Source of the DNA: an uncultured Alphaproteobacteria bacterium
GTDB taxonomy: Bacteria; Pseudomonadota; Alphaproteobacteria; CAAHEQ01; UBA3637
Direction: 5' to 3'
NCBI GenBank assembly: GCA_944391735.1
Contig: CALXUR010000003.1
Span: 12,287 to 76,286, forward strand
Length of the DNA stretch: 64,000 nt
Below are positions 1 through 64,000 of the stretch, one piece after another (positions within the stretch are counted from its first letter, which is position 1; each line of letters starts with the position of its first letter). Position numbers and translations under genes: made by a program. The notes beneath the pieces were generated by a model. The model did no database searches and had not been told where the DNA came from. It saw only the letters and a list, made by a program, of their open reading frames with translations.

Positions 1-279
1 CATTTCGGTGCCGGTCGGGTAACATTAAGGACGGCTCCTGCCGGTACGGGTATTATCGCGGGTGGTCCGATGCGTGCTGTTTTTGAAGCCATGGGGATTC
101 AAGATGTTGTTGCCAAGTGCACCGGGTCTTCCAATCCGCACAACATGGTTCGCGCTACTTTTGATGCTTTGGACGGGTTGAATTCACCGCGCAGCGTTGC
201 TGCGAAACGCGGGAAAAAAGTCGGCGATATCGTCGGCCGCCGTGATGGTGAGGCTGCTGCCAAAGAAATCGCAGAATAA
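1..279 (+). CDS. rpsE: 30S ribosomal protein S5, C-terminal part (5' end lies outside the window)
   Basis: Frame 1 is open from base 1. The translation ...[39 protein letters not shown]... matches the conserved S5 C-terminus. Confidence 0.85.
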
Positions 280-290
280 GGAATAGAAAC

Positions 291-824
291 ATGAAACTGA
301 ATGAAATTCGTGATAACAAAGGGGCTCGCAAGCAGTCCATGCGTGTTGCGCGCGGCGTTGGTTCCGGCAAAGGCCGGACCGGCGGGCGTGGCTTTAAAGG
401 TCAGAAATCCCGTACGGGTGTTGCCATCAACGGTTTTGAAGGCGGACAAATGCCGGTTTACCGGCGTGCGCCAAAACGGGGGTTCAACAACATTTTCCGT
501 TTGACTTTTGCCGAAATTAACCTCGGTAGAATTCAAAAGGCGATTGACGACAAGATTTTGGCAGCCGATAAAGAAATCAATGCGATTGCTTTAATGGAGG
601 CCGGTCTGATCAAGAACATGCGTGACGGTATTCGTCTGTTAGGTAACGGTGCGTTTTCGTCCAAGGCTGTCATTCGTGTGACGGGTGCGACGAAGTCGGC
701 GGTTGCCGCGGTTGAAAAAGCGGGCGGACAAGTCATTGTCGAGCCGAAAAAAGAGACTGTTTTGAAAAAAGGTGTCAAGACATCTAAAAAAGAAAAAGCG
801 GTCAAGAAAACAAAAAAAGCGTAA
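291..824 (+). CDS. rplO: 50S ribosomal protein L15 with a Lys-rich C-terminal tail
   Basis: N-terminal [20 protein letters not shown] motif typical of L15. It directly follows rpsE with no rpmD (L30) gene in between. Confidence 0.9.
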
Positions 825-843
825 GATAAGGAGAGAGTGAGCA

Positions 844-2181
844 ATGGTATCGTTGTCAGAAAAAATGGCTTCAAAAATGGATTTTTCGGCTTTTTCGAAA
901 GCCAAGGATTTACAAAAAAGGCTGTTGTTCACTCTTTTCGCGTTGATTATTTTCCGGTTAGGGACGTATGTTCCCTTTCCGGGGATTAATCCGCAGGTGT
1001 TGAACGAATTTTTTTCCAGCAACAGCGGTGGGTTAATCGGTATGTTTAATGCCTTTACGGGGGGTGCTTTATCCCGTATGTCTATTTTTGCCCTGAACAT
1101 TATGCCGTATATTTCTGCCTCCATTATCATTCAATTGGGGGCCAGCGTTATTCCTTCTTTATCCGCTTTGAAAAAAGAAGGTGAATCGGGGATGCGGAAA
1201 ATGAATCAGTATACCCGTTATTTAACGATTTTAATCACGGTTGTGCAGGCGTTTTTCATGGCGCGGGCATTGGAGAGCGGTGGTGCGGTTATTATGCCGT
1301 CTCACGCTATGTTTGAATTATCGACGGTTGTATCTCTTTTAGGAGGAACAATGTTTGTCGTCTGGTTGGGAGAGCAAATCACGGCACGGGGCGTCGGTAA
1401 CGGCACATCATTAATTATTACGGTCGGTATCGTGGCGGGTATGCCGTCTGCCTTGTTACGGATTTTTGAAGAAGGCCGGGCAGGGGCTTTGTCGACAGGG
1501 CTTTTGTTGTTTATTATGGCGTTGGTTTTTGCCGTTATTTATATTGTTGTTATGTTTGAACGGGCTCAACGTCGGATTACGATTCAATACCCGAAACGTC
1601 AAATGGGCAACCGCATGATGCAGGGAATCAGCTCTCACCTGCCGTTAAAAATCAATCCGACAGGGGTGATGCCACCGATTTTTGCCAGTGCCATTTTGGC
1701 TATTCCTGTGGCGATTGTTCAATTTTCAAGTCAAAATTCAACATCCGAGTTTGTGACAAAAATGGCAACGCTTTTAACGCCGGGGCAATGGTTGTATATT
1801 GCGGTTTTTGCCTTTTTGATTGTCTTTTTTACATTCTTTTACACCAGTATTCAGCCGCATTCAAATCCGACGGAAATAGCCGATAGTTTAAAGAAGCAAG
1901 GCGGATTTATTGCGGGGATTCGTCCGGGTAAAAATACGGCGGATTATTTGGATTACGTCATTACACGTTTGACTGTTTTGGGTGCTATTTATCTGACGGT
2001 TTTATGTATTTTACCGGAATTTTTAATTGCAACCTTTAAGGTTCCCTTTTTCTTGGGCGGAACGACATTATTGATTGTTGTATCCGTTACGATGGAGACA
2101 ATGACCCAGATACAATCTCATTTGATTGCGCATCAATATGAAGGCTTAATTAAGAAAGCAAAGCTGAAAGGACGGTTATAA
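844..2181 (+). CDS. secY: Preprotein translocase subunit SecY
   Basis: 445 aa polytopic membrane protein with SecY motifs, in the spc operon position. Confidence 0.95.
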   Translation: MVSLSEKMASKMDFSAFSKAKDLQKRLLFTLFALIIFRLGTYVPFPGINPQVLNEFFSSNSGGLIGMFNAFTGGALSRMSIFALNIMPYISASIIIQLGASVIPSLSALKKEGESGMRKMNQYTRYLTILITVVQAFFMARALESGGAVIMPSHAMFELSTVVSLLGGTMFVVWLGEQITARGVGNGTSLIITVGIVAGMPSALLRIFEEGRAGALSTGLLLFIMALVFAVIYIVVMFERAQRRITIQYPKRQMGNRMMQGISSHLPLKINPTGVMPPIFASAILAIPVAIVQFSSQNSTSEFVTKMATLLTPGQWLYIAVFAFLIVFFTFFYTSIQPHSNPTEIADSLKKQGGFIAGIRPGKNTADYLDYVITRLTVLGAIYLTVLCILPEFLIATFKVPFFLGGTTLLIVVSVTMETMTQIQSHLIAHQYEGLIKKAKLKGRL

Positions 2182-2182
2182 A

Positions 2183-2869
2183 ATGGCAGAAAATAAACTT
2201 CCACCGCGGCATATCATTCTGATGGGGCCTCCGGGTAGTGGAAAAGGAACCCAAAGTGCTATTTTATCCGAAAAGTTAGGGATTAACACCTATTCGGCCG
2301 GTGAGTTGTTGAGAGAGGCGACTTTATCCGGGACGCGTGAAGGGAAAGCGATTAAAAAGCTGATTGATAAAGGGAATTTGGTTCCTGCGAAATACATTGT
2401 GAACCGGATTAAGGAAAAGTTGATGGAACCGGAAAATCTGAAAGGGTATATTTTGGATGGGTTTCCTCGGACTTTGGATCAAGCAAAAGTATTTGAAAAA
2501 ATGCAAAAGAAGTCTTATTTCCAAAAGAACAACCTGTGTGTTGATTTGGTCATTCTTTTGCAGGTGCCGGATGATTATGTGATTGAGCGCATCATCGGGC
2601 GCAGTCAATGTGCCAACTGTGGGACATTGTATCATGAAAAATATAAACCGACAAAGGTGTTCGGCGTATGCGATGCCTGTGGCGGAAAAGAATTTACACG
2701 GCGGGCGGACGATACCTATGAAACGGTAGTATCTAGACTCCGCAATTACCGCTCTGTAACGGCTCCGGTTATACCTTACTACGAAGAAAAGGGGCTTTTA
2801 GTGTGCGTTGATGGGACGGGACCCATTGACGTGGTTAGTGAAAAGATAAGAAAAATAGTAGGATACTGA
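2183..2869 (+). CDS. adk: Adenylate kinase with a zinc-binding lid (CxxC...CxxC)
   Basis: GPPGSGKGTQ P-loop. The lid has CANCG...CDACGG. The ATG sits 1 nt after the secY stop. Confidence 0.95.
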   Translation: MAENKLPPRHIILMGPPGSGKGTQSAILSEKLGINTYSAGELLREATLSGTREGKAIKKLIDKGNLVPAKYIVNRIKEKLMEPENLKGYILDGFPRTLDQAKVFEKMQKKSYFQKNNLCVDLVILLQVPDDYVIERIIGRSQCANCGTLYHEKYKPTKVFGVCDACGGKEFTRRADDTYETVVSRLRNYRSVTAPVIPYYEEKGLLVCVDGTGPIDVVSEKIRKIVGY

Positions 2870-2877
2870 ATTCGGGC

Positions 2878-2906
2878 TTGACACCGGACGAAAAATAGAG
2901 TATAAT
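2878..2906 (+). promoter_or_regulatory. Sigma70-type promoter of the rpsM-rpsK-rpoA-rplQ (alpha) operon
   Basis: TTGACA (2878-2883), 17 nt spacer, TATAAT (2901-2906). A perfect consensus, about 78 nt upstream of rpsM. Confidence 0.6.
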
Positions 2907-2984
2907 TCCCGCTCGTTCAGGTGTCCTTAAAAAGGTCTGAGCTTGGTTTTGTATTATTTTTTATAGGTTTAATGGAGAAGTACC

Positions 2985-3362
2985 TTGGCACGTATTGCTG
3001 GTGTAAACATTCCGACGTCTAAATTGGTTGTCATTGGGTTGACATACATTTACGGCATTGGTCGGAAAAAAGCTGAAGAAATCTGCACACAGGTCGGCAT
3101 TCCCGCGAATAAGCGCGTGAGCGATCTGACAGATGAAGAAACGTTGAAAATTCGTGAGTTGATCGATAATTCCTATCATGTGGAAGGGGATTTGCGTCGC
3201 GAAGTTTCGTTAAATATCAAACGTCTGATGGACTTGGGTTGTTATCGTGGGTTGCGTCACCGGAAAGGGTTGCCGGTTCGCGGTCAACGGACACACACGA
3301 ATGCCCGCACACGCAAGGGTAAAGCCATTGCGATTGCCGGTAAGAAGAAAGTCACTAAGTAA
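2985..3362 (+). CDS. rpsM: 30S ribosomal protein S13
   Basis: [10 protein letters not shown]... is a canonical S13 N-terminus. Confidence 0.95.
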
Positions 3363-3382
3363 GGCGGAAAGGATAGATTTCG

Positions 3383-3775
3383 ATGGCTGAAACAAAAACA
3401 GTGCGGACAAAAAACCGCGACAGAAAGAATATCGCAGTGGGCGTTGCTCATGTGAATTCGACTTTTAACAACACAATGATCACAATTACGGACACACAGG
3501 GGAATGCGATTTCCTGGTCTTCGTCGGGATTAAAAGGGTTCAAAGGATCTCGTAAATCGACGCCGTATGCGGCTCAAGTTGCGGCCGATGATGCGGCGCG
3601 TAAAGCGATGGAGCATGGGTTGAAGACAATCGATGTTTATGTAACGGGTCCGGGCACCGGCCGTGAATCGGCTCTGCGTGCTTTCCAAGCTGCCGGATTA
3701 GTGATTACGTCCATTAAGGACATTACTTCTCTGCCGCACAACGGATGCCGTGCGCGGAAACGTCGGAGAGTTTAG
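3383..3775 (+). CDS. rpsK: 30S ribosomal protein S11
   Basis: S11 family sequence. It is followed directly by rpoA, with no rpsD. Confidence 0.95.
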
Positions 3776-3844
3776 TATTTTTCGGAGAAACGGGAAGCGG
3801 CCTGTTTTCCGTTTCTTCATTATCTTAACAAAGGGGATCCTCTT

Positions 3845-4861
3845 ATGATGATACAAAAAAATTGGCAAGAGCTTATTAAACCGGATAAGTGTTCGGATGA
3901 CCAGGTTGTTCCCGGTATGAAAGCCACAATGATTGTGGAGCCGTTGGAGCGTGGATTCGGGACGACACTCGGGAATGCTTTGCGTCGGGTTTTGTTATCC
4001 TCCCTGCAGGGTGGTGCGGTGACGGCGATTAAGATTGCCGGTGTGTTGCATGAATTCTCATCCATTCCGGGTGTGCGGGAAGATGTTACCGAAATTATTT
4101 TAAATATCAAATCTCTTGCCTTAAAAGTGGATGCCGAAGGTCCGCAACGCATTTATTTAAACGCGACGGGACCGGGGGTTGTTACGGCGGCTCAGATTGT
4201 GACAAATCACACGGTGGAAGTGATGAATCCGGATTTGGTGATTTGTACATTAGACAAAGACGCCAGCATTGATATTGAAATGATTGTCAACACGGGTAAA
4301 GGGTATGTTACGGCGGCTCAAAACCGTCCGGAAGATTGCCCGATCGGGTTGTTACCGATTGATTCAATCTATTCACCGGTTAAGTCCGTTGTGTATAAAA
4401 CGGTCAATGCGCGGGTTGGTCAACAAACAGACTATGATAAGTTGTATTTGACGGTTGAGACGAACGGTGTTGTGACGCCGGAAGATGCGGTTGCTTTGGC
4501 GGCGCGTATTTTGCAAGAGCAGTTAAAAGTCTTTATCAACTTTGAAGAACCGGAAGAAGCGACATTAGAGGACAAGATTGCCGATTTACCGTTCAACAAG
4601 AATTTATTGTTGAAAGTGGACGAGTTGGAGTTATCTGTCCGTTCGGCGAACTGTTTGAAAAACGACAACATTATTTACATCGGTGATTTGGTTCAAAAAA
4701 CCGAAGCCGAGATGTTGCGGACTCCGAATTTCGGGCGTAAATCTTTGAATGAGATCAAAGAATTACTTGCGAGTATGGATTTGCATCTGGGTATGCAGGT
4801 TGAAGGATGGCCTCCGGAAGATCTGGAAGAGTTATCCGCAACTGTGGATTCAGAGGCTTAA
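3845..4861 (+). CDS. rpoA: DNA-directed RNA polymerase subunit alpha
   Basis: 338 aa with an alpha NTD and a CTD ([12 protein letters not shown]...). Confidence 0.95.
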
Positions 4862-4985
4862 AGTCAAACCGCCGGGAGTGGTTCCCGGCGTCTGACCTTT
4901 GCATTACCTAAACCGGGTGTGGATGGTCGGTTAACGTTATCGGCTTTGCGCGTTCAAGGCCTAAAAAAAGGAAAGGAAAGATAAC

Positions 4986-5474
4986 ATGCGTCACGGTTTT
5001 AAAAAAAGAACACTTAACAGAAAAATCGCACATCGTCGTGCTTTGTTTGCCAATATGGCAGCGGCGTTGATTAAACACGAGCAAATCAAAACAACTTTAC
5101 CGAAAGCTAAAGAGTTGCGTCCGGTTTTTGAAAAACTGGTTACCAAATCCAAGGAAAATACGCTGCACGTACGTCGTCAGTTGTTGTCTTTCCTGCGCGA
5201 TGAAAAGATGGTTGAAAAATTATTATCCGTCTTGGGACCGCGTTACAAAGAACGCAAAGGTGGCTATGTTCGTGTGTTAAAGGCCGGTTTCCGTTTCGGA
5301 GATTGCGCGCCGATGGCGATTGTTGAATTAGTGGATCGGGATGTGACAGCCAAGGGTCAGGATTCCGGTCAAATCGTTGAAGTGGAGGCCGATGCTCCGG
5401 TCGCCGAAGAAGCACCGAAAACGAAAAAAGCTTCCAAGTCAGCAAAAGCTAAAGAAGAAGCGAAAGCCGAGTAA
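4986..5474 (+). CDS. rplQ: 50S ribosomal protein L17 with a Lys/Ala-rich C-terminal extension
   Basis: [20 protein letters not shown]... is an L17 N-terminus. RBS AAAGGAAAGGAAAG precedes the start. Confidence 0.9.
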
Positions 5475-5494
5475 TTTAGGATAAGGTGGAAAAA

Positions 5495-5524
5495 GGAAGC
5501 GTTTCGGCGCTTCCTTTTTATTTT
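5495..5524 (+). terminator. Rho-independent terminator after rplQ
   Basis: GGAAGCG-tttcgg-CGCTTCC hairpin followed by a T-run. Confidence 0.6.
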
Positions 5525-5536
5525 GAGGGAAAAGAC

Positions 5537-5692
5537 ATGACAGCAAAAACGAAAGAAAGAATAGTTCAAATGTTTGCCGCCCAAAAGATTTACAGAACGG
5601 AGGTGGATCGCCGAAAGATAAAACGTTCGGCTGATAAGCGAAATAAATTAATGACCAGACAACGGAAGAATCAGGAAAAACAATACGCTTAA
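5537..5692 (+). CDS. Hypothetical small, highly basic protein (about 51 aa)
   Basis: ATG preceded by GAGGGA. The gene lies between two intrinsic terminators. Product MTAKTKERIVQMFAAQKIYRTEVDRRKIKRSADKRNKLMTRQRKNQEKQYA. No family recognised. Confidence 0.3.
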   Translation: MTAKTKERIVQMFAAQKIYRTEVDRRKIKRSADKRNKLMTRQRKNQEKQYA

Positions 5693-5719
5693 AAGAGGCT
5701 GTTAAGCCTCTTTTTTTTA
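5692..5719 (+). terminator. Rho-independent terminator
   Basis: AAGAGGCT-gtta-AGCCTCTT hairpin followed by T8. Confidence 0.6.
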
Positions 5720-5870
5720 CCATAAACTGTAACGAAAAAAGGGTCAATAAAAAGTTATAAAAACGTATAACATGGGCGCAGATATGAAGTCAAGAAAAAA
5801 ATGAAATAACAAAAAGACTTCCTGTATGTTGAGGAAAATGGGGGATAAGATGAAAAAATGTAAAAATTAA

Positions 5871-7406
5871 ATGACCATTAAATTTTTACAGGAAAGGGAA
5901 ATGGGAATGAGAAAAAAGGACTTGCGTGTTGTAGGGAAGCCTTCGACAGAGGGGCATTATGTGTTACAGGATCCCCGGGTCAAGCCCGAGGATGACACAT
6001 TTATGAAAGAGACCGAGGATGCCCCGTCATCCGAGAGACGAATTTTAGGTGGAATTGGGGGATCCAGAAAGGGTGATGAATCGGGTCGATCGATGGTGGA
6101 AATGCTGGGTGTGTTGGCCATCATGGGATTGTTGGCTATCGGTGGGATTATGGCTTACCGATACGCTGTTACGAAATATCAAGCAAATGAGACGTTTAAT
6201 GAACTGCGCCGCCGGGTGGTAATTCACTCTCAACAGAGTATAACGGGCACGCCTTTATCTCAGGTGGAAATGGGAGAGACAACGCAAATGGGCTATCCGA
6301 TAGCCGTTGCGCGTGTGGACAGCGGCTTTTTTGAGTTAACATTACAAGACATTGACAAGCGTCTGTGTCAAGAAATGGTTCGGACGGGATGGACGTTGCC
6401 GACACAGACGCGTGTGAACGGTATTGTGGTAGGGACGAATCCGGCGGCTTGCGGGGAAGAGAACGTCCTTGTGTTCCGATTCCAGGCGGAAATGGGAGGA
6501 TGTAAAACGGACGCGGATTGTCCTTGCGGAACGTGCGCAAACGGGACGTGTCAGACGAGTTGCAGCAGCGGGGAAAGCTGCGTTAAAAACTTTGATGACG
6601 GGCAATATGTGTGTTGCCCGGGTGGAAAAGTAGTCGGCAACAGTTGTTGTGAACATCCGGGCGAAAACGGCACGTGTTGTGATGAAAATAGCAAATATTG
6701 TTGTCCGCCCGATAAGCCGTTGTATGCACAAGGAAAATGTTATGACTGTGAGGAACAGTTTGTGATATTCGGTGTGGATACAGCCAATACGGAAACACGA
6801 AACAAATATGTGCAAATTTGTAATCGATGTCAAGATCGATGGGTATCGTCATATCATAATTTCAGATGTTATAAGCCGTGTCCTGAAGGAGAGATAATTG
6901 ATTATACAGGAACTTGCCATACCTGTGATGATTCCTCTTTTTTCAGACTTGACGGCACAGATCCGTCATGGTATCTGAGTGCCGAGGAGTGTTTTAAATG
7001 CCCGGGTGTTCGCTTTGCCGGATCGGGAGATTACGGGCAATGGAGTAATTATGGAACAGGATGTTATAATTGCTATGATCCTGAACAATCTGTTGAATTC
7101 GGAACATATGGAACACCCAGTTACACAGGAGGAAGCCGGAAACATCAAAATGCTTGCGACGCCTGTCCCAACAGACGATCGATTAATGATCTTTATTGTG
7201 CCAAATACTGTGAGGATGGAAAAGTATGGGACAATGTCGGGCAATGCCATGCGTGCGATGAAGAGGCAGATTTTAACGTGCAAGGTGTTCCGGAAAACAA
7301 ATGTGCGTGTCCCGGTGTGCGGTATTTGGACGGCAATATGTGTAAAAAATGTCCCGAAGACCTATCCGCTTTAACACCCGAACAGCAGGCACAATGCGGG
7401 GGATAA
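5871..7406 (+). CDS. Prepilin-type (type IV pilin-like) protein with a large Cys-rich C-terminal region. The true start may be an internal Met.
   Basis: Motif ...GDESG|RSMVEMLGVLAIMGLLAIGG: a cleavage-type Gly, Glu at +5, and a hydrophobic helix. The remaining roughly 400 aa hold more than 50 Cys in CxxC/CC patterns. Confidence 0.6.
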   Translation: MTIKFLQEREMGMRKKDLRVVGKPSTEGHYVLQDPRVKPEDDTFMKETEDAPSSERRILGGIGGSRKGDESGRSMVEMLGVLAIMGLLAIGGIMAYRYAVTKYQANETFNELRRRVVIHSQQSITGTPLSQVEMGETTQMGYPIAVARVDSGFFELTLQDIDKRLCQEMVRTGWTLPTQTRVNGIVVGTNPAACGEENVLVFRFQAEMGGCKTDADCPCGTCANGTCQTSCSSGESCVKNFDDGQYVCCPGGKVVGNSCCEHPGENGTCCDENSKYCCPPDKPLYAQGKCYDCEEQFVIFGVDTANTETRNKYVQICNRCQDRWVSSYHNFRCYKPCPEGEIIDYTGTCHTCDDSSFFRLDGTDPSWYLSAEECFKCPGVRFAGSGDYGQWSNYGTGCYNCYDPEQSVEFGTYGTPSYTGGSRKHQNACDACPNRRSINDLYCAKYCEDGKVWDNVGQCHACDEEADFNVQGVPENKCACPGVRYLDGNMCKKCPEDLSALTPEQQAQCGG

Positions 7407-7443
7407 CAAAAAGAAAGACTGAACAAAAAAACATAAAATCAGC

Positions 7444-7472
7444 TTGATTTTTCTTTGGATTCTTTGTATAAT
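7444..7472 (+). promoter_or_regulatory. Consensus promoter of parC. It predicts a leaderless or near-leaderless mRNA.
   Basis: TTGATT (7444-7449), 17 nt spacer, TATAAT (7467-7472). Only 7 nt separate the -10 box from the ATG at 7480. Confidence 0.5.
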
Positions 7473-7479
7473 CTCATCC

Positions 7480-9714
7480 ATGACAGAAAAACAAAATGAG
7501 ATAAAATCAACGGAAAACATTAAGGAAACGAAGCTGGCCGACGCATTGTCCGAGCGATATTTAGCCTATGCCATGTCAACAATTGTGGCGCGTTCTTTGC
7601 CGGATGTGCGTGACGGTTTGAAACCGGTGCATCGTCGTCTTTTATTTGCCATGCGTCAATTAAAATTAGATCCGGCGACAGGGTTTAAAAAATGTGCGCG
7701 CGTGGTGGGTGATGTGATTGGTAAATACCATCCGCATGGGGATACCTCGGTTTACGAAGCGATGGTTCGTTTGGCGCAGGATTTTGCCGTGCGTTATCCG
7801 TTGGTTGATGGTCAGGGTAACTTTGGCAACATTGACGGAGACAGAGCCGCGGCGATGCGCTATACGGAAGCGCGTTTAACGCCGGTCGCCATGGCTTTAA
7901 TGGACGGTTTGGATGATAACGCCGTTGATTTTGAAAAGACGTATGACGGAGAGGAGGAAGAGCCGAGTGTGATGCCCGCCGCTTTTCCGAATTTGTTGGC
8001 GAACGGATCATCCGGGATTGCCGTCGGTATGGCAACGAACATTCCGCCGCATAATGTTGGGGAAATATGTGATGCGTTGCAATATTTGATTAAACATCCG
8101 GACTGTGAAATTGTGAAGATGCTTGATTTTGTGCAAGGGCCGGATTTTCCGACAGGCGGGATTTTAGCGGAGTCCCGAGCCAACATCATCAAGGCTTATA
8201 CAACAGGGCGCGGTGCGATGAAAGTGCGTGCCAAGTGGGAAAAAGAAGAGTTGTCACACGGGCAGTATCAGATTGTTGTGACGGAAATTCCGTATGGTGT
8301 TCCCAAATCAGACCTGATCATGAAAATTGCCAAGTTGTTATCGGAAAAGAAGTTGCCTTTGTTGGCGGATATACGGGATGAATCGGCGGACAAGGTGCGT
8401 ATTGTCCTGGAACCGAAATCACGAACGGTCGCGCCGGAACAATTAATGGAGCATTTGTTTAAAAACACGGAGTTGCAGATTAACTTCAACTTGAACATGA
8501 ATGTGTTGGATGCGGATCACACGCCTCGGGTGATGAATTTAAAAGAGGTGTTGGCGGCCTTTTTAAAGCATCGGGACGCAGTGTTGGTGCGTCGATCCCG
8601 TTTTCGGTTAGATAAAATCGCGCACCGCATGGAATTATTGCAGGGCTTTTTAATCACCTATTTGAATCTGGACAGGGTTATTGAAATCATCCGCAACGAG
8701 GACGAACCCAAGCCGATTATGATTGAAGAGTTCAGTTTGTCGGAAGTTCAGGTCGAGGCGATTTTGAACATGCGGTTGCGCTCTTTAAGAAAATTGGAAG
8801 AGGCGCAGTTAAAGACCGAATTCGAAAATCTGGCTCTGGAAAAGGCGGGGTTGGAAAACCTGTTATCCGACGAGCAGATACGATTTAAAAAATTGTCCGA
8901 AGAAATCGGCGAAATCAAAAAGCAATTCGGGGCAAAAACGGTTTTAGGGGCGCGGCGCACGCAAATTGCGGAAGCGGTTGTCAGCATTGATGTTCCGATT
9001 GAGGCCATGATTGAGAAAGAACCGATCACCGTTGTTTTATCGAAAAAAGGGTGGATTCGGGCATTAAAAGGTCATACGGAGACGGACGATTTAAAATTCA
9101 AGGAAGGGGACAGTTTGAAGTTGGCTTTAAAGGCCTACACAACGGACAACATCATGTTGTTTGCCTCAAACGGTCGGTTTTACACGATTTTGGGTGATAA
9201 AATCCCGGGCGGTCGCGGTTTTGGGGAGCCGTTGCGGTTATCAATCGATTTACCGGAGGACGCCGACATTGTAACGTTGTTTGTCTGGCAAGCGGATGAA
9301 CAGTTATTGGTTGCCTCTTTGAAAGGAAAAGGATTTATTGTCCGGACGAAAGACATTATTGCCCAGACGCGTTCGGGGAAAATCATTTTGAATTTATCGG
9401 ATGATGACAAAGCTGTTTTATGTCGTCCGGCGGTGGGGGATCACGTTGCCGTTATCGGCACAAACCGAAAGATGATTGTGTTCAAAGCGGCGGAAATTCC
9501 AACGATGACACGCGGTAGTGGTGTCATGTTACAAAAATACGCGGGTGCGGCTTTATCCGACGTTAAATTCTTTAATTTGGAGGAAGGGTTGGCTTTCCCG
9601 TCCGGAAATGGTATTCGGGTTGAACGGAACATAGAGTTGTGGTTGGCCAAACGGGCAAGTGTCGGTAAAATTCCGCCGGTCGGGTTTCCGCGGAGTAATA
9701 AATTCGGGCATTAA
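7480..9714 (+). CDS. parC: DNA topoisomerase IV subunit A
   Basis: GyrA/ParC N-terminal domain ([24 protein letters not shown], active-site region). About 744 aa and no GyrA-box. The track ORF 7444..9714 begins with a TTG inside the promoter. Confidence 0.85.
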   Translation: MTEKQNEIKSTENIKETKLADALSERYLAYAMSTIVARSLPDVRDGLKPVHRRLLFAMRQLKLDPATGFKKCARVVGDVIGKYHPHGDTSVYEAMVRLAQDFAVRYPLVDGQGNFGNIDGDRAAAMRYTEARLTPVAMALMDGLDDNAVDFEKTYDGEEEEPSVMPAAFPNLLANGSSGIAVGMATNIPPHNVGEICDALQYLIKHPDCEIVKMLDFVQGPDFPTGGILAESRANIIKAYTTGRGAMKVRAKWEKEELSHGQYQIVVTEIPYGVPKSDLIMKIAKLLSEKKLPLLADIRDESADKVRIVLEPKSRTVAPEQLMEHLFKNTELQINFNLNMNVLDADHTPRVMNLKEVLAAFLKHRDAVLVRRSRFRLDKIAHRMELLQGFLITYLNLDRVIEIIRNEDEPKPIMIEEFSLSEVQVEAILNMRLRSLRKLEEAQLKTEFENLALEKAGLENLLSDEQIRFKKLSEEIGEIKKQFGAKTVLGARRTQIAEAVVSIDVPIEAMIEKEPITVVLSKKGWIRALKGHTETDDLKFKEGDSLKLALKAYTTDNIMLFASNGRFYTILGDKIPGGRGFGEPLRLSIDLPEDADIVTLFVWQADEQLLVASLKGKGFIVRTKDIIAQTRSGKIILNLSDDDKAVLCRPAVGDHVAVIGTNRKMIVFKAAEIPTMTRGSGVMLQKYAGAALSDVKFFNLEEGLAFPSGNGIRVERNIELWLAKRASVGKIPPVGFPRSNKFGH

Positions 9715-9741
9715 AATCGTCACGTTTTTAAAATACGAATC

Positions 9742-9772
9742 AAAAAAAACGCCTCACTCTGTCGAGTGGGGC
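9742..9772 (-). terminator. Intrinsic terminator for the minus-strand RHS remnant
   Basis: On the minus strand: GCCCCACTC-gaca-GAGTGAGGC hairpin followed by T8. Confidence 0.4.
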
Positions 9773-9778
9773 AAACGA

Positions 9779-10309
9779 TTATCGTTGGCGTTGAGCGTTG
9801 AACGCTTGTCGGAGAAAAGTGGGGCGATTGTTTCCAATTAGAACGATATCGGCAAAAACAGATGCTATTTTGCCGTCTTTGTATTCAACTTTACGAATGA
9901 GGCTGCCATTCGGAGCATAGTTTGTTTTTTGCGACGATTTTCCGTTTTCATCGAATTGAATCCTTTTCTTTATTGTGCCGTCATCATAAAATTCTGTTAT
10001 ACGTCACGGTGTTCCGAGTGAAGAGCACAGGATTGTTCGGATCAATGTATGATTCTTATCAAATGTTTCCCGAGACAGGGGTAATTGGTTGAAACCATAT
10101 TCCGTTTTGGATTTTAATTCCCCCGAGGCATCATATTTCCATTTCGTTTTCAGTTCATTGTTTGAATCATACTGTGTGCGGGATAGAATATGACCGTTTT
10201 GATCGTATTCATTTTTAAAACGACTGAAAGCGTTGTGTCCCGATTTTGTTTTAATATTGCCGTTTTCGTATCGTTCTATGGCTATATTCGATTGAGATGT
10301 ATCTGTCAT
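9779..10309 (-). pseudogene. Fragment of an RHS/YD-repeat protein gene, frameshifted and truncated
   Basis: Two minus-strand frames give consecutive YD repeats (YENGNIKTKSGHN..EYDQNGHIL..YDSNNEL..YDASGELKSKTEY and FYDDGTIKKRIQFDENGKS..YAPNGSLIRKVEYKDGKIAS). Only about 175 aa survive. AT-rich. Confidence 0.55.
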
Positions 10310-10501
10310 ATGATCCTCTGTTTATTAAGCCGATATATTTTGTTTTATATTATAACTATCCCTTTGTTTTATCAAGAAATATTTTTATCAAAGTATACGA
10401 AGAGGCGAAGAGGTTGTGTTTGGGGCAGTACTTTTTTTATTTTTTTAAGCTTGCCTTTTTTTATTCTTTCCTGTAACCTAAAAACAAAGAAGGAGAAAAC
10501 G

Positions 10502-11020
10502 ATGCGGATAAAATCATTATTAAGTATTTTAGGTGTTTTAACGGTATCAACCTCTGTTTGTGCCGCCGGCAACGGAATGGAAATTTTGGGAACATATGAT
10601 GCGTGGACGGCGTATGTGTTTCAGGATAAAGACGGAAAAGTATGTTACATGACCAGTGAGCCGACAAAGTCGCAAGGTAAATATAAAATTCGGGATGATG
10701 TTTTTTTATTTGTGACACATCGGATGGCGGATAAAACGTTTGACGTTGTTAATGTTATGGCCGGCTACACTTATCGCAAAGGATCCAAACCGACATTTAC
10801 GGTTGACAAGAAAAAACCGGTGTCTTTGGTATCTCATGCCGACACGGCATGGACCAAGGACGGTAAAACGGACAGGGTGTTGGTGGATCAGATGCGCAAG
10901 GGGAGCACGGCTGTTTTGAAAGGGACTTCGCAGCGCGGCACATTAACGACGGACACGTTTTCCCTGAAAGGATTTTCCAAAGCCTATCGGGCGATTCAAA
11001 AAGCATGCGGACGTGAATAA
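10502..11020 (+). CDS. Secreted protein, IalB-like (invasion-associated locus B family)
   Basis: RBS AAGGAGAAAAC then ATG. Signal peptide MRIKSLLSILGVLTVSTSVCAA. About 172 aa with a terminal Cys. Family resemblance is weak. Confidence 0.45.
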   Translation: MRIKSLLSILGVLTVSTSVCAAGNGMEILGTYDAWTAYVFQDKDGKVCYMTSEPTKSQGKYKIRDDVFLFVTHRMADKTFDVVNVMAGYTYRKGSKPTFTVDKKKPVSLVSHADTAWTKDGKTDRVLVDQMRKGSTAVLKGTSQRGTLTTDTFSLKGFSKAYRAIQKACGRE

Positions 11021-12082
11021 ATGAAAGAATTAATCGGCCTGAGCTTTGACGCGTTAACGCAGGAGTTGATTGCGATGGGGGAAAAGCCTTTTCGCGCCAA
11101 ACAGTTGTGGCATTGGATTTATAACAAAGGGGAAACGGATTTTTCCAAAATGACAACATTGGCCAAGCCGTTTCAAGCAAAATTGGCGGGATTGTATACG
11201 GTTACGCATCCGAAGATTGTAACCGAACAAACTTCGGTTGACCGAACGCGTAAATGGTTGGTTGAGTTTCAAGACGGAAAACAGGTGGAATGCGTGTATA
11301 TTCCGGAAGCCGACCGGGGGGCGGTGTGTATTTCGACACAGGTCGGTTGCGCCCAGGGATGTCGGTTTTGTCATACCGGAACGCAAAAGATGATGCGCAA
11401 CCTGACGGCAGGGGAAATTGTCGGACAATTCATGACCGCGCGGGACAGTTACGGGGAATGGCCGACGCCGACGGATGAGACGCGTTACCTGTCCAACATT
11501 GTTGTGATGGGAATGGGGGAGCCCCTTTATAACTTTGATCATTTAAAAACGGCTTTGCGGATTTTAATGGACGGTGACGGGATCGCGATTTCCAAGCGAA
11601 AAATCACGGTATCGACGGCCGGTATGGCGGATCATATCCCGGAGTTGGCGGATCTGGGGGTCAAGTTGGCGGTCAGTCTGCACGCGCCGAATGATGATAT
11701 TCGAAATCAAATTATGCCGATTAACCGTAAATTCCCGCTGAAGACTTTGATTGAGGCGTGTAAAGAATATCAACGTCGTTCCGAGCGACGGCAGTTCATC
11801 ACAATGGAATACGTGATGTTAAAAGGGATCAATGATCAGCCGGAACACGCGCGGGAATTGATGGAGCTTGTGAAAGGGTTGGAGGTTAAATTCAATCTGA
11901 TACCGTTCCATTATTGGGACGGTGCACCGTTTGAGCCCAGTAGTAACAATGCGATTCACCGGTTTTCCAAGATATTGGAGGAAAATTGGTTTGCGGCCCC
12001 TATTCGCCGGTCGCGGGGGGAAGACATTATGGCGGCCTGCGGGCAGTTGAAATCCGCAAAAGGCAACATTGACAAGGGGTAA
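11021..12082 (+). CDS. rlmN: 23S rRNA (adenine2503-C2)-methyltransferase, radical SAM
   Basis: CxxxCxxC radical-SAM motif (CAQGCRFCHTG) and overall RlmN similarity. Confidence 0.9.
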   Translation: MKELIGLSFDALTQELIAMGEKPFRAKQLWHWIYNKGETDFSKMTTLAKPFQAKLAGLYTVTHPKIVTEQTSVDRTRKWLVEFQDGKQVECVYIPEADRGAVCISTQVGCAQGCRFCHTGTQKMMRNLTAGEIVGQFMTARDSYGEWPTPTDETRYLSNIVVMGMGEPLYNFDHLKTALRILMDGDGIAISKRKITVSTAGMADHIPELADLGVKLAVSLHAPNDDIRNQIMPINRKFPLKTLIEACKEYQRRSERRQFITMEYVMLKGINDQPEHARELMELVKGLEVKFNLIPFHYWDGAPFEPSSNNAIHRFSKILEENWFAAPIRRSRGEDIMAACGQLKSAKGNIDKG

Positions 12083-12236
12083 GATATCATAAAGAAAAAC
12101 GATTATGAAAATCGTCTTTTATCCGGTTCAGGTTATTATTCAAAATAGAAGAGTGTCACAAAAGTGTCATTTGATTTTTGTATGCGTTTCGGGTATATAA
12201 TAAAACAGTTTTTTTAACAAAATGAGAGGAAATAAA

Positions 12237-13070
12237 ATGAAAACAGGTATTATGTCCGGTAAGAAAGGCTTGATTATGGGCGTTGCGAACGATCACTCCA
12301 TCGCTTGGGGGATTGCGAAAGCATTGGCCGATCAAGGTGCCGAACTAGCGTTCACGTATCAGGGGGAGACATTGGAAAAGCGGGTGCGTCCTTTGGCCGA
12401 ATCCGTCGGTTCCGATATTATGATTCCGTGCGATGTGTTGGATTCCGCTTCGATGGACGCTGCCTTTCGGACAATCAAAGACAAATGGGGCAAGATGGAC
12501 TTTGTGGTTCACGCCATTGCTTTTTCGGACAAGAACGAATTGAAAGGTCGGTATGTGGATACAACCGCCGCTAATTTCAGCAATTCGATGTTGATTTCCT
12601 GTTATTCTTTCACGGATGTTTGCCGTCGTGCCGCCGAATTAATGCCGGACGGCGGGTCATGCCTGACTCTGACATATTTGGGTGCGGAGCGGTATATTCC
12701 GAACTATAACGTCATGGGTGTGGCGAAAGCGGCGTTGGAGGCTTCCATCCACTTTATCGCGTTTGACCTGGGGCATCAAAACATTCGGGTTAACGCCATT
12801 TCCGCGGGGCCGGTTCGGACGTTGGCCGCGGCCGGTATCGGTGACTTCCGCCAGATTTTGGGTTGGACGGAAAACAACTCGGCTTTGTGTCGCAACGTGA
12901 CGATTGAAGACGTTGGCGGAACGGGTCTGTATTTGTGCAGTGATTTAGCATCAGGCGTAACGGGTGAAATCATCCATGTGGATGCGGGATACAGCCGTAA
13001 CGCGATGATTAATCCGAAGAATGCTCAAAAATCCGCGGAATTATTGAGTTCGTTTAAATTATCGGAATAA
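12237..13070 (+). CDS. fabI: Enoyl-[acyl-carrier-protein] reductase (NADH)
   Basis: GLIMGVANDHSIAWGIAK... with Tyr/Lys active-site region. RBS GAGAGGAAATAAA then ATG at 12237. Confidence 0.9.
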   Translation: MKTGIMSGKKGLIMGVANDHSIAWGIAKALADQGAELAFTYQGETLEKRVRPLAESVGSDIMIPCDVLDSASMDAAFRTIKDKWGKMDFVVHAIAFSDKNELKGRYVDTTAANFSNSMLISCYSFTDVCRRAAELMPDGGSCLTLTYLGAERYIPNYNVMGVAKAALEASIHFIAFDLGHQNIRVNAISAGPVRTLAAAGIGDFRQILGWTENNSALCRNVTIEDVGGTGLYLCSDLASGVTGEIIHVDAGYSRNAMINPKNAQKSAELLSSFKLSE

Positions 13071-13092
13071 GTTTCCACAGGCAGGAAAAGCA

Positions 13093-13125
13093 GACGCCCG
13101 TTTTATGACGGGCGTTTGTTTTTGT
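13093..13125. terminator. Hairpin between convergent fabI and murD-like, a likely bidirectional terminator
   Basis: GACGCCCG-ttttatga-CGGGCGT followed by TTGTTTTT. Confidence 0.5.
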
Positions 13126-13145
13126 GAGGGAGGATTCATATAAAA

Positions 13146-14405
13146 CTAAAGATCCGCCCAACGTCTGAAATCGTCTCCCCGTTCCGCAAAATTGGTATAC
13201 ATATTGTAACTGGGTGCCGCGGGGGATAATAAAATGGTGCCTCCCCGAGGGGTCATGTGTTGTGCGATATTAACGGCGGTCGGCATTTCCGATGTAATAC
13301 CGGTTTCGATGCCTGCTGTTTGCGCCATATCGGCCAATTTACTACCTGTATCGGGAAGGGTGACCAAACGGATTCGGTCTTTATGTTCGGCCATATAGGC
13401 GACCAAAGCGGTATAATCCTGTCCCCGATCCAAACCGCCGGCAATCAGCGTGATGGCCTGACCTTTATCAAGGGCTTTCAAGGCGGCGATGGCGGTTTCG
13501 GGGGTTGTTGAGATACTGTCGTCGACATAGGCAATGCCGTTCCGGTGTCCGATGGTTTGCAAGCGATGAGGCAGCGCGTGAAAGGTTTTAAACGCGTCAG
13601 CGCAAGCGGCCGGTTGCAACCCCAACAAGTCGACGACCGTCAAGACGGCGCAAGCGTCTTCGGCGTTGTGCAGACCGGGCAGGGGTAAATCCGATATCGG
13701 AAACAAAGGGAAGGCATCGTTATAGAACCACCCTTTAGAAATATGGATAGCCGATTCGGCGTTGAAATAAACCGCGGAAATATCCGATGTCAAGCGGGAG
13801 GTTTGATCACTTGTCGCATTCAGGACGGCTTGTCGCGCCAATCGAATCATGTGCAATTTATCTTCATAATACCGTTCGTGTGAGGTATGCCACTGGAGAT
13901 GTTCCGGATACAGATTGATTAGAACGCCTATGTCCGGGCGACCGGTTAAATCGGCGCATTGATAACTGGACATTTCGGCGACAATATAATCAGCGTCTGT
14001 ATCGACCAACGTTAACAACGGCACCCCGATATTGCCGCCCAACTCGACAGATTGTCCCAAATGTTTCAAGGTATGCGCCAACAGAGCCGAGGTTGTGCTT
14101 TTGCCTTTGGTGCCTGTTATGGCGATGACATGCGTTGTTTCTTTTTTGTTGGCAAAAAACAGGTTAGTGCCGGAGGTCACTGTAATGCCCTTTTGAACGG
14201 CCTCTTGTATTTCGGGGCGATACAGGCTGACCCCGGGAGATTTGACCAGAACATCACATTTTAAAATATCGGGCGTGTTGGCTTCCTCAATTTCGATTAA
14301 TTTAGCCGTCGGGCAATGATCGGATATAGCTTTCCAGGCGGTTTGACCCTCCTTACCCATACCCCAGATTCCGATTTTTTTATGCTCTAAATTGTGCCAA
14401 TACAT
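13146..14405 (-). CDS. murD: Mur ligase family, MurD-like UDP-N-acetylmuramoylalanine-D-glutamate ligase paralog
   Basis: ITGTKGKSTT P-loop, LGGNIGVPLL, EMSSYQ, LPHRLQ...NGIAYVDDSISTTPETAIAAL, LSPAAPSYNMYTNFAERG: MurD signature blocks. It is not in a dcw cluster context. Confidence 0.8.
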   Translation of the reverse strand: MYWHNLEHKKIGIWGMGKEGQTAWKAISDHCPTAKLIEIEEANTPDILKCDVLVKSPGVSLYRPEIQEAVQKGITVTSGTNLFFANKKETTHVIAITGTKGKSTTSALLAHTLKHLGQSVELGGNIGVPLLTLVDTDADYIVAEMSSYQCADLTGRPDIGVLINLYPEHLQWHTSHERYYEDKLHMIRLARQAVLNATSDQTSRLTSDISAVYFNAESAIHISKGWFYNDAFPLFPISDLPLPGLHNAEDACAVLTVVDLLGLQPAACADAFKTFHALPHRLQTIGHRNGIAYVDDSISTTPETAIAALKALDKGQAITLIAGGLDRGQDYTALVAYMAEHKDRIRLVTLPDTGSKLADMAQTAGIETGITSEMPTAVNIAQHMTPRGGTILLSPAAPSYNMYTNFAERGDDFRRWADL

Positions 14406-15699
14406 TTTCTGCCAGCTCCTTAGGTATTAAATGGGATGCGGCGGGGGTAAATATCAAGCCCTCCGCCGGAAAGGGAACACATGATTTCAATGCGTGAATA
14501 ACGGTGTCGTTTTGCCAATTCGGGCGTGCTGCCAACTGATGAAAAGCCCAGCGGGATTCATCGAATTCGCCGACACATTCAAACGGTTTGTGTCCGGACA
14601 AACCCAACAATTCACGATAGCCTTCAATTTGTTCGGCATCGTTGAGCGGATTGTTTCCGACAAGGCGAATCAAGGTATCTTTATCCATAAACGGTGCCAG
14701 GATTAAAAAGACGAAACGGCATTTATCACAGGTTCCGCACCAACGGTCAAGGCGTTTTGTTTTATCTAATTTAAAAGCTTTGTTACAGCTGGTAAACAGG
14801 GGAAAATAATCGGGGCACAAAGTGGAAAACAGGCGGGCGATATGGGCTTCGGACAGCGGGCGCAAAAGTGAGAAATAGCGAAAGTCCGGGGTTATTGTTT
14901 GTGTTATTTTGAAGAAGTCACGTTCAAAATCCAAAGATTTACTGTATTGATGATTAATGACCAGACTTCCCTGTATCAGGTTGCCGGAACTGGCCGACCG
15001 TTCACAGGACATGACAACATATTTTTTGTCATACAAAACGGCGGCAGCCCACAGGATAAATGCCAAAATGCCGGTAATCGGAACATGACCGTTATACACG
15101 TGTCCGGCGGTATTCAATTCGATCAGGCGCGGATCTATCCGGCGGCTTAAAACAAAAGAGGGCAGACCCGCGCTTTCCATACAATCACGTATCGGGCGCG
15201 GCGCGCCTATGGCGATTGTGGCGGCGGGTAAATCGGTTTGTTTGATGAGCTCAACGGTAACACAGGAATCTTTTCCGCCGCCGACGGGAATCAAGGCATT
15301 ATAGGGTAAACGGAGATCAATCGCCCGGCGTTGTGCGTTTTTATCCGAGGGAAAATGAATTTGACCTTGTAAATTTAAATTGTTTCTGACGGCAAATTCG
15401 CCCAATCCGTTTAAATAAAAACGGTTGAAAAAGGCGGCTTCATCGATGGTCAGCGGTTGCGTTTCCACAATTAGATTTGGGGGCAAAAAGGCCTTATAAT
15501 AACTGATCCCCGCAGCGATATGAAGCAGGTGGAAAATCTGATCCAAAACATATTTTTTGGCGGGGGATAAGTGAAGCGGTGCGTCCGGAAAAATAATTTG
15601 TTCGGAAAAGGTTTCATCGTTATCCACGGCATAGGTCAGAGTTAAAATTCCCGTTTCCGATGAAAAATCAACATTTTTATAATAAAAAGCCTTGCACAA
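14380..15699 (-). CDS. PP-loop (GGGKDS) ATP pyrophosphatase-family protein with a C-terminal CGTCDKC Cys cluster. Function unknown; candidate MurL-like partner of the adjacent MurD-like ligase.
   Basis: VGGGKDSCV PP-loop-like motif near residue 130. The C-terminal CxxCxxC recalls QueC-type zinc sites. The 3' end overlaps the murD-like start by 26 nt, so they form an operon. Confidence 0.45.
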   Translation of the reverse strand: MCKAFYYKNVDFSSETGILTLTYAVDNDETFSEQIIFPDAPLHLSPAKKYVLDQIFHLLHIAAGISYYKAFLPPNLIVETQPLTIDEAAFFNRFYLNGLGEFAVRNNLNLQGQIHFPSDKNAQRRAIDLRLPYNALIPVGGGKDSCVTVELIKQTDLPAATIAIGAPRPIRDCMESAGLPSFVLSRRIDPRLIELNTAGHVYNGHVPITGILAFILWAAAVLYDKKYVVMSCERSASSGNLIQGSLVINHQYSKSLDFERDFFKITQTITPDFRYFSLLRPLSEAHIARLFSTLCPDYFPLFTSCNKAFKLDKTKRLDRWCGTCDKCRFVFLILAPFMDKDTLIRLVGNNPLNDAEQIEGYRELLGLSGHKPFECVGEFDESRWAFHQLAARPNWQNDTVIHALKSCVPFPAEGLIFTPAASHLIPKELAENVLAQFRA

Positions 15700-15778
15700 A
15701 ATCTTTTTTCCTTTTACAATCTGAAATAACGTATATTGTATACATATTTTATCATTTTTTCAAGGGGAGAATGTGTGA

Positions 15779-16443
15779 TGTCTGTTATCTCAAAAATAAA
15801 AACGGCGAATGTGGTTTTTGTGTTATTGATGATTTCTTTGGGGGTTGTAGGATATCTGGCTTTCAGAGATGTGTTTCGAACGCCCGAGGAACAATTGGCG
15901 TATGGGATTGAAATGCTGGATAAAAAACAATATGGAGCGGCTGAACGGGCTTTGTCGAAGGCAACGGACGGCACTTCAAAAGAAACGGTTATTCAAGCGG
16001 CGTGGCGGTTGGGCAATTTATACCGGATCGGCGCGGACGGATTTCCCGTGAACGGTCCGAAAGCCGAGATGTTCTTGGAAAAGGCCGCTTCTTTAGGGTA
16101 TGCGCCGGCGCAATATGAATTGGCTTTGATGTATGACGTGGGGGACAAAATACCCGAAAACAGGCAGAAAGCCGTCGGATGGATGAATTATGCGGCTCAG
16201 GCCGGATTACCGGAGGCTTTATACGGTTTGGGCGTTTGGGCCGAGCGCGGATATATGGGGACACCGGATATGGGTAAGGTTATAACGTTATATAAAGCGG
16301 CGGCGACCAAGGGGCATATTAACGCGATGAAAAGTCTGATTGTTTTATATGGCGACGGGTTCGGCGGTTTTCCGCACAACCTTGAATGGTCGGCATATTG
16401 GTTGAATGAATTAAATAAAAAAGCAGAGGAACAAAAGAAATGA
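15779..16443 (+). CDS. Sel1-repeat (TPR-like) membrane-anchored protein
   Basis: RBS AAGGGGAG. N-terminal TM segment. Repeated AxxxLGxxYxxG Sel1 motifs. Confidence 0.7.
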
Positions 16444-18962
16444 CATTAAAGTATCGGAAAGACTATCAAGCACCACATTATCGGTTGCCGACGACGGAAT
16501 TGGATTTTAAATTGGATCCGACGGATACGATTGTAAAAGCGCGGTTGACGTTTAAAGAATATGACACCCGCCGCCCCTTGGTTTTAAACGGGCAATATAT
16601 GGAGTTATCGGAGATTCGTTTGAATGGGGACGTGTTATCGCGGGATGATTATGCGTTAACGGACAAAACGTTAACGATTTCGCCCGTTAAACCCGATTTC
16701 GTTTTGGAGACAACGGTGCATATCAATCCGGAGGCGAATACGCGTTTGATGGGGCTTTATACGTCGAACGGTATGTTTTGCACACAATGTGAGCCGGAGG
16801 GATTTCGCAGTATCACGTATTATCCGGATCATTCGGATGTGCCGAGTCGGTGGACGGTAACGATTCATGCCGATCGGACAAAATATCCGGTTTTATTGTC
16901 GAACGGGAACAAGGTGAAAGACGAAGGCAACACGGTTGTTTTTGAGGATCCTTTCAATAAACCGAGTTATTTGTTCGCTTTGGTAGCCGGGGATTTAGAT
17001 TCGTTACACGATACGTTTCAGACACTGTCCGGCAAGAGTGTCCGGTTGGGGCTTTATTGTGAAAAAGGAAAAAAGGATCGGTTGGGATGGGCGATGGACG
17101 CTTTGAAAAAGGCAATGGCCTGGGACGAACGCCGGTTCGGATTGGAATATGATTTGGATTCATTCAACATTGTGGCCGTGTCGCATTTTAATGCCGGCGC
17201 GATGGAAAACAAGTCTTTAAACATTTTCAACGACGCGGCATTGTTGGCTTCTCCGGATACGGCGACGGATGCGACGTATGAATATATTGAGCATGTCATC
17301 GCGCACGAATATTTCCATAACTACAGCGGCGATCGGGTAACGCTTCGCAGTTGGTTTGAATTGTCTTTAAAAGAGGGGTTTACGGTCTTTCGGGATCAGG
17401 AATTCGGATATGATGTGCGGTCGCGTGCCGTCGGACGGATTGATGACGCAATCACGTTGCGGTCGTATCAGTTCCCCGAAGATGACGGGCCTTTGTCGCA
17501 CCCGGTTCGTCCGGACGCTTATCATGAAATCGAAAACTTTTATACATTGACGATTTATGAAAAAGGGGCGGAAGTCATCCGGATGCAACAGGCGATTGTA
17601 GGGGATGAAGCTTTCCGGAAGGGGTGTGATATTTATTTCAGCCGATATGACGGGCAGGCGGTTACGATTGACGAGTTTGTCAAAGCGATTGAAGACGGAT
17701 CCGGCGTTGACATGACGCAATTCAAACAATGGTATTCCGTCGCCGGCCGACCGCGGGTCGCCGTTCGGACAAGTTGGCAAGACGGAACGTTCACGGTTCA
17801 ATTGAGTCAGACACACAAAACGTGTCCGACCCCGTTTGTCATTCCATTGAAATACGGATTGGTCGGGGCTGACGGAAAAGATATGCGGACGGGAACATTT
17901 ATTTTAGATCAGGCCGATCAGACTTTTACATTTGATCAGTTGCCTGAAAAGCCGGTGTTATCAATCAATCGGTTCTTTACGTCTCCGGTGGATGTTGACA
18001 TAACCTATACGGATGAGGAACGGTTGCGTTTAATGACGTATGATTCGGATTTATTTAATCGGTATGATGTCGGTCATCAATATGCGTTGGAGGCGATGGC
18101 TGATATGGTTAAAAACAAACGTTTTGAACCGGATATGAAGGTCATTCGGGCATTGGGATCGTATTTGACGCAGCCGGGGTTGGACAAAGCTTTCTTGGCG
18201 CGGGCGATTGTTCTTCCGACGGAGGAAGATTTGGTTGACCGGTTGGATGAAGTTGACATTGAAGCGGTTAAGGAAGCGCGTCGGGTAATGCGGCAGGCTT
18301 TCGCGGACACATACTATGCCGATTTATTACGGTTGTATCGGGAAAACGAAGTATCGGGAGCCTATAAGCCCGATGCCGAATCGGCTGCAAGGCGGGCGGT
18401 GCGAAACGTCGCTTTGGGATATTTGGCTTTGACGTTCCATAAAGATTTGGTTTGGGCGCAATATCAGGCGGCCGATAATTTAACGGACAGGTTATCCGCG
18501 TTAAGTATTTTAGTGAATAATGATTTGGACGACAAAGACGAGGCGTTGGCCGATTTTTACAATCGTTACAAAGGGGACGACCTGGTTTTGAACAAGTGGT
18601 TTGCGATACAGGCGCGTGCTCCGAAAGGCGACGCGTTGGCGGTTGTTAAAGGGTTAATTAATCATCCGGTATTTGATTATAAAAACCCGAACAAAGTGCG
18701 TGCCGTTATCGGGGCGTTTTCGGGAAATCTGGGTGCTTTTAATCGGGCGGACGGCGAAGGCTATCGTTTCTTTGCCGGACAGTGCGCATTGATTGATAAA
18801 TTAAATCCGCACTTGTCGGCGCGGTTGTTGACAGCGTTTTCAAAATATCGCAAGTTTGACGCGACACGGCAGTCGGCGGCGCGTGAGGTTATGACGAACC
18901 TGTTGGCTATTGATGATTTGTCGACGAATGCGCGTGAAACGGTTGAACGGATTATGGCATAG
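16440..18962 (+). CDS. pepN: Aminopeptidase N (M1 family)
   Basis: GAMEN and HEYFHNYSGDRVT (HExxH-x18-E) motifs. 840 aa. Confidence 0.95.
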   Translation: MTLKYRKDYQAPHYRLPTTELDFKLDPTDTIVKARLTFKEYDTRRPLVLNGQYMELSEIRLNGDVLSRDDYALTDKTLTISPVKPDFVLETTVHINPEANTRLMGLYTSNGMFCTQCEPEGFRSITYYPDHSDVPSRWTVTIHADRTKYPVLLSNGNKVKDEGNTVVFEDPFNKPSYLFALVAGDLDSLHDTFQTLSGKSVRLGLYCEKGKKDRLGWAMDALKKAMAWDERRFGLEYDLDSFNIVAVSHFNAGAMENKSLNIFNDAALLASPDTATDATYEYIEHVIAHEYFHNYSGDRVTLRSWFELSLKEGFTVFRDQEFGYDVRSRAVGRIDDAITLRSYQFPEDDGPLSHPVRPDAYHEIENFYTLTIYEKGAEVIRMQQAIVGDEAFRKGCDIYFSRYDGQAVTIDEFVKAIEDGSGVDMTQFKQWYSVAGRPRVAVRTSWQDGTFTVQLSQTHKTCPTPFVIPLKYGLVGADGKDMRTGTFILDQADQTFTFDQLPEKPVLSINRFFTSPVDVDITYTDEERLRLMTYDSDLFNRYDVGHQYALEAMADMVKNKRFEPDMKVIRALGSYLTQPGLDKAFLARAIVLPTEEDLVDRLDEVDIEAVKEARRVMRQAFADTYYADLLRLYRENEVSGAYKPDAESAARRAVRNVALGYLALTFHKDLVWAQYQAADNLTDRLSALSILVNNDLDDKDEALADFYNRYKGDDLVLNKWFAIQARAPKGDALAVVKGLINHPVFDYKNPNKVRAVIGAFSGNLGAFNRADGEGYRFFAGQCALIDKLNPHLSARLLTAFSKYRKFDATRQSAAREVMTNLLAIDDLSTNARETVERIMA

Positions 18963-18971
18963 GGAGGATAC

Positions 18972-19646
18972 ATGGAAAACTTGGAAAAAGTTGTTGCCGA
19001 TTTAAATGTTTTAAACGATCAAGCCCGGTTCGCGGAGGCGTTGGCCGAGGTAGAAAACATCTTAAATCAAGAGCAAGAGGAATCGTCCCTGTATGTGGTT
19101 AAAGGAAACGCTTTGTATGGGCTCGGTCGGTTTGAGGAGGCGTTGGCATCGTATGCGCAGGCGATTGAGGTCGATACGTTTGATGTTCAAGCACGCTGTA
19201 ATTACGGGTCGACGCTCTACACACTCGGTCGGTATGTGGATGCTTTGAATGCTTGTGATGCCGCTATTTTAACGGATGAGACCTTTGCGCCGTCCTATGT
19301 GAACGCGGCGCATTGTCTGGTGGCTTTACGGCATGAGGAAGAGGCCGTTTACGCTTTGCGTCAGGCCTTTGTCTTGGAGCCGAACGACGCGGCTCTGGGG
19401 CGGACGGTTGCGGATATGGCCGCCGACCTGGAAGATTATGACGTTGCGCGGGACACGTATTTTGCCGTGGCGGCGTTGCCGGATGCCGCGCCGGATACGG
19501 CGGAAGCCATTTATCACTTTTTTATGAAAGCCAAAGAAAACGGGGTGGAACGTATCACTTTAATGAAAGATATTGATTTATGGCGTCAAAAATTCGGGCG
19601 GAATCCGGAGGTTTTAAGATTATCCGGTGAGTTGTTAAAGGGATAG
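18972..19646 (+). CDS. TPR repeat protein
   Basis: Tandem TPR-like helical repeats. RBS AGGGAGG. Confidence 0.65.
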   Translation: MENLEKVVADLNVLNDQARFAEALAEVENILNQEQEESSLYVVKGNALYGLGRFEEALASYAQAIEVDTFDVQARCNYGSTLYTLGRYVDALNACDAAILTDETFAPSYVNAAHCLVALRHEEEAVYALRQAFVLEPNDAALGRTVADMAADLEDYDVARDTYFAVAALPDAAPDTAEAIYHFFMKAKENGVERITLMKDIDLWRQKFGRNPEVLRLSGELLKG

Positions 19647-19733
19647 CGGTTCACTTTAAAAGAAAAGATTTGCTTTTTGATTGGAAAAGCTGTATCCTGA
19701 CACAGATTAAACTGTAATAGGAAAGGAAAAAAT

Positions 19734-20216
19734 ATGGCAGGCAGTATTAATAAGGTCACTTTGGTCGGTAATTTGGGGCGGGATCCGGAAATTCGTCACA
19801 CCAATGCCGGACAAAAAATCGTTCACTTATCAGTGGCGACATCAGACACATGGAAAGACAAATCCGGGGAACGTCAAGAACGGACGGAATGGCATCGTGT
19901 TGTCGTATTTAACACCAATTTGGCCGATTTTGCGGAGCGATTCTTAAAAAAAGGGTCAAAGGTTTATGTTGAGGGAGCTTTGCAAACACGTAAATATACA
20001 GATGCTTCCGGACAGGAAAAGTTTACGACGGAAGTTGTTTTGGGTGCTTATCGTGGTGAGTTGGTTCTTTTGGATAATCGTAACTCAAATACAGACATGG
20101 GGATGTCCTCCGATACTTCATCGGCTGCTTCGATGGATAATACGGCTTCTAACGGCTGGGATAGTGCTTCGTCAAGCGGTGAGGCTGGCGGTTTTGATGA
20201 TGAGATTCCGTTTTAG
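19734..20216 (+). CDS. ssb: Single-stranded DNA-binding protein
   Basis: OB-fold N-terminus, Gly/Ser-rich tail ending DDEIPF. Confidence 0.95.
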   Translation: MAGSINKVTLVGNLGRDPEIRHTNAGQKIVHLSVATSDTWKDKSGERQERTEWHRVVVFNTNLADFAERFLKKGSKVYVEGALQTRKYTDASGQEKFTTEVVLGAYRGELVLLDNRNSNTDMGMSSDTSSAASMDNTASNGWDSASSSGEAGGFDDEIPF

Positions 20217-20230
20217 GAGAATTAAAACTA

Positions 20231-20266
20231 AAGAAAGCGGTTCATATTTGAACCGCTTTCTTTTTA
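20231..20266 (+). terminator. Rho-independent terminator after ssb
   Basis: AAGAAAGCGGTTCA-tattt-GAACCGCTTTCTT followed by a T-run. Confidence 0.65.
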
Positions 20267-20433
20267 TTCAATACCGCTTTTAATCATAACACAAAAATGA
20301 ACAATATTTTTTTATACTTTTAAGAAAATTCATAGATTTTATTTTTCCTTTAAAATTTAATAAATTTTTCTTGTCCAACAATCTTTTTCTATGCTATTTA
20401 AGATTCATTATTTTTATATAGAAAGGAAGATTT

Positions 20434-21552
20434 ATGGATAAAAAACAAACCGCTAATCTAAGAAATCAATCTTGTCAAAATGAGTCGGGAAAATCGATGG
20501 TTGAAATGTTGGGTGTCTTGGCTTTGATGGGATTATTGGCTATTCTGGGGGCTAAAGGATATAATATGGCGATGGAACGTGTGGCGTCGACCCGGATTTT
20601 GAATGAAGTCAATCGACGCTCCGTTGTTTACGCACAACAGATGATGAGTCATACCGAACTGTCGGAATTGGATTCGTCAGAGATGCCCGAAACAATAGAA
20701 GGCGGATATGCTTTTTCAGCCCGGCCTTTGGATAACGCTTTTTTTACGATTACCGTTGAAAATGTGGAAAAAGAAGTCTGTGCTCACATGGTTGATTTGA
20801 ATATGAAAACGGCGTTACGGCTACGTGTTGACGGGCAGATTTCCACAGGGGACAGTCAGATTTGCCAAAAAAGCAACGGCACGTTGGAATATACATTTTC
20901 TAAATTGTTAACTCCTTGTGAGGATTGTTTGGATAATATAACGACTTGTTCTTCAAACGCAGATTGTGAGGCAAATTATGAGTGTAAAAACGGCGTTTGC
21001 TCTTGTGCAATTCCATGTGGTGAGGCGTGTTGTTCAAGCGGTGAGACATGTGTTAATGGAGCTTGCTCGGTTGTTCAGGGCTGCACCAGTGATTTAGATT
21101 GTGACAACGGTATTTGTTTTTCGGATGGCGTGTGTGGGTGCCGGAGTTGGCGTGATTGCAATGAGGAATCCTATTGCGTCTGGCAAGATAGAACGCATTA
21201 TACTTGCTCCGGACGAGCCGACATTGCCCCAGGCAGTGATACGGGACCCTTCGGATGGATGGCGTCCAGCGTTACCATGCGTCAGGAAACGGCGGCGGAT
21301 TTTTGTGATAAGTATGGCAAATCTGATCCAACGGCTGTTGAGGTTGGTATATCGAATTTAGATGCAAATGGATCAATGACACCACCCGATTTTTTGGCGT
21401 GGCTTGGTCAAGGGAATTATTGGATTCAAGGAACAGATCCTTGGGGAAAAGGGTCGCGAGCTCTTATCTACATACATCCAAATAAAAAAATGAATTGGGG
21501 TAGTTTTAATTTGGGATATTTTTATAATAAAAATTATGCCCTCTGTCATTGA
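20434..21552 (+). CDS. Prepilin-type pilin-like protein with a Cys-rich C-terminal domain, paralog of 5871..7406
   Basis: ...QNESG|KSMVEMLGVLALMGLLAILGAKGY prepilin-like N-terminus. The C-terminal half is dense in Cys (CEDCLDNITTCSSNADCEANYECKNGVCSC...). Confidence 0.6.
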   Translation: MDKKQTANLRNQSCQNESGKSMVEMLGVLALMGLLAILGAKGYNMAMERVASTRILNEVNRRSVVYAQQMMSHTELSELDSSEMPETIEGGYAFSARPLDNAFFTITVENVEKEVCAHMVDLNMKTALRLRVDGQISTGDSQICQKSNGTLEYTFSKLLTPCEDCLDNITTCSSNADCEANYECKNGVCSCAIPCGEACCSSGETCVNGACSVVQGCTSDLDCDNGICFSDGVCGCRSWRDCNEESYCVWQDRTHYTCSGRADIAPGSDTGPFGWMASSVTMRQETAADFCDKYGKSDPTAVEVGISNLDANGSMTPPDFLAWLGQGNYWIQGTDPWGKGSRALIYIHPNKKMNWGSFNLGYFYNKNYALCH

Positions 21553-21700
21553 TTTTTCAAAGGCTTTTACCCCTTGTTTCCCAAACAGAATGCAAGGGGC
21601 AAAAAAATCCCGAAAAAAGCTTTTTTTGCTTGCGAAAAAAGTGAAAAAATGATACGCTGTTTCCAGTTATTTTTGAAGCGTTGAAAAGGGAATAAAAACA

Positions 21701-24496
21701 ATGACAGAACTGAATGAAACAGCGATCAGCACGGGTGTTGTGGATGTGATGCCGACACCGATTGAAGAGGAAATGCGCAAGTCATACCTTGATTATGCGA
21801 TGAGTGTGATCGTATCACGGGCTTTGCCGGATGTGCGTGACGGGTTAAAGCCGGTTCATCGGCGTATTTTGTTTTCAATGAATGAAAACGGATATGATTA
21901 CAACAAACCGTTCCGTAAATCGGCGCGTATCGTCGGTGATGTTATGGGTAAATACCACCCGCACGGGGACAGTTCGATTTATGAAGCCATGGTGCGGATG
22001 GCTCAAACTTTTTCAATGCGGGTTCCGTTAATTGATTCGCAAGGTAATTTCGGATCGATGGACGGAGACAAAGCGGCCGCGATGCGATACACGGAAGCGC
22101 GTTTGGCGCAGACGGCGCATTGGTTGTTGGAAGACATTGACCGCGATACGGTTGATTTCCGACCGAACTATGATGAAACGTGTCAGGAGCCGGAAGTGTT
22201 ACCGGCGCGGTTCCCGAACCTGTTGGTGAACGGATCGGGCGGTATTGCGGTCGGTATGGCAACAAATATCCCGCCACATAATTTAGGCGAAGTTGTTTCG
22301 GCCTGTATTGCAACGATTGATAATCCCGCTATTACTCCGGAGGAGTTAATGGAGTATGTTCCGGGGCCGGATTTCCCGACGGGGGGCATTATCTTGGGGC
22401 GTGGCGGTGCGCGTTCGGCCTATTTGACGGGGCGCGGGTCGGTTATCATGCGCGGGCGGTGCACGATTGAAGAGATTAAGAAAGACAAGACGGCGATTGT
22501 TGTTTCCGAGATTCCGTATCAGGTCAACAAGGCGCAGATGATCATTCGGATTGCCGAATTGGTTAAAGAAAAAGTCATTGACGGCATATCCGATTTGCGG
22601 GATGAATCCGACCGGCAAGGTGTGCGGGTTGTGATTGAATTGAAAAAAGACGCTTATCCGGATGTGGTTTTAAATCAACTATACAAATATACGCCGCTTC
22701 AGACAAGCTTTGGCATGAACATGTTGGCTCTGAACAACGGGCGGCCGGAATTGATGACATTGAAACAAATGATCGACGCGTTTATTTTGTTCCGCGAGGA
22801 AGTGGTGCGTCGCCGGACGATCTTTGAATTGAACAAAGCGCGAGACAGGGCACATGTGTTGGTTGGTTTGGCGATCGCCGTGGCCAATCTGGACAAGGTG
22901 ATTGAAATGATTAAAACGGCACCTGATCCGATGACGGCCAAGCAACGTTTGATGGAAACGCGGTGGGAAGCGCAGGATGTCGAATCATTAATTGCTTTGA
23001 TTGACGAGCCGGATCGGAAAGTTGAAAACGGTGTCTATATGTTATCCGAGGCGCAGGCCAAGGCTATTTTGGATTTAAAATTAAATCGTTTGACCGGGCT
23101 GGAACGTGATAAAATACATGGAGAAGTGGGTGAATTGGCCGCTTTAATCAAAGGGTATTTGGCGACGTTGGGGTCTCATGAAAAAATCTATGCGATTATT
23201 CGGGAAGAATTGGAAACCTTGAAAGCACAGTATCCGGATGAACGGCGAACCACGATTGAAGATGCCGAGTTTGAGCAGGATATGGAAGATTTAATTCCGC
23301 GCGAACAGATGGTGGTAACGGTTACGAATACGGGTTATATTAAACGGGTGCCTTTGTCAACTTACCGGGCGCAACACCGGGGTGGCAAAGGTCGTTCGGG
23401 GATGAGTACGCGTGATGAGGATACGGTGGCGAATCTGTTTGTGGCGTGTACGCACAGTCCTTTATTGTTTTTCTCGAGCCGTGGTATTGTGTATAAAATT
23501 AAGACCTATCGTTTGCCGGAGGGATCGCCTCAATCATTGGGGAAGGCTTTAATCAATTTATTGCCGCTACAACAAGGGGAAACGATTTCCACGATTTTAA
23601 CTTTACCGGAAACGGAAGAGGAATGCGATAACTTGACCGTTATGTTTGCGACGGCCAGCGGCGGTGTGCGGCGAAATCGGTTGTCAGACTTCTGGCGCGT
23701 CAACCAAAACGGCAAGATTGCCATGAAGTTGGACGAAGGGGATCAATTGATCGGTGTTTCTATTTGCACGGATGAAGATGATATTTTGTTAGCGGCCGCT
23801 CAAGGTAAATGTGTGCGTTTCCCGGTCAGTGATGTGCGGATTTTCGAATCGCGCGCTTCAACGGGCGTTCGGGGAATGAAGTTGAGCGACGGAGACAAAG
23901 TGATTTCGATGTCTGTTATCAAACATGCTAAGGCCGATATTGACAAGCGGGACGCGTATTTAAAGGAGGCTGCGGCTCGACGTCGTGCGGCGGGTGCCTC
24001 GGATGAAAATGAGGCGGTTGAGAGCGAACAATCCGTTAACACGGTTTTAACGCCGGCGGAATTTGACAAGATGGCTGCGGAGGAAGAGTTTATTTTGACT
24101 TTGACATCGGCCGGATACGGCAAGCGTTCCAGCGCGTATGAATACCGTATCACATCGCGCGGCACGTCCGGGGTTGTCAACATCAAAACGGACGAAGGTA
24201 AACGAGCGGCGGATGTTGTGGCGTCCATGCCGGTTCCGGCGGGGTCGCACATTATGCTTGTAACCGACGGCGGAAAGTTAATCCGTATGCGGACGGACGA
24301 TATCCGAATTGCGGGACGGTCGACAATGGGTGTCATTTTGTTCCGTCTGGATAAAAATGAAAAAGTCGTGTCCGCGACATGCATTACGGATATCGGTGAT
24401 GAAACGGCGGAAGATGAAGCGGCGGAGATGAACGCCGGCGCGATTGTTCAGGAATCACAACCTGTTCAAGAATTTGTAACGGAAGAGGAGGTTTAA
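21701..24496 (+). CDS. gyrA: DNA gyrase subunit A
   Basis: 931 aa with the GyrA-box [10 protein letters not shown] and an acidic tail. Confidence 0.95.
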
Positions 24497-24499
24497 CAA

Positions 24500-24775
24500 A
24501 TGTGTCCGTGTCCTTTTTGCACAGCGATAGCTATTTTATTGGCTCCTTTGTTATTCTTTAAACCGACGCGTGCGTGGTTAAAGAAGAAAATAAAAAAACA
24601 CCACGGTTCATGTGATGTGTGTCAACAGGCCGAACATGAAATGCATTTAAAAGAGCATACGGTTTGTCATTGCAACGCATGTCGGGCGGCCGAGAAAAAA
24701 CGTCATGAAAAATCAAAATCCGGCTTGGGAAAAAGACGGACGACTTCTAAAACAAATAAGGGGAAAAAGAAATAA
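24500..24775 (+). CDS. Hypothetical small His/Cys-rich basic protein with an N-terminal hydrophobic segment
   Basis: ATG sits 4 nt after the gyrA stop. Product MCPCPFCTAIAILLAPLLFF...HHGSCDVCQQAEHEMHLKEHTVCHCNACR. Possibly metal-binding. Confidence 0.35.
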   Translation: MCPCPFCTAIAILLAPLLFFKPTRAWLKKKIKKHHGSCDVCQQAEHEMHLKEHTVCHCNACRAAEKKRHEKSKSGLGKRRTTSKTNKGKKK

Positions 24776-24776
24776 A

Positions 24777-24944
24777 ATGAAGAAAAAAATAGGTATTAAA
24801 AAAACAAAAATGAATATTTTTTGGTTATTTTTGGTCGGTGTGCTTGTCGGTGTTATCATCGGGTTGCGGCAGTCTGTGTCCGAGCCGGTGGTTTCGGACG
24901 TGAATCCGGCACAAATAAGTCAAGGAAAGGGGAATCAATCATGA
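24777..24944 (+). CDS. Hypothetical small single-TM protein (55 aa)
   Basis: MKKKIGIKKTKMNIFWLFLVGVLVGVIIGL... The start directly follows the previous stop. The stop overlaps the ppi start (ATGA). Confidence 0.3.
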   Translation: MKKKIGIKKTKMNIFWLFLVGVLVGVIIGLRQSVSEPVVSDVNPAQISQGKGNQS

Positions 24945-25486
24945 AAAAATATTTAGTCGCCCTTTTAATGGGGTTATTTATCACAACAGCAGGAAAGGCA
25001 GAAACAATGGATAAGGATAATTTACTGTATATGGATTTAGATTACGGTCGCGTGGAGATTTTATTAAATCCGGAGATTGCGCCGAATCATGTGGCTCGAA
25101 TCAAGGAGTTAACGCGTCAGGGATTTTATGACGGTGTTAAGTTTCATCGGGTTATTCCCGGGTTTATGGCTCAAACCGGAGATCCGACGGGAACAGGCAT
25201 GGGCGGGTCCGGCAAAAAGTTAAAAGCCGAATTTAATAAAGAACCGCACGTTCGCGGAACGGTATCAATGGCGCGTGCAATGGATCCGGATAGTGCCGAC
25301 AGTCAATTTTTTATTTGTTTTGACGATGCCCGTTTTCTGGACGGACAATATACCGTTTTCGGAAAGGTTATTTCCGGAATGGAATATATTGATATGATTA
25401 AAGCCGGCACGTCCGCCAATAACGGGGCAGTTGCCAATCCGGATATTATCGTTAAAATGCAGGTCGCATCCGACGTTAAAGAATAA
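24941..25486 (+). CDS. ppiA: Periplasmic peptidyl-prolyl cis-trans isomerase (cyclophilin type)
   Basis: Signal peptide. FHRVIPGFMAQTGDP and other cyclophilin motifs. Confidence 0.85.
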   Translation: MKKYLVALLMGLFITTAGKAETMDKDNLLYMDLDYGRVEILLNPEIAPNHVARIKELTRQGFYDGVKFHRVIPGFMAQTGDPTGTGMGGSGKKLKAEFNKEPHVRGTVSMARAMDPDSADSQFFICFDDARFLDGQYTVFGKVISGMEYIDMIKAGTSANNGAVANPDIIVKMQVASDVKE

Positions 25487-25508
25487 GGGATCGATTGTGT
25501 ATTTCGGG

Positions 25509-25539
25509 CTCCCCCTTGCGAGCGGGGGAGTTTTTTTTT
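25509..25539 (+). terminator. Rho-independent terminator after ppi
   Basis: CTCCCCC-ttgcgagc-GGGGGAG followed by T9. Confidence 0.65.
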
Positions 25540-25566
25540 GACAAAAAAGAAAATGTGTGGTATACT
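25538..25566 (+). promoter_or_regulatory. Strong promoter with an extended -10
   Basis: TTGACA, 17 nt spacer, TGgTATACT. It is followed by the AAGGAGG RBS of the 25594 ORF. Confidence 0.6.
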
Positions 25567-25593
25567 GTAATTGTATTGAAAAGGAGGCCGAAC

Positions 25594-25743
25594 ATGACAG
25601 GATTAAAAGTATTGGATTCGATTTTGACGATTGCCGCTGTTTTGGAGGCGGCCTATAAAGCCGGTCAATTTATATCTAAAGCCGTTACACGGAATAATAA
25701 ACCGACGCCGCGGCGAAAAAATTTGGCCTATTGTCGGTCGTAA
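25594..25743 (+). CDS. Hypothetical small protein (49 aa), apparently highly expressed
   Basis: Consensus promoter, perfect RBS, and terminators on both sides. Product MTGLKVLDSILTIAAVLEAAYKAGQFISKAVTRNNKPTPRRKNLAYCRS. Confidence 0.45.
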   Translation: MTGLKVLDSILTIAAVLEAAYKAGQFISKAVTRNNKPTPRRKNLAYCRS

Positions 25744-25756
25744 TAAAAAAAGACAT

Positions 25757-25786
25757 AAAGGGGGATAAGTGCCCCCTTTTTTATTT
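25757..25786 (+). terminator. Rho-independent terminator
   Basis: AAAGGGGG-ataagtg-CCCCCTTT followed by a T-run. Confidence 0.6.
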
Positions 25787-25813
25787 GACTTTCACATTAT
25801 CTTCTGTTAATGT
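25785..25813 (+). promoter_or_regulatory. Candidate promoter of a non-coding transcript
   Basis: TTGACT (25785-25790), 17 nt spacer, TAATGT (25808-25813). Confidence 0.45.
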
Positions 25814-25819
25814 TTCAAC

Positions 25820-25979
25820 CGCAAGCGAGGTGCTTGCAGAGGCTCGAAACCTCTATGACGCTGTCTGCCCAATCGGGCGGATGTCGGGGAATAAGATCCC
25901 TTGGGGTCAAATAACCCGAGCTGTGCGTTATCAGCTTTCGAGCTCCGCCCACCTTGGTCTGTGCCAAGGTGGTTTTTTT
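25820..25979 (+). ncRNA. Candidate structured small RNA of about 160 nt (family unknown), bounded by its own promoter and terminator
   Basis: Several local hairpins (GCAAGC-gaggt-GCTTGC; AGAGG-ctcgaaa-CCTCT; GAGCTG...CAGCT) and a terminal CCACCTTGG-tctgtg-CCAAGGTGG hairpin followed by T7. The overlapping track ORF 25731..26018 runs through two terminators. Confidence 0.35.
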
Positions 25980-26004
25980 AACTTAAAAAATAAAGGAGCA
26001 TATC

Positions 26005-26400
26005 ATGCAAAATTTTAATCAACTATATATCACTCATCTGATCGGACAGGATATCGATCGTATCCGACACGAAATCGCTTTACTTTGTCGCCGTTCCAGA
26101 GTGGAACAAGCCTTAAGCCTTCGTATGGTTGAACAACAAACCGGCGGCGCGGTAACGGCGAAACAGCTGGATAAAATCGAAACGGAACAAAAACAAAAGA
26201 TAAATCTGGATTACTTGTGCTTGTTGGCGCGATCCCTGAATCGCCGGTTACAGGTTACTTTTATTCCGATTGATGAAACAGAGAAACTGACCATCCCTCG
26301 TTCGTGGTTGAAGTCGATGTTCGCTGTGGAACCACCCGTCTGTCAATCGGATGAGTCGACAAAAACGACGACACAACCGACACCCGTCTGTTCGGATTAA
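26005..26400 (+). CDS. XRE-family helix-turn-helix transcriptional regulator
   Basis: HTH-like segment LSLRMVEQQTGGAVTAKQLDKIETEQKQKINLDYLCLLARSL. Confidence 0.55.
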   Translation: MQNFNQLYITHLIGQDIDRIRHEIALLCRRSRVEQALSLRMVEQQTGGAVTAKQLDKIETEQKQKINLDYLCLLARSLNRRLQVTFIPIDETEKLTIPRSWLKSMFAVEPPVCQSDESTKTTTQPTPVCSD

Positions 26401-26469
26401 ATCAACTATCCCCGCCCCTCTCGGGCGGGGATAACGATATCCGATTTTTATGATAAAAAATCAAAATTG

Positions 26470-27204
26470 TTAATACCGAACGGAAATAAAGTAAAGGCCG
26501 GACGCGGGTGCCGTTTCCCCGCCTTGTTTGCGATCGCACGCCTTAAACGCGTGTTTGAAATCATCGACCGTCCATTTGCCACACCCGACATAGGCCAGGC
26601 TGCCGGCTATATTTCGGACTTGATGATATAAAAAGGATCGGGCTTTGATTCGGATGAAAACAAAATCACCCTGACGGGAAACGGTCAATTCATCAATCGT
26701 TTTAACGGGGGATTTGGCTTGACATTGAGCGGCGCGAAACGTGGACAAATCATGCTTGCCAATCAATAAATCGGCGGCCTGTTGCATTTTAACTTCATCC
26801 AACGGATGAACAAACCACCAGACGCGTTGATGATCCAAGGCCGGCGGAAAACGGGTATTTTGAATTTTATACAAATACTCTCGTTGACGGGCACTAAAAC
26901 GCGCATGGAAATCATCGGAAACCGCTTCAACGGATTTGATTGAAATCGGATGGGGACGAACCAAAGCGTTAATTGATTCCCGCAGTTTATACACATTTTG
27001 TTCCGTGGCACAGTCAAAATGCGCAACTTGTCCGACGGCGTGAACACCGGCGTCCGTTCGGCCGCTGCCTTGAACATCTACGGGTTCCCGAACGGCGATT
27101 GATACGGCTTTTTCCAAGACGCTTTGAACGGACAGATGTCCCTCTTGTTTTTGCCATCCGACAAACGGTGTTCCGTCATATTCAACCGTCAATTTATACC
27201 GCAA
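26470..27204 (-). CDS. truA: tRNA pseudouridine(38-40) synthase
   Basis: RYKLTVEYDGTPFVGWQKQ...GRTDAGVHA is a TruA signature. Confidence 0.9.
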   Translation of the reverse strand: MRYKLTVEYDGTPFVGWQKQEGHLSVQSVLEKAVSIAVREPVDVQGSGRTDAGVHAVGQVAHFDCATEQNVYKLRESINALVRPHPISIKSVEAVSDDFHARFSARQREYLYKIQNTRFPPALDHQRVWWFVHPLDEVKMQQAADLLIGKHDLSTFRAAQCQAKSPVKTIDELTVSRQGDFVFIRIKARSFLYHQVRNIAGSLAYVGCGKWTVDDFKHAFKACDRKQGGETAPASGLYFISVRY

Positions 27205-28105
27205 GGCGTGTTCCTTTCGGCAATGTCCACCCTTTCAACAGATCTTCGGCGGGCATGATTTTTTTACCGGCGCGTTGTAAAACCGTCAGGCGCAGAGCTG
27301 TTCCGCCACCACAGGCGATAAGCAGGCGATCATCCAAAACCGTTCCGGGAACGGCATCCGTCCGCGTGGGTTCGACTTCGGCACCGAACACGCGGATTCG
27401 TTCGGAACCGTGCATGAAATAAGCGATTGGAAACGGATTAAAAGCGCGGATATCCCGTTCAATTTGCATAGCCGACTTTGTCCAATCAATTAAGGCTTCT
27501 TCTTTTCTGATTTTATCGGCATAGGTGATTCCGTCGGTCGGTTGGGGGGTCGGGCTGGGCATTTCCGCCAACGTTTTTAACATTAAGTCCGCACCCAGAA
27601 CGGCCAATTGATCATGCAAGTTACCCGCCGTTGTATCCGGTGTAATGGGAACAACGCCTTTTAACAGCATATCGCCGGTATCCAATCCCGCGTCCATTTG
27701 CATAATGGTGATGCCCGATTCGGCGTCTCCGGCCTGAATAGCGCGTTGAATCGGTGCCGCGCCGCGCCAACGGGGCAACAGGGAGGCGTGCACGTTCAGA
27801 CATCCCAAACGGGGGGCATCCAAAACAGCTTGCGGTAAAATCAAACCATAAGCGCACACAACACCGATATCGGCTTTTAACGCGGCGAATTCGGCCTGAA
27901 CCTCAGGTTTGCGCAGACTTATCGGACAACGGACGGGAATACCCAATTGTTCGGCCGTGATTTGAACGGCGGAGGGAGAGAGTTTCAAACCCTTACCGGC
28001 CGGTCGGGGCGGTTGTGTATAGGCGCAAATGACTTCATGTTTGGCCGCAATGGCTTTTAAAACGGTTGCCGCGATATCCGGCGTTCCCATAAACACAACT
28101 TTCAT
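27194..28105 (-). CDS. fmt: Methionyl-tRNA formyltransferase
   Basis: MKVVFMGTPDIA start. Formyltransferase N- and C-domains. Overlaps the def stop. Confidence 0.9.
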   Translation of the reverse strand: MKVVFMGTPDIAATVLKAIAAKHEVICAYTQPPRPAGKGLKLSPSAVQITAEQLGIPVRCPISLRKPEVQAEFAALKADIGVVCAYGLILPQAVLDAPRLGCLNVHASLLPRWRGAAPIQRAIQAGDAESGITIMQMDAGLDTGDMLLKGVVPITPDTTAGNLHDQLAVLGADLMLKTLAEMPSPTPQPTDGITYADKIRKEEALIDWTKSAMQIERDIRAFNPFPIAYFMHGSERIRVFGAEVEPTRTDAVPGTVLDDRLLIACGGGTALRLTVLQRAGKKIMPAEDLLKGWTLPKGTRLAV

Positions 28106-28106
28106 A

Positions 28107-28637
28107 TTATACCTCGGCTTCCTCGGCAAGACGCGCCTCTTTTTTGCGACGCTTTTCCAAATGTTTCAGCAATAATTTACGTTTTAAGGGTGACAAATAA
28201 TCGATAAACAACTTACCGTCCAAGTGGTCGATTTCGTGTTGAAAAGCGACAGCCAAAAGGCCTTCGGCCGTGCGGGTTTGGGGATGTCCGTTTTCATCCA
28301 GATACCGGACGGTGACGCGCGCATGCCGTTCCACATCGGCATATTCGCGCGGAACGGACAGGCACCCTTCGTTATGACAGATCATTTCATCGGATCGATC
28401 AATAATTTCGGGATTAACCAATTTTATGGGATCCGGTTGTTCTCCGCCGCAATCAACAACAACCATGCGGCGCAATTCACCGACCTGGTTACCGGCCAGC
28501 CCGACGCCATGGGTGGCATACATAGTTTCCAACATATCCGCCAACAGTTGTTTAACGGCGGGTGTAACGGCCTGAACCGGCTCTGCTTTTTGCCGCAAAA
28601 CCGGGTGCGGCACTTCCAAGACTTGTAATTTTGACAT
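28107..28637 (-). CDS. def: Peptide deformylase
   Basis: GLAGNQVG, EGCLS and HEIDHL motifs. Start at MSKLQVLEVP. Confidence 0.9.
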   Translation of the reverse strand: MSKLQVLEVPHPVLRQKAEPVQAVTPAVKQLLADMLETMYATHGVGLAGNQVGELRRMVVVDCGGEQPDPIKLVNPEIIDRSDEMICHNEGCLSVPREYADVERHARVTVRYLDENGHPQTRTAEGLLAVAFQHEIDHLDGKLFIDYLSPLKRKLLLKHLEKRRKKEARLAEEAEV

Positions 28638-28702
28638 TTTTTCTTTCCTTTTCCTGTCACCTATTATATAATAAAAAGAGTTCATTTGCAAAGGAGAAAT
28701 TC

Positions 28703-29254
28703 ATGATACGTTTATTTGCGGGGTTGAGCCTGCCGGAAGAAATCAAAAAACAGTTGACAGACCTGCAAAGAAACCTGCCCGGTGCTTTGTGGCGTCCGGC
28801 CGAAAAAATGCATTTGACATTGCGGTTTATCGGGAACCTGGAAGAGCCTTTGGCGGAAGATGTTTTAAAAGAACTGCGCTATATTCGTTTTCCGGCTTTT
28901 CATTATTCTTTAAAAGGAGTCGGGTATTTTGCGCGCGGTGATGTGCCGCACCATATTTGGGTCGGTGTTGATGAAGACAAAGCGATACGCGAATTGCAAG
29001 AAAAAGTGGATCATGCCGTTAAGAAAGCGGGGGCGGGTCAGGAAGATAAATTTAAATTTGTGCCGCATGTGACATTAGGGAAACTGATCGGTTCGGATAT
29101 GGTGGATGTTTTTAAATTTATTCAGGAAAATAACTTGTTTCATTCGGATGTTTTTGAAGCTTCTTCATTCACGTTGTATCAGAGCATTGCGCGTGAGAAT
29201 GGCGAAGGAAAATATTATAAGGAAATTGAAGAGTATCCTTTGATGTTGGTTTAG
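28703..29254 (+). CDS. thpR: RNA 2',3'-cyclic phosphodiesterase / 2'-5' RNA ligase family
   Basis: Two HxT/S motifs (HLTLRF and HVTLGK). RBS AAAGGAG. Confidence 0.8.
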   Translation: MIRLFAGLSLPEEIKKQLTDLQRNLPGALWRPAEKMHLTLRFIGNLEEPLAEDVLKELRYIRFPAFHYSLKGVGYFARGDVPHHIWVGVDEDKAIRELQEKVDHAVKKAGAGQEDKFKFVPHVTLGKLIGSDMVDVFKFIQENNLFHSDVFEASSFTLYQSIARENGEGKYYKEIEEYPLMLV

Positions 29255-29266
29255 GAGGGGTCGCAT

Positions 29267-29410
29267 GCGTCATTTGATAAAGCCTCGTGTTTTACATCCG
29301 GGAGATACTGTCGCAACTATTTCTTTATCCTGGGGCGGGGCCGGATTATATCGAGAGCGTTACGAGCAAGGCAAGAGGCAGTTTGAGGAAGCGTTTGGTT
29401 ATTTTTAGAA
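29267..29410 (+). pseudogene. ldcA: N-terminal remnant (about 47 aa) of an LD-carboxypeptidase (LdcA/MccF family) gene
   Basis: MRHLIKPRVLHPGDTVATISLSWGGAGLYRERYEQGKRQFEEAFGYF then stop. Matches the LdcA N-terminal block (LkpGD.i.vvaPSsg...). The rest of the gene is absent. Confidence 0.45.
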
Positions 29411-29458
29411 CAGAAAACAATTGTTAGTCAGAAAATATATCTTGATCGGATTTCATTT

Positions 29459-30511
29459 TTATCTGCCCCGGGATTGAAGCAGTTTTGCCATAGAAAAGGC
29501 TTTATTATGAATTTGCTGTGTTTCTTTATCTAAAGTGGTATTATCTGTTTTATGAATACCCGTTTTATCCATTAGCTTTTGTTCCATATATGCTTGGATA
29601 CCATATGCATGTGTTTCCGAAGGCAACATCACATATAAATCCTTATAATTTTCAGATGTTTTATTGTCCAAGAGGTCTTCATAAACAGCGATATTTTCAA
29701 TATTACAGTCAAAAATACGGTTAATTAGAGGGTCGTCAAATCTTTTTTGGTGTTGTCGATGGTGTGTCCCCTCATGAAATAAAACGGATACCGCAAAAAA
29801 GTTATCACAATTTTGTAGCCGTTCTTCATTAAAATAAATTTTCCCCTTTTGATAATAGGCAGCATAGATGTGTGTATCTTCAGGCAGTCTATTTTTATGT
29901 TGTTGTGCTTTTTCTTGTTCCGGTGTGAAAAATTCAATTTCGGGTGCGGTTCCATAGATGTGTTTAAAAATTTCAGCGGCTTGTTTTAGTACTTCTTTTT
30001 TTTCCGGTAAAGATGTTTTATTCCAATTTTTTAATTTATTTGTTATTTGAGGTTGGGCGGCAATAAGGGTGGCATAGCTGTCGGCCAACTTTTTTTCATG
30101 ATCCCAAAAACGATTTGGAAAAGTCATTGTAAATAAACATATCCTTAAATTCTTATCATTTTTACGACAAATCCGTATTAAATCATCTAGTGTTTGTCGC
30201 CTTGGGAACAGCGCTTCTAAATAGTCCAATTTCTGTTCTAAAGATAATGTGGTGATTTGAGTCGGAGTTAGCGTTGAAAATTGTTCGACTTTTTGTAATT
30301 TAAGCTGATGATGGAGTCGATAGGTTTGAGCGTAGGTTTGAATTAGTATATTAAAGTCTTGTTGGGATATATTTTCCAACCGATTGTTTTGAATAATTTG
30401 ATTAATGCGTTGTGTATCTTTATCGGAAAAGGGAGTAAAACAGACACTCCCATCAGTATTCATCGTGATTTTACATCGATCCATTAAATCTTCAAATTCA
30501 TTAATATTCAT
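29459..30511 (-). CDS. Hypothetical protein with an HExxH (HEGTHH) zinc-metalloprotease-like motif. Low GC, probably horizontally acquired; candidate secreted effector.
   Basis: 350 aa with no signal peptide. Markedly more AT-rich than its neighbours. LFHEGTHHRQH motif. Lies between the ldcA remnant and the 3' end of a tRNA. Confidence 0.45.
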   Translation of the reverse strand: MNINEFEDLMDRCKITMNTDGSVCFTPFSDKDTQRINQIIQNNRLENISQQDFNILIQTYAQTYRLHHQLKLQKVEQFSTLTPTQITTLSLEQKLDYLEALFPRRQTLDDLIRICRKNDKNLRICLFTMTFPNRFWDHEKKLADSYATLIAAQPQITNKLKNWNKTSLPEKKEVLKQAAEIFKHIYGTAPEIEFFTPEQEKAQQHKNRLPEDTHIYAAYYQKGKIYFNEERLQNCDNFFAVSVLFHEGTHHRQHQKRFDDPLINRIFDCNIENIAVYEDLLDNKTSENYKDLYVMLPSETHAYGIQAYMEQKLMDKTGIHKTDNTTLDKETQQIHNKAFSMAKLLQSRGR

Positions 30512-30669
30512 ATTATTCCTTCCACCAGATGTTCCGAATATAATTATACAGTAAGATGATGGAAAAGTAAACTATATTGATGAGCCGAACGGGAGAGAGG
30601 GCGAATTGATGTTGGAATTGGAAAGTCCGGAGGGCGGATATATAAAAACCCCGTATCAAACGAGGTGTT

Positions 30670-30746
30670 TGGTGGGCCCGGTAGGACTTGAACCCACGAC
30701 CTATCCGTTATGAGCGGACAGCTCTAACCAACTGAGCTACAGGCCC
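30670..30746 (-). tRNA. tRNA with a CAU anticodon: elongator tRNA-Met or lysidine-modified tRNA-Ile2
   Basis: Minus-strand sequence GGGCCTGTAGCTCAGTTGGTTAGAGCTGTCCGCTCATAACGGATAGGTCGTGGGTTCAAGTCCTACCGGGCCCACCA folds as a cloverleaf with CCA encoded. Anticodon loop CUCAUAA. It is not the initiator type. The C4-G69 and C5-G68 pairs are compatible with TilS substrates. Confidence 0.9.
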
Positions 30747-30757
30747 CCATCTCCGGA

Positions 30758-30786
30758 ATCATACAAAAAAAACAGGAAAAAATCAA
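30758..30786 (-). promoter_or_regulatory. Candidate promoter of the CAU tRNA
   Basis: On the minus strand: TTGATT, 17 nt spacer, TATGAT, then 10 nt to the tRNA 5' end. Confidence 0.4.
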
Positions 30787-30923
30787 GTCTTTTTTTTATG
30801 GGTGGTATCTTTCTCATAACAGAATATGTTTTAAGCGGAATAATACGAAAAAAGTGTATTTTTGGGCTTCTAAAAATGGAAAAAGTGTGATATAATCACC
30901 CTTGTCATTAACAAAAGGAGAAT

Positions 30924-31454
30924 ATGAATATGTCTAAAGACTACACATTTAATCCTGGTGATTTCGTTGTTTATCCGGCGCATGGTGTCGGGCAGGTGAC
31001 AGAGATTCAGCAAACCGCCGTTGCCGGTCAAAATTTAGATTTGATTGCCATTAATTTCACAAAAGATAAAATGATGTTGCGTATTCCGTTGGCAAGCGCG
31101 CAAAAAAGCGGATTGCGTCAAATAGCGACACCGGCGATGATGGACGTTGCGGTTCATACATTGCAGGGTAAGGCGAAAGCGAAGCGGGCTCAATGGAGCA
31201 AACGGTCTCAGGAGTATGCGACGAAAATCAACTCCGGTGATCCGGTTGCGGTCGCGGAGGTGTTGCGTGACTTATATAAAAATCCGGCCGTTGCGGAGCA
31301 GACATACAGTGAGCGACAAATTTATGAGCAAGCGTTGGGACGCTTTGTTTCCGAATATGCGATTGTCAATGACATGAATGAGGCCGAGGCTGCCACACGT
31401 TTAGAATCTATCCTGAAAAGCAAATCCGCTTCTGTGAAAGCGGAGGCGAAGTAA
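30924..31454 (+). CDS. carD: CarD/CdnL-family RNA polymerase-binding transcription factor
   Basis: FNPGDFVVYPAHGVGQVTEIQ... is a CarD_CdnL_TRCF N-domain. An extended -10 box (TGaTATAAT, 30888-30896) lies upstream. Confidence 0.8.
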   Translation: MNMSKDYTFNPGDFVVYPAHGVGQVTEIQQTAVAGQNLDLIAINFTKDKMMLRIPLASAQKSGLRQIATPAMMDVAVHTLQGKAKAKRAQWSKRSQEYATKINSGDPVAVAEVLRDLYKNPAVAEQTYSERQIYEQALGRFVSEYAIVNDMNEAEAATRLESILKSKSASVKAEAK

Positions 31455-31460
31455 AGCTTT

Positions 31461-32483
31461 TTGAGGGATAATCAAGGGGGAATTGTGCTGAAAAAAAATC
31501 CGACGCTTTATGCAAGGAATGATACATGTGCCGCTTCAAGGTGGAGCGGCCTTTGTCGTTTTTTAAACAAATACATGCTGATTATCATTGCATTGTTTTT
31601 AGGGTTGTATTTATATGTTTATCCGGACGTTTTGGATAAGATATGGAACAGTCTTCGCGATTATTCGGGGGATTCGGCGTCTAAAATCACATTTGAATCT
31701 TTATTTCAGGCGGTTCTTTTCTTTTTGTTTGCGGCCTATCTGATCCGAAAATTGAAATCATTTTTGGATCGTCGGGTGTTATCTCATGTTGTTATGGATA
31801 TCGGTTCCCGGCACGCCGTTATTTCTCTAATCGGGTATATCGGTTGGTTGTTTATCGGAGTCATGACATTATCAATTGTCGGTATCAACTTAAGAAACCT
31901 GGCCATTGTGTTCGGTGCGTTATCCGTCGGTATTGGTTTCGGCCTTCAGAATGTGGTCAATAATTTTGTATCCGGCTTGGTCATCTTGTTTGAGCGACCG
32001 ATTAAAGAAGGGGATTGGGTTGTGATTAACGGGCAGGAGGGAATTGTCAAGAACATACGCATTCGTTCAACGGAACTGGAAACGTTCGATCGGGCAAACG
32101 TTTTAATTCCAAATGCCGATATTTTATCAAGTAATGTGTTGAATTGGACGCATAACGACATGTATGGTCGTGTTGTTGTAGCGGTCGGGGTATCATATAA
32201 CTCTGATTTGAATCACGTTCGAGACGTTTTATTGCGATGTGCGTCACGGGAGAAGGGGCTTTTAACGAATCCGGAACCTTACGTTTGGATTACATCTTTC
32301 GGAGCCAACAGTATTCATTTTGAGTTGCGTGGTATTACCGACAATGTTATGAACAAAGGAAGTATTCAAAGCCGGTTGATGTTTTCGGTTTTTGAAGCGT
32401 TTGAATCAGAGGGGATTGAAATTCCGCTACCCCAACGAATTGTCTGTGTTAAGCAGGGAGCCGATGATGAAAAACACGATTAA
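31461..32483 (+). CDS. Mechanosensitive ion channel, MscS family. The start codon is uncertain.
   Basis: TM helices followed by the FGLQNVVNNFVSGLVILFERPIKEGDWVVINGQEGIVKNI MscS core. Confidence 0.8.
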   Translation: MRDNQGGIVLKKNPTLYARNDTCAASRWSGLCRFLNKYMLIIIALFLGLYLYVYPDVLDKIWNSLRDYSGDSASKITFESLFQAVLFFLFAAYLIRKLKSFLDRRVLSHVVMDIGSRHAVISLIGYIGWLFIGVMTLSIVGINLRNLAIVFGALSVGIGFGLQNVVNNFVSGLVILFERPIKEGDWVVINGQEGIVKNIRIRSTELETFDRANVLIPNADILSSNVLNWTHNDMYGRVVVAVGVSYNSDLNHVRDVLLRCASREKGLLTNPEPYVWITSFGANSIHFELRGITDNVMNKGSIQSRLMFSVFEAFESEGIEIPLPQRIVCVKQGADDEKHD

Positions 32484-32766
32484 GAGAAGTATTGTGATAG
32501 GTCTGTTCGTTTTGTTGAGTGGTTGCGCAGAGGTGCGACCTTTTGTGGATACTCGTCGGGAAGCCGGGCAGGTGGAGCCGGTGGGACAGTCTCGGCCGGA
32601 GCGTATTGCGGTTTGTTACAACGCTTGGTGGGATGATGATGTTGAAATTTTACGGTTAGCCGAGGCCGAGTGTGCCAAACAAGGAAAACACGCCGTTGCG
32701 GATGGTGTTTCTTATTTTAATTGCCGTCTGGTAACGCCCAGTACCGCTTTTTATAAATGCCAATAA
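32464..32766 (+). CDS. Hypothetical lipoprotein
   Basis: MMKNTIKRSIVIGLFVLLSGC lipobox. About 100 aa. Confidence 0.5.
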   Translation: MMKNTIKRSIVIGLFVLLSGCAEVRPFVDTRREAGQVEPVGQSRPERIAVCYNAWWDDDVEILRLAEAECAKQGKHAVADGVSYFNCRLVTPSTAFYKCQ

Positions 32767-32779
32767 CAGAAGAATCCGT

Positions 32780-33385
32780 TTACGGAAGTGGTATAATCGG
32801 GATACCTTGAAGAGTCAGGTGGCCGTTTCGGGGTTTTAGCAGAAGAGTTTGTGGAGCGTCACTGATAACAAAGTTCAGAAAAGTCATGATTTCCGGCTTG
32901 ATGAACGGGCGAATAAACGACTTTAAGCCGATGGTTTGAGCCGAAAGCTGACCTGTTTCATGTGCGGTATCAATTTCTCCCGAAACATGAAAGGTCAGCA
33001 TATCCAATCGACCCTGCAGAGATCGAATACGAATACTTTTGGAAAACAGATCGGCATCCAACCGTATCGGACTGTCGGACGTTATCGTTGTTAAGGTCAG
33101 GCGTGGTGGCCAAGCCGGCGGAACACGAATATATAAGTCACCCAGTGAAATTGCCTGATGCCCCGACCGATAAAGTGTCAAGCCTTTCAAACGAACGCAG
33201 GCTTGAAACACACAATCCGCACGTGTTGCGCCGTTGGAAGTAATGGCAACCCAAGGCGTATTGAGTGTATCCAGAACGGTGGGGATTCGGTTTATCATCC
33301 TGTATTCCAAAAAACGAAAGGAAGCAAAGATGAAAGAAAAAAGCAAAAGAGAGGCAATTAAGAAGTATTTAACTGATTTTTTCAT
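32780..33385 (-). CDS. Hypothetical membrane-anchored protein
   Basis: ORF with a TM segment (MKKSVKYFLIASLLLFSFIF). The upstream TTG-start extension of the track ORF would overlap the tRNA-Ala promoter, so Met13 is taken as the start. Confidence 0.4.
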   Translation of the reverse strand: MKKSVKYFLIASLLLFSFIFASFRFLEYRMINRIPTVLDTLNTPWVAITSNGATRADCVFQACVRLKGLTLYRSGHQAISLGDLYIRVPPAWPPRLTLTTITSDSPIRLDADLFSKSIRIRSLQGRLDMLTFHVSGEIDTAHETGQLSAQTIGLKSFIRPFIKPEIMTFLNFVISDAPQTLLLKPRNGHLTLQGIPIIPLP

Positions 33386-33414
33386 GAAAGAGAGTATAAA
33401 GTAAAAAAGAGCTC

Positions 33415-33443
33415 TTGACAAGGTGAAAAAAAAAGAGTATAAG
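33415..33443 (+). promoter_or_regulatory. Promoter of tRNA-Ala
   Basis: TTGACA, 17 nt spacer, TATAAG, then 17 nt to the tRNA 5' end. Confidence 0.5.
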
Positions 33444-33460
33444 ATTTCTGTTTTTCTGAT

Positions 33461-33536
<76 letters not shown>

Positions 33537-33542
33537 AATTTA

Positions 33543-33573
33543 AGAGGGTTTGATAAACCCTCTTTTTTATTTT
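33543..33573 (+). terminator. Rho-independent terminator after tRNA-Ala
   Basis: AGAGGGTT-tgat-AAACCCTCT followed by T6. Confidence 0.6.
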
Positions 33574-33657
33574 GGAAGTTAAGCTTTTTTGACAGATCAA
33601 GCTGAAAAGAGATTATTTTTATAAGTCGTTCTATTTAAAATAAAAGATAAAATTTAT

Positions 33658-33686
33658 TTGACTTTGGTATTGAACGAACGTATAAC
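33658..33686 (+). promoter_or_regulatory. Promoter of island gene 33706
   Basis: TTGACT, 17 nt spacer, TATAAC. The same element recurs at 34588-34616. Confidence 0.5.
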
Positions 33687-33705
33687 GGATAAAAAGGGAT
33701 AAGTC

Positions 33706-34158
33706 ATGAAATATATTCTGATTTTAACATTACTGTTGATGAGTGTATCCGCTGGTGCGGTGACAGTTGAGGATATGTCAGAAGCACGAAAGCAAGCAGA
33801 GTTTGAGGCACGTGCGATAGATAAGATTTGTTGGAACGAGGCATTTAAAGATAAGCCGGATACGACAAGAGCTATGTGGGCGGCAGCGGTGCGGAACACA
33901 GACTGCTTATATAAGGAGATAGAAAAACAGGTAAAGCTGGCTTTTTTACCACAGGATCATGAAAAGATGATGGTGTTAATTCATGCAGCCGGTAAAAATA
34001 TAGCGGATATTTACTTTGAGATGCATACCAGTAACCGGTATTGTTACGGGCATTGCGGAACTATGAATAACATCACGCATACGGTGAATGAAATGGAGTT
34101 TTTAATTGGCGTGTTAACAGATTTAATTTTGATGAACAGGATAAAAGACAGTGTATGA
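33706..34158 (+). CDS. Small secreted Cys-containing protein (150 aa), copy 1. Candidate periplasmic immunity protein or lysozyme inhibitor.
   Basis: Signal peptide MKYILILTLLLMSVSAGA. Conserved Cys including CYGHCGTM. Paralogous to 34635..35087. Convergent with a GH108 toxin remnant. Confidence 0.5.
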   Translation: MKYILILTLLLMSVSAGAVTVEDMSEARKQAEFEARAIDKICWNEAFKDKPDTTRAMWAAAVRNTDCLYKEIEKQVKLAFLPQDHEKMMVLIHAAGKNIADIYFEMHTSNRYCYGHCGTMNNITHTVNEMEFLIGVLTDLILMNRIKDSV

Positions 34159-34207
34159 TTATAATAAATATATTTTCGGGAGGGGTTAAACCTCCCGAAT
34201 GAACTAT

Positions 34208-34530
34208 TTACTATTTAATTAAAGATTTTTCAAATCGTTTTTTCCAACCATATCCGAATTTAATTTGATTGGATATGGGTTGTTTTTTTATGTCAGAAAA
34301 ACGTTGTCGGACAATATAATTGTTGACGTCTTTCATTTGTTGAAGAGTTAAATTGTTCAGGGCATTAATAGTTTGAGATCCCATGACACCGTCTTCATCC
34401 ACTTGAAAAGAAGTGAATTGATTAATACCTTGTTGCGCCCATTGGATCGGCTCTGTCAGCGACAACGGCAGGTATTGATTCGCATTAACCGTTAAGGCGG
34501 GTTGCGGAATGGTTGGTTTTGATAGATAAA
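34208..34530 (-). pseudogene. 3' remnant of a GH108/PG_binding_3 toxin gene. Track ORF 34211..34465 covers the C-terminal 84 aa.
   Basis: About 88% DNA identity to the 3' end of 35098..36360. Upstream remnant sequence 34466-34530 (ggtattgattcgcattaaccgttaaggcgggttgcggaatggt) matches an internal part of the full gene near 35943-36010. This indicates an internal deletion. Confidence 0.55.
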
Positions 34531-34587
34531 GCTAAAAAGAAATCGTCTTTATAAACCGGTATATTGAAAATAAAAGATACAAATTAT

Positions 34588-34616
34588 TTGACTTTGATGT
34601 TGAACGAAAGTATAAC
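34588..34616 (+). promoter_or_regulatory. Promoter of island gene 34635, a duplicate of 33658-33686
   Basis: TTGACT, 17 nt spacer, TATAAC. Confidence 0.5.
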
Positions 34617-34634
34617 GGATAAAAAAGGCGAGTC

Positions 34635-35087
34635 ATGAAATATATTCTGATTTTAACATTACTGTTGATGAGTGTATCCGTTGATGCAGCGGAAAAGGAA
34701 GAAGTGTGTGACACGTTGGAATGTGCGAAGGCTCAAGCGCATCACATTGGAAAAACGTGTTGGGATGAGGCGTATAAGGATGATCCGTATTCGACAGCGG
34801 AGATGCGCCGAGCCGATTTTAATGCAAATGATTGCATGTATAAAGCGGTGGAGGAGCAAGTCAGGCAAGCTTTTGAACCGACCGAGCAAGAGCAGGTTTT
34901 AGAATGGATTATGACAGGGTGGCGTGGGGTCAGTCAAACATACTGGATGATTTTTAACAATAATAAATATTGTTACGGTCGTTGTGGAACAATGCAACAT
35001 TTACGAAATACTCCTTTTGAAGCTCAATTTTTAGAGCAGGTTTTGGCTTGGTTAATTCATGCAAATGCAAAGAAAGGGAGTATTTAA
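34635..35087 (+). CDS. Small secreted Cys-containing protein (150 aa), copy 2
   Basis: Same signal peptide as copy 1. CYGRCGTM. Convergent with the intact GH108 toxin gene. Confidence 0.5.
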   Translation: MKYILILTLLLMSVSVDAAEKEEVCDTLECAKAQAHHIGKTCWDEAYKDDPYSTAEMRRADFNANDCMYKAVEEQVRQAFEPTEQEQVLEWIMTGWRGVSQTYWMIFNNNKYCYGRCGTMQHLRNTPFEAQFLEQVLAWLIHANAKKGSI

Positions 35088-35097
35088 CTCCCTTCCT

Positions 35098-36360
35098 TTA
35101 TTTGATAAAGTGACGTTCGCTTCTGGTTGTCAGACCTTTTCGGCGGGTTCCGTATCCGGCTGGGTTTGCGTCAGCGTATTGGTTTATTTGTCCGGAACGT
35201 TGTCGGACAATATAATTGTTGACTTCTTTCATTTGTTGAAGGGTCAAATTATTAAGGGCATTAATGGTTTGTGATCCCATGATGCCGTCTTCATCTACTT
35301 GAAAAGAAGTCAATTGATTAATACCTTGTTGCACCCATTGAATCGGCTCTATCGGAGAATGGTTTGCCAAAAGGTCAAATAAGGTCTTGGCTAACTTTTC
35401 ATTTTTAATTTCTTCAATGCGGTAGGCATCGTAATAATCCATTTTATAAATGGTTGTTGCCTGATCCCTTGTTAAATCCTTAACGGTAGCGGGATATGTT
35501 CTTCCCAAAGTCGGATGGGCCGCTTTAAAACGATTTAATGAACCTTGAATAACACCCATATTGGTCGGTTGATCTATTCTAGTCGGTCTATCTTCATAAC
35601 CGCCCTCTTCCTGATAGACAGATGACAACAGGCGATCAAAACGGGTGGTGGAACCGTAGCCCAAAAGTTCATTCATCTTATCGACCGTCAGGTCATCGGG
35701 GCGCAAAATGCCGGTTCTATCCAAACCGTTATCTCGTTGAAAAGCCGAAATGCCGTCAAACAGTTGTTGGTCGGGATAGGGGGTTATTCCCTCTGACTCC
35801 GGCAGGTAATAGCCCAAGTCGTATAAGGCCTCTTTTGTCGAGATAACGTCTGTGGGAGAGGCGAAAGAGGGGCTGACGGATTGTGTGATAAAAAAGCCCT
35901 GCGCGTCGGTATTGTTATCTGTTAAAAAGTTCGGTTTTATCGGTGGTAACGACGGGTATTGATTTGCATCAACCGTTACGGACGGTTGCGAAATGGTCGG
36001 CTTTTGATAATAATTCGGCGCGGGCAGAGAGTTTAAATCCCGAAAGGCTCGATTTAACAATTTTTCGTTTTCTCGGGCATTTTTTTCGGCACGTTTGCTT
36101 TGGCTTGTTTCTTCCCTATTTTTTTGCTGTGCTTCTTTTTCATCATGGTCTTGTCCGCAGATGCGGTTATAGGGTTTGACATGCTTACCCTTTCGCATAT
36201 GGCCGGGAACGTGAATGAGTTTTTGGCAATGTCCGGATGTGTCGTGTCCTTTGGAACTGAGTTGTCGCTTCGGGATAATTTGTGCCTGTCCCGTGAAAGA
36301 GCTCAGGTTTTGTAATATTTTGGCGATATTGATAAATGCGGTAAGAGATTTTTGATCCAT
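35098..36360 (-). CDS. Polymorphic toxin-like protein: conserved His/Cys-rich N-terminal domain, S/T/P/Q-rich linker, GH108 lysozyme-like domain and PG_binding_3
   Basis: N-terminal GHDTSGHCQKLIHVPGHMRKGKHVKPYNRICGQDHDEKEAQQKN is shared with 38438..38773, 40284..41024 and 36841..37245. The C-terminal half has the EEGGYEDR...DQPTNMGVIQ catalytic block of glycoside hydrolase family 108 and a DEDGIMGSQTINALN PG-binding segment. Start taken as Met18 of the track ORF (RBS AAAGGAAAAGC). Confidence 0.6.
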   Translation of the reverse strand: MDQKSLTAFINIAKILQNLSSFTGQAQIIPKRQLSSKGHDTSGHCQKLIHVPGHMRKGKHVKPYNRICGQDHDEKEAQQKNREETSQSKRAEKNARENEKLLNRAFRDLNSLPAPNYYQKPTISQPSVTVDANQYPSLPPIKPNFLTDNNTDAQGFFITQSVSPSFASPTDVISTKEALYDLGYYLPESEGITPYPDQQLFDGISAFQRDNGLDRTGILRPDDLTVDKMNELLGYGSTTRFDRLLSSVYQEEGGYEDRPTRIDQPTNMGVIQGSLNRFKAAHPTLGRTYPATVKDLTRDQATTIYKMDYYDAYRIEEIKNEKLAKTLFDLLANHSPIEPIQWVQQGINQLTSFQVDEDGIMGSQTINALNNLTLQQMKEVNNYIVRQRSGQINQYADANPAGYGTRRKGLTTRSERHFIK

Positions 36361-36495
36361 GCTTTTCCTTTCAATAAAAAAAGCCCGCCGCAAGAGATTC
36401 CGGACAGGCATAAAAAAATCGGGATATACTTGTCCCGATTAACTAAAAAAAGTATAGCATAAATTAAATGAAAAGTCAAGGAATATTTTCCTATT
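36361..36495. repeat. Conserved 5' leader/promoter element of the toxin genes, copy R1. Other copies: 37261-37388, 38774-38918, 41025-41165.
   Basis: AATAAAAAAGCC(C/T)G(C/T)CG..AGATTCCGGACAGGCATAAAAAAATCGGGATAC recurs immediately upstream of every toxin start codon. R1 and R4 also share AAAAGTCAAGGAATATTTTCCTAT. Confidence 0.6.
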
Positions 36496-36556
36496 TTTGA
36501 TTTGTAAATGACTCCTTTTATATTCGTTGGGAAGAACAACGGGATTAAGAAGAGGG

Positions 36557-36796
36557 CTATTTCGGGTTTACGGGATAGAAACGGCATATTTGTTTTTCTA
36601 TATCCCAAACACCTCGGCCATAGCAAGTGTCTTCATTAACAACGCATTCAGTTCCCCAATCACAGTGCGCAAATATAAATCCCTTGGGACAAATACCACC
36701 CGAGAGACAATCATCCTCCCGTAAATCTATATAAGTCATAAGAGCGACTGTCACTATGGTAAAAACTGTCAAACACATAAAAAAGAAAAACTTCAT
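36557..36796 (-). CDS. Small secreted Cys-rich protein (79 aa, 8 Cys). Candidate immunity protein downstream of the decayed toxin 36841..37245.
   Basis: Signal peptide MKFFFFMCLTVFTIVTVAL. Same strand as the toxin remnant and directly 3' of it. Confidence 0.4.
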   Translation of the reverse strand: MKFFFFMCLTVFTIVTVALMTYIDLREDDCLSGGICPKGFIFAHCDWGTECVVNEDTCYGRGVWDIEKQICRFYPVNPK

Positions 36797-36840
36797 GTTA
36801 AAATGATATCAAGAATTTTTTTTGAAAGCAAGAGTGAAGT

Positions 36841-37245
36841 CTAATATTTCAAAGGTAAGCCTGATGGTCTGAAAATGCCACAGCTTTCACTTAATGTTTT
36901 TCCTTTATTGGCTCCCCGCAATCCGGAAATATTTGCTTTCATGTCAGATAAACTTTCATTAGGACCATATTTAAAAACATCTTTACTTTCTTTTAACAGA
37001 GATAACAGAAGGCCTACTAGGTTACCGTAGACACCCCGTGAACCGGCTTCATAGTTTGCTTTACAGTGAAAGTATTTATCTCCGCCGATAAAATTAGTTT
37101 TATTCATATCATTAAAATTTCGGATGAAATCTTTGAGCGGTGCAAATAGTCCGGTCGTTGTTTTTTCCGCTTGATTTTTTTATTGAGCTTCTTTTTCGTC
37201 GGGTGCTGGCACACCGATTGCATTTCCGATGGGTTCTGTTTCCAT
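36841..37245 (-). pseudogene. Decayed toxin paralog: the N-terminal domain carries an internal in-frame deletion and a CAA-to-TAA nonsense codon (37180-37182). The C-terminal small domain is of unknown function.
   Basis: METEPIGNAIGVPAPDE joins directly to KEAQ(*)KNQAEK, with the central roughly 55 codons missing. The same frame continues into track ORF 36841..37107 (FIGGDKYFHCKANYEAGSRG...). Confidence 0.5.
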
Positions 37246-37478
37246 GATCTTTTTCCTTTCAATAAAAAAGCCCGCCGCAAGAGATTCCGGACAGGCATAA
37301 AAAAATCGGGATACACTTTTATTTTAAAAAACTTGTTTTTTACTTTTGAAATTGATAGAATTGTATAAAGGTTTAAAGAGGATATCTAATGAAATATGTA
37401 TTTGGAATTATTTTGGGATTGTTTTTGGTTTCTTGTCAAACACAAGAACCGGTTCAATTTAAAAATCCGATTTTTTAT
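37195..37478. repeat. Duplicated module of about 285 bp: toxin N-terminus, leader, divergent intergenic region and lipoprotein N-terminus. Second copy at 38725-39008.
   Basis: Near-identical stretches from CGTCG(G/A)GTG..CACCGATTGCATTTCCGATGGGTTCTGTTTCCATGATCTTTTTCC through ...CAATTTAAAAATCCGATTTT. Confidence 0.6.
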
Positions 37479-37772
37479 GAAACACTTTATCCTATTTCCA
37501 AGACGGTTCGGGAGACGCGATTGACACCGACGAAGATATATGTGAATGCATTTATTTCGGAAAAAGAGTGTCGATTGCTAAAGAATACCGAGACCGTTTT
37601 GGAGTTTTCCTGTGAATACGACCATCCGTTCAGCGGGCATTTTTCGGATGTATTTTATCGGTATGTTATTGAAGGGGAGGAATCAAAATATACCAATTGT
37701 TTGATTGTTAGGTTGGAAATGCCCGGTGGAACAGCCTGGTTTTGTATTCACCGAGAAAAACCACAGGATTAA
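37389..37772 (+). CDS. Lipoprotein (127 aa), island-associated. Candidate immunity protein.
   Basis: MKYVFGIILGLFLVSCQTQEPVQFKNPIF lipobox. The N-terminal 30 aa are identical to 38919..39389. Convergent with the lysozyme-like toxin domain gene. Confidence 0.55.
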   Translation: MKYVFGIILGLFLVSCQTQEPVQFKNPIFYETLYPISKTVRETRLTPTKIYVNAFISEKECRLLKNTETVLEFSCEYDHPFSGHFSDVFYRYVIEGEESKYTNCLIVRLEMPGGTAWFCIHREKPQD

Positions 37773-37829
37773 GAATGTGATCGTTGCATATCGACTATTT
37801 GACTACTCGGCTGAAGATATATAGTGCAA

Positions 37830-38773
37830 CTATTTGTTTCTATATTTACAAGGAGAATAAAACCATCCATTGATTAATGGAATTTCCCGTAAAGTATTTC
37901 TGGCCCAATCATTGCGGGTTTTTCCGACCTGATATCTATTTACCTCGTTAATCATTTGAAAAACATTTTTTTTGTTAACGCCCTCAAAGAAAAAATGCCA
38001 TTTTTCAGAATTAAAATTGTGCCCCATATTATATTGCATGTCTAATAAAACCATTTGTAGCGTTCTGGGATATGTTTCAAATGCCGGAAATTTTGATTCT
38101 AATTCAGCTAAGTCATTTCCCAAATGTTCCATTGTTTTATCAATAATTGTGTGTTCGGATAGAGTTAGTTCTTGGGAATGATTTGTTACACGGAAGTCTT
38201 CTGAAGTATAATTTTTTCCAAATATTTTCTGTTTTTGAAAATCCAAGAGTCGTTTATATTCGCCTAGTTTTTGCTCGGTTGTAGCCTCTTTTCCTTGATA
38301 CATCCAGGGGAGTGATATAAAGGTTTTTTGATTCGGAATATATAACCCGCTGGCGGCTGTTATCTTTCCCAATGTATCCAAATAGGCATAATTGATTGAT
38401 CCTTCATGTTTTTTTAGATATGGCCAGTATGCTTGAATTAATTCATCATATTTTCGTTGTTTTTTTTAGATACAGTTTCTTTTTGAGAAAGTGTTTCTTT
38501 GTTAACTTTTTCCGCTTGGTTTTCTTGTTGAGCTTCTTTTTCGTCATGGTCACGGCCACAGGTGCGGTTATAGGCGTTGACGGGTTTGCCTTCGCGGCTA
38601 TGAGCGGGAACATGTATCATTTTTTGACAATGCCCCGATGTGTCGTGTCCGTTTTGAGAATTATCGCTGTTTCCGAACAGAAAAGCGAATAGATTTTGTC
38701 GGTTATTATTGACTTGGTTGTTTTCGTCGAGTGTCGGTACACCGATTGCATTTCCGATGGGTTCTGTTTCCAT
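37830..38773 (-). pseudogene. Toxin paralog split by a frameshift at a T8/A8 homopolymer: N-terminal conserved domain (38438..38773) and T4-lysozyme-like C-terminal domain (37830..38381)
   Basis: The N-domain ORF stops 20 codons after the A8 run. The downstream ORF frame is open from immediately after the run. Inserting one A fuses them. The C-terminal domain has LLDMQYNMG...NRYQVGKTRNDWARNTL, resembling the phage/T4 lysozyme (GH24) C-terminal lobe. Confidence 0.55.
38460..38467. repeat. T8 homopolymer (A8 on the coding strand) at the frameshift site
   Basis: gttg-TTTTTTTT-agat. A +1 slippage restores a roughly 310-aa open reading frame. Confidence 0.6.
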
Positions 38774-38918
38774 GATCTTTTTCCCTTCAATAAAAAAAAG
38801 CCTGCCGCAAGAGATTCCGGACAGGCATAAAAAAATCGGGATACACTTTTATTTTAAAAAACTTGTTTTTTACTTTTGAAATTGATAGAATTGTATAAAG
38901 GTTTAAAGAGGATATCTA

Positions 38919-39389
38919 ATGAAATATGTATTTGGAATTATTTTGGGATTGTTTTTGGTTTCTTGTCAAACACAAGAACCGGTTCAATTTAAAAATCCGA
39001 TTTTTAATAAAAAACTAGAAGCTATTTCCAAAATTCTTAATGATGTAAAAATAACTCCGACAGAAATTATAGATCTAAAGGATCCGGAGGTATTACCGGC
39101 AACGTGTGAGTTATTGTCCGATGAAGGATATCGTATTATTATGAAGTGTGTGCAGCCCTATCGAACAATACCGGTGCAAACGGTGTATTACCGTTTTACA
39201 AATATGGGAAAATATGAACCATTCTATTCGTCAGAAAAAAATCTGTGTGAAATTCATCAGGAGCAATGTGATGATATGGATTTTCAAAATTTTTACTCTT
39301 GGGGTGTTTTTGTCGTTCGATTAAACGATGGGGAGGATTGTGGTCCTCAGATGCCTGAAGACCAACTCCCCGAATGGTTGATCAGGTAA
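38919..39389 (+). CDS. Lipoprotein (156 aa), island-associated. Candidate immunity protein.
   Basis: Lipobox LVSC. The C-terminal roughly 90 aa (ATCELLSDEGYRIIMKCVQPYRTIPVQTVYYRFTNMGKYEPFYSSEKNLCEIHQEQCDDMDFQNFYSWGVFVVRLNDGEDCGPQ) are identical to 39445..39912. Confidence 0.55.
   Translation: MKYVFGIILGLFLVSCQTQEPVQFKNPIFNKKLEAISKILNDVKITPTEIIDLKDPEVLPATCELLSDEGYRIIMKCVQPYRTIPVQTVYYRFTNMGKYEPFYSSEKNLCEIHQEQCDDMDFQNFYSWGVFVVRLNDGEDCGPQMPEDQLPEWLIR
39081..39350. repeat. 270-bp direct repeat at near-100% identity. Second copy at 39610-39879.
   Basis: Identical from GATCCGGAGGTATTACCGGCAACGTGTGAG through GAGGATTGTGGTCCTCAG. It encodes the shared C-terminal part of the two lipoproteins. Confidence 0.6.
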
Positions 39390-39444
39390 ATGTTATCTTC
39401 TATTTTATGATTGAGGTAATTATATAAAGTTTTAAAGAGAGTAT

Positions 39445-39912
39445 TTGATGAAGCATGTGTTCGGGGTTATTTTGAGTGTGTTCTTGGTTGCTTGTCAAAC
39501 GCAAGAAGCGGTTCAATTTAAAAACCCGGTTTTTAATAGAAAGTTGGCATCAAATGTGAGTATGGATTACGATATTGTGATAACGCCGAGAATCATGGTC
39601 ACTTTAAATGATCCGGAGGTATTACCGGCAACGTGTGAGTTATTGTCCGATGAAGGATATCGTATTATTATGAAGTGTGTGCAGCCCTATCGAACAATAC
39701 CGGTGCAAACGGTGTATTACCGTTTTACAAATATGGGAAAATATGAACCATTCTATTCGTCAGAAAAAAATCTGTGTGAAATTCATCAGGAGCAATGTGA
39801 TGATATGGATTTTCAAAATTTTTACTCTTGGGGTGTTTTTGTCGTTCGATTAAACGATGGGGAGGATTGTGGTCCTCAGGCACCTAAGGACCAACTTCCC
39901 GAATGGTTTTGA
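39445..39912 (+). CDS. Lipoprotein (155 aa), tandem paralog of 38919..39389 with a divergent N-terminal third
   Basis: MMKHVFGVILSVFLVACQTQEAVQFKNPVF lipobox. The C-terminus is identical to the upstream paralog. Confidence 0.55.
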   Translation: MMKHVFGVILSVFLVACQTQEAVQFKNPVFNRKLASNVSMDYDIVITPRIMVTLNDPEVLPATCELLSDEGYRIIMKCVQPYRTIPVQTVYYRFTNMGKYEPFYSSEKNLCEIHQEQCDDMDFQNFYSWGVFVVRLNDGEDCGPQAPKDQLPEWF

Positions 39913-39936
39913 TTATACTATTTTTATTTTTTTGTT

Positions 39937-40251
39937 TTAAAGAGTAAAAGCTAAATATATATTCAACCCGATAAAATACAAAAGCGGATAACTTAATATT
40001 ATAACGGATTGCCACGGTTGTTGGTGATGACGCAGTCGTGCATACCATAAACAAAGGATAATCAGTATTGCTTCGGTTAAGTTGACTACAGTATAGTTAA
40101 GGGGATGATGATACATCCAACCTAAATTATCCGCTTGCCAGGGTATTTCCGGATTGGCAATATCTTGGAAACACCCGATAAAGAGAAAGCCTGTCAGAAA
40201 GATATTAAAAGCGGCAAGTAAAAAAAATAGAATGCGTTGAATATATTTCAT
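39937..40251 (-). CDS. Small polytopic membrane protein (104 aa). Candidate immunity protein directly downstream of the Tlde1-like toxin.
   Basis: Three predicted TM segments. Same strand as 40284..41024, 32 nt downstream. Confidence 0.45.
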   Translation of the reverse strand: MKYIQRILFFLLAAFNIFLTGFLFIGCFQDIANPEIPWQADNLGWMYHHPLNYTVVNLTEAILIILCLWYARLRHHQQPWQSVIILSYPLLYFIGLNIYLAFTL

Positions 40252-40283
40252 AATATTAATACTATCATCTTTTAAAAAAATGT

Positions 40284-41024
40284 CTAGTATTTAACTTGAA
40301 CAATAACATCATATCCATTATTTTGAAACCATTTTGCAAAATCAGCCATTGCCTTTGTTAGATCAATACATCCGGCAGAACCTGGCGTTAAGCCTCCATG
40401 AATAGAAAAATTATTTCTTCCATATAGATTAGTATCATTCGCTGGTGTTAACCAAATGCGTTGTTCTCCCCATGCAGCTGTTCCACCTCTCCACTGTCCG
40501 CCACCTATTGAAGACTTAAATTTTTGCCATGCTCCCAAATTTTCCCACTTTTGAAAATCGCTGATTTTTGCAACATAATTGTCTTCGGGAAGTGGACCAT
40601 AATTTTTTAAATCCTGATAATTTGGATGTTGAAAGCCCGGTCGTCCGGATACACCTTTCCATTCCTTAATAATTTCTCCATTTTCGTGCAGGGTAAGACT
40701 TTTACCATTAAAAGATAAATACTGCCCATTTTTTAGGTTTAATGGAGTATTCCATTGTGTATATGGATTATTTTTTTGTTGAGCCTCTTTTTCGTCGTGG
40801 TTACGGCCGCAGATGCGTTCATAGGCGTTGACGGGTTTGCCTTCGCGGCTATGAGCGGGAACATGTATCATTTTTTGACAATGCCCCGATGTGTCGTGTC
40901 CGTTTTGAGAATTGTCGCTGTTTCCGAACAGAAAAGCGAATAGATTTTGTTGACTGTTATTTCTCGGATTGTTTTCGTCGGGTGCTGGCACACCGATTGC
41001 ATTTCCGATGGATTGTGTTTCCAT
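40284..41024 (-). CDS. Polymorphic toxin-like protein: conserved His/Cys-rich N-terminal domain and Tlde1/DUF2778-like (YkuD L,D-transpeptidase-fold) C-terminal domain
   Basis: N-terminus METQSIGNAIGVPAPDENN...NGHDTSGHCQKMIHVPAHSREGKPVNAYERICGRNHDEKEAQQKN. C-terminus has ...GRPGFQHPNYQDLKNYGPLPEDNYV and FSIHGGLTPGSAGCIDL (His...SxGC catalytic motif of the YkuD/Tlde1 family). Confidence 0.6.
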   Translation of the reverse strand: METQSIGNAIGVPAPDENNPRNNSQQNLFAFLFGNSDNSQNGHDTSGHCQKMIHVPAHSREGKPVNAYERICGRNHDEKEAQQKNNPYTQWNTPLNLKNGQYLSFNGKSLTLHENGEIIKEWKGVSGRPGFQHPNYQDLKNYGPLPEDNYVAKISDFQKWENLGAWQKFKSSIGGGQWRGGTAAWGEQRIWLTPANDTNLYGRNNFSIHGGLTPGSAGCIDLTKAMADFAKWFQNNGYDVIVQVKY

Positions 41025-41242
41025 GGTCTTTTTCCTTTCAATAAAAAAGCCTGTCGGATCAGATTCCGAACAGGCATTAAAAAAATCGGGATACATTTAT
41101 CCCGATTAACTGAAAGATATCATATCATAAATCAGATTAAAAGTCAAGGAATATTTTCCTATAAATAGAAATATTTTCTTTATTGACTTTTGTCGGGAGG
41201 CGTGAAATACTGAACGAAAGTTGACGATGAAAGGAGAAGGTT

Positions 41243-41887
41243 ATGAAAAAAGTGTTGCTTGGAATCGGATGTTTATTGTTGGGGGCATGTTGTCATTCTT
41301 TACCGGGACAGTTACCGGAAGAGGTTGTATTTGAAAATGTGGATGAGGGGGCTCAGGTCGTTTATATGCCGACCTCGGGCGTTTGGACGCGGGGCGGTAT
41401 GGCGGACGATCGGATTGTTTGCACGCGTCATGTGTCATCCGGAACCGGCAGTTATTCGGAATACGTTTGTTCGGGGCAGCGTTTCGGTTTATCTTCAACA
41501 CAAGAATTTGTTTTGAAGGGCAGGCTTATCGGATACAGTGCGCATACGTTTAAATTTTATGAAACGGTTTTTCGGAACGGTTCTTTTGACACGCGGGAAT
41601 TAACGGTGTCGGCGGTTCAGGATTTGTTTCCCGACATGCGGATTGTGCCCGTATCCGATGTTAAAAAAGGCATTTTAACCGTTCGGCGGTGTGGCAGGGA
41701 TACGGAAGATGTTTTAATTGTGAATGATACGCCCGCCGATTTTTATCGTTATTCGTTTGATCCGCCGGTTAATGCCGGAACGCCGTTTAAATCCATTTTA
41801 ACCATGTCGGCACCTCAAACGGTTGTGCTGTCTCATTTTGATGAGGATACACCGGACTACCCGGCGTTAAGAATACGGATTCAATAA
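41243..41887 (+). CDS. Lipoprotein (214 aa), core-like GC. Divergent from the toxin leader copy R4.
   Basis: MKKVLLGIGCLLLGAC lipobox. Confidence 0.5.
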   Translation: MKKVLLGIGCLLLGACCHSLPGQLPEEVVFENVDEGAQVVYMPTSGVWTRGGMADDRIVCTRHVSSGTGSYSEYVCSGQRFGLSSTQEFVLKGRLIGYSAHTFKFYETVFRNGSFDTRELTVSAVQDLFPDMRIVPVSDVKKGILTVRRCGRDTEDVLIVNDTPADFYRYSFDPPVNAGTPFKSILTMSAPQTVVLSHFDEDTPDYPALRIRIQ

Positions 41888-41919
41888 AAGAGAGTCGGAG
41901 TTAGTTTTCGAGTATCGGA

Positions 41920-43035
41920 CTAAAGCGTGTCATCAGATGGAACGGGGTGGTATTGTCCGCCGGACAAAGGTTGGGAAACACCGGTTGTGTCCGGAAAGGT
42001 AATCGGCAGTTCCATTAGGGAGCGCACCGCCAAAAACGCGTATCCGGCGGCGTCCAGATTATAGTTCGGCATATCCGCTTCCGCAATGGTTTCCGTATTG
42101 TTGCCGAGGGCTTGCTTTAACCACAATACCAACGTCGGATTTAAGGTTCCGCCGCCCGTTAAAATCCATTTAACCGGTTTATCGGGCAAGAAAGCCTGAG
42201 CCCGAACGATACTTTGAACGATAAAAGCCGTCAACGTAGCCGCTCCATCGGCGGGCGAACACCCTTCGACCTGTTCCAAAAGAGGGGTGAAATCGTCTCG
42301 ATCCAAAGTTTTAGGAGGTGGTTGAAGAAGGTAAGGTGTTTTCAGTAAATAATCCAGCAATCTTTGATTGACAGTGCCTTTGGCGGCCCATTGTCCATCG
42401 AAATCCATATCCATGCCGGCATGGCGACGAAGCCAGCGATCCAGAAGCAGACATCCGACGCCGATATCAAAAGCGCGCAGTTCGCCCAACTGTCCGATGA
42501 ATGTGAGGGTTGAAATCCCGCTGAGCGATACAATGCACAGAGGCTTGGGTTGTGTTCGCGTGACAGCCTCCAGGAATGTCGGTAAGACGGGACCGCCCGT
42601 TCCGCCGGCTTTCAAGTCCGTTTGAATGAAACGGTCAATAACCGGAATCTGTAATTTTCGGGCAAGTGTATCGCTGTGTCCCAGGCTGATATCCAATCGA
42701 TCTGCGGTGTGGTGGCGCACGGAATGACCGGAATAACCGCAAATATCGATATGTGGAACATGCCGTGCTGTTTTATTAATCAATTCTTGCGCGACGGCAA
42801 GATGTTCCGCCGTGATACGGTCATCTAATGATTTTAACAGGTTCATGTCCGTGAAATCTTCGGGATATGACAGCTTTAAAATATCATCTCGTAATTCCGG
42901 CGAATAAGGGCGCGTTAGCGTCAGAGGTTCTTCCAAAATATCCAAGCCGTCCGTTTTCAAAATACAGGCGTCGATATAGACGGCGGATGAATCCGAATAA
43001 ATACCGAGAGCTGTTTCAGGTTCCAATGTTTTCAT
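41920..43035 (-). CDS. anmK: Anhydro-N-acetylmuramic acid kinase
   Basis: 371 aa ASKHA-fold sequence with AnmK blocks (DIGVGCLLLDRW, LTGGGT). Confidence 0.8.
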   Translation of the reverse strand: MKTLEPETALGIYSDSSAVYIDACILKTDGLDILEEPLTLTRPYSPELRDDILKLSYPEDFTDMNLLKSLDDRITAEHLAVAQELINKTARHVPHIDICGYSGHSVRHHTADRLDISLGHSDTLARKLQIPVIDRFIQTDLKAGGTGGPVLPTFLEAVTRTQPKPLCIVSLSGISTLTFIGQLGELRAFDIGVGCLLLDRWLRRHAGMDMDFDGQWAAKGTVNQRLLDYLLKTPYLLQPPPKTLDRDDFTPLLEQVEGCSPADGAATLTAFIVQSIVRAQAFLPDKPVKWILTGGGTLNPTLVLWLKQALGNNTETIAEADMPNYNLDAAGYAFLAVRSLMELPITFPDTTGVSQPLSGGQYHPVPSDDTL

Positions 43036-43038
43036 GTA

Positions 43039-43785
43039 TTATCCTTTGAATGGTGTTGGTAGTGTATCTTGAGCTTCTTCAATACGGTCATACAACTCAT
43101 CCAGAAAAGCGCGACGATGTAATCCCGGCTGAATTGGTTTTAAAAACCGCACGGTAACCGTTCCCGGATATTTGATAATTTTATTTTTGGGCCAGCAATA
43201 GCCACTGTTCAGGGCAACCGGAACAACGGGAACGTTGCATTGTTCATACAGGAACGCGACGCCGGGGCTATACGGTTTTTTTGTTCCCGGTTTTGTCCGA
43301 GTTCCTTCCGGGAAAATAATCAGATTCATGCCCTCTGCTAAATGTTTTTGAACACCGGCCAGCATTTTCCGCATTGTTTTCGCGCCGCCCTTTCGATCAA
43401 TGGGGATACACCCGACCTTTAAAAAATACAATCCCGCGAGAGGAATCAGCATCAGTTCGCGTTTCAAAACATAAAAAGTATTGGGGATGATGTGATGGAA
43501 AATGGTTGTTTCCAATGCCGACTGATGTTTGGAGGCCACGATATAGCCGTTTTCTTTCGGTAAATTTTCAAGGCCTTCAAACCGTATTTTGACACCACAG
43601 AAAAACCGCAATAACGCGTTGGCCAATCGTGTCCAGTAAATCGGAAAATACAAAGCAATGCGGCGCGGCATAAACAGTGTCGGAATCATCACGAAGAACA
43701 GAAACAGCGTGATGAGGTAAAAAACAAGTGTGAACAAAGCGGAACGTATCAGATTAATCATGAATAAAGCACCATATCCTTTCAA
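43039..43785 (-). CDS. plsC: 1-acyl-sn-glycerol-3-phosphate acyltransferase
   Basis: HQSALE (HxxxxD-type) and FPEGTRT motifs. Confidence 0.8.
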   Translation of the reverse strand: MKGYGALFMINLIRSALFTLVFYLITLFLFFVMIPTLFMPRRIALYFPIYWTRLANALLRFFCGVKIRFEGLENLPKENGYIVASKHQSALETTIFHHIIPNTFYVLKRELMLIPLAGLYFLKVGCIPIDRKGGAKTMRKMLAGVQKHLAEGMNLIIFPEGTRTKPGTKKPYSPGVAFLYEQCNVPVVPVALNSGYCWPKNKIIKYPGTVTVRFLKPIQPGLHRRAFLDELYDRIEEAQDTLPTPFKG

Positions 43786-44359
43786 TTAACTTTTGCAAAT
43801 GTGTCGCGATAAATTTGTGATATTCGACGAATAAAAGCCATGCGTAGCGCGTGCGTACCCATTCAACGGAATTATCAAACGATTTCGGAAAAACGGGCAG
43901 CGGGATGATTTTCAGATTCGGATTTTGGTTCAGAACTTCAAAAATACTGCGAGGCATGTGGTAAAAGCTGGTGACCAACAGGACGGATCGGATATTTTTG
44001 GTATGAATCCAATCCGCTGTTTCCCGTGCGTTGCCACGTGTATCCTCCGCCTCATATCCCAATGTGACATTTTCGGCTAATTCCTCCGGCAGGGAACGGA
44101 TTAAATCGGGGGGTTGCACCGCTTTGTTGACCCCGGAAATCAACAAATTTTTGGCATAATTTTCTTTTAACAGTTCCAACGCGGTGTTGATTCTGTCCCC
44201 GCCGCCGGTCAGAACAACGATGGCGTCTGTCGGTTCTGCCGGTGTAAAACGAAAACTGAGAGCATAAAGGCTGAACAAGCCGAATCCGATAATCCAAACG
44301 CTTAATCCGATGATAAAGACGTAGGAGGAAAGCAGGGGCGTCAGTTTCTTTTTCTTCAT
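43754..44359 (-). CDS. DUF218 / YdcF (ElyC)-like membrane-anchored protein
   Basis: VVLTGGGDR...LISG...TRGNARE...LLVTSFYHMPR pattern. Confidence 0.6.
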   Translation of the reverse strand: MKKKKLTPLLSSYVFIIGLSVWIIGFGLFSLYALSFRFTPAEPTDAIVVLTGGGDRINTALELLKENYAKNLLISGVNKAVQPPDLIRSLPEELAENVTLGYEAEDTRGNARETADWIHTKNIRSVLLVTSFYHMPRSIFEVLNQNPNLKIIPLPVFPKSFDNSVEWVRTRYAWLLFVEYHKFIATHLQKLIERIWCFIHD

Positions 44360-45249
44360 TACAGAAATCGTTTCAGATAGACCATAACCGTTTTAAAAGT
44401 TGTCAGAAAGGCCAGAACGGAAAGAGCAAAGGGAACACTTAATAAAACACCCCATTGCACCGCGGAGAGGGTTGGTTTCAGGATGAAATCAAAGGAGGCT
44501 CCCTGAATAAAAAATGACACGCCCGCCATAATCGGCAGTGTCAGGAAAAAACCGAACAAACTGCCCGTCAGTGTTAATTGAAAGCTGCGGCCGGCATATT
44601 GTTGCGTAACATATAGATCACCGGCCCCCATCATATGGACAAGCGCGATGACCGGTTCATGGACGGTCAGGCTGGTGCGGGTCGCATAGATAACCGTGAA
44701 TGCGGCCGTCAGTGTCAATAAGACAAGAATAAAGCCGATCAGTTTGATAATGCCGGAAGAAATACGTAACAACGGATTCAACCAAATACGATGACTATCC
44801 AACACGGCGGCCGGCACTTGGGCGGCCAGATCCGTTTTTATTTGAGCCACATCCAGATTGCCGTTCGGATCCACGGTGACATCAATTAATTTCGGTAAAG
44901 GTAATTCCGTTACGATTGCATTTTCCCCCAGCCAGGGTGTCATCAGGTCTCCCATTTGGCGATCGGATAAGACTGTCGCGCCCAAGATACCTTCACTGGA
45001 ACGCAAAATTGTCAGGGTTGTTTCAATTTCACGATCGACTTTTTCCCCGCGTGCGACGCCTGATTCGGTGTAAGTGGGAATTTGAACGGTCAAAGAGCCG
45101 GAAACGGTTCGTTGCCAACGTGTTACGGACGAATATGTTGTCATGCCGGCCGCCAAAATCAAAACAGCGATGAATGTCATCAGCATGCTCATCCACGGTA
45201 AAAACAGCCGCGCCGGATCGGTTGCAAAAAAGATATTTGATTTAGTCAT
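44359..45249 (-). CDS. ftsX: Cell division ABC transporter permease FtsX-like
   Basis: Four-TM FtsX topology. Overlaps ftsE. Confidence 0.8.
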   Translation of the reverse strand: MTKSNIFFATDPARLFLPWMSMLMTFIAVLILAAGMTTYSSVTRWQRTVSGSLTVQIPTYTESGVARGEKVDREIETTLTILRSSEGILGATVLSDRQMGDLMTPWLGENAIVTELPLPKLIDVTVDPNGNLDVAQIKTDLAAQVPAAVLDSHRIWLNPLLRISSGIIKLIGFILVLLTLTAAFTVIYATRTSLTVHEPVIALVHMMGAGDLYVTQQYAGRSFQLTLTGSLFGFFLTLPIMAGVSFFIQGASFDFILKPTLSAVQWGVLLSVPFALSVLAFLTTFKTVMVYLKRFL

Positions 45250-45988
45250 TGCCTGTCCCCCGATTAAATAGTTTTGAGGCCATGTCTTTATACTGGTTCG
45301 GTTGAATAACGCTTAACCGGCCTTTTTCCAAATGTAGCCGGGGAAAATTAAAGTGTTTGATCAGTCCTTCATTATGGGTGGCGATAACAACTGTTGTGCC
45401 CAGTTTATTAAGTTCCAGAAACAAATGTAGCAATCTTTTGGCCATAATGTCATCCACGTTTCCCGTCGGTTCGTCGGCCATCAAAAGCGTCGGTCGATTA
45501 ATAACGGCACGGGCGATGGCAACGCGTTGTTTTTCTCCGCCGGACAATTCGGGCGGATAGGCGCGCATTTGGTGTTCCAGGCCGACCCAAACCAACAGTT
45601 CCGAAACATGCCGCCGGATTTCCGATTCTTTGGCTCCGGCGATGCGTAGAGGAAGAGCCACGTTGTCAAACGCCGTCAAATGATCCAACAGGCGGAAATC
45701 CTGAAACACGACACCCATTTGCCGTCGGATGCGGGCTTTGGCCGCCCGTGTCAGCTCGTCAACGGCGTAACCGAACAGACGGACGCGTCCTTTTGTCGGA
45801 AGATGATAAAGATACAGCAGACTCAGCAAAGATGTTTTACCGGCACCGCTTTCACCCGTCATAAAATAGAACGAACCGGGATCCAGTGTGAACTGAATAT
45901 CTTTCAAAACCTCCGGTCCCGAATCGTATCGGAACGAAACGCCGTTAAATTCGGCGACGGGAGATGACAATTTATTTTGCGTGGCCAT
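45242..45988 (-). CDS. ftsE: Cell division ATP-binding protein FtsE
   Basis: Walker A GESGAGKTS, ABC signature LSGGEKQR and Walker B. Confidence 0.9.
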   Translation of the reverse strand: MATQNKLSSPVAEFNGVSFRYDSGPEVLKDIQFTLDPGSFYFMTGESGAGKTSLLSLLYLYHLPTKGRVRLFGYAVDELTRAAKARIRRQMGVVFQDFRLLDHLTAFDNVALPLRIAGAKESEIRRHVSELLVWVGLEHQMRAYPPELSGGEKQRVAIARAVINRPTLLMADEPTGNVDDIMAKRLLHLFLELNKLGTTVVIATHNEGLIKHFNFPRLHLEKGRLSVIQPNQYKDMASKLFNRGTGND

Positions 45989-46073
45989 TTTTAATCCTTA
46001 TCAAAATAGTTGTATCTTTTTTTGAAATCGTATATATTACATTTACACTATTTTTTTGAAAAGGGAAAGACAA

Positions 46074-47354
46074 ATGTTTATCATATGCCCAAAATGTTCT
46101 GCAAAGTATCGACTTCCGGATGATATTGATCTGAAAGAAGGGCAAAAATTGAAATGTTCCGCCTGCGGTTTGGTTTTTGAAAAAGGGCAGGAGGCACCTT
46201 TTGTATTAGAGCGACCGGAATCTTCTGTCCCGGATCAGGGGATATCGACCGAGGAGAGTAAACCTCAGAATAATCCGCCCCCCGAATGGACGGCACCGGA
46301 ATATGTGTCCGGCGGGCAATCCAGCGCGGAACCGGCCGTTTCGGATGATGAAGTTTTCAGAACGCCGATGTTCGACCGTGCCATAGCGGTGGGCAATCGG
46401 GAGGCGGCCGGCTTGAACGTGTCCCCCGCATCATTCGGTCGTTCCGGAGATATTATACCGGAGGCTTTTGTTCCGGTCGAATCGTCGTCTCCCAAGACGT
46501 CGAAAAAAAGCGGTTTGATTTTAGTTGTCATTTATTTAGTGGCTATTATCGGTTTTTGTTGCGCGGCGTGGCATTATCGTGACATGTTGATGCCGGCATT
46601 TTATTCTTTTATGCCGCGGCCGACGAATGAACGTGCCATTCGTCCCGTTGTTCGAGAAGATGTCCCGGTGACGAAAAAGGATTCTAAACCGGTTGAAAAA
46701 TCCGCCGTTGTTCAGCTGGAAAAGAAAAAAAGTCCTGATGAGGCGATTCCCGTAAAAGGGGAAACGGTTGTTTCGGATCAATCGGAGCGGGGGATGGAAG
46801 AAGTCGTTAAAACCGTTCCGGTGGAAACCATTGTTATTGAACCTGTTGCTTTACCGGCGGAACCTGTTCCTGTTAATCCGGCAGAGGCGGGGGCGGTAGT
46901 TGGAGCGGCGGTATCCGCCCAACCGGTTATTGATCGTGCGGTCGATGTTTCGGACAAGTCGGGTGCGGTGCAAAAGAGGGAAGACACAGTCGATTCAACA
47001 CAAGCGGAGCCTCAACCGGTTTTTGACGCGGAGCCGTTGTTTGACATGGTTGCCGAACCGGTGCCGACTGCGTCCGAGAATGAATTAAGTATTCAAGATG
47101 TTCATTTTCGGATTGTTCCCGATGAGGGAGCCGGGGAACAGTTATTGGTTGAAGGAACGTTGCGGAACACCGCCTCTGACAGTCGGAGTATTCCTGTTTT
47201 AACGGCGACCGTTTGGAGTGGAAACAGTCAGATTTTAGGGCAGAAAAAGGTGCATGTAACGCAAGAGCAAATCGGCGCGGGACAAATCGTGTCTTTTTAT
47301 ACAAGTTTCACGCCGGCACCGGTGGGAGCCAGTCATGTTGATGTCACTTTTTAG
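46074..47354 (+). CDS. MJ0042-type zinc-ribbon protein with a central TM segment and a DUF3426-like C-terminal domain
   Basis: ICPKCSAKY...CSACG N-terminal zinc ribbon. Pro/Glu-rich linker. Divergent from ftsEX. RBS AAAGGGAAAGACAA then ATG at 46074. Confidence 0.6.
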   Translation: MFIICPKCSAKYRLPDDIDLKEGQKLKCSACGLVFEKGQEAPFVLERPESSVPDQGISTEESKPQNNPPPEWTAPEYVSGGQSSAEPAVSDDEVFRTPMFDRAIAVGNREAAGLNVSPASFGRSGDIIPEAFVPVESSSPKTSKKSGLILVVIYLVAIIGFCCAAWHYRDMLMPAFYSFMPRPTNERAIRPVVREDVPVTKKDSKPVEKSAVVQLEKKKSPDEAIPVKGETVVSDQSERGMEEVVKTVPVETIVIEPVALPAEPVPVNPAEAGAVVGAAVSAQPVIDRAVDVSDKSGAVQKREDTVDSTQAEPQPVFDAEPLFDMVAEPVPTASENELSIQDVHFRIVPDEGAGEQLLVEGTLRNTASDSRSIPVLTATVWSGNSQILGQKKVHVTQEQIGAGQIVSFYTSFTPAPVGASHVDVTF

Positions 47355-47360
47355 AGGTGT

Positions 47361-48086
47361 TTGATGAAATTGGGCGTGATATTTATTTTTGGGTGGATGA
47401 CGGTGGCGGAGATTGCTTTGGCGGCGTGTCCTGCCGGAGATGATGTGTCGCGTTCCCAAGGTATATCGGCGGCTATTCCCGTTTATGAATCGTGTGCTTT
47501 ACGGCAGAATGATGATGAAACGCAATTATATCTGGCTCAACTGTATGATCGGGGGCAATCCGGTGTTTCCCGGAATATTCAGCGGGCGTTGTTATTTTAT
47601 CATTTGAGTGCGGAAAATGGTAATGCGACGGCTCAAGTCGGGTTATCCAAGTTGTTGACACGTTTGGATGATGATGAGGCGACGCGGCCGGAAATTCGGG
47701 CGTATATGGAAAAGATAGAAGGACAGTTGAAAAACCGCGGGCAAACATCTTTTAAGGGACAGATGTTACATCCTTATACATTATTGTTGTTGGCGGCGGA
47801 AAAGCCGGCGTCAAAATGGTTTTATCCGACGACAGTAACCAGTGATCCGGAGGCGCTGCGTCTTTTAAAGAAATATGATATAACGCCGGACAAAAAAGAA
47901 GCGTCCTATGCCGAAGCGACGGCTTGGAAACAGCGAAAAATGTTGGATATGGCACGTGATGTTTTTTCGGTATCGGAATACAATTCTTTTTATGACAGAT
48001 TGTATCCGGCACAGGGGGGACCGGATGCGTTTGCGCGATCACAGGCGATAAATGAGTTAAAGGAAAAATTGGAATCGGGAAAATAA
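47361..48086 (+). CDS. Secreted Sel1-repeat protein
   Basis: Signal peptide MMKLGVIFIFGWMTVAEIALA. Sel1-like AQLYDRGQSGVSRNIQRALLFYHLSAENGNATAQVGL. Confidence 0.5.
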   Translation: MMKLGVIFIFGWMTVAEIALAACPAGDDVSRSQGISAAIPVYESCALRQNDDETQLYLAQLYDRGQSGVSRNIQRALLFYHLSAENGNATAQVGLSKLLTRLDDDEATRPEIRAYMEKIEGQLKNRGQTSFKGQMLHPYTLLLLAAEKPASKWFYPTTVTSDPEALRLLKKYDITPDKKEASYAEATAWKQRKMLDMARDVFSVSEYNSFYDRLYPAQGGPDAFARSQAINELKEKLESGK

Positions 48087-49397
48087 ATGAAAATTTATAT
48101 AAAAACCTTTGGTTGTCAGATGAACATGTATGACTCCGCGCGTATGCGGGATGCTTTGAGTGTTCTGGGATATCAGGAAACGGATCAAAAAGAAGACGCA
48201 GACATTTTGTTGTTGAATACATGTCATATTCGGGAAAAAGCGTCCGAAAAGCTATTTTCCGAAATCGGGCGGATGAATGAGGTCAAACAAGTCCGGAAAG
48301 CGCGGGGACTGGACACATTATTAATTGTGGCAGGATGTGTGGTGCAAGCCGGCGGAGAGGAATTATTGCGTCGCGCCCACGCGGTTGACATTGCCGTCGG
48401 ACCTCAAAATTATCATCGGTTACCGGAGTTGGTAACGAAATTCGACCGAAAGAAAGGACGTGTGGTTGTGGCGGATTTTCCGGCAGAATCCAAGTTTGAT
48501 TTTTTGCCGGAAACGCGGGCGGGCGGCGCTTCTTGTTTTTTAGCCGTTCAAGAAGGGTGTGATCATTTTTGTTCTTATTGCGTTGTGCCGTATACGCGGG
48601 GGTGCGAATACTCCCGACCTGCCGATGAGATATTAGCCGAAGCGCGGCGTCTGGTGGAAACGGGAGCCAAGGAAATTATGTTATTGGGGCAGAATGTGAA
48701 CGGGTGGCATGGCGACGGCGCGCGGGATCTGGGGGATGTGATTCGCATGATGGCCGATATTCCGGGATTAATGCGGATCCGATACACGACATCCTATCCC
48801 TCTGAAATGACAGATAATATTATCACGGCGCATCGGGATGTGCCGCAATTGATGCCGTATATTCATTTACCGATTCAATCGGGGAGTGATGGTGTGTTAA
48901 AAGCAATGAATCGGCAATACACGGTTAAAGAGTATTTGGATATTGTTGATCGTTTTCGGTCGGTTCGTCCGGATATTGCGATTTCATCCGATTTTATTGT
49001 CGGGTTTCCGGGGGAAACGGATGCGGATTTTGAAGGGACGATGGATATCGTTCGGCGTGTTCAATATGCCAGTTCATTTTCCTTTAAGTTCAGCCCTCGT
49101 CCGGGAACGCCTGCCAGTTTAATGAAAAACCAAATTAAGGAGGCTGTTAAAACGGATCGCCTGATGCGACTTCAGGCGTTATTGTTGGATCAGCAAAAAG
49201 CTTTTAATGCAGCCACCGTCGGCAAGACGTTGGATGTTTTAATGATTGAAAAGGGAAAGGAGCAAGGGCAACTGTCCGGTTACACCCCTTATTTGCAAAA
49301 CACGCATGTTGCTTTGGATCAATCCTGTTTGGGGCAAATTGTAACGGTTCGGATAACCGGTGCGACGGCAACGTCTTTGTCGGGTGAGGTTGTTTGA
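48087..49397 (+). CDS. miaB: tRNA-2-methylthio-N6-dimethylallyladenosine synthase
   Basis: KIYIKTFGCQMNMYDS MTTase N-domain, radical SAM CxxxCxxC, TRAM domain. Confidence 0.9.
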   Translation: MKIYIKTFGCQMNMYDSARMRDALSVLGYQETDQKEDADILLLNTCHIREKASEKLFSEIGRMNEVKQVRKARGLDTLLIVAGCVVQAGGEELLRRAHAVDIAVGPQNYHRLPELVTKFDRKKGRVVVADFPAESKFDFLPETRAGGASCFLAVQEGCDHFCSYCVVPYTRGCEYSRPADEILAEARRLVETGAKEIMLLGQNVNGWHGDGARDLGDVIRMMADIPGLMRIRYTTSYPSEMTDNIITAHRDVPQLMPYIHLPIQSGSDGVLKAMNRQYTVKEYLDIVDRFRSVRPDIAISSDFIVGFPGETDADFEGTMDIVRRVQYASSFSFKFSPRPGTPASLMKNQIKEAVKTDRLMRLQALLLDQQKAFNAATVGKTLDVLMIEKGKEQGQLSGYTPYLQNTHVALDQSCLGQIVTVRITGATATSLSGEVV

Positions 49398-49419
49398 TGT
49401 GAGGCCGTATGTTTAAAAG

Positions 49420-49441
49420 TCCCCTCTCGGCCGAGAGGGGA
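49420..49441. terminator. Perfect palindromic hairpin between convergent miaB and the DMT transporter gene
   Basis: TCCCCTCTCGG CCGAGAGGGGA. Confidence 0.6.
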
Positions 49442-49450
49442 TGTTGATAT

Positions 49451-50368
49451 CTATTTCTTTTGAGAGGCGGTGGTCTGATGTCGGCTGACAATATAGACGC
49501 CGGCAATGACGGCCAGGCCACCGATGATTTGAGGCCACCCGATCGTTGTTCCCAATAAAAGTGCGGCGCCGCTCATACTGAAAACCGGTTGCAGATAATA
49601 AATAATGCCCGTTTTAACGGTTCCGATACGGCTGAGGGCGTTGTTCCAGGCCAGATACGCCAATACGGAATTGAAGATACCCAGATAAATGAAAATGGAA
49701 TAATCTGTCATGGAAAAATGTTTCCATTCCGTCGGCGGTGTCAGGCTGAAAAAGAAGGGAGCCAAAATCAGGACGCCGATGATAACCGTAGCGCAGAGTA
49801 AGGTTGTTTGGGGCAAATCAGGCGGTCTTTTATATTGAAGAAAGCTGTAAACCGCGAAACAAAAAGCGTTCAGGAGCATCCAAAAATCGCCGGATTTCCA
49901 GGGGATACCGCCTAAATCACCCCAATGTCCTTTTGTGATGATCGTGAAAACACCGAGAAGGGCGATTAAAATGCCTATGATTTGACCGATTTGAACGGGC
50001 GTTTTTAAAAAGACGGCGGACAAAATGACCAAAAAAACAGGACCCAACAGGTTTAAAAGACTCATGTTGACGGCATCGATCGTATGGCCGGCCAGATAAA
50101 TTAAGGTGTTGTCCAAGACAATGCCCGACAGAGCCAGGCCGATAATCCATATCCCGTGTTTTAATAAGAAATCTTTTTGAGCGATCAAATTTTTCCAAGC
50201 AAAAGGCAATAAAATAAGTAAAGCGAAGAACCAGCGGCCGAAAGCAAATTCAACCGGTGTCAGATCCGTTGCGAAATGTTGGGCGATCAGGACGTTTAAG
50301 CTCCAGAAAAAGACGGCTGTCAGTGCTAAAAGATAGCCGCTTAATGTTTGTTTGTCGGAAATAAACAT
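49451..50368 (-). CDS. EamA/DMT-family transporter
   Basis: Ten-TM protein with two EamA-like halves. RBS AGGAGG before the ATG at 50368. Confidence 0.7.
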   Translation of the reverse strand: MFISDKQTLSGYLLALTAVFFWSLNVLIAQHFATDLTPVEFAFGRWFFALLILLPFAWKNLIAQKDFLLKHGIWIIGLALSGIVLDNTLIYLAGHTIDAVNMSLLNLLGPVFLVILSAVFLKTPVQIGQIIGILIALLGVFTIITKGHWGDLGGIPWKSGDFWMLLNAFCFAVYSFLQYKRPPDLPQTTLLCATVIIGVLILAPFFFSLTPPTEWKHFSMTDYSIFIYLGIFNSVLAYLAWNNALSRIGTVKTGIIYYLQPVFSMSGAALLLGTTIGWPQIIGGLAVIAGVYIVSRHQTTASQKK

Positions 50369-50432
50369 GATATAATATCCTCCTGTTTTTATATAGGATA
50401 AAAAAAGAGATGGCAAAAGCGTCAAAAGTATA

Positions 50433-51578
50433 TCAAATGGCTTTGTGTGTTAATGCCCAAGCGTTTTCTTGACGTTCAAAGGTTTCTTCGCGTCCGTCTT
50501 CCCAACGCAAAACCATCAGGGTCGGCGTTTGATACATAATCGTAGCGCGTTCTTGTGTGCTTTGGCGTTTGAACCGATTGAACCCGTCCGGAATCAGATT
50601 ATCCAGATAGTCATCATGCTTCAGATACAGGCTGCCCGCAGGCAGATGTTCATCCGTGCATTCTTTACGATAGATAAAGTCAAGGGTGGCCTGATCCACA
50701 AGTTGCACCCGCGGATTATTCAGTTGCATTTGATGCAGCAGATCGCATCGGTTACCAGACAAGGCGTCCGTTTGAGAAATTCCGAATCGTTCCAAAAAAC
50801 GAGCCGATGTTTTTTTGCGGTTATCTTTTATGGCTTGGTAATAAGCGGGGCTGTTTGTGCGGTGTCGCCGCAGTGTCATCAACGGTTCATTGATCATAGA
50901 CAGATGGCCGCCGGCAAAAATAATCTGACGCCAAAAATCATAATCTTCCGAACTGATAAATGCTTCGTTATAACGGATATGATGATTTTGGATGAAGTCG
51001 CGGCGAACAACGGCCAGGTTTGTAAAATAATTTCCCAGATTCATCAAAACATCCAATCGTTTTTTAGGAACCCAGTTGTTGGGAACGGGCGATGTTGTTT
51101 TTGTATAGGTAGCGTTGACGGCCGTGATATCAGGGTGGTTTTCCAAATAGGCAACAGATTTTTCCAGGCGTGTCGGAAGGGATATATCGTCGCTGTCCAT
51201 AATAGCAATATATTTTCCCCGTGCGGCATCGTTTCCTTTATTTCGTGAATAGGAAATCCCTTTATTTTGGGGATTACGCAACAATATGATTCGATTGTCT
51301 TTATCGGCGTAAGCGGCCAAAACCGCCGATGAATCATCCGTTGACCCGTCATCGACGATAATAAATTCAAAGTCGGTGAAAGTTTGATTTAAGATAGATT
51401 CTATGGCACGCGGCAACAGATCCGCGCGGTTATAGGTCGGCATGACAACGGATACCGTCGGCGGTATCAACCGACGTTTTATGCCGCGACGAACGGTGGG
51501 GTGTATTATTATTGTCAGACAAATAGCAATCGTTATGAGAAAAATAACGGAGCCAATCTGTTTGATTGTCAGTCGCAT
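50433..51578 (-). CDS. Family 2 glycosyltransferase with an N-terminal TM anchor
   Basis: VVMPTYNRADLLPRAIESILNQTFTDFEFIIVDDGSTDDS is the GT2 DxD-containing N-terminus. Confidence 0.75.
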   Translation of the reverse strand: MRLTIKQIGSVIFLITIAICLTIIIHPTVRRGIKRRLIPPTVSVVMPTYNRADLLPRAIESILNQTFTDFEFIIVDDGSTDDSSAVLAAYADKDNRIILLRNPQNKGISYSRNKGNDAARGKYIAIMDSDDISLPTRLEKSVAYLENHPDITAVNATYTKTTSPVPNNWVPKKRLDVLMNLGNYFTNLAVVRRDFIQNHHIRYNEAFISSEDYDFWRQIIFAGGHLSMINEPLMTLRRHRTNSPAYYQAIKDNRKKTSARFLERFGISQTDALSGNRCDLLHQMQLNNPRVQLVDQATLDFIYRKECTDEHLPAGSLYLKHDDYLDNLIPDGFNRFKRQSTQERATIMYQTPTLMVLRWEDGREETFERQENAWALTHKAI

Positions 51579-51579
51579 G

Positions 51580-52158
51580 TTACGCCTTTCCGGCCGTTCC
51601 CGATAAACGATAAGCGTCTATTCCGACGGATTTTAATGCTTCCCGCCATCTATCCGCGTAGGGCGTATGGAACAAAATCTGATTATCTGCCGGAACCGTT
51701 AACCAGGTGTTGCTCATTAATTCATCTTCCAATTGACCGCGGCGCCATGTGGCGCATCCCAAAATCAGTAAAAACTCTTTCGGTCCCCGTTTTCCGGCAA
51801 TATCCCGCAAGATTTCCTGAGTTGTGGTCAGTGAAACATCCGCCGATATCGGTTGTGTCATTAAGCCGGTATAATCAGGCGAATGTAAAATAAAACCGCG
51901 CGCCGCTTGAACAGGCCCCCCAAGCAACAGGGGCGGTAATTTGATATCCGGCACGGGAATGTGCATCTGCATTAAAATTTCTTGAAAGAACAAACGTTCG
52001 GCGGGTTGGTTGATGACAAGCCCTTGCGCACCGTCTTCTTCGGTGTGTCTAAAAATATAAACGACTTTTCTGTCAAAACGGGCGTCTTCCATTCCCGGGA
52101 CGGCAACTAAAAACTGTCCCGTTAATGGAATGAATGATGGCATTTTGTTATCGTTCAT
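51580..52158 (-). CDS. YqgE/AlgH family protein (UPF0301)
   Basis: LTGQFLVAVPGMED..F..VVYIFRHTEEDGAQGLVINQP pattern. Confidence 0.75.
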   Translation of the reverse strand: MNDNKMPSFIPLTGQFLVAVPGMEDARFDRKVVYIFRHTEEDGAQGLVINQPAERLFFQEILMQMHIPVPDIKLPPLLLGGPVQAARGFILHSPDYTGLMTQPISADVSLTTTQEILRDIAGKRGPKEFLLILGCATWRRGQLEDELMSNTWLTVPADNQILFHTPYADRWREALKSVGIDAYRLSGTAGKA

Positions 52159-52510
52159 TTTTTTCGTCGTCGTCGAAATTTTCCACGATACCGCTTAAAT
52201 CCGAATTGTTTTCTTCCATTTCCTCTGAATCTTCCAGGATATCCAATCCGTCCGATCCGATTTCTTCATCGGCCAGGGGGACATCCTCCGTCATTTGCAA
52301 CAAGGCTTCCTCATCCAGATTTTCATCATCAATTTTGGGTGCCGCTTTTTTGGCCAGTTTCATCAGTTGTTTTGTTTTGGCTTCTTCATATGTATCCAAA
52401 GAATATTGTTCACCGCATTTGGGACAAACAAAAGTTTCTTTCCGCATATCATAGAAAAAGGCACCGCATTTCGTGCATTTTCGTTTCAGACCCCATTCAG
52501 GTTTTGTCAT
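52148..52510 (-). CDS. Zinc-ribbon protein of the FYDLN_acid family (TIGR02300-like) with an acidic C-terminus
   Basis: KCTKCGAFFYDM...VCPKCG followed by an Asp/Glu-rich tail. RBS GGAGG 5 nt before the ATG at 52510. The track ORF extension to 52810 is non-coding leader. Confidence 0.6.
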   Translation of the reverse strand: MTKPEWGLKRKCTKCGAFFYDMRKETFVCPKCGEQYSLDTYEEAKTKQLMKLAKKAAPKIDDENLDEEALLQMTEDVPLADEEIGSDGLDILEDSEEMEENNSDLSGIVENFDDDEKNER

Positions 52511-52789
52511 TTTTTCCTCCATACTGTCAAAGTCTTTTATGAGCGTTTTACACATTCTGGAGCCGTTGTCAATAAAAAAATGAATAGAGGAATGAAAAAA
52601 GGCGGAGCGGGAGGCTGTATTTAATGATTGCAATTGCGGATAAAATATGCTATATAGGGGGTGTCTGCCGGGGGACGGCGGATACGGTTCCGGAGCACAC
52701 CTATCCGGTTCCGGCGGAAAATCGGGTGTGATTAAGTCCGCAAAGTTTTGCTTTGACGGCCAATTAGAATAATTTTTTAGGAATATTAT

Positions 52790-54571
52790 ATGAATAAAAC
52801 AGAAAACCAAATGCCGGGCGTATCCGAAGATTTTGGCGCATTGCTTGATGAATTTATGGGAAAGGGTGCCCTTCAGGGGAAAGTTGTTTCCGGTAAAGTC
52901 GTTGGTTTTGATGATGACGTGGTCATTGTTGACGTTGGTTTAAAATCCGAAGGACGCATTCCGTTGTCCGAATGCGGTGCTCAGGAGTTACATGTCGGTG
53001 ACATGATTGAAGTGTTCATTGATCGTTATGAAGACAAAAACGGAAATGCCGTTTTATCCCGCGAAAAAGCGCGTCGGGAAGAAGCCTGGGGCGATTTGGA
53101 AAAGGCGATGGAAAAAGGCGAGCATGTGACCGGAACGATTTTCGGGCGTGTCAAAGGTGGTTTTACGGTCGATTTGAACGGTGCTACGGCGTTCCTGCCG
53201 GGCAGCCAGATTGACGTTCGTCCGATTCGCGATATGACACCGTTGATGGGAATTCCTCAACCGTTTGCTTTATTGAAAATGGACAAATTACGCGGTAACA
53301 TCGTTGTGTCCCGTCGGGCGGTTTTGGAAGAAACACGTGCCGAACAGCGTTCCGAAATCATTAAAAACCTAACCGAAGGGCAAGTTGTGGAAGGAACGGT
53401 CAAGAACATTACGGATTATGGTGCCTTTATTGATTTGGGCGGTGTTGACGGGTTGTTGCATGTGACGGATATTTCCTGGAAGCGCGTGACGAATCCGGCC
53501 GAGGTTTTATCTGTCGGTCAAACGATCAAGGTTCAAATTATCAAGTTCAACACGGATACGGGTCGTATTTCTCTGGGCATGAAGCAACTGGAAAATGATC
53601 CGTGGGTCGGTATTAACGATCGTTTCCCCGTTGGAACGGTCTTAAAAGGAAAAATCAGCAATATCACGGATTACGGTGCGTTCATTGAAATTGCTCCGGG
53701 GATCGAAGGTTTGGTGCATGTTTCCGAAATGAGTTGGACGAAAAAGAATGTTCACCCGAGCAAAATCGTTGCGATGAGCCAGGAAGTGGATGTGATTATT
53801 TTGGATGTTGATGAATCCAAACGCCGCATTTCTTTGGGTATGAAACAGCTGCAGGAAAACCCGTGGAAGACTTTTGCCGAAACGCATAACGTCGGTGATG
53901 TTATCGAAGGTGAAATCAAGAATATGATTGAATTCGGTATCTTTATTGCTTTGACGGATGATTTGGACGGCATGATTCACACATCGGATCTGTCTTGGGA
54001 CAAGTCGGGTGAAGAAGCGATCAAAGATTACAAGAAAGGTATGGTTATCAAAGCCAAAATCTTGGATATTGATGTTGAAAAAGAACGGATTTCTTTGGGC
54101 GTAAAGCAATTATCCGAAGATCCTTTTGCCGGTGTTTCCGAAACACTTAAGAAAGGTGCCGTTGTGACAGGCGTTGTTTCCGCGATTGAAGAAAACGGAA
54201 TTGAAGTTGATGTCAATGGCATTAAAGGGTATATCAAACGTTCTGATTTATCACGGGATCGGTCGGAGCAGAAAACAGAACGCTTTGCCATCGGTGAAAA
54301 AGTCGATGCTAAAGTAACTTTGTTTGATGCCAAGACACGCAAGTTGAACCTGTCTATCAAAGCGCGTGAAGTGGATGAGGAAAAACAGGCGATGGAAGAA
54401 TTCGGTTCGACATCCGCAGGGGCTTCTTTGGGGGATATTTTAGGTGCCGCTTTGGCCAAGAAAGCCAAAAAGGCGACGAAAAAAGAAGACTCTGAAGAAA
54501 AACCGGCCAAGAAAAAAGCTACGGCTAAGAAAGCCAAAGCCGATGACGAGGCGGAAAAAACGGAAGAGTAA
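52790..54571 (+). CDS. rpsA: 30S ribosomal protein S1
   Basis: Six S1 domains. 593 aa. Confidence 0.95.
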   Translation: MNKTENQMPGVSEDFGALLDEFMGKGALQGKVVSGKVVGFDDDVVIVDVGLKSEGRIPLSECGAQELHVGDMIEVFIDRYEDKNGNAVLSREKARREEAWGDLEKAMEKGEHVTGTIFGRVKGGFTVDLNGATAFLPGSQIDVRPIRDMTPLMGIPQPFALLKMDKLRGNIVVSRRAVLEETRAEQRSEIIKNLTEGQVVEGTVKNITDYGAFIDLGGVDGLLHVTDISWKRVTNPAEVLSVGQTIKVQIIKFNTDTGRISLGMKQLENDPWVGINDRFPVGTVLKGKISNITDYGAFIEIAPGIEGLVHVSEMSWTKKNVHPSKIVAMSQEVDVIILDVDESKRRISLGMKQLQENPWKTFAETHNVGDVIEGEIKNMIEFGIFIALTDDLDGMIHTSDLSWDKSGEEAIKDYKKGMVIKAKILDIDVEKERISLGVKQLSEDPFAGVSETLKKGAVVTGVVSAIEENGIEVDVNGIKGYIKRSDLSRDRSEQKTERFAIGEKVDAKVTLFDAKTRKLNLSIKAREVDEEKQAMEEFGSTSAGASLGDILGAALAKKAKKATKKEDSEEKPAKKKATAKKAKADDEAEKTEE

Positions 54572-54589
54572 TCGACGGTTGATTCCAAG

Positions 54590-54619
54590 AAAGCGCGCTA
54601 TTTCGGCGCGCTTTTTTTT
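54590..54619 (+). terminator. Rho-independent terminator after rpsA
   Basis: AAAGCGCGC-tatttcg-GCGCGCTTT followed by T8. Confidence 0.7.
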
Positions 54620-54650
54620 GTTGACAAGAGCGGATTTGAATGATACGTTG

Positions 54651-54686
54651 GGTGACATAGATTGATTTAAGAGGTTAATATATGAC
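54651..54686. repeat. 36-bp direct repeat GGTGACATAGATTGATTTAAGAGGTTAATATATGAC, copy 1. Copy 2 at 54717-54752 carries the real start codon of 54748.
   Basis: Exact duplication 66 bp apart. It includes the GAGG RBS and the ATG. Confidence 0.7.
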
Positions 54687-54747
54687 TATCCGGAATGATA
54701 TCTGAAACAGGTTTAAGGTGACATAGATTGATTTAAGAGGTTAATAT

Positions 54748-55410
54748 ATGACGGATATAATGCATAAAAGTATTTCACAAGATGAATCCGGAAGAACGTT
54801 GACGGAACTTTTGGTTGTTTTGGTCCTTATGGGATTTTTATCTTTAGCCTTTATTCGCGGATATGTGTGGGCTATGGATATGTATCACGCCAGTGAAACA
54901 ATGAATGAAATGGAAGTTCGGGCGACGACGTTGGCGACTTTGTATGGTCGGGAAGGTTGGCCCGCTGTGGGAACGGATGTTACGCTTGAAGAATTCGGCA
55001 ATGTAACGAATCATGGTTATCCGATTAAGATGACAACCTATAATGACGGTATGTTTGTGTTTGCCGTTTCGGATGTGCCGGTTAAAGTTTGCGAAAAGAT
55101 TTTGCGAGATTGGCGCATGGTTGAATGGTTGATGGTGGATGAAAACAGTGATGATCCGATCGGACCTGAACCCGGGGGAATCGGTAGTGAAGATAACTAC
55201 TATGATTTTTCAAATCCCAATCACGACCTGTGTTCCAGGTTTGCAAAGGCCGATGAAGAGAATAATGGTCAGCCGACCGTAAAAATGTATTTCTGGTTTC
55301 ATAGGGAATTAGACCTGTGTCAGGGCGATAACTGCGGCACGACGCCGGGTGGAGACGAACCCGATCAAGAGGATCAAGGGGGCACCGAAGGCGACGGAGG
55401 AACCGTATAA
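54748..55410 (+). CDS. Prepilin-type pilin-like protein (220 aa), third paralog
   Basis: ...QDESG|RTLTELLVVLVLMGFLSLAFIRGY prepilin-like N-terminus. Acidic Gly-rich C-terminus. Confidence 0.55.
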   Translation: MTDIMHKSISQDESGRTLTELLVVLVLMGFLSLAFIRGYVWAMDMYHASETMNEMEVRATTLATLYGREGWPAVGTDVTLEEFGNVTNHGYPIKMTTYNDGMFVFAVSDVPVKVCEKILRDWRMVEWLMVDENSDDPIGPEPGGIGSEDNYYDFSNPNHDLCSRFAKADEENNGQPTVKMYFWFHRELDLCQGDNCGTTPGGDEPDQEDQGGTEGDGGTV

Positions 55411-55535
55411 TGGGCAAGATTGTTATCTGCATTATCGGGATGTGTTTTTTGGTTGCTTGCGGTCGCGTATCCAAGCCGGTTCCGCCGGAAGGGAATATAT
55501 ACCCTTATCCCTATGTTGTAACACAGGATCCCTAG
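55410..55535 (+). CDS. Hypothetical small lipoprotein (41 aa), translationally coupled to the pilin-like gene (TAATG overlap)
   Basis: MGKIVICIIGMCFLVACGRVSKPVPPEGNIYPYPYVVTQDP with lipobox LVAC. Confidence 0.35.
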   Translation: MGKIVICIIGMCFLVACGRVSKPVPPEGNIYPYPYVVTQDP

Positions 55536-55554
55536 CGAATGGGTTTCCAATCAA

Positions 55555-55582
55555 AAATCCCCGGATGAAACGCCGGGGATTT
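55555..55582. terminator. 10-bp perfect hairpin. It works as an intrinsic terminator for the minus-strand gene 55601..56209, with the T-run on the minus strand.
   Basis: AAATCCCCGG-atgaaacg-CCGGGGATTT. Confidence 0.45.
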
Positions 55583-55600
55583 GATGTGTCCGGATTGACC

Positions 55601-56209
55601 TTATTCTTGAACAAAGACGGATTTGGGTTCGCCGCATAAAGGGCATGTCCAATCATCCGGCAGTTCTTCAAAGGGAATATCTCCGTCATACACATAGCCG
55701 CAAACGGTGCAAACCCATTTTTTTGATTCTGTCATTTTATTCTCCTTTCTTTTTCTGTTTTGATAGTCCGCATAAATCAGAGCCGGTGCCATAGAGCCGG
55801 GTTCGACGGCCTGAACATCACATAACAAGACCCAATGCGTAGCGGTTTCGATTCTCTGTGTGATGACAAGTGTCATATAAGCGGAAGCCTGATTCAAAAC
55901 CGGCAGGTTTTGATATAAATGATAAGGAACATTTTTCCATTTGTCCGTTGTTTTGGATGATTGCATACCGAAGTTTCGGATGACATCATCCGGCGTATCA
56001 ACCGGCAGGACGGACAGGGACAATTTTTGGGATATCAGGACATTTTCACAGGTAAATGAGCTTTTCCCCAAAGAGATCATAATTTGGGCGGGCGAAGCTT
56101 CAATCACCATCACGGCATCAATACAACTTCCGATTAAACGGTCTTGCGTGTCGCGGGCACCTGTTACATACAGTCCATGGGAAATTTTAAAAAGGGCGTC
56201 TAAATTCAT
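55601..56209 (-). CDS. Flavin reductase-like domain fused to a C-terminal rubredoxin
   Basis: C-terminal [13 protein letters not shown]...DDWTCPLCG rubredoxin CxxCG...CPxCG pair. RBS GGAGG before the Met at 56209. Confidence 0.75.
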
Positions 56210-56320
56210 CCTGTCCTCCATTCTGATTTAAGATAACGTAAAACGGGATAAAGTGCAACTTTTTTATTGAAAAAGAAATAAAAGTGCCTATAATGCATAT
56301 ATTCAGTAAAAGGGATAAAA

Positions 56321-56917
56321 ATGAAAAAATATAAGATGATTACTGTTTTTGCCGGTGCGGCGGCGTCTATTTCATCGGTGCACCATGCCCCGATGCGTCG
56401 AACCGGAGAATTGTTGGCCGAACACGGTATTACCGTTGTTTTCGGGATCGGGGACGAAGGCATGATGGGCAGTATGTTCCAAGGGGTTCGTAATAAAAAC
56501 GGACAGGTTGTCGGTATCACAACGTTAAAATTGTTGGAATTGCAATGTAAGGATCCGTCGGTTTTCCGGTTGGGTGAGATAAAAATTGTCCCGAATTTGT
56601 CGCGGCGGAAAATGGATATGTTTCAAATGGGGGACGCGGTTTTAATCGGACCGGGCGGTTGGGGGACAATTGATGAGTTTTCCGAATACGCGGTTTTGAT
56701 TCAAACGGGTGAAGTCAAGAAAAAACCGATGATTTTTCTGAACTATAATGATTTTTGGAAGCCTTTTCAAGAATTGATGTTGAACATGTTGCAAGAAGGC
56801 ACTTTGAACCAGGATAAAGTGGATTTTGTGGAGTTTATTGACCATCCGGATGAAATTTTTGAAGCCTTGGAAAAGGTTCAAAATCGTTTGGATGCGAAAG
56901 AAAAGGAATCGGTGTAA
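56321..56917 (+). CDS. LOG-family (TIGR00730) nucleotide-binding protein, putative cytokinin riboside 5'-monophosphate phosphoribohydrolase-like
   Basis: GIGDEGMMGS...GPGGWGTIDEF resembles the LOG GGGxGLMG...PGGxGTxEE motifs. Confidence 0.7.
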   Translation: MKKYKMITVFAGAAASISSVHHAPMRRTGELLAEHGITVVFGIGDEGMMGSMFQGVRNKNGQVVGITTLKLLELQCKDPSVFRLGEIKIVPNLSRRKMDMFQMGDAVLIGPGGWGTIDEFSEYAVLIQTGEVKKKPMIFLNYNDFWKPFQELMLNMLQEGTLNQDKVDFVEFIDHPDEIFEALEKVQNRLDAKEKESV

Positions 56918-56927
56918 TACCAACGAA

Positions 56928-57464
56928 TCAAGCGCGCGGTTTGCATCCGCAATATTTTTGAGAATAGAGCCCTTTTTCCTTTGTCAGACGGGCTCTTTTT
57001 TCTTCTCCGCCGTTTTTACGCCAGTTGGTCGTATCATAGGGAATATGCTCTTCCTCTGCCGCTTTTAGGCCGGCGCGGCAAACTTGGTCAAAATCTTTAT
57101 AGCGTGAAATACCAAGGACGGATGAAAAGCGGGTAAAGCCGTTCTCCCGCGCGTAATGTGCCGCCTCTTTCAAGCGGATGAAAAAGCAAATATCACACCT
57201 TTTTCCGCGTTCCGGTTCGGTTTCCAACCCTTGGGTTGCGTGTGTCCATGTTCCCGGATCATAGGGCAATTCTATGAATGGAACGCCCAATTCATCACAT
57301 ATCCGTTTATTTTCGTTTTTGCGTTTTTCGTATTCATCTTTCGGGCGGATATTGGGATTATAAAATAAAACGGTAAAATCCGTTTTCGCCTCATATAAAT
57401 CCCGTATAACGCCGACAGAACAGGGCGCGCAGCAGGATAACAGCAATAACCTATCTTTTGTCAT
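56928..57464 (-). CDS. queH: Epoxyqueuosine reductase QueH (DUF208)
   Basis: LLLLSCCAPCS...FYNPNI...RCDICF signature. Confidence 0.8.
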   Translation of the reverse strand: MTKDRLLLLSCCAPCSVGVIRDLYEAKTDFTVLFYNPNIRPKDEYEKRKNENKRICDELGVPFIELPYDPGTWTHATQGLETEPERGKRCDICFFIRLKEAAHYARENGFTRFSSVLGISRYKDFDQVCRAGLKAAEEEHIPYDTTNWRKNGGEEKRARLTKEKGLYSQKYCGCKPRA

Positions 57465-57542
57465 GGAAACAGTATATCGAAAAACAGAGTGAAATGCAAT
57501 AAGAAGTTGACAAGGATATGAAATCTTGATAGGCTCGGGCTT

Positions 57543-57992
57543 ATGTCAAAACTCATAGAATTGTATTTACAAATTTTTCATTTTTGGATGCGCTTTCCCG
57601 AAAAAGTGCGTTATCTGTTGGTTGGCGGATATAACACGGTTATTTCATATGCGTTGTATGCATTGTTTTTGTGGATGTCCGACAGTCACCATCCGCAGGC
57701 GGCTTTGTTCGCTTCCTTTTTAATATCGTCGATTAACAGTTATTGGACGCAAAAGATTTATGTGTTCGGAACCAGAGGAAACTATGGTCGGGAATATGTG
57801 CGCTGTCTTTTTTCATGGGGGATCAGTTATCTGATGAATGTCTGCCTGTTGCAGTTTTTTCTATGGCTGAATTGGAATCCCTATGTTGCTCAATTTTTAG
57901 CATTGGCGTTGGTGACGGTTAACAGTTACCTGATGTTGAAATATATTGCTTTTCAAAATCATAAAAGGGGAAATCATGTTCGCGACCTATAA
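57543..57992 (+). CDS. GtrA-family membrane protein
   Basis: RYLLVGGYNTVISYALYALF GtrA-like motif. Four TM segments. Confidence 0.65.
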   Translation: MSKLIELYLQIFHFWMRFPEKVRYLLVGGYNTVISYALYALFLWMSDSHHPQAALFASFLISSINSYWTQKIYVFGTRGNYGREYVRCLFSWGISYLMNVCLLQFFLWLNWNPYVAQFLALALVTVNSYLMLKYIAFQNHKRGNHVRDL

Positions 57993-59892
57993 GCGTGTTT
58001 TTTGGTTATCGGCGTTGATGAGCGTCTTTGTTTTTGCTCCTTTTTACGTGACGGGATTTTCGACGGATGTATGGACGCATTTGATTCGGATTCGGGAATG
58101 GGTAGCGGCCGGTTTCCCGTGGCGGGAGCAGTTGTTAATGTCCTATAATTTCCCGTTCGGAGATGAAATGCATTGGACCAGACCGTTGGACATTATCGGC
58201 TATATTTTTGCGTGGCCGTTTATTCCCGGATGGGGATTGAAAAGAGCTCTGGAAATCATGGCGGCTTTTACACCGATTTTGTTTTTAATTGTCGGTGTGC
58301 GAGGATTCTTTTTCGGATTACGTGGTTATTTAACGCCACGGATGGCTTTTCTGGCTTTTTGGCTTTTTTTCTGGGGTATCGGATACGGGTGGGGACAATC
58401 CTTGCCGGGGTATTTTGATCAACATGTGTTTCATTTCGCGTTGTTATTATGGTGTATCGGTTTGATTTTAAGAAGCTTCCGGGTTAAAGAAAACGCAGGG
58501 TGTTTGGTGTGGAGTGGTATTTTAGGGGCAATCGGAACATGGATAACGGCCGACTTTTTTGTTAACTTATATATTTTATCGCTTCCTTTTGCGCTTGGGT
58601 GGCTGATACGTAATATGTCGTTAAAGCCTCTATTGCTCTTTTTCGGCAGTTACACACTTGTGTTGGGTGGTGTTATGTTGTTTGATCATCCGATAGGCGG
58701 TTTTTTCAGTCTTGATTTATATCGGCCGTCTTTGATTCATGTGATAATCGGGGCGATGACGTGTTTGGCTGTCGGCGTATTGATGTTTTTATTTCGATAT
58801 GTTCGGTCGACGTGTTTCCGGCGTTTGATTTATGGCACGTTGATATGTTTGAGTGTCGGTCTCTTTTTGATTTTGGTTTTTGGTGATGTGTTCATGCGGC
58901 CGCCGTATGACCTGTGGATGTATCACACATGGGTTAAACATGTCAGTGAAATGCAACCTTTATGGTCCAGTTGGAATGAATTATTGGAATACACGATTTT
59001 ACCGTTCATTTTGGCAATCGGTATGATGGTGTGGGTGATTCGCCGATACCGTTCTCCTTTAATGCCGTTGGTCGTAATCGGTGCCGCGGGAACGATTATA
59101 TACGCTTGTGTAATGGCATTTCATGTGCGTGTCGGTATTAGCCAGATGGCATTTTTTGTTTATTTAGGTGCCGCTTTTTTGAATCTTGTTTTTTTCCCGC
59201 GGGAGAAATCTTTTAAAATCTCCTTTTTATTTGTGGTCTTTTATTTAATTTTTATGGGAACGCATTTAAAAGGGAATGAAATTTTAACACGTATCAAAAC
59301 ATGGGGTGTTCAACATTATTTGGAAATGTATAAAAAGGACAACACAATTGACGTGCCGGAATATCTGAAACCGTTATTTGAAAATGCCGTTCGGGAAGAA
59401 ATGAAAAATAATCGGTCTGAAACAGCCGAAAAACCGAAAGAGGAAGTTCCCGAAAAACAGGATTTTAAGTGTGTTTCAAATGAAAAAATATGGGATGTTA
59501 TTCGTCAGGACGCCTCAAACGGCGCGTTGTTTACGGATATTTTTTCGGCACCTCAATTGGTTTGGGAAACGGGGAAGCCGACTTTGGGCGGGCCGTATCA
59601 TACAAATGTAGCGGGGATTACCGATTTGTTTTCTATTCAAACGGATCGTCCGCCGTATCATCGGGCGCGGGCACTTTTGAAAAAACATCAAGTGACGCAG
59701 TTATACTTGTTTCATCCGTCCTGTCAATCTGTTTTATTTGAAAAAAATGGCGGTAAAACAGAGCCGTATACAAAGAATATGTTTCATTTCGCCGTGTATC
59801 ATGAAACCGAAGACATGCCGGATTGGGTTCGATTGGAATATGAAGATCCCGCAACGCATATTAAAATTTTTCGTGTTGAACCGGTAAAATGA
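57976..59892 (+). CDS. Large polytopic membrane protein, possibly a GT-C-fold glycosyltransferase
   Basis: More than 12 TM helices then a soluble C-terminal domain. Adjacent to and overlapping the GtrA-like gene. RBS AAGGGG before the ATG at 57976. Confidence 0.4.
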   Translation: MFATYKRVFWLSALMSVFVFAPFYVTGFSTDVWTHLIRIREWVAAGFPWREQLLMSYNFPFGDEMHWTRPLDIIGYIFAWPFIPGWGLKRALEIMAAFTPILFLIVGVRGFFFGLRGYLTPRMAFLAFWLFFWGIGYGWGQSLPGYFDQHVFHFALLLWCIGLILRSFRVKENAGCLVWSGILGAIGTWITADFFVNLYILSLPFALGWLIRNMSLKPLLLFFGSYTLVLGGVMLFDHPIGGFFSLDLYRPSLIHVIIGAMTCLAVGVLMFLFRYVRSTCFRRLIYGTLICLSVGLFLILVFGDVFMRPPYDLWMYHTWVKHVSEMQPLWSSWNELLEYTILPFILAIGMMVWVIRRYRSPLMPLVVIGAAGTIIYACVMAFHVRVGISQMAFFVYLGAAFLNLVFFPREKSFKISFLFVVFYLIFMGTHLKGNEILTRIKTWGVQHYLEMYKKDNTIDVPEYLKPLFENAVREEMKNNRSETAEKPKEEVPEKQDFKCVSNEKIWDVIRQDASNGALFTDIFSAPQLVWETGKPTLGGPYHTNVAGITDLFSIQTDRPPYHRARALLKKHQVTQLYLFHPSCQSVLFEKNGGKTEPYTKNMFHFAVYHETEDMPDWVRLEYEDPATHIKIFRVEPVK

Positions 59893-59899
59893 GGGAATG

Positions 59900-60577
59900 T
59901 TAGAGCAGTTGCTCCCTGACTTTAGGTAAACGATGTTTTAAGGCGTATGTATTAAGGAAAAACCCTGTCAGATTCAATCCGTTTTGGATATCGGCGTCCG
60001 TGGCCGGTGCATTTTGCCAGATAAAGCGGGGAAGGGGCAGGAGTTTGTCATGATAGGGGAGGCCTTTTTCCCGACTGACCGCCCGACCCGTTCGGGGGGA
60101 AATATAGGCTAAATCGTTTTTATCTCCACCGCCGGCGCAACAGGACGTATCCAACCCGAAACCGACGGCACTTAAAAAAATCATTTCCAAGCGGACATAG
60201 TGCTTCATGAAATCAGGTGTTTCCAAAATATCTAAAAAGGCGAAAACAGCATCATATAAATCGGGAAAAGCCTGTCTTTCCGGTAAAAGATCGTCCACCA
60301 GGGCGCAAAGAGACGCCAGACAAGCCAATCGTTTTGCATCATCCAGGAATCGGATGGAAAAAGGGCAAATTTCCTCCAAATAAAAAGTTCCCAGTTGTTC
60401 AGCCAGGCGCGCTTGCCAACGGGCGGCGACAAACGTTCCCGTTTCGGGAGGTATTTTTTTTTGATAAACACCTAGGAAACGCCCGTTTTCCCGTGTCAGC
60501 AAGCTGACAATATATGATTTTTCCCCCAATTTACGGGCGGATAGGACAAGTGCTTTGTCCGTTTTAAAATCAGGCAT
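59900..60577 (-). CDS. recO: DNA repair protein RecO
   Basis: OB-fold N-terminus. CxxC...CxxC-like zinc region (SCCAGGG...). Confidence 0.8.
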   Translation of the reverse strand: MPDFKTDKALVLSARKLGEKSYIVSLLTRENGRFLGVYQKKIPPETGTFVAARWQARLAEQLGTFYLEEICPFSIRFLDDAKRLACLASLCALVDDLLPERQAFPDLYDAVFAFLDILETPDFMKHYVRLEMIFLSAVGFGLDTSCCAGGGDKNDLAYISPRTGRAVSREKGLPYHDKLLPLPRFIWQNAPATDADIQNGLNLTGFFLNTYALKHRLPKVREQLL

Positions 60578-61469
60578 TGAAATTCAAACCCCAATCGGTG
60601 TATTGTCCCGGATCTTCAGACCAATTTTCTTTGACCTTAACAAACAGAAACAAATGCACGGGTCTTTCGAACAGGCGGCTCATATCCCGGCGGGCAAGTT
60701 CGCCGATCTTTTTAATCATACTTCCTTTTTTGCCGAGAACGATGGATTTTTGTCCGGTTCGTTCGACATAAATCGTTTGTTCAATACGAATGCCGTTTTT
60801 TTGCTCCTGAAAACGGGTTGTTTCAACCGCCAGTGTATAGGGTAGCTCTTGTTGCAAATTCATGAACAGTTTTTCCCGTGTGATTTCGGCCGCAAACAAC
60901 CGGTTCGGCAAATCTGACAGTTGATCACCCGGAAACATCCACATACCCTTGGGGGCGCGGTGGGCTAAATATTGTTTTAACTCGGCGATATTTTCACCTG
61001 TTTCGGCAGAAACCATAAAGGTGTCCGTGAAAATATTTGCTTGGTTTAGCTCGGCGATTAAAGGTAATAATTTTCCTTTTGAAACCAAATCGATTTTATT
61101 CAGCACCAAAATTGTTTTTTGTTTATTTTGAGCCAGACTGTCAACGATGGTTCGGGTGTTTTTATCTATACCTTTGGCCGCGTCGACAACCAATAAACGC
61201 AGGTCGGATTCTTCGGATTCCGTCCAAGCCGAGGCGACCATGGCTCGGTCTAACCGTCGGGAGGGCTTGAATATGCCCGGTGTGTCGACTAAAATAATTT
61301 GACTTTCACCCTCAACGAAAATCCCCCGAATTCGGGAACGTGTGGTTTGCACCTTGGGTGAAACGATGGATACTTTTGCACCGACCAATCGATTGACCAA
61401 GGTTGATTTTCCCGCGTTCGGCGCGCCTAAAACCGCGGCGAATGCGAAATGTTGTCGGTTAATATCCAT
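60570..61469 (-). CDS. era: GTPase Era
   Basis: G1 GAPNAGKST, G3 DTPG, G4 NKID and a KH domain. Confidence 0.95.
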   Translation of the reverse strand: MDINRQHFAFAAVLGAPNAGKSTLVNRLVGAKVSIVSPKVQTTRSRIRGIFVEGESQIILVDTPGIFKPSRRLDRAMVASAWTESEESDLRLLVVDAAKGIDKNTRTIVDSLAQNKQKTILVLNKIDLVSKGKLLPLIAELNQANIFTDTFMVSAETGENIAELKQYLAHRAPKGMWMFPGDQLSDLPNRLFAAEITREKLFMNLQQELPYTLAVETTRFQEQKNGIRIEQTIYVERTGQKSIVLGKKGSMIKKIGELARRDMSRLFERPVHLFLFVKVKENWSEDPGQYTDWGLNFNA

Positions 61470-62097
61470 GCATACATGTCTCCATAAAAACTTGAGCCGC
61501 TTGTTGTTCCGCCTCTTTTTTGGAATGTCCGCGTCCCGTAACCGTGTGCGGACCGGCAGATAATATGACGGTGAAAACAGGGTGATGATCCGGACCGCTT
61601 TGGTCCGTCAATTTATAAACGGGTAATTCTTTAAAGTGTTTTTGCGTCCATTCTTGAACGGCCGATTTCGGATCTTGCGGTGCACGTTGTTTAGATAAGA
61701 GCAACGGTGTCCAGATGGGGGCCATGAACTGTTTAACGGCATCCAATCCGGCATCCAAATATAAGGCACCGAGGACGGATTCACACACGTCCGACAAGAC
61801 AGATGTATTATGCCGCAGTTCGTTTTCCGATGTTTTTAAAAGGGCGGGTAACCCGATTTGCTCGGCAACTTCAGCCAATGTTTCTTCCCGCACCAAGGCA
61901 ACAAAGCGTTTAGCCAAATCGCCTTCTTTTTCATCGGGAAAGGCATCATATAACATTTCCGCGACGACAATGCCGACAACTCTGTCCCCTAAAAACTCAA
62001 GTCGCTCATACCCCGCGGGACGCCCTTTGTGTGCCAGTTGAAGGGCTTGATCCAGCAATTTTTTATTATGAAATAAGTCTGCTAATTTTTGCATCAT
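61459..62097 (-). CDS. rnc: Ribonuclease III
   Basis: ERLEFLGDRV catalytic signature and a dsRBD. Confidence 0.9.
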   Translation of the reverse strand: MMQKLADLFHNKKLLDQALQLAHKGRPAGYERLEFLGDRVVGIVVAEMLYDAFPDEKEGDLAKRFVALVREETLAEVAEQIGLPALLKTSENELRHNTSVLSDVCESVLGALYLDAGLDAVKQFMAPIWTPLLLSKQRAPQDPKSAVQEWTQKHFKELPVYKLTDQSGPDHHPVFTVILSAGPHTVTGRGHSKKEAEQQAAQVFMETCMHGY

Positions 62098-62834
62098 CAG
62101 ACAAGTCCTTTAAAAAAACGTTCTAAACGCAGAGAATCGCCCCATTTCCAGAATTGCCAGAAAGCACCTGTCCCGTTGTTTGAATAAAAAATAAATCGTG
62201 CTTTTCCCTCCAGATTTTGAGCCGGGACAAATCCGAAAATACGGCTGTCGGATGAGTTATCCCGATTGTCTCCCATCATAAAATAATGATTTTCGGGAAC
62301 GGTAAAGACATCTGTATCATCCAGTATTTTGTTATCTCCCTGTTCATAAATCAGATGTTGAACCCCATTCGGGAGTGTTTCCAGGTATTTTGTATAATGG
62401 ACAAGGCCTTCCACTTCAACGACCCAGTCTTCTTCGGCGATTTTTTCACGCTCGACCAATTTATCGTTAATATAGAGGCGGCCGCCGGCCATTTGAATGC
62501 GATCCCCCGGCAGGCCGATGACACGCTTGATGTAATCTGTTTTGTTGTCCGTCGGCAGTTTAAAAATAACGATATCACCCCGTTGCGGTTCATCGGCAAA
62601 AATGCGTCCGCGCGGAACAAGGGGAACGGAGAGAGGGAAAGAATGACGGGAGTAGCCGTAATCGTATTTTGAAACAAAAAGATAATCTCCGATCAAGAGT
62701 GTCGGAACCATGGAGCTGGACGGAATATTATACGGCTCAAAAATCAAAGATCGGATGGCCAAGGCGATTAAAAGAGCCCAAAAAAGACCGCGGACATTTG
62801 ACCAGAAGGTGTCTTTCTTTTTTTTCTTTTCCAT
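62097..62834 (-). CDS. lepB: Signal peptidase I
   Basis: SSSMVPTL (Ser box), GDNRDNSSDSR and a Lys box. Confidence 0.9.
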   Translation of the reverse strand: MEKKKKKDTFWSNVRGLFWALLIALAIRSLIFEPYNIPSSSMVPTLLIGDYLFVSKYDYGYSRHSFPLSVPLVPRGRIFADEPQRGDIVIFKLPTDNKTDYIKRVIGLPGDRIQMAGGRLYINDKLVEREKIAEEDWVVEVEGLVHYTKYLETLPNGVQHLIYEQGDNKILDDTDVFTVPENHYFMMGDNRDNSSDSRIFGFVPAQNLEGKARFIFYSNNGTGAFWQFWKWGDSLRLERFFKGLV

Positions 62835-62885
62835 TTGAAATTTTATCCTTTATCTGTTATGATGATTCAATGAATCATGTTATAG

Positions 62886-64000
<1,115 letters not shown>

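Follow-up and report, generated by a model that had tools for sequence, protein, structure and literature searches.

Dispersed pilin-module proteins with arginine or lysine at the predicted prepilin cleavage site in uncultured Alphaproteobacteria

Introduction

What is encoded by three genes of an uncultured alphaproteobacterium whose products begin like type IV prepilins, carry a basic residue directly after the predicted cleavage site, and in part end in large cysteine-rich regions? The genes lie within a stretch of 64,000 nucleotides (GCA_944391735.1 CALXUR010000003.1:12287-76286; the window), in which a sequence-only reading had recognized them as paralogs. A well-known case of pilins with added domains is the PilV protein of R64, in which a constant pilin module is combined with alternative C-terminal adhesin domains that are switched by DNA inversion in a shufflon. 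Modular pilins that serve as adhesins have been described in other systems (PMC8179133), and the type IVb minor pilin CofB is described as a trimer at the pilus tip (PMC10191384). Based on profile comparisons, structure models and conservation analysis, we consider it likely that the products of the three genes are pilin-module proteins of the type IVb class, which belong to a lineage-specific multigene family of gut and rumen Alphaproteobacteria and act as interchangeable, pilus-displayed adhesins.

Results

Three dispersed genes encode one prepilin-like signal

The three paralogous open reading frames with an ESG(R/K) motif were recovered with the coordinates and on the strand originally described (Table 1), and a six-frame scan detected exactly three motif sites in the 64-kb window, with the Gly codons at positions 6084, 20488, and 54790. 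The signal common to all three proteins is ESG↓(R/K)(S/T)(M/L)xE(M/L)L, the arrow denoting the predicted cleavage site, followed by a hydrophobic helix; each protein has Gly at −1, Arg or Lys at +1, Glu at +5, and then about 20 hydrophobic residues. The junctions read GDESG↓RSMVEMLGVLAIMGLLAIGG in gene 1, QNESG↓KSMVEMLGVLALMGLLAILG in gene 2, and QDESG↓RTLTELLVVLVLMGFLSLAF in gene 3. A class III signal peptide at the N-terminus of all three proteins is strongly supported by these sequence features; it would consist of a hydrophilic leader up to the Gly, the R/K-S/T-M/L-x-E sequence, and the stretch of about 20 hydrophobic residues.

The family genes make up about 5% of the window sequence and are dispersed among housekeeping genes (neighbors are rplQ/parC, ssb/gyrA, and rpsA), unlinked to pilus genes. 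The left end of the window, followed outward, is the ribosomal protein operon. No DNA similarity or common promoter was found in the upstream regions of the three window genes, and their motif codons differ synonymously.

Table 1. Positions of the family genes, their parts, and associated elements in the window, and composition of the pilus cluster on related contigs.
Feature	Position	Strand	Description
Gene 1, modular pilin	5871..7406	+	511 aa as the longest ORF; 501 aa in public calls, from position 5901
15-nt inverted repeat with 2-nt gap	5859..5890	.	Arms 5859-5873 and 5876-5890, 93% complementary; overlaps first ATG (5871)
Predicted prepilin cleavage site, gene 1	6084..6101	+	G(−1)↓R(+1)-S-M-V-E(+5); motif scan, PDB profile register, codon conservation
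Pilin module, gene 1	6087..6485	+	~52-residue alpha1 helix and beta-sheet head with conserved Cys pair
Cys-rich region, gene 1	6495..7403	+	38 Cys; conserved CC-rich stalk, then ~47-aa 6-Cys repeats
Gene 2, modular pilin, 372 aa	20434..21552	+	19-aa leader, G↓K at 20488-20493; pilin module to ~20901; Cys-rich linker to ~21220
C-type lectin-like domain, gene 2 C-terminus	21223..21549	+	
Gene 3, short divergent member, 220 aa	54748..55410	+	G↓RTLTELL at 54790; pilin module and acidic Gly-rich tail, without extra module
Type IVb cluster, first part	related contigs		TcpQ-domain protein, secretin, PAP_PilO, ~480-510-aa coiled-coil protein
Type IVb cluster, second part	related contigs		554-560-aa T2SSE ATPase (BfpD-like), T2SSF platform, bundlin-like 197-aa protein
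Type IVb cluster, last part	related contigs		208-219-aa pilin, 320-332-aa PilT-like T2SSE ATPase

The ATG at 5871 is doubtful as the true start of gene 1, since it lies inside the inverted repeat listed in Table 1. The product of gene 1 is identical to a public protein (P0001), for which the ENA gene call begins with MGMRKK and implies a leader of 62 aa, and a further candidate start, the ATG at 6003, would leave a leader of 28 aa. The inverted repeat is possibly an operator; this palindromic element has a single occurrence in the window, and a repeat search revealed no shufflon-like inverted repeats around gene 1.

The cleavage motif is conserved at the protein level

Conservation of ESG(R/K) in homologs had been proposed as a check of the prepilin assignment, and the motif withstood it. 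A set of 105 non-identical family sequences from related genomes has Gly −1 and Glu +5 without exception (105/105), Arg at +1 in 99 of the 105, and Glu −3 in 92. Gly −1 is encoded by all four Gly codons and Arg +1 by five Arg codons, and AGY as well as TCN codons are in use for Ser +2. As the motif residues are kept while the codons vary, conservation acts on the protein and not on the DNA, and a chance match can be dismissed. Together with the lack of upstream DNA similarity, this indicates that the leader is translated and that the Gly-Arg junction is functionally constrained. The length of the leader ranges from 7 to more than 100 aa across members with the motif unchanged, and all of the 110 further motif matches, from loci that are nearly all metagenome contigs, have Arg at +1.

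Residue +1 is already variable among type IVb pilins, which can have Met, Leu, or Trp at this position. Arg is less surprising in a type IVb context, yet as far as we know it is unprecedented in a characterized pilin. A literature search with the motif string gave no match.

The N-terminal module resembles type IVb pilins

A family profile covering the first ~157 positions (A2) was compared with the PDB, and all 16 matches were type IV pilins, pseudopilins, or geopilins (best E-value 6e-5). The alignment sets S-M-V-E of the family on T-L-I-E of mature pilins, so that the Arg corresponds to +1 and the Glu to +5. In the AlphaFold2 model of gene 1 (pLDDT 83.5), a disordered leader is followed by a 52-residue helix and a beta-sheet head, and the top 14 Foldseek matches in the PDB are all pilins (14/14). 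The model of gene 2 is pilin-like as well (CofA, 10.5; TcpA, 9.0). The models contain the lollipop fold, in which an alpha1 helix some 50 residues long packs against an antiparallel beta-sheet. Of the conserved Cys pair in the head, C103 occurs in every sequence and C131 in at least 90%.

Standard pilin families recognize the window proteins only below their thresholds. The best scores, both for gene 3, were 16.6 bits for N_methyl (PF07963; cut-off 21.2) and 15.8 for TIGR02532 (cut-off 16.3); gene 1 scored 11.4 and gene 2 gave nothing. Sub-threshold GspH matches were also observed when the three proteins were searched against Pfam and NCBIfam, and N_methyl was detected only below threshold in 22 of 33 relatives. 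Neither PilS (PF08805) nor Bundlin (PF05307) matched the window proteins, and one of the 33 relatives matched PilS at an E-value of 0.046. A link to these families is provided by a short pilin that is encoded in a type IVb pilus cluster of related contigs (described below): hhalign aligned profile A2 to this in-cluster pilin with 99.6% probability (E-value 1.4e-23), through alpha1 and into the head. By their sequences, the window proteins are best described as diverged relatives of PilS and bundlin pilins and not as recognizable members. The assignment of the module to the type IVb class, with a predicted fold closest to CofA, TcpA, and PilS, is strongly supported by the profiles and models. 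In line with this, both the PDB profile and the homology to the in-cluster pilin agree with the initial description of the proteins as type IV prepilin-like with an unusual +1 residue.

Genes 1 and 2 carry different C-terminal modules

Genes 1 and 2 carry a separate module in addition to the pilin module, as modular pilins do, and gene 3 has none. These C-terminal regions had been put at 300–400 aa; after the pilin module, gene 1 has about 300 additional aa and gene 2 about 215. The number of cysteines in gene 1 is also lower than first stated, 40 instead of more than 50, and all 40 follow the predicted cleavage site, including 4 CC, 9 CxxC, and 2 CxC patterns. Extraction and alignment of the repeats gave a 6-Cys consensus of GxCYxC-x14-CxxCxNR-x6-CxLxCPxGxF, and relatives have up to about 20 such units with up to 94 Cys.

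The Cys-rich region of gene 1 has no match above threshold in Pfam or NCBIfam, and a profile of the ~47-aa repeat found nothing significant in the PDB (best E-value 0.42). In eight Cys-rich relatives, Pfam returned only sub-threshold matches to Furin-like, Ephrin_rec_like, and NCD3G. Judged by these searches, the ~300-aa 6-Cys repeat region of gene 1 represents a putative new extracellular module without a Pfam or PDB relative.

The description of both C-termini as packed with cysteines holds for gene 1. In gene 2, the last ~110 aa instead form a lectin-like domain, with a C-type lectin-like (CTLD) fold and the WxxAxxxC...C pattern; its product has 25 Cys in the ORF and 24 in the mature part. 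Gene 3 has only four Cys, all after the predicted cleavage site, and was found identical on seven public contigs.

Of 91 complete mature members, 81 contain an even number of cysteines (p = 6e-15). As mature members almost always have an even number, the cysteines are probably all disulfide-paired and located outside the cytoplasm. Multiples of four (41/91) are no more frequent than chance; a zinc-ribbon reading of the CxxC pairs is not favored, given the even counts, the lack of an excess of multiples of four, and the extracytoplasmic location. One related contig (L087) carries a gene with a DsbA domain (Pfam DSBA).

The family is large and mainly found in gut Alphaproteobacteria

A first protein search returned 228 homologs of gene 1, nearly all of them unnamed or hypothetical proteins from metagenome-assembled genomes (MAGs) labeled "Alphaproteobacteria bacterium", with a few named type II secretion system protein or PulG. 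In GTDB species representatives we obtained at least 594 pattern matches and at least 579 confirmed loci. The best 80 GTDB loci all come from MAGs of uncultured Alphaproteobacteria from human, ruminant, and other guts, except for one bin labeled Lactobacillales. Tandem arrays contain up to four family genes per locus, and at least 18 copies were counted for the MAG SIG53 within the retained loci alone. Metagenomes contributed at least 491 confirmed stretches, and a phmmer search of 1.84 billion cluster representatives (50% identity) gave 4176 matches with E ≤ 1e-3, 700 of them with E ≤ 1e-10. A literature search on pili of RF32/CAG-495 Alphaproteobacteria found nothing relevant.

A type IVb pilus cluster in the lineage encodes a pilin with the same signal

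No pilus genes were found in the 64 kb of the window and ~10 kb of flank. Related gut contigs harbor a conserved, complete-looking type IVb pilus cluster (Table 1), which is known from the metagenome contigs L137, L151, and L158 and from contigs L168 and L169 (GC 47%); none of its genes lies in the window. The short pilin of this cluster carries the same G↓RSMVEMLG signal, with the junction NEQ(T/S)G↓RSMVEMLGVLAIIGVLS on these five contigs, and passes the Pfam thresholds for PilS (57.1 bits, E-value 2.6e-15) and Bundlin (44.4 bits, 2.6e-11).

The BfpD-like assembly ATPase is 82–96% conserved among its best 120 matches, is named in "Proteobacteria bacterium CAG:495" and Alphaproteobacteria MAGs (JGI name "bfpD"), and is present on contigs of up to 1.95 Mb; one such protein (P0300) is recorded on more than 1000 contigs. 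On two MAG contigs (L063 and L068), a PilT-like ATPase is located a few kb from modular family members. This ATPase is 54–56% identical to the PilT-like ATPase of the cluster, is conserved at 63–96% across the lineage, and is usually monocistronic beside rimP-nusA-infB or other housekeeping genes. NCBIfam models place it as a divergent protein within the PilT/ComGA/GspE superfamily, below all curated cut-offs.

The sequence-only reading had suggested searching for a prepilin peptidase and pilus machinery, and the two parts of this search came out differently. Pilus machinery is present on contigs of the lineage. We screened 80 GTDB loci and then 168 loci in total with regular expressions for T2SSE and A24 and by jackhmmer with E. 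coli GspC/D/E/F/G/L/M/O; the PilT-like ATPase was the sole machinery gene in the 80 MAG loci, and the full cluster was seen on metagenome contigs only. An A24 prepilin peptidase was detected neither in the window nor in either copy of the type IVb cluster (10-kb flanks included), nor in ~1.87 Mb of related loci searched with a GxGDxK-type motif expression and by jackhmmer with E. coli GspO. As this sample covers, by a rough estimate, no more than about one genome-equivalent, with a bias to pilin neighborhoods, it does not establish absence of A24 from the lineage.

Discussion

How might such proteins be used? In the model that we favor, the prepilins would enter the inner membrane via Sec with the N-terminus in, and a prepilin peptidase would cleave between Gly and Arg. 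The alpha1 helix could then dock the modular protein in the pilus core formed by the short major pilin, so that the C-terminal module would be shown at the tip or along the surface of the pilus, similar to TcpB, CofB, and R64 PilV. Paralogs with a constant handle and variable heads may thereby provide interchangeable specificities, directed at glycans, mucus, host cells, or other microorganisms, and the paralog set would be comparable to a PilV shufflon of the R64 type in hard-wired form. By analogy with characterized modular pilins, an adhesin role is plausible.

The thin pilus of the IncI1 plasmid R64, a type IVb system, shares with the cluster described here a TcpQ/PilL-like protein, a secretin, PilO, an ATPase, a platform protein, and a PilS-type pilin, and its PilV follows the same principle, an unchanging pilin module at the N-terminus combined with alternative binding domains at the C-terminus. 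In contrast to R64, the variants here are separate full-length genes that are dispersed in the chromosome, with no inverted-repeat switch seen, they carry unrelated modules (6-Cys repeats or a C-type lectin-like domain), and residue +1 is Arg; moreover, the cluster includes a PilT-like ATPase and lacks a linked PilU-type peptidase. The closest analogs of the individual proteins are the large modular type IVb minor pilins TcpB of the Vibrio cholerae TCP and CofB of ETEC CFA/III. However, these occur once per system and within the operon, whereas here dozens of genes per genome lie outside the operon, and the modules differ in fold and are extremely rich in Cys. The bundle-forming pilus of EPEC (BfpA, BfpD, BfpE, BfpB, BfpF) is similar in that the in-cluster pilin and its neighbor match Bundlin, the ATPase is named "bfpD", and a second, PilT-like ATPase is part of the cluster, as is BfpF. 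It differs in that the cluster described here has no BfpP-type peptidase, its accessory genes are of the PilO and TcpQ types, and the lineage has a large modular-pilin family.

Further analogs are the Streptococcus sanguinis modular pilins PilB, with a vWA domain, and PilC, with a lectin domain (PMC8179133). These belong to a type IVa-like system of a monoderm and have the canonical IPR012902 motif; as the proteins described here fail the N_methyl and TIGR02532 thresholds, an InterPro-based census (PMC8179133) would probably miss the family. The idea that this is not a described family needs to be divided: the Cys repeat and the motif have no match in Pfam, NCBIfam, the PDB, or the literature, but modular pilins as such, and likewise large minor pilins of the type IVb class, are known (PMC8179133, PMC10191384). 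Some relatives faintly resemble eukaryote-type repeats (Furin-like, E-value 0.008; Ephrin_rec_like, 0.012; NCD3G, 26.8 bits versus a threshold of 38.9), and the AlphaFold2 model has a comparable disulfide-rich architecture of beta-hairpins. No such match reaches a curated threshold and none was obtained for the window protein, so this is a resemblance only. What is distinctive is the combination of a system-wide Arg at +1, a new 6-Cys module, a fusion of pilin and C-type lectin-like domain, and a large dispersed repertoire of paralogs.

A more far-reaching proposal, which we regard as doubtful and put forward only tentatively, is that these features define a distinct type IVb subtype. In such a subtype Arg would be at +1 of every subunit including the major pilin, maturation might proceed without a linked canonical A24 peptidase, and dozens of dispersed modular genes with 6-Cys or C-type lectin-like heads would form a combinatorial and possibly variably expressed repertoire of tip adhesins in the animal gut.

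Several observations count against a pilus-adhesin reading: no A24 peptidase was found, the pilus cluster lies off the window, N_methyl and TIGR02532 stay below threshold, Arg at +1 lacks a known precedent, the family genes are dispersed among housekeeping genes, and some annotated leaders are very long. Part of this would suit uncleaved signal-anchors, i.e., proteins whose pilin-like N-terminus tethers a disulfide-rich ectodomain to the inner membrane or periplasm and is never processed or polymerized, with the Arg as the positive-inside flank. The lack of an A24 gene both in the ~1.87 Mb of lineage DNA and beside the pilus cluster, as well as the distance of the family genes from pilus genes, is compatible with this, and an Arg immediately before the hydrophobic stretch agrees with the positive-inside rule (PMC10191384). 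A plain anchor, however, would need neither the Gly at −1, which is invariant despite the use of four codons, nor the invariant Glu at +5, residues that are tied to cleavage and assembly. The pilin inside the type IVb cluster bears the same motif, the leader varies in length before a fixed motif as expected for a leader that is discarded, and a lectin domain of adhesin type would make little sense when trapped in the periplasm. We therefore judge signal-anchors to be unlikely.

If the proteins are processed, they might still leave the cell instead of staying on a filament, with the pilin module handing them as cargo or pseudopilin-like substrates to a type IVb or T2SS-like machine that releases them as soluble effectors. 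The sequence-only reading had raised this option, the C-terminal modules are large, stable-looking, and disulfide-rich, and type IVb systems do secrete, as exemplified by the tip-associated or secreted effectors TcpF and CofJ (PMC10191384). Such a route is without precedent for proteins that bear a full pilin head, and we consider it quite unlikely. Highly unlikely, in our opinion, is a role of the paralogs as alternative major subunits, each of which would build its own homopolymeric filament and thereby give antigenically different pili. The complete alpha1 and head in all paralogs and their high copy number would fit, but 200–900 extra residues can hardly be packed along a type IV filament, the short pilin of the cluster is the natural major subunit, and the tip is the expected location of modular pilins (PMC8179133). 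Overall, type IVb-class pilin-module adhesins displayed on a pilus remain the reading that we prefer.

Uncultured Alphaproteobacteria of this lineage are common gut inhabitants of humans and ruminants. Hundreds to thousands of disulfide-rich or lectin-like heads borne by pilins would constitute the main candidate adhesin repertoire of the lineage, which modular-pilin censuses under-count because standard pilin signatures miss members. The near-invariant Arg at +1 moreover offers a test case for the tolerance of prepilin peptidases and filament cores.

Finally, the long annotated leaders of several homologs contain peptide strings such as FPRKRESR, VTGSPIGSGMT, and RVKPEDD. These strings look like translated palindromic repeat elements.

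Repeats at the start of the modular pilin genes

Annotated leaders reach ∼125 aa in five public homologues of the modular pilin-like family (P0003, P0009, P0014, P0039 and P0098), in which a conserved MGMR(G/K)K start is followed by recurring peptide strings, FPRKRESR, VTGSPIGSGMT and RILGGIGESRK, and then by the ESG/R motif (slash, cleavage site). These strings resemble intergenic palindromic repeats that were inserted after the conserved start, ahead of the motif, and are now translated; either the true starts lie further downstream, or the discarded leader tolerates repeat elements.

An inverted repeat with 15-nt arms and a 2-nt gap (TGTAAAAATTAAATG / CATTAAATTTTTACA, 93% complementary) is located just 5′ of the first ATG of gene 1 (5871-7406), which it overlaps, and may act as an operator. 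The annotated leader of the same gene contains a second, separate element, the GC-rich palindromic GGGTCAAGCCCGAGGATGAC, which occurs only once in the window.

Genes near the type IVb pilus cluster and at other loci

On contigs L168 and L169, the type IVb cluster is immediately preceded by two TrbC-family genes (type IV secretion pilin) and a gene for a 1212-aa protein of unassigned function; contig L062 has an 819-aa VirB4-like ORF near a family member. Thus, conjugation-type systems seem common in the genomes of this lineage. Downstream of the cluster, at ∼1.3–1.7 kb and past two opposite-strand genes, both contig types (L137 and L168) carry a conserved trio, which may have a regulatory role; it encodes a VWA-like protein, a PP2C phosphatase and a Ser/Thr kinase that has a membrane region at its C terminus.

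The clusters of L137 and L168 also contain an orthologue of a PilT-like T2SSE ATPase that is present lineage-wide as a stand-alone gene, isolated amid housekeeping genes and often adjoining rimP-nusA-infB. The N-terminal extension of the stand-alone protein is variable, being Pro-rich or repeat; in NCBIfam, the ATPase scored below every cut-off.

A different pilin-like type, without a family match, is encoded in a water-buffalo rectum MAG (L026). This 542-aa protein begins MTRRTDKQNEKG/ALIVEVIAVIALLG, with Gly and then Glu at +5 but without Arg. The protein encoded just before it is 591 aa long and has a transmembrane helix at its N terminus.

Coordinates of the features described (window positions unless a contig is named)
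Feature	Location	Strand
Inverted repeat	5859-5890	
Palindrome	5977-5996	
Candidate island	32700-41100	
tRNA-Ala	33461-33536	
Duplicated small secreted/lipoprotein genes, pair 1	33706-34158 / 34635-35087	
Muramidase-like gene, GH108 + PG_binding_1	35098-36411	-
Duplicated small secreted/lipoprotein genes, pair 2	38919-39389 / 39445-39912	
Tlde1-domain protein (L,D-transpeptidase-type toxin)	40284-41096	-
PilT-like T2SSE ATPase	L063:14867-16198; L068:16431-18311; L085:10001-11233; L087:10001-11443	
TrbC-family pair + 1212-aa protein	L168:1-2786	
VirB4-like ORF	L062:14089-16545	
VWA-like/PP2C/kinase trio	L137:13556-16441; L168:16562-19444	
Second pilin-like type + preceding 591-aa protein	L026:1140-4546	-

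A possible small island in the window

The region adjoining tRNA-Ala in the window is possibly a small island, and its duplicated gene pairs, muramidase-like gene and Tlde1-domain gene could represent a toxin/immunity or cell-wall-attack cassette.

Follow-up and report, generated by a model that had tools for sequence, protein, structure and literature searches.

In the window, the 64-kb stretch of DNA analysed here, two overlapping minus-strand genes very probably (at roughly 0.9) form a self-contained bicistronic murL-murD2 operon that would provide the D-Glu for the second position of the peptidoglycan stem peptide without free D-glutamate. In the MurD2/MurL route, the cell-wall precursor first receives L-glutamate, whose configuration is then inverted to D while it is part of the precursor. 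Published work has demonstrated both reactions with enzymes of X. oryzae, Micromonospora and Salinispora, and we infer from homology that the present MurL and MurD2 have the published activities. The route is already known, though uncommon, and the locus is not a new kind of system; as far as the window is concerned, it is an ordinary, well-explained housekeeping operon.

The locus and its surroundings

The two genes were found in the ORF listing of the window (Table 1), and the same genes were called by an independent gene caller on the 175-kb source contig. Given their profile E-values (2.9e-132 and 9.7e-96 for murL and murD2, respectively), we take both to be real genes and not chance ORFs. 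The initial annotation had described a two-gene operon with a 26-nt overlap, situated outside the dcw cluster and beside fabI, and the ORF listing and a neighbourhood search agreed with it in each of these points. A canonical murD lies between mraY and ftsW, whereas the present murD2 lies between fabI and murL, and none of mraY, ftsW, murG, murC and ftsZ was found in the window or in the 10 kb past either end. Around the pair lie core housekeeping genes; its GC content is typical of the region, it is not part of an island, and no biosynthetic-cluster genes were found in its neighbourhood. Translation of the two genes is likely to be coupled through their overlapping frames and the ribosome-binding site internal to murL.

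The DNA comes from an Alphaproteobacterium that is uncultured and apparently of a gut type. An exact-protein search with the ORF at 35098..36411 returned no matching record.

Table 1. Genes and candidate expression signals at the murL-murD2 locus, in window coordinates.
Feature	Position	Strand	Remarks
fabI	12222..13070	+	convergent neighbour of murD2
terminator-like hairpin	13094..13115	-	8-bp stem with 6 G-C pairs, then T-rich tail; consensus match only; 30 nt past the murD2 stop, between convergent murD2 and fabI
murD2	13146..14405	-	419 aa, ATG start
murL/murD2 overlap	14380..14405	-	26 nt; murL stop TAA at 14382..14380
murL	14380..15699	-	439 aa, TTG start
Shine-Dalgarno-like AAGGAG (murD2)	14416..14421	-	read from sequence; within murL 3' end, 10 nt before ATG
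AAGGA ribosome-binding site (murL)	15713..15709	-	consensus match only
promoter-like TTGAAA-17-TACAAT	15735..15763	-	10/12 matches, consensus match only, regional count of such sites not above shuffled sequence; in the divergent intergenic region, ~36 nt upstream of murL start
Sel1-repeat gene	~15778..16443	+	divergent neighbour of murL

Family assignment and specificity residues

The initial annotation had suspected a MurL homologue in the 439-aa protein, and the NCBIfam profile search gave a match to NF041275 (MurL) with an E-value of 2.9e-132 and a score of 441 bits. The alignment extends over residues 3-433 of the protein and positions 8-443 of the 447 in the profile, which amounts to full-length homology. 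The score is nevertheless lower than the curated equivalog cut-off of 700 bits. A calibration of the profile places this value in context: murL of Xanthomonadales score 772-819 bits, whereas all the other murL tested, which come from Solirubrobacterales, Chloroflexia, other Alphaproteobacteria, Micavibrio and Gracilibacteria and are each linked to a murD2, are found at 394-455 bits, a band that includes 441. The 700-bit cut-off thus appears to be clade-specific, splitting Xanthomonadales from the remaining murL tested. Precomputed annotation of the identical protein on the source contig carries the Pfam domains PF26299 (MurL_N) and PF26298 (MurL_epimerase_C), as do all 120 listed homologues in precomputed Pfam; a scan with a local Pfam copy assigned the protein to no family.

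The GGGKDS and CGTCDKC motifs pointed out in the initial annotation were read in the translation, the former as a PP-loop at residues 140-145 and the latter within WCGTCDKC at residues 320-327, where C321, C324 and C327 join C305 in a cysteine cluster. All family-invariant motifs, namely the GGGxxS PP-loop, SCN...WCxxCxKC and PFECVGE, are present. Across 40 diverse homologues of 34-53% identity, the invariant residues are G140, G141, G142, S145, C305, W320, C321, C324, K326, C327, P372, C375 and E381. We therefore assign the 439-aa protein, on the strength of its sequence, to the MurL family.

The 419-aa protein contains the Pfam domains Mur_ligase_M and Mur_ligase_C and matches TIGR01087 (murD) with an E-value of 9.7e-96 and 321.5 bits, above the 211.95-bit cut-off. 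As TIGR01087 scores MurD2 above its own cut-off too, a name taken from the HMM does not by itself tell MurD2 from MurD. Residues were mapped against the E. coli MurD structure 1e0d. The catalytic residues K102, N125, E144, H169, K183 and T300 correspond to E. coli K115, N138, E157, H183, K198 and T321, and the protein is a MurD-type ligase with an intact catalytic machinery. With canonical E. coli MurD (PDB 1e0d/1uag), which operates alongside MurI, it has in common the three-domain Mur ligase architecture and the equivalents of the P-loop Lys, Asn138, Glu157, His183, the carbamylated Lys198 and Thr321. However, the two proteins are only 29% identical, and E168, R327, I298, P398 and Y400 take the places of D182, K348, K319, A414 and L416, of which Asp182 and Lys348 belong to the residues lying close to the bound D-Glu.

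E168, R327, P398 and Y400 stand at the positions of E197/R358/P433/F435 in Xoo MurD2, where mutagenesis identified the Glu and Arg as setting L-Glu specificity and the double mutation E197D/R358K switches the enzyme to D-Glu; in E. coli MurD, K319T confers the use of L-Glu (PMC8788868). The Xoo P433A and F435L variants retain L-Glu specificity (PMC8788868), and the proline and aromatic positions are therefore only accessory markers. Among 78 murL-linked MurD-like proteins, including those of Stenotrophomonas and Xanthomonas, the Glu is found in 75/78, the Ile in 76/76 and the Arg in 74/75, and at the accessory positions Pro is found in 72/74 and Phe or Tyr in 74/74. The Tyr at position 400 of the present protein is shared by 26 of the 74 linked homologues, the other 48 having Phe. 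Over the same span, the ligase scored 223-535 bits against all full-length murL-linked homologues, compared with 183 bits for S. agalactiae MurD and 149 bits for E. coli MurD, the only two canonical controls. By these scores it appears closer to the murL-linked MurD-like proteins than to canonical MurD.

In X. oryzae, for which Feng et al. 2017 described the system, MurL is XOO_1319 and MurD2 is XOO_1320 (PMC8788868, PMC5808125); the initial annotation, which gave XOO_1320 as MurL, had swapped the two tags (PMC8788868). SmltD is the S. maltophilia orthologue of MurD2 (PMC8788868, PMC5808125). The X. oryzae and present pairs have in common the two families, the gene order, the PP-loop and Cys motifs of MurL, and the Glu/Arg/Pro plus aromatic signature of MurD2. 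They differ in that the MurD2 proteins are 36-40% identical (MurL is ~41% identical to both its Xanthomonas and its Stenotrophomonas counterparts), in Tyr400 versus Phe435, and in the kind of knowledge available, which is biochemical for X. oryzae and comes from sequence and a structure model here.

Conserved linkage and alternative explanations

In reference genomes, murD2 lies directly downstream of murL at 78 of the 80 species loci, which represent several phyla, and five MurL-MurD fusion proteins were confirmed. A start/stop overlap of 1-29 nt is present in 63 of 77 unfused related loci, the modes being 20, 14 and 26 nt, although these lengths rest on estimated starts. The overlap is exactly 26 nt in five gut-type Alphaproteobacteria loci. 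An overlap is also present in the Xanthomonadales reference loci examined, with 20 nt in the characterised system as against 26 nt here. An all-versus-all clustering of flanking ORFs at the 80 loci produced mostly shadow ORFs from high-GC genomes; the real clusters were D-Glu cyclase, dienelactone hydrolase, OsmC, fumarase, RmlA-like and glucokinase, with no dcw genes among them. D-glutamate cyclase genes adjoin murL-murD2 in about 10 related loci. At 50% identity, the MurL family falls into at least 2,642 clusters, and murL-murD2 pairs were found in gut-associated uncultured Alphaproteobacteria, Micavibrio, Chloroflexia, Solirubrobacterales and Sericytochromatia as well as in the CPR lineages Peribacteria and Gracilibacteria. 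The MurD2/MurL-type pathway that the initial annotation had put forward is thus supported by the MurL homology, the MurD2 residues, the conserved adjacency with its fusions, and the fold described below.

Among the alternatives, the one that survives best, and which we still regard as unlikely, is that the pair is a genuine MurD2/MurL but redundant, the operon being a backup or condition-specific system in an organism whose genome encodes, at other loci, a canonical MurD together with either MurI or a D-amino-acid aminotransferase. No murI, D-amino-acid aminotransferase or canonical dcw murD was found in the ~82 kb inspected of the 175-kb contig (the window plus 10 kb past each end); as this is 82 kb of a genome, a murI or a dcw murD may sit outside it. 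However, the studied MurD2/MurL genomes are without D-Glu-forming genes, and their MurD2 gene is the one formerly annotated as MurD (PMC8788868, PMC5808125). One would hence not expect a further murD within a dcw cluster, and the initial annotation was mistaken in holding that a single murD in the genome would speak against the pathway. The setting of the pair among core housekeeping genes, at typical GC content and in no island, also argues against redundancy. On the main reading, the organism would lack MurI.

It is extremely improbable that the two enzymes serve some other substrate, be it a different amino acid at the second stem position, a non-peptidoglycan glycopeptide or a gamma-glutamyl compound. 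The divergence from the characterised enzymes in both proteins is substantial, and low-similarity relatives of MurL occur in fungi, amoebae and cyanobacteria (PMC5808125), but the ligase shares every Glu-site and catalytic residue with the characterised MurD2 clade, the active-site candidates of MurL are invariant across the family, and biosynthetic-cluster genes are absent nearby. Finally, an ordinary murD moved out of dcw to lie beside an unrelated QueC/TtuA/MnmA-like tRNA- or nucleobase-modification enzyme would account for the TIGR01087 score, for QueC and TtuA being the nearest solved folds of the partner and for the empty local Pfam scan, but we reject it as extremely improbable given the full-length MurL match of a partner that belongs to none of these sequence families, the Glu/Arg instead of Asp/Lys at the specificity positions of the ligase, and the conserved adjacency and fusions.

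Fold of MurL and the proposed route

The initial annotation had deduced a PP-loop ATPase fold from GGGKDS, and this was supported by a structure model of MurL (pLDDT 94.7) together with a profile search in which the GGGKDS loop aligned with the SGGKDS loop of TtuA (E-value 4.7e-4, only the PP-loop segment aligning). In structure comparison, the model matched QueC (2pg3 and 3bl5), QatC, Cap9 and TtuA; TM-scores to the QueC-type core, normalised to the target, were 0.61-0.65, the likeness being confined to the core. MurL had no match to the QueC, TtuA or MnmA families in Pfam or NCBIfam, so the match of the partner to a tRNA-modification family, which the initial annotation had named as part of what would refute its hypothesis, was not found. 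A search of PDB sequences with the single MurL protein detected no MurL structure; a match to carboxypeptidase N at an E-value of 0.05 was taken as chance.

QueC, QatC and Cap9 have a PP-loop ATP-pyrophosphatase core followed by a C...CxxCxxC cluster, as does MurL. QueC binds Zn at its Cys cluster and adenylates a carboxylate. MurL is, however, twice as long as QueC and carries an additional domain at its N-terminus (~residues 1-125) as well as a helical region at its C-terminus; the folds are alike without a detectable common sequence family, and the outcome is epimerisation in MurL versus nitrile or amide formation in QueC. The model is consistent with MurL having the core of a QueC-like PP-loop ATPase, which fits the published ATP-to-AMP chemistry. 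C305, C321, C324 and C327 would then form a QueC-like structural metal site, and the base in epimerisation may be one of the invariant residues, for example C375, H205, H250 or K254.

In the proposed route, MurD2 would act first as a Mur-family ADP-forming ligase, with Glu168/Arg327 in place of E. coli Asp182/Lys348. MurL would then spend one ATP, in an AMP-forming reaction, on adenylating the alpha-carboxylate of the terminal L-Glu; this would acidify the C-alpha proton, so that the terminal Glu can be inverted. Unlike MurI, which acts on free glutamate, the MurD2/MurL system first ligates the residue and then inverts it as part of the nucleotide-peptide, which consumes one extra ATP.

A literature search outside the subscription journals found only two reviews on MurD2/MurL, both from the Dairi group, and no paper linking MurL to a PP-loop or QueC fold. 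These reviews place MurD2/MurL in 'relatively few genera' and describe MurL as having no known domains (PMC8788868, PMC5808125). We lean somewhat towards a joint reading in which the route is far commoner than that, and is maybe the sole source of D-Glu in a clade of gut Alphaproteobacteria, and in which MurL is a QueC-like adenylating enzyme with a Cys4 site and the invariant Cys375. If true, the QueC-like PP-loop would provide a concrete mechanism for an ATP-driven, one-way epimerisation.

The NCBI MurL model is tuned to Xanthomonadales, and orthologues such as the present one are consequently deposited as 'hypothetical' or 'endonuclease domain-containing', an annotation gap that extends to the partner murD2, which is named as an ordinary D-Glu-adding MurD. 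Before an inability to make D-Glu is inferred from the absence of murI, genomes need to be checked for murL-murD2. Furthermore, MurD2/MurL has been put forward as a target for narrow-spectrum antibiotics because it is said to be limited to Xanthomonas, Stenotrophomonas and a small number of further genera (PMC8788868). Since intact pairs also occur in uncultured Alphaproteobacteria of the gut type and in several other phyla, inhibitors of the route would affect a wider range of organisms than has been assumed.

Layout of the overlapping gene pair

The two overlapping open reading frames are exactly as described in the initial annotation, and an independent gene caller predicted the same two genes when run on the 175-kb metagenomic scaffold from which the window comes (ENA ERZ28613925 scaffold_72). 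The reading frames have 26 nt in common. In the upstream 439-aa protein, residues 140-145 read GGGKDS and residues 320-327 read WCGTCDKC. The pair is flanked by the convergent fabI on one side and by a divergent Sel1-repeat gene, followed by pepN, on the other. An AAGGA motif lies 9 nt 5' of the murL start codon. Judging by the ribosome-binding sites, the promoter-like site and the terminator-like hairpin, murL-murD2 looks like a self-contained two-gene operon.

Features of the gene pair and of the surrounding window
Feature	Position	Strand	Remarks
murL	14380..15699	-	439 aa, TTG start
murD2	13146..14405	-	419 aa, ATG start
Promoter-like site TTGAAA-17-TACAAT	15763..15735	-	consensus match only
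Ribosome-binding site AAGGAG of murD2	14421..14416	-	within murL 3' end, 10 nt 5' of ATG
Terminator-like hairpin	13115..13094	-	8-bp stem with 6 G-C pairs, 30 nt past murD2 stop; consensus match only
fabI	12222..13070	+	convergent
Sel1-repeat gene	~15778-16443		divergent
MORN-repeat gene	10004-10309
GH108 lysozyme	35098..36411	-	with PG_binding_1 domain
Tlde1-domain protein	40284..41096	-
anmK	41920-43035	-	anhydro-N-acetylmuramic acid kinase
Sizeable gene, no Pfam match	5871-7406		501 aa
Sizeable gene, no Pfam match	20434-21552		372 aa
Sizeable gene, no Pfam match	29459-30511		350 aa

Most genes at positions 1-64000 are on the plus strand, and the GC skew there is strong, positive and almost uniform (~+0.1 to +0.25); it drops where minus-strand genes group, reaching 0.09 over murL-murD2 at 14-16 kb, for example. 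A single replichore appears to span the window, and the pair would be on the lagging strand. Its lowest-GC stretch, at 36-40 kb (0.355-0.373 vs ~0.45 elsewhere), is found between the GH108 lysozyme and Tlde1-domain genes, and 35098-41096 may represent what is left of a prophage, or else an effector island. The several genes without a Pfam match and the eukaryote-like repeat proteins (Sel1, MORN and an ankyrin-repeat protein just beyond the window), a group that also takes in L086:7142-8044, are consistent with a host-associated lifestyle.

Identity of the two proteins

Precomputed Pfam assignments place MurL_N (PF26299) and MurL_epimerase_C (PF26298) on the identical protein and on 120 of the 120 listed homologues; the local Pfam copy gave no family for the 439-aa protein. 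Its score against the NCBIfam MurL model NF041275 was 441 bits, which is under the curated cut-off of 700 bits, and for this reason we calibrated the model on murL genes of several lineages. Those of Stenotrophomonas, Xanthomonas and Frateuria scored 772-819 bits, and those of Solirubrobacterales, Chloroflexia, three other Alphaproteobacteria lineages, Micavibrio and Gracilibacteria 394-455 bits. As a MurD-like gene comes after murL in every lower-scoring case, the cut-off marks off Xanthomonadales and not function. Only Xanthomonadales pass it among the murL genes tested, and hence members of the family from elsewhere are systematically under-annotated. Close homologues (representatives P0073, P0084, P0093, P0111 and P0120) are named "endonuclease domain-containing protein" or "hypothetical protein" by NCBI, and the partner carries the name of an ordinary D-Glu-adding MurD. 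By the model score and the two Pfam domains, the suspected homology to MurL held. At 50% identity, an exhaustive search of representatives gave 2,642 clusters of the family with E ≤ 0.001, and 1,175 of these had E ≤ 1e-30.

Both the middle and the C-terminal Mur ligase domain are present in the 419-aa protein, which scores above the cut-off of the murD model TIGR01087 (321.5 bits), but this model is unable to separate MurD2 from canonical MurD. In X. oryzae MurD2, Glu197, Arg358, Pro433 and Phe435 take the place of Asp182, Lys348, Ala414 and Leu416 of E. coli MurD; the E197D/R358K double mutant goes over completely to D-Glu, and E. coli MurD K319T gains the use of L-Glu (Ogasawara and Dairi, PMC8788868). 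Using HMMER, we aligned the window protein with E. coli MurD (PDB 1e0d) and compared the residues position by position. The conserved catalytic or substrate-site residues K115, N138, E157, H183, K198, T321, S415 and F422 are identical. The specificity residues Asp182 and Lys348 are replaced by Glu168 and Arg327, the accessory markers Ala414 and Leu416 by Pro398 and Tyr400, and the specificity-related Lys319 by Ile298. The signature recurs almost without exception among the aligned murL-adjacent MurD-like genes of 78 reference-genome loci (Glu 75/78, Ile 76/76, Arg 74/75, Pro 72/74, Phe or Tyr 74/74); the set includes Stenotrophomonas maltophilia and Xanthomonas, genera with characterised MurD2 enzymes. 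Over the same span, the window ligase scored 223-535 bits against every full-length murL-linked homologue and 183 and 149 bits against two canonical controls, S. agalactiae and E. coli MurD, and is thus nearer to the murL-linked set. On these alignments, the downstream protein is predicted to be MurD2, not canonical MurD.

Gene linkage and D-glutamate metabolism

When one genome of each species was scanned by pattern, at least 589 MurL-encoding stretches were confirmed, and the best 80 were retained. In 78 of these 80 loci a MurD-like gene lies downstream of murL on the same strand, directly after it or within ~500 nt in 77 and ~1.3 kb downstream in L067. Of the two loci without a match, L014 stops at the contig edge and L013 has none within the ~700 nt of downstream sequence present. 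With start codons estimated from alignment, the genes overlap by 1-29 nt in 63 of 77 unfused pairs, with modes at 20 nt (all Xanthomonadales listed at that value), 14 nt and 26 nt, and the exact 26-nt overlap of the window is common to five gut-type Alphaproteobacteria loci. Five representatives (830-915 aa) are end-to-end MurL-MurD fusions, the classic evidence that two activities work jointly.

Another fusion, P0222 (918 aa), joins an aspartokinase (residues 2-473) to MurL (residues 478-916), which may link MurL to the aspartate/diaminopimelate branch feeding the next stem-peptide residue. The N-terminal extensions of P0193 (636 aa) and P0225 (554 aa), of ~110-190 residues, matched no NCBIfam model. 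An Alphaproteobacteria-type pair, 50% and 47% identical to that of the window and likewise overlapping by 26 nt, is found on a 10.9-kb contig (L009, CAVDQP010000029.1) assigned to the Firmicute Holdemanella biformis; this is probably genome-bin contamination, not a Firmicute MurL.

The genomic hallmark of the pathway is a genome without murI, D-amino-acid aminotransferase and canonical murD. None of these, nor any dcw genes, was found in the window or the 10 kb to either side of it, together ~82 kb of a single contig. The initial annotation took a genome having only this murD, in combination with an unrelated tRNA-modification family for the PP-loop protein, as evidence against the pathway, but on the first point the reverse applies: the X. 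oryzae MurD2 gene was itself the one annotated as MurD (PMC8788868, PMC5808125), and no second murD should be expected.

Two further genes, one for a D-glutamate cyclase (PF07286, 223 bits) and one for a D-glutamate cyclase-like C-terminal protein (PF14336, 226 bits), immediately precede murL-murD2 in the same orientation in ~10 loci of soil-type Alphaproteobacteria, Acetobacteraceae and Stellaceae (L015-L020, L025, L031, L035 and L046; in L018, 4279-5996). A possible rationale would be that D-Glu from wall turnover is discarded as 5-oxo-D-proline where MurD2 cannot use free D-Glu. Both genes are absent from the window, where anmK indicates peptidoglycan recycling; the host is probably unable to re-use free D-Glu via MurD2.

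Fold of MurL and standing of the system

MurL requires one ATP and Mg2+, forms AMP, acts from L to D only and "lacks known conserved domains"; adenylation of the alpha-carboxylate has been proposed (PMC8788868, PMC5808125). AlphaFold, given 40 diverse homologues, produced a confident model (pLDDT 94.7, pTM 0.94). The best matches of this model among solved structures were QueC (2pg3 and 3bl5, with target-normalised TM-scores of 0.61-0.65), followed by QatC and Cap9, which are QueC-like defence proteins, and next by TtuA, MnmA, NAD synthetase-like proteins and argininosuccinate synthase, which places the model in the PP-loop ATP-pyrophosphatase superfamily. QueC adenylates a carboxylate. In a family profile alignment, "vpiGGGkDS" of MurL pairs with the TtuA loop "vavSGGKDS" at E 4.7e-4. 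The PP-loop suspected at the outset was thus right, and such a fold would explain the AMP-forming stoichiometry. Residues invariant at 34-53% identity include the PP-loop, H205, E233, H250, K254, E259, C305, W320, C321, C324, K326, C327, P372, C375 and E381. C305, C321, C324 and C327 would form a putative QueC-like structural metal site, and one of C375, H205, H250 or K254 is a candidate for the base inverting the C-alpha of the adenylate.

In summary, the murL-murD2 observation is confirmed, and its interpretation as a MurD2/MurL pathway is supported by the family assignment, the MurD2 residue signature, gene linkage and fusions, and the PP-loop fold. The system is that of Feng et al. (2017) (reviewed in PMC8788868, PMC5808125) and differs in its host, an uncultured Alphaproteobacterium. 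The nearest reference genomes among the best 80 of at least 589 are MAGs (68-49% MurL identity), to judge by their names from human gut, rumen and rabbit sources. As the same reviews already list Devosia, Pelagibacterium and Parvularcula, an alphaproteobacterial host is no surprise to a specialist, and dedicated MurL families already exist in Pfam. The added value is modest and lies in three points, none found in the searchable literature, outside which most subscription journals fall: the wide spread of the family, with members in CPR lineages, Chloroflexia, Sericytochromatia and Micavibrio; a clade-specific annotation cut-off, which leaves its genes "hypothetical" or "endonuclease domain-containing"; and the predicted QueC-like PP-loop fold of MurL.

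Follow-up and report, generated by a model that had tools for sequence, protein, structure and literature searches.

A covarying two-box RNA, plausibly related to the phage c4 antisense type, precedes genes for small XRE-fold proteins in uncultured Alphaproteobacteria

A 64-kb stretch of DNA from an uncultured alphaproteobacterium (64,000 nucleotides, called the window) carries at 25785-25979 of the + strand a unit of promoter, structured RNA of about 160 nt and intrinsic terminator, which ends 25 nt before the ATG of a gene that encodes a small DNA-binding protein (Table 1). The RNA belongs to a family with a conserved, covarying structure, in which two boxes of the 5' part pair with two segments of the 3' part. 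In genuine sRNA-Xcc1 RNAs, the equivalent positions serve as the antisense segments. That the region is a promoter-to-terminator unit for a structured non-coding RNA, as an earlier note on this DNA had proposed, is strongly supported by conservation and covariation. On balance, we think it probable that the unit is a variant of the c4/sRNA-Xcc1 class which yields an abundant terminated RNA and serves at the same time as a leader whose read-through feeds the downstream gene.

Table 1. Features of the RNA unit and its downstream gene (window coordinates).
Feature	Position	Strand	Basis or remark
Sigma-70-type promoter	25785..25813	+	sequence reading; conserved in 7 loci
-35 TTGACT (25785-25790), 17-nt spacer, extended -10 TG (25805-25806), -10 TAATGT (25808-25813)		+	
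Whole RNA, match to covariance model R1	25814..25982	+	200.7 bits, E 1.4e-51
P1, invariant 6-bp hairpin GCAAGC/GCUUGC, loop GAGGU	25821..25837	+	helix 1, no covariation
5' extension with boxes b1 and a1, 5 nt apart	25839..25861	+	covarying pairing with b'/a'
P4 hairpin GUCUGCCC/GGGCGGAU	25863..25882	+	helix 3; nearly invariant, two invariant G.U pairs
sRNA-Xcc1-like 3' domain	25875..25958	+	RF02221, 30.2 bits
P5, long hairpin; both A-rich internal loops (AA/AA, AG/AA) invariant	25884..25919	+	helix 4
a' and b', 3' strands of P3 and P2	25925..25945	+	covariation, two-box test
Intrinsic terminator CCACCUUGGU-CUGU-GCCAAGGUGG, then U7	25949..25979	+	terminator scan; present in all copies
RBS AAGGAG (25993-25998) and 131-aa ORF (26005-26400)	25993..26400	+	XRE-fold HTH protein
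G+C-rich hairpin CCCCGCCC...GGGCGGGG after the 131-aa ORF	26410..26430	+	sequence reading; the L001 copy has one too

The layout of the unit is conserved, with promoter, terminator, RBS and the 25-nt gap kept in all loci. The terminator of an upstream 49-aa gene (25757-25779) directly abuts the -35 hexamer, and the TTGACT-17-TAATGT promoter that the earlier note had placed there agrees with the coordinates and is conserved in seven homologous loci, which retain TTGAC, the 17-nt spacing and TAnnnT (-10 variants TATTCT, TATCCT and TATTAT). Similarity between loci starts about 37 nt 5' of the RNA, exactly at the promoter. The window promoter was absent from the consensus-scan list because TAATGT agrees with TATAAT at only 3 of 6 positions. 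With transcription predicted to start at about 25819-25821 (+), the mature RNA probably covers about 25820-25979, roughly 160 nt. The strong terminator and T7 tract described previously were borne out, the stem (25949-25972) having 10 base pairs rather than 9, six of them G-C, and a 4-nt loop, with a hairpin energy of -16.2 kcal/mol. A single ORF extends over the entire unit (25731-26018, 95 aa), and it spans both terminators, as had been noted before. Two shorter ORFs lie inside it (25810-25914 on the + strand and 25815-25967 on the - strand); the 34-aa ORF has its ATG within the -10 hexamer, and the other loci do not keep this ATG.

Downstream, the U-tract is separated from the ATG of the HTH gene by 25 nt, too little to accommodate a separate promoter. 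A candidate (TTAACT-17-TATCAT, 25978-26006) was rejected, since its -10 hexamer overlaps the ATG from which the N-terminus of the protein is conserved. Across the loci, the RBS of the next gene always lies 3' of the terminator at a fixed distance of about 25-30 nt with no promoter between. The promoterless XRE-type gene is therefore expected to be expressed by terminator read-through alone, which makes the RNA its leader as well, and given the strength of the terminator most transcripts should end as the free RNA of about 160 nt. The hairpin that follows the ORF is probably the 3' end of the unit.

The RNA has a minimum free energy of -74.6 kcal/mol compared to a shuffle mean of -52.6 kcal/mol (z = -5.2), and 0 of 200 shuffled sequences were as stable. 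Where several short GC-rich hairpins had been suspected, the fold instead consists of one 5' hairpin (P1), a long-range helix enclosing two hairpins (P4 and P5) and the terminator; the divergent copy in locus L025, folded by itself, adopts this architecture as well (z = -9.2). The P1 loop GAGGU is Shine-Dalgarno-like, with a putative complement, CACCU, in the 5' arm of the terminator. In the long-range helix, b1 (GGCUCGAAA) is the 5' strand of P2 and a1 (AUGACGC, 25855-25861) the 5' strand of P3, and they pair with b' (UUUCGAGCUC, ending at 25945) and a' (GCGUUAU, 25925-25931). P5 varies at its tip, which ends in CUUG or UNCG-type loops.

Covariation analysis, which the earlier note had called for, was performed on an alignment of nine copies and revealed compensatory changes on both sides of 12 base pairs; in helix 2, 10 of the 19 pairs carry double changes. 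Paired cells amounted to 96.6% compared to 31-45% in slid controls, and 0 of 500 shuffles reached any of the five measures. The alignment holds 45 G.U cells versus 2 A.C cells, which places the RNA on the + strand, and reading the opposite strand lowers the pairing to 88%. Complementarity between boxes was quantified with a two-box run-length test with shuffles; RNAduplex on whole RNAs was dropped as it returned meaningless long duplexes. The intramolecular score sum was 126 (null mean 75.5, null maximum 96). In six of the nine copies b1/a1 pair with b'/a' over 16-17 contiguous pairs in total, and in the other three the 5' and 3' halves are mismatched.

An alternative fold can be drawn in which GGGCGG of P4 pairs with CCGCCC (25945-25950), the closing stem in the sRNA-Xcc1 model alignment, together with a GCUG/CAGC hairpin. 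Both elements are invariant, and covariation favors P2, P3 and P4, which exclude them. The fold that covariation supports, with a'/b' paired to the 5' extension and GGGCGG in P4, is incompatible with the canonical Xcc1 fold.

The RNA family recurs in some uncultured Alphaproteobacteria, almost always just 5' of genes that encode small DNA-binding proteins. All sequences are from metagenome assemblies, in which we counted nine distinct full R1 matches, three more cut by contig ends, and L024. R1 matched at 150-202 bits upstream of every intact member of the protein family with retrievable upstream sequence. Between copies, the RNAs are 81-86% identical where the proteins are 32-33% identical. 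The genomic surroundings of the unit differ in almost every contig, short contigs break inside the unit, and in the window its neighbors are housekeeping genes. At one locus, the RNA has been lost along with the N-terminus of the protein, and the copy in L025 sits 5' of a lipoprotein gene instead of an HTH gene. In addition, stand-alone Xcc1-like copies with their own promoter occur in L002 (3548-3629) and L025 (19859-19776); they are without the 5' boxes, and a'/b' would therefore be free. Neither blastn of the unit against plasmids and phages nor an exact 21-mer scan of viral contigs gave a match. The sole 21-mer match in metagenome contigs (L009) was discarded as a chance match inside high-GC sequence just 5' of a gltX-like coding region. 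From the protein scan of genomes, L004 turned out to be the same locus as L002, and L005 was a false positive, a ribosomal protein L25 with a chance RHEIALLCR match.

At Rfam gathering thresholds, the whole window contains two tRNAs only, and neither Rfam nor ARAGORN matched the unit to SRP RNA, tmRNA, RNase P or 6S RNA, whose features had been reported as missing. An Rfam match had been named beforehand as a possible refutation; the scan gave sub-threshold matches only and reached no known family. The top match for five different copies was sRNA-Xcc1 (RF02221), which scored 30.2 bits in the window (gathering threshold 53) with model positions 1-87 matched in full, and 33.1-36.3 bits, likewise sub-threshold, in four other copies. 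Permissive-scan matches to SraG and MicX align terminators only and were rejected. For C4 (RF01695) there was no match at E <= 10 in 25480-26100; the same model detects a true C4 in L021 at 74 bits. With an sRNA-Xcc1 score far below gathering and no C4 match, homology is plausible, not proven: the 3' half of the RNA is plausibly a distant relative of the sRNA-Xcc1/phage P1 c4 antisense type.

Several properties are common to the window RNA and sRNA-Xcc1. Both contain the motifs GG.CGG...GAAUAA...AAUAAC...UUUCGAGC.CCG.CCACC, and in Aeromonas and Stx-type/Shigella phage examples a CCACC...GGUGG hairpin follows that overlaps the closing stem. Both immediately precede a gene whose product is a small DNA-binding protein, and both can be multi-copy, with some copies in tandem (PMC12189769). 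Genuine sRNA-Xcc1 RNAs (61-76 bits) are found directly 5' of antirepressor, KilA-N or ORF6N-like genes. They carry two segments that are complementary, in order, to the region around the translation start of that gene, with a two-box sum of 111 (null mean 74.7, maximum 91; 0 of 500 shuffles). The 5' boxes of the window RNA pair with a'/b' in the same order and with similar spacing as these target complementarities. In contrast to sRNA-Xcc1, the window RNA has double the length and carries a 5' extension comprising P1, boxes b1/a1 and the 5' strand of P4. Genuine members are directed at the ribosome-binding region of the gene that follows them, whereas the window RNA is not. The hosts differ as well: genuine sRNA-Xcc1 occurs in phages, integron cassettes and plasmids of Beta- and Gammaproteobacteria and Desulfovibrionia, whereas the window RNA is located among housekeeping genes of uncultured Alphaproteobacteria and was absent when phage, plasmid and viral collections were searched.

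The comparison with c4 of phages P1 and P7 (RF01695) is similarly two-sided. Alike are an RNA upstream of a linked gene, two short antisense segments, and stable UNCG/CUUG tetraloops on a long hairpin. According to Weinberg et al. (2010; PMC2864571), c4 is preceded by a1/b1 sites, and the complementary boxes located 5' of the RNA on the same transcript in their 'c4-a1b1' motif have a likeness in b1/a1. The same authors note that the c4 closing stem and a terminator often share sequence, the 3' half of the former overlapping the 5' half of the latter. Correspondingly, the last two bases of CCGCCC, which could close the Xcc1-like domain, are the start of the terminator stem (25949). Unlike in c4, where the a1/b1-type pairing is a proposed competitor, in the window it is a permanent covarying helix; moreover, the downstream gene is of XRE type rather than icd/ant, the context is not phage, and the RNA has neither a C4 model match nor a downstream a2/b2 target. 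At the downstream RBS, the two-box score was 90 compared to a null mean of 89.4 (p = 0.57), and the 64-kb window contained no further a'/b' targets or box pairs beyond the RNA's own sequences. Within the sequence searched, a c4-style regulatory step would thus have no substrate.

The protein encoded downstream belongs to a tiny family (27 clusters among 5.8 billion) that is tied to the RNA. No Pfam model matched the window protein at gathering score, only HTH_25 at E 0.18; HTH_3 matched 5 of 10 family members (best E 0.019, all below cut-off), HTH_31 and HTH_26 gave weak matches in the family, and HipB(Lp) appeared at E 0.16. A profile search against PDB sequences using close homologues only returned nothing. 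A first AlphaFold model from a shallow alignment, a helical hairpin with no fold match, was dropped as an artefact. With distant paralogues included in the alignment, the AF2 model reached a pLDDT of about 90 over residues 20-80, and Foldseek superimposed residues ~20-85 on the XRE domains of HipB, C.Esp1396I, ClgR and SinR (TM 0.65-0.80 on target, rmsd 1.2-1.7 A, probability 1.0), the top 50 matches all being XRE-type HTH. According to this model, the protein has the five-helix Cro/C1-type fold of XRE proteins, from which it departs by a long N-terminal helix, a variable disordered tail and the lack of a Pfam cut-off match. The earlier assignment to XRE-family regulators hence holds for the modelled fold and finds no backing at Pfam gathering score.

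Taken together, we propose that transcription of the RNA starts at its own sigma-70 promoter, which looks constitutive, and stops at the strong intrinsic terminator. In phage c4-type RNAs, a' and b' block the ribosome-binding region of the antirepressor-type gene just downstream; here they pair instead with b1 and a1 of the 5' extension, the presumed counterpart of the P1 a1/b1 sites, giving a compact, self-occluded fold. As a leader, the RNA would keep expression of the downstream gene low, possibly in a conditional manner. When the 5' boxes were blocked in silico, the terminator was still intact in the constrained fold, so no switch that modulates read-through was found. A trans-acting sRNA and a cis-acting attenuator leader had previously been offered as alternatives; the two roles are compatible and the either/or does not stand, the leader role following from the promoterless gene.

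A purely trans-acting sRNA, with the neighboring gene a passenger expressed by leak-through, is in our view rather unlikely. The terminated RNA, or a 3' fragment cleaved 5' of GGGCGG, would then pair with distant mRNAs. This is consistent with the strong terminator and its U7 tail, with the stand-alone copies in L002 and L025, with the lipoprotein gene in L025, by which the type of downstream gene is not strictly fixed, and with the description of sRNA-Xcc1 in Xanthomonas as trans-acting (Chen et al., 2011). However, a'/b' are occluded by the covarying intramolecular helix in the full-length RNA, the 64 kb hold no box pair other than the RNA's own, and the fixed terminator-to-RBS spacing without a promoter argues for a functional cis link. 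We give still less weight, as distinctly improbable, to a riboswitch-like attenuator in which a metabolite or protein binds the invariant junctions or internal loops and alters read-through into the paralogous regulators. Stems that covary around invariant junctions, internal loops and P1 loop form a riboswitch-like pattern, one and the same RNA stands before widely differing paralogues, as would be the case with a shared input signal, downstream expression requires read-through, and alternative pairings exist (AGAGG/CCUCU, and GGGCGG/CCGCCC overlapping the terminator base). Yet these pairings are nearly invariant and thus without covariation support, apart from one G-C to A-U double change of AGAGG/CCUCU in L010; no conserved anti-terminator was found, the terminator being kept in both the unconstrained and the box-blocked folds, no known riboswitch model matched in the Rfam scans, and likeness to an antisense-RNA class is the simpler origin.

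In ToxIN, a promoter, an RNA and a terminator precede a promoterless small gene. The unit shares with ToxIN and CptIN this order and a gene reached by read-through past an intrinsic terminator, and it comes as multi-copy modules with fast-diverging proteins, which would suit a type III toxin-antitoxin-like pair of RNA antitoxin and protein toxin. We regard this as very improbable, since 25300-26700 contains no tandem repeat and the RNA is therefore not a repeat array, the modelled fold is that of an XRE DNA-binding protein and not of a ToxN-type endoribonuclease (ToxN/AbiQ), the one eroded copy lost the RNA and the protein N-terminus together rather than one partner alone, and another RNA copy precedes the lipoprotein gene. 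A comparably slight chance is left to an element that acts as DNA, for instance a miniature mobile element, a recombination site or an array of operators, with inverted repeats that mimic RNA helices. The changing genomic context and the contig breaks inside the unit would fit, and the opposite strand also folds well (z = -5.9). Against it stand the excess of G.U over A.C cells and the drop in pairing on the other strand, the orientation of promoter and U-tract for the + strand, and the onset of inter-locus similarity exactly at the promoter; no terminal inverted repeats or target duplications were found, a 13-nt direct repeat (26014/26397) being at chance level and absent from other loci.

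Beyond the c4/sRNA-Xcc1-variant reading that we prefer, a more far-reaching extension appears unlikely: the copies could form a genome-wide regulatory set, or the invariant core could be an aptamer for a signal that releases the whole regulator family at once. In such a set, the covarying box/antisense 'barcode' of each module would be linked to a fast-diverging XRE regulator, and specific modules would be opened in trans by free Xcc1-like RNAs, either stand-alone copies or 3' domains released by processing.

The unit represents a well-supported structured RNA family from uncultured Alphaproteobacteria that is absent from Rfam 15; to our knowledge, nothing is known of the RNA biology of these organisms. 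Its evolutionary pattern is unusual: the non-coding RNA has stayed above 80% identity, and the paralogous regulator genes that follow it have diverged to about 30%. It links sRNA-Xcc1, the P1 c4 immunity RNA and a chromosomal RNA, hitherto filed separately. For sRNA-Xcc1, a poorly understood and widespread phage and integron RNA, the two-box complementarity suggests a concrete mechanism open to testing, in which antirepressor-type genes are controlled at the level of translation. Should the self-paired form prove to be regulated, a phage antisense switch would have been rebuilt into a host leader, and if the copies do act as a regulatory set, they would constitute a domesticated, multiplexed version of the c4 immunity switch of phages, put to use in regulating host genes.

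Reading the layout of the locus over window positions 25200-26700 (see table) confirmed the promoter that the earlier note had placed after the terminator of the upstream small gene. It is missing from the list of our promoter scan because its -10 fits the consensus at only 3/6 positions, and this putative promoter is backed by conservation between loci, not by the consensus scan. The strong terminator with T7 before the RBS is likewise present, with a stem of 10 pairs instead of the 9 described earlier and a predicted energy of -16.2 kcal/mol for the hairpin, plus U7.

Features of the RNA locus, with positions in the window
Feature	Position	Strand	Details
PPIase gene, end	25486
Terminator	25506-25533
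Promoter of 49-aa gene	25538-25566	+	TTGACA-17-TATACT, 11/12 with TG
49-aa gene	25594-25743	+	between PPIase gene and RNA
Terminator of 49-aa gene	25757-25779
RNA promoter, -35	25785-25790	+	TTGACT; 17-nt spacer, TG
RNA promoter, -10	25808-25813	+	TAATGT
Non-coding stretch of RNA unit			~160 nt, 3' of TAATGT
Helix P1			5' hairpin (RNAalifold)
Helices P2 + P3	25839-25861 with 25925-25945		long-range helix (RNAalifold)
Helices P4, P5			two hairpins inside P2/P3; P5 long, two A-rich internal loops (RNAalifold)
RNA terminator	25949-25972		10 pairs, 6 G-C, 4-nt loop, then T7; also in RNAalifold consensus
RBS	25993-25998	+	AAGGAG
131-aa ORF	ATG at 26005	+

The 49-aa gene (MTGLKVLDSILTIAAVLEAAYKAGQFISK...) stands free, with a near-consensus promoter and a strong RBS. 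Its sole family match, to DUF6900, was weak (E 0.014), no homologue was found among the fetched loci, and the gene is outside the RNA module. Between gyrA and the PPIase gene lies a 91-aa ORF (24500-24775, +) with a hydrophobic N-terminus, several CxxC/HxxC-like motifs and a Lys-rich tail, for which no Pfam match was found at E <= 0.1.

Relatives of the 131-aa protein, all from metagenome assemblies, numbered 11 in a first search and 27 clusters after a profile search; contigs were fetched for 12 of them. A covariance model built from seven RNA copies (R1) detected full copies with 150-202 bits directly 5' of every intact family member with upstream sequence (window, L001, L002, L003, L006, L007, L008, L010, which is identical to L011, L013 and L024) and truncated copies where three short contigs end (L014-L016). 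Promoter, RNA, terminator and RBS form a conserved cassette: the -35 TTGAC, the 17-nt spacing, TG, a TAnnnT -10, the terminator, a 25-30-nt spacer and the RBS are kept across loci. Similarity between loci starts at the promoter, about 37 nt 5' of the RNA, and the neighbour genes change in almost every contig: ppiB/truA (window), adhE/frr, adhE/ankyrin, thrS/metallophosphatase, pyrG/gltX, ?/atpF, an M16 peptidase region, lgt/dnaE and DUF3126/pckG. Judged by sequence identity, the RNA is better conserved than the neighbouring protein (81% for L013 and 86% for L010 against the window copy, compared with 32-33% for the corresponding proteins). One sample carries three modules on three scaffolds (L007, L010, L013), two RNA copies share one contig in L002 and likewise in L025, and short contigs end inside the RNA; this points to a repeated element, whose copy number per genome we infer.

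The claim of a structured RNA made from a promoter-to-terminator unit was borne out by this conserved cassette and by a covarying fold. Region 25815-25980 folds with -74.6 kcal/mol, compared with -52.6 +/- 4.2 kcal/mol for shuffled sequences (z = -5.2). The covariation analysis of homologous regions proposed in the earlier note was run on nine copies, with a consensus fold from RNAalifold and pairs counted on a MAFFT alignment. Standard pairs occupy 96.6% of 501 alignment cells, and at 12 pairs both partners have changed, with P2/P3 holding 10 of these 12. Out of 500 shuffles of the columns, none reached any of five measures, and sliding the partners by 1-3 columns lowered pairing to 31-45%. 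The nine aligned copies contain five different P3 sequences that are fully complementary, and a sixth comes from L024. Covariation neither backs nor contradicts P1, P4, the junctions and the internal loops, since these do not vary.

The Rfam scan suggested earlier gave no family at gathering score anywhere near the region, and no tRNA or tmRNA was found there. With permissive settings, sRNA-Xcc1 (RF02221) was the top match for 25875-25958 (30.2 bits, whole model) and also for both L002 copies and both divergent L025 copies (33-36 bits), all RNA-family scores lying below its gathering score of 53. By their own thresholds, the RNA is in neither Rfam family, sRNA-Xcc1 or C4 (RF01695). Genuine sRNA-Xcc1 loci (61-76 bits) were taken from a Neisseria record, a Nitratidesulfovibrio plasmid, an Aeromonas record, Shigella phage Ss-VASD, an Stx2a-converting phage, a Moraxella phage and a Vibrio phage. 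Most of them carry an antirepressor, KilA-N or ORF6N-like gene 40-250 nt 3' of the RNA; in the remainder the next gene is annotated as hypothetical or has no annotation. Published examples of the gene behind sRNA-Xcc1 are symE, in integron cassettes of Xanthomonas (10.1101/2025.06.18.660453), and an ORF6N gene of APSE phage (10.1101/2020.03.17.996009).

At seven of eight genuine loci, two RNA segments, one being the loop of hairpin 2 and the other lying 3' of it, are complementary to two boxes that overlap the Shine-Dalgarno sequence or start codon of the next gene or lie immediately 5' of it. The sequences are locus-specific: UUUUCCUUGU pairs with ACAAGGAAAA in Vibrio phage Cla, and UUUCGAG with CUCGAAA and UCUUUUGG with CCAAAGGA in Ss-VASD. 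The sum of the ordered two-box scores is 111 vs a mean of 74.7 in 500 shuffles (maximum 91). The same logic is established for the c4 RNA of P1, whose a'/b' segments act on a2/b2 at the icd RBS, as summarised in the PMC2864571 supplement. The complementarity implies that genuine sRNA-Xcc1 would exert c4-like translational control. Rfam classes sRNA-Xcc1 among the trans sRNAs and assigns it no clan. In the Stx2a-converting phage (L021), a C4 RNA (51-136, 74 bits) lies 560 nt upstream of sRNA-Xcc1 (694-777, 76 bits) on the same strand; C4, isrK and sRNA-Xcc1 are similarly adjacent in Xylella (PMC12189769). Both families, C4 and sRNA-Xcc1, seem to act within one immunity-type region.

The counterparts of these segments in the window RNA are a' (GCGUUAU) and b' (UUUCGAGCU), which in this RNA and its relatives coincide exactly with the 3' strands of P3 and P2, respectively, both of them covarying helices. 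The RNA is self-paired: the partners lie in its own 5' extension as b1 (GGCUCGAAA), 5 nt and then a1 (AUGACGC), in the same order as the downstream targets of genuine sRNA-Xcc1 and with similar spacing. Scored on these own boxes, the sum is 126 vs 75.5 (maximum 96). No two-box target was found at the downstream RBS region (90 vs 89.4, p = 0.57), and no other box pair in the 64-kb window. The b1/a1 boxes correspond to the a1/b1 sites upstream of c4 in P1, proposed competitors of a2/b2 in the PMC2864571 supplement. It also notes that the closing stem of c4, in its 3' half, often overlaps with the 5' half of a terminator, as CCGCCC (25945-25950) does with the RNA terminator in the window, which starts at 25949.

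In three of the nine copies (L007, L008, L010) the 5' and 3' halves are mismatched and resemble those of other copies, which suggests that the boxes and antisense segments of L007, L008 and L010/L011 are a patchwork from inter-copy recombination. L010 was recovered in identical form from two samples (as L011), so at least its mismatch probably reflects real recombination and not a chimera of the assembly. Upstream, L001 and L008 have a 164-nt stretch of 97.5% identity in common, yet their protein variants and downstream genes differ. A protein-family member in L025 (P0027, 9775-10462) has the same M16-peptidase neighbourhood as L010 and has lost RNA, promoter and conserved protein N-terminus; it looks like a decayed module. 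A divergent RNA on the minus strand of L025 (19658-19502, 42.5 bits) folds by itself into the same architecture (z = -9.2) with different boxes (UAAGAAC and UCAUAAC). It precedes a 139-aa lipoprotein gene (MKKSLFMLLLASSLLSGC...; unit 19658-19063, minus), not an HTH gene, so the cassette is not strictly bound to one gene family. Stand-alone sRNA-Xcc1-like RNAs without 5' boxes (L002 3548-3629, 33.6 bits; L025 19859-19776 minus, 36.3 bits) sit about 190-270 nt 5' of a full-length copy, with approximately its antisense segments. The L002 one is equipped with a TTGACA promoter and followed by a ~130-nt tract rich in C and poor in G; the L025 one has a terminator of its own.

The assignment of the 131-aa protein to the XRE family held by fold and is unproven by sequence, as no Pfam match reached the cut-offs. 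With distant paralogues added, 5/10 members touched HTH_3 (best E 0.019), and HipB(Lp) came first among the PDB sequence matches (E 0.16). A first AlphaFold model from a shallow alignment, an uninformative helical hairpin, was set aside for one from a diverse alignment (pLDDT around 90 for residues 20-80). The top 50 Foldseek matches of the latter were all XRE-type HTH-domain proteins, e.g. HipB, C.Esp1396I, ClgR, SinR and DdrO (best matches TM 0.65-0.80, rmsd 1.2-1.7 A). The U-tract ends 25 nt before the ATG, leaving no space for a promoter, and we infer expression by read-through. A TTAACT-17-TATCAT candidate overlaps the ATG and was ruled out.

For an RNA and a neighbour of this fold, a type III TA system is an unlikely reading. 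It is also unlikely that the element acts as DNA. The reverse strand folds almost equally well; 45 G.U cells vs 2 A.C cells, a drop of pairing to 88% when the other strand is read, the promoter and the U-tract place the RNA on the + strand. In rival readings, the RNA may be purely trans-acting or a processed sRNA, or it may be an attenuator that responds to a ligand or a protein. With the boxes blocked in silico the terminator stayed intact, and no switch was found; nearly invariant alternative pairings exist (AGAGG/CCUCU, GGGCGG/CCGCCC, and GAGGU in the P1 loop with the terminator's CACCU), and AGAGG/CCUCU shows a double change from G-C to A-U once, in L010.

In the mechanism that we propose, most transcripts would end at the terminator, as its hairpin and U7 suggest, giving a stable ~160-nt RNA. 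A minority would read through as the sole mRNA of the downstream gene, whose expression the RNA would thereby hold low, and the c4-type antisense elements would be kept inactive by the built-in boxes. The unit described in the earlier note is real and encodes a structured RNA, and its interpretation stood in part. The RNA belongs to a real family of structured RNAs that is not yet catalogued, and the description that fits it best is a new chromosomal, self-paired variant of the antisense-RNA kind known from sRNA-Xcc1 and c4. Its structure and evolutionary pattern are solid and unusual, and as a by-product the comparison offers a concrete candidate mechanism for sRNA-Xcc1 itself.

Follow-up and report, generated by a model that had tools for sequence, protein, structure and literature searches.

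An AT-rich gene for a predicted zincin-type metallopeptidase between a truncated S66 peptidase gene and tRNA-Met(CAT) in an uncultured alphaproteobacterium

Layout of the locus

The locus lies in a window of 64,000 nucleotides (the whole stretch of DNA analysed) at the junction of two conserved gene blocks. ThpR is the last gene of the left block (TruA-Fmt-Def-ThpR), and tRNA-Met(CAT) is the first of the right block (tRNA-CarD-MscS...tRNA-Ala). Between the two sits a species-specific segment of 1.2–1.4 kb, placed on a synteny breakpoint. The features of the junction are as follows.

28700–29254, plus strand: ThpR/LigT-like 2′,3′-cyclic phosphodiesterase gene (Pfam LigT_PEase, 5.7e-22)
29265–29408, plus strand: remnant of an S66 serine peptidase gene (MccF/LdcA family), first 47 codons and a stop; pseudogene
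29409–29458: AT-rich spacer of 50 nt between the stop codons of the S66 stump and the 350-aa gene, which are convergent
29459–30511, minus strand: X350, an intact 350-aa open reading frame for a predicted zincin-like soluble metallopeptidase
29615–29617, minus strand: codon of E299, candidate third zinc ligand on predicted helix 297–317
29762–29776, minus strand: HExxH codons H246-E247-G248-T249-H250, read from the sequence
30543–30571, minus strand: promoter-like site of X350 (TTTACT, 17-nt spacer, TATAAT; consensus scan)
30577–30669, minus strand: native downstream flank of the tRNA, with a terminator-like hairpin (30648–30666)
30670–30746, minus strand: tRNA-Met(CAT) (ARAGORN; Rfam tRNA, 67.8 bits)

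The left edge of the species-specific segment is the ThpR stop codon, and since positions 30577–30669 are kept in other species, the right edge falls near 30576. X350 shares its strand with tRNA-Met(CAT) and lies downstream of it. A first-pass annotation of this DNA had the gene ending 158 nt from the 3′ end of the tRNA; the size of the gap (30512–30669) is right, but what borders it is the start codon of X350. The promoter-like site, predicted from sequence, matches the consensus at 10 of 12 positions, and a GGAAGGAA ribosome-binding site is found directly 5′ of the ATG. An Rfam search over 28500–31500 returned nothing except the tRNA.

The marked AT-richness reported for the opposite-strand 350-aa gene was confirmed. 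With a GC content of 0.337 and a GC3 of 0.274 (z = −3.1 and −3.3), X350 has the lowest value of both among the 58 window ORFs of at least 150 aa, the other 57 averaging 0.454 and 0.465; its GC3 deficit against the window mean is 0.19. Part of the low GC could stem from the Lys/Asn/Ile-rich composition of the protein. A composition profile and a frame search place both the drop in GC and the break in S66 homology inside the spacer at 29409–29458.

The S66 remnant

The plus-strand fragment had been read as a truncated ldcA of roughly 47 codons. The fragment itself is real, but it is of the MccF type and occupies 29265–29408, 2 nt away from where it was first placed. Residues 4–45, which include the SxSWGG motif, align to residues 5–48 of 346 in the MccF-like PDB chains 5jyb and 5f9m (phmmer, E = 3e-10); because these are the best matches, the fragment is assigned to the MccF type and not specifically to LdcA. 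Canonical LdcA is a poorer fit, and the likeness to MccF/LdcA is limited to the 47-codon stump. Only 47 residues are left of the 343–346 in full-length homologs, which makes the stump a pseudogene, and no other S66 sequence was found in any frame in the window or in either of the two spacers.

The 47-codon stump is also present in three conspecific samples (L005, L086 and L087). A patch at 29255–29378 is about 20% diverged from L086 and L087, and its flanks are 98–100% identical; this divergence predicts that there are genomes with an intact S66 gene after ThpR. A homolog search with the 47-aa stump gave three short fragments only, so no intact orthologous S66 neighbor was found. One apparent parallel, a 74-aa S66 fragment beside a 369-aa gene in L088, was rejected, as the 369-aa protein is unrelated to X350. 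The S66 gene is also outside the conserved ThpR neighborhood of the sampled relatives in the synteny comparison; an insertion into ldcA is thus an inference.

The X350 protein and its family

The absence of a signal peptide noted earlier is borne out by hydropathy and by the acidic N-terminus: X350 has neither a signal peptide nor a membrane segment, and in 19-residue stretches its Kyte-Doolittle value peaks at 0.35. The AlphaFold2 model (pLDDT 91.8) predicts a small N-terminal α/β unit (residues 1–45), a helical scaffold (50–160) carrying E139, a catalytic domain (about 165–320), and a basic C-terminal helix (329–349). The family body is acidic (pI about 5.5–6), and in the final 25 residues the net charge averages +3.5 (30 members).

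The family is small and unannotated, with 64 representatives among 1.84 billion and 54 full-length homologs at 40–60% identity. Every annotated member is from an uncultured alphaproteobacterium, and as far as sampled, the family is confined to uncultured gut Alphaproteobacteria; the CarD relatives of the window likewise derive from gut, rumen, and faecal samples. No relatives were found by tblastn against 72,556 plasmids and 50,697 phage records, or by a pattern scan of IMG/VR. With X350 as the query, nothing in Pfam, PHROGs, NCBIfam, or PADLOC rose above threshold; among the PADLOC defence families, none matches X350, and PDC-M38A is hit by one homolog at 0.016.

The gene is intact and conserved, and its HExxH motif is invariant. 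The HEGTHHRQH string reported earlier is present, with HEGTH at residues 246–250. In 37 family members, with identities ranging from 60% down to 18%, six residues never vary (E139, H246, E247, H250, Q253, and E299); H251 and H254 of X350 are not conserved, so that after the motif only Q253 and E299 remain invariant. In the predicted model, the motif is borne on helix 239–255, following one helix and three strands, and E299 is on a later helix (297–317), 49 residues from H250.

Assignment to the zincins

The proposal that X350 is a zincin-like HExxH protein is supported by the invariant, helix-borne motif and by sub-threshold matches to zincins. The best Pfam match of X350 itself is DUF6647 (residues 164–254, E = 0.16, sub-threshold), a family argued to belong to clan MA (PMC11467057). 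Sub-threshold Pfam matches among the 37 members comprise SprT-like (7 of 37, best 2.4e-4), eCIS_core/DUF4157 (5), PhageMetallopep (3), DUF6782 (3), YgjP-like (2), DUF6647 (2), and M91 (1). The four most often matched are all zincins, and the rest of the list consists mostly of families with one matching member.

Among PDB profiles, the top match is selecase MJ1213 (E = 0.085), with the alignment running over the strands and the HExxH; when the full-length alignment was used, the same kind of search brought up nothing but a designed helical protein, a chance match. The one PDB match from Foldseek that we take to be a zincin metallopeptidase is jannalysin (probability 0.51, TM-score on target 0.47), ranked 17 among the 50 matches listed. 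Foldseek against PDB and BFVD returned nothing at E ≤ 0.001, and across Pfam, PDB profiles, and Foldseek X350 has no significant match to any curated or solved zincin.

Three known groups invite comparison. The minigluzincins (selecase MJ1213 and archaeal projannalysin/proabylysin) share with X350, as predicted, the layout of a minimal soluble core: a helix, three strands, the HExxH helix, and a later helix with a Glu, a candidate ligand in X350. X350, however, is three times larger, its approximately 160-residue N-terminal scaffold and C-terminal helix match nothing, and it is bacterial and gut-associated whereas the minigluzincins are archaeal; neither database match is significant. The N-terminal part of about 160 residues matches no solved or viral structure.

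SprT-like proteins, Wss1, and Spartan (PF10263), the most frequent Pfam match, place the HExxH helix after a small sheet, as X350 does. They carry a conserved third His shortly after the HExxH. This His is absent from the X350 family, no member of which reaches the gathering score of the SprT-like profile, and in contrast to the SprT-like group, no DNA-binding or SUMO/ubiquitin-binding modules were detected in X350. Wss1 and Spartan are described as minigluzincins in PMC4559962.

The zincin domains of toxins and effectors (DUF4157/eCIS_core, DUF6647, DUF6782, Tox-MPTase) are, like X350, short HExxH modules without a signal peptide. The matches to these are again sub-threshold, and X350 differs in standing alone, unfused to toxin or injection modules; it adjoins no eCIS, T6SS, or Rhs genes in the contexts examined.

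From the conserved residues and the predicted fold, we infer that X350 binds zinc and is proteolytic. It would be a soluble zinc metallopeptidase of about 41 kDa and of the zincin type, with a minimal core resembling those of minigluzincins and SprT-like proteins. H246 and H250 would serve as zinc ligands and E247 as the catalytic base, and E299 may supply the third ligand from a gluzincin-type "glutamate helix". This putative catalytic core would be embedded in a helical scaffold specific to the family. If the prediction is true, X350 represents a new and very narrowly distributed zinc peptidase family (64 representative clusters among 1.84 billion) from a poorly known, uncultured group of gut Alphaproteobacteria; for most purposes it is still an ordinary "hypothetical HExxH protein".

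Conspecific strains and relatives

The arrangement is present in four conspecific samples, with L005, L086, and L087 at 99.3–99.7% nucleotide identity. X350 differs from its counterpart in L087 by three synonymous and no non-synonymous codon changes, and from that in L005 by five synonymous and two non-synonymous changes. Among these strains it is conserved to the same degree as CarD and MscS.

Beyond the species, the two sides of the junction are retained and the cargo changes. Two congeners (L006 and L007) have the same tRNA-CarD arrangement, remain alignable with the window for about 95 nt past the tRNA, and carry unrelated genes downstream of it. The TruA-Fmt-Def-ThpR block is conserved in L092–L096 with different genes downstream; in L092–L095, the genes 3′ of ThpR are unrelated to those of the window.

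Homologs of X350 occur at other loci in five other lineages (L001, L003, L004, L089, and L090), where their composition is within about 1 SD of that of their neighbors. Three of the five lie beside a conserved 176-aa gene (p176), and this X349-p176 pair is conserved in three lineages. The pair evolves unevenly, with 40–60% identity in the X350 family and 75–92% in the adjacent p176. The window contains no p176, nor is it found beside the homologs in L089 and L090. A candidate at 34169–34459 of the window (tblastn, E = 0.02) is actually a PG_binding_3 fragment. A role of p176 as mobile partner or as immunity gene was considered and discarded, given that it belongs to a large, highly conserved family (441 matches, the best 120 of the 441 at 76% identity or more). 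For p176, searches of PDB and Pfam came up empty; for a 265-aa neighbor of the L001 homolog they yielded only insignificant matches (E of 0.03 or worse), and the distant family members in L108 and L109 have no informative neighbors.

The flank of the tRNA

The 3′ ends of tRNA genes had been invoked as classic integration sites, and a search for a duplicated tRNA 3′ segment near 29411–29460 had been proposed. Such a duplicate was not found in the window: no stretch of the tRNA longer than 11 nt recurs anywhere in it, and nothing recurs near 29250–29460. A 17-nt repeat (29240 and 30606) was considered as an att site and rejected as a chance match, falling as it does in the conserved C-terminal codons of ThpR, whose C-terminus (PLMLV, then stop) is conserved in relatives. 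The 1.4-kb segment contains nothing beyond the S66 stump and X350; it has no integrase, recombinase, or transposase.

Several island features are nevertheless present, namely the location at a tRNA 3′ end, the atypical composition, and the different genes found there in L006 and L007. With neither a tRNA 3′ duplication nor an integrase in the window, however, the segment is not recognizable as an integrative island. In L007, the tRNA 3′ end and its flank recur as an 81-nt direct repeat with the appearance of an att site, and in L005 a 207-nt indel is bounded by CCACCA; the 3′ end of tRNA-Met(CAT) is thus recombinationally active in two related genomes. Homologs of X350 are generally not beside tRNAs.

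The locus offers a small and clean example of a tRNA flank as a recombination hot spot whose cargo differs by species, with an att-like scar in the relative L007, a 207-nt indel in the strain L005, and, in this species, a single gene of foreign composition with a decapitated peptidase gene.

Acquisition or vertical descent

X350 is foreign to its host in composition and sits at a break in synteny, and of the S66 gene only a stump is left. Foreign composition and a species-specific segment at a breakpoint favor the horizontal acquisition proposed in the first-pass annotation, but the family is resident in the clade: at the family level, in five other lineages, homologs do have host-like composition and ordinary surroundings, which partly matches the finding that had been named as counting against the proposal. 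As these homologs are host-like in composition and situated at other sites, transfer within the clade is the best reading.

On the reading that we prefer, with a probability of about 0.65, X350 is a functional, accessory zincin-type zinc metallopeptidase that was laterally acquired within the clade, with the S66 gene truncated in the same or a linked event. The gene was probably acquired from a related bacterium. Its source would most likely have been a clade member of lower GC, and its arrival would predate the divergence of the strains sampled from the species. It would have landed where the ThpR block meets the 3′ flank of tRNA-Met(CAT), a junction prone to rearrangement. That event, or one linked to it, would have removed all but 47 codons of an S66 (MccF-like) peptidase gene resident there. 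Outside the species, even the closest homolog shares just 60% identity, and no donor was identified.

An account without transfer appears improbable to us. Here X350 would be an old, vertically inherited gene of the clade that was moved by chromosomal rearrangement, its low GC being intrinsic to a fast-evolving, AT-rich coding sequence. The clade-restricted family, together with the X349-p176 pair in three lineages, does show a largely vertical history elsewhere. Within the species, X350 is fixed and as well conserved as CarD and MscS, it has no mobility genes or att sites, and the ThpR/tRNA junction is a rearrangement breakpoint with or without a transfer. The GC3 deficit, however, is seen in this host only; homologs match the composition of their neighbors in five other lineages, and low GC is therefore no inherent property of the gene. 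Moreover, the X349-p176 pairing of three lineages is broken here, where p176 is missing.

Possible roles of X350

Two narrower views of function bear on where the protein acts. One holds X350 to be a non-exported zincin that works for the cell or for a mobile element, for example by removing protein adducts in the manner of SprT/Wss1 or by serving in regulation or anti-restriction as a protease like ArdC or ImmA/IrrE; we consider this possible but unlikely. It is consistent with the lack of export signals, with SprT-like being the Pfam family matched by most members, and with the appearance of SprT-like viral proteins among weak BFVD fold matches. The L001 homolog, in addition, adjoins a prophage-like block with pRha, Peptidase_M78, and an HTH protein. 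None of these matches is above threshold, however, and invariant Q253 and E299 stand in place of the SprT-type third His. Neither a DNA-binding nor an ArdC N-terminal domain was detected, a partner repressor gene is missing, and the empty searches of phage, plasmid, IMG/VR, and PADLOC collections described above likewise weigh against this role.

The other view makes X350 a secreted effector, a zincin exported without a Sec signal (by a VirB/D4-type T4SS via the basic tail, or by a T6SS) that would cleave a host or competitor protein. This, too, we regard as doubtful. It is favored by the gut, rumen, and faecal setting of the window's CarD relatives and by a family whose annotated members are all from uncultured Alphaproteobacteria, as well as by the rapid evolution of X350 relative to p176, by an accessory gene scattered around genomes, and by weak matches to the effector-type zincins eCIS_core/DUF4157 and M91. 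The combination of an acidic body, no signal peptide, and a conserved basic stretch over the C-terminal 25 residues is weakly suggestive: as judged from sequence, the tail would be compatible with a VirB/D4-type signal, although it is not specific for one. This segment is also a conserved helix and may be structural.

Neither the window copy nor the homologs in seven other contexts have a secretion-system, chaperone, VgrG/PAAR, or immunity gene next to them, and no linked T3SS, T4SS, or T6SS genes were found there. X350 has no eukaryote-like domain, and in most lineages the family has native composition and ordinary gene surroundings, which also argue against an effector. Still less probable, in our estimation, is the broader proposal that X350 founds an undescribed family of zinc-protease effectors specific to uncultured gut Alphaproteobacteria and targeting hosts or competitors, exported independently of Sec through the basic C-terminal helix and exchanged within the clade.

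The window also encodes a protein with a Tlde1 domain, as well as a GH108 protein accompanied by immunity-like lipoproteins. These genes indicate that the organism does deploy exported toxins, and they were counted on the side of the effector view.

Layout of the X350 locus

ORF, tRNA and Pfam calls reveal an odd short segment sandwiched between two blocks of ordinary genes. It holds X350, a gene encoding a 350-aa protein with an HEGTH motif (residues 246-250), and the stump of an MccF-like serine peptidase gene of family S66.

Features of the locus
up to 29254: left block, TruA-Fmt-Def-ThpR
29265-29408 (+): S66/MccF-like ORF of 47 codons (S66 stump)
between stump and X350: AT-rich spacer, 50 nt
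29459-30511 (-): X350, 350-aa ORF
between X350 and the tRNA 3' end: spacer, 158 nt
30670-30746 (-): tRNA-Met(CAT), called by ARAGORN; opens the right block, in which CarD and an MscS-type channel come next

The first-pass annotation had recognized the fragment, although its coordinates were 2 nt off and its name, ldcA, gives way to S66/MccF-like as the best fit. It also gave the 158-nt spacing correctly, but the start of X350, not its end, faces the tRNA. Because its acceptor stem, read by eye, has G1-C72, C4-G69 and C5-G68, this CAT-anticodon tRNA would not be an initiator and might be a lysidine-modified tRNA-Ile2 instead. The window belongs to an uncultured alphaproteobacterium; the CarD loci closest to its own all come from metagenome-assembled genomes (MAGs) sampled from the guts of humans, ruminants and other animals.

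A maintained and narrow gene family

X350 is a real, maintained gene. Its full-length homologs number 54 (40-60% identity); few of these name a source, and those that do are labelled Alphaproteobacteria MAGs. When 1.84 billion representatives were searched exhaustively with a profile, only 64 proteins came up at E <= 0.001. In 37 members sharing 18-60% identity, E139, H246, E247, H250, Q253 and E299 are invariant. Codon changes relative to two conspecific loci are mostly silent, with three synonymous and no non-synonymous against L087 and five and two, respectively, against L005. The 5' side carries a candidate sigma-70-like promoter (10/12; TTTACT, 17-nt spacer, TATAAT; 30571-30543), and a candidate ribosome-binding site, GGAAGGAA, precedes the ATG. 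The protein lacks a signal peptide, as previously proposed, and also any membrane segment.

A predicted zincin-like fold

Searches of Pfam, PHROGs, NCBIfam and PADLOC returned no curated family name for X350. An AlphaFold2 model built from the family alignment is confident (pLDDT 91.8, pTM 0.88).

Elements of the AlphaFold2 model (residues)
1-45: small alpha/beta unit
50-160: helical scaffold
168-186: helix
191-195, 218-221, 224-228: three short strands
197-206, 229-234: short helices
239-255: HExxH helix
297-317: carrier of E299, one of the later helices
329-349: terminal helix

The order of helix, strands, HExxH helix and later helices is the zincin layout. Foldseek comparison of the whole chain with PDB and BFVD gave no significant match; zincins are among the weak ones, namely SprT-like phage proteins and jannalysin (4jix, probability 0.51). 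With a profile restricted to the catalytic part, the best PDB match was selecase MJ1213 (E = 0.085), in an alignment that starts at the strands and extends across HExxH. A Pfam scan of all 37 members gave zincins as the four most widely matched families, each below threshold.

Pfam families matched among the 37 members
SprT-like: 7 members, below threshold
eCIS_core/DUF4157: 5, below threshold
PhageMetallopep: 3, below threshold
DUF6782: 3, below threshold
YgjP-like: 2; DUF6647: 2; M91: 1

The remaining families listed were mostly matched by one member each. DUF6647 has been argued to belong to clan MA (PMC11467057), and Wss1 and Spartan have been described as minigluzincins (PMC4559962). Sequence and model together make X350 very probably a zincin whose minimal core, HExxH plus Glu, is gluzincin-like. 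By formal tests X350 qualifies for no named family, and it is therefore filed at superfamily level only, as a new, narrow family inside a very well known superfamily. The N-terminal 160 residues had no match in sequence or fold searches. As a predicted zinc-dependent endopeptidase, X350 would use H246 and H250 as zinc ligands, E299 as the third ligand and E247 as the catalytic base.

Composition and origin

With a GC of 0.337 and a GC3 of 0.274, X350 ranks lowest among the 58 window ORFs of at least 150 aa (means 0.454 and 0.465; z = -3.1 and -3.3), in line with the earlier remark that it is far more AT-rich than its neighbours. All of the ORFs that rank just above it belong to a separate accessory island at 34-41 kb. 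Homologs in five other lineages (L001, L003, L004, L089 and L090) fall within ~1 standard deviation of their neighbouring genes in GC and GC3, so the low GC is not intrinsic to the gene. The homologs occupy a different location in every lineage examined. Composition thus points to import of the window copy, most simply from a clade member of lower GC, and X350 is an accessory gene most likely acquired within that clade. Foreign composition and differing sites support the horizontal acquisition first suggested, but the window holds no recognisable mobile element to go with it.

A variable site at the tRNA 3' end

L006 and L007, the nearest of the other species (CarD identity 93% and 88%), keep tRNA-Met-CarD and carry unrelated genes past the tRNA 3' end. 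From ORF translations read by eye, we take these to be Ham1-like, kinase-like, NUDIX and GNAT genes in L006 and GNAT, RNase R-like and GroEL-like genes in L007. Since ~95 nt 3' of the tRNA, including a terminator-like hairpin, can be aligned among the three species, the foreign segment runs from ~29255 or 29400 to ~30576.

The window has no integrase or transposase, and the duplicated tRNA 3' end sought as an att site does not occur in it; the one 17-nt repeat lies within conserved codons of ThpR and is a coincidence. In L007, an 81-nt direct repeat (5497-5577 and 5664-5744; 95% identical, 167 nt apart) joins the final 16 nt of this tRNA-Met to 65 nt of downstream flank, and looks like an att-type scar of integration or excision. 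The conspecific L005 has an extra 207 nt (3070-3276), absent from the window, exactly at the tRNA-Met 3' end with CCACCA on both sides; this insert may be a miniature element or what is left of an island. Given these two sequence features, the site is active in relatives. X350 itself is 99.3-99.7% identical among conspecific strains, as conserved as CarD and MscS, and is therefore fixed in the species rather than part of a strain-variable island. The locus is of an ordinary variable kind.

The S66 stump

The 47 residues of the stump, SxSWGG motif included, align with residues 5-48 of MccF-like S66 peptidases of solved structure (343-346 aa; E = 3e-10). The stump is dead, because the remainder of the gene is absent from all frames of both spacers and from elsewhere in the window. 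Its end, FGYF-stop, is identical in three conspecific samples (L005, L086 and L087). The patch 29255-29378, which takes in the spacer between ThpR and S66 and the greater part of the stump, differs from L086/L087 at ~20% of sites (25 mismatched positions), whereas its flanks, ThpR and X350, are 98-100% identical. Decay alone cannot produce such divergence, and a more distant allele probably supplied the patch by recombination, as a short tract; if so, ThpR-S66 neighbours would be expected in other lineages. The intact ldcA/S66 gene sought here in relatives did not appear: four loci with related ThpR (L092-L095, 76-82% identity) keep TruA-Fmt-Def-ThpR and have different genes, none of them S66, after it.

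Genomic contexts and a possible effector role

In three lineages the X350 homolog heads a cluster (L001 6001-8391; L003 4739-8391; L004 6001-7640) and p176, a highly conserved gene of 176 aa that is not found in the window, comes 11-59 nt after it. The p176 family has 441 matches, the best 120 of them at >= 76% identity; p176 thus seems to be one of the clade's core genes, not a mobile partner. A 265-aa gene follows p176 in L001 and L003, and its product shows by eye a His...Asp...Gln-x5-Cys pattern somewhat like that of CE-clan cysteine proteases. In L003, a 415-aa gene with an HESIH motif lies directly upstream of the homolog (weak PADLOC match to PD-T4-6, 3.1e-4). None of these cluster genes has a Pfam family. 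L004, a lower-GC relative, encodes a 558-aa ankyrin-repeat protein (1722-3398, -) ~2.6 kb upstream of the homolog; such repeats are common in bacterial proteins that interact with a host.

That X350 is an exported effector is unlikely: secretion, chaperone or immunity genes are linked to the family in 0/8 contexts, the protein has no eukaryote-like domain, and in most lineages the homolog is native among ordinary genes. An intracellular role, SprT-like or regulatory, is about as unlikely, and the larger share of the probability goes to a zincin to which no location is assigned. In favour of an effector are the restriction of this fast-evolving family to gut bacteria, the missing Sec signal, a conserved basic tail (net charge +3.5 over the last 25 residues) on an otherwise acidic protein, and toxin-like genes with peptidoglycan as their target in another part of the window.

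Other features of the window

Those toxin-like genes belong to a second low-GC accessory island downstream of tRNA-Ala (33461-33536). By layout it resembles an antibacterial effector/immunity array, and its paralogous ORFs look like immunity genes, their hydrophobic N-termini being, by eye, signal peptides or lipoprotein signals.

Second island and putative pilin genes
33700-41100: second low-GC accessory island
35098-36411 (-): GH108 + PG_binding_1 protein
40284-41096 (-): Tlde1-domain protein (7.7e-9)
34211-34465 (-): PG_binding_3 fragment
33706-34158, 34635-35087, 37389-37772, 38919-39389, 39445-39912: paralogous ORFs with hydrophobic N-termini
20434-21552 (+): prepilin-like N-terminus, by eye; no Pfam match
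54748-55410 (+): prepilin-like N-terminus, by eye; Pfam N_methyl below threshold (0.0059)

The last two, which lie outside the island, may encode type IV pilins or pseudopilins. Inside the island, an 88-aa ORF (36841-37107, -; GC 0.363) matches Pfam serum amyloid A (5.3e-14; 52.9 bits against a gathering cut-off of 30.8), an acute-phase protein domain of animal type, here encoded by a gut bacterium.
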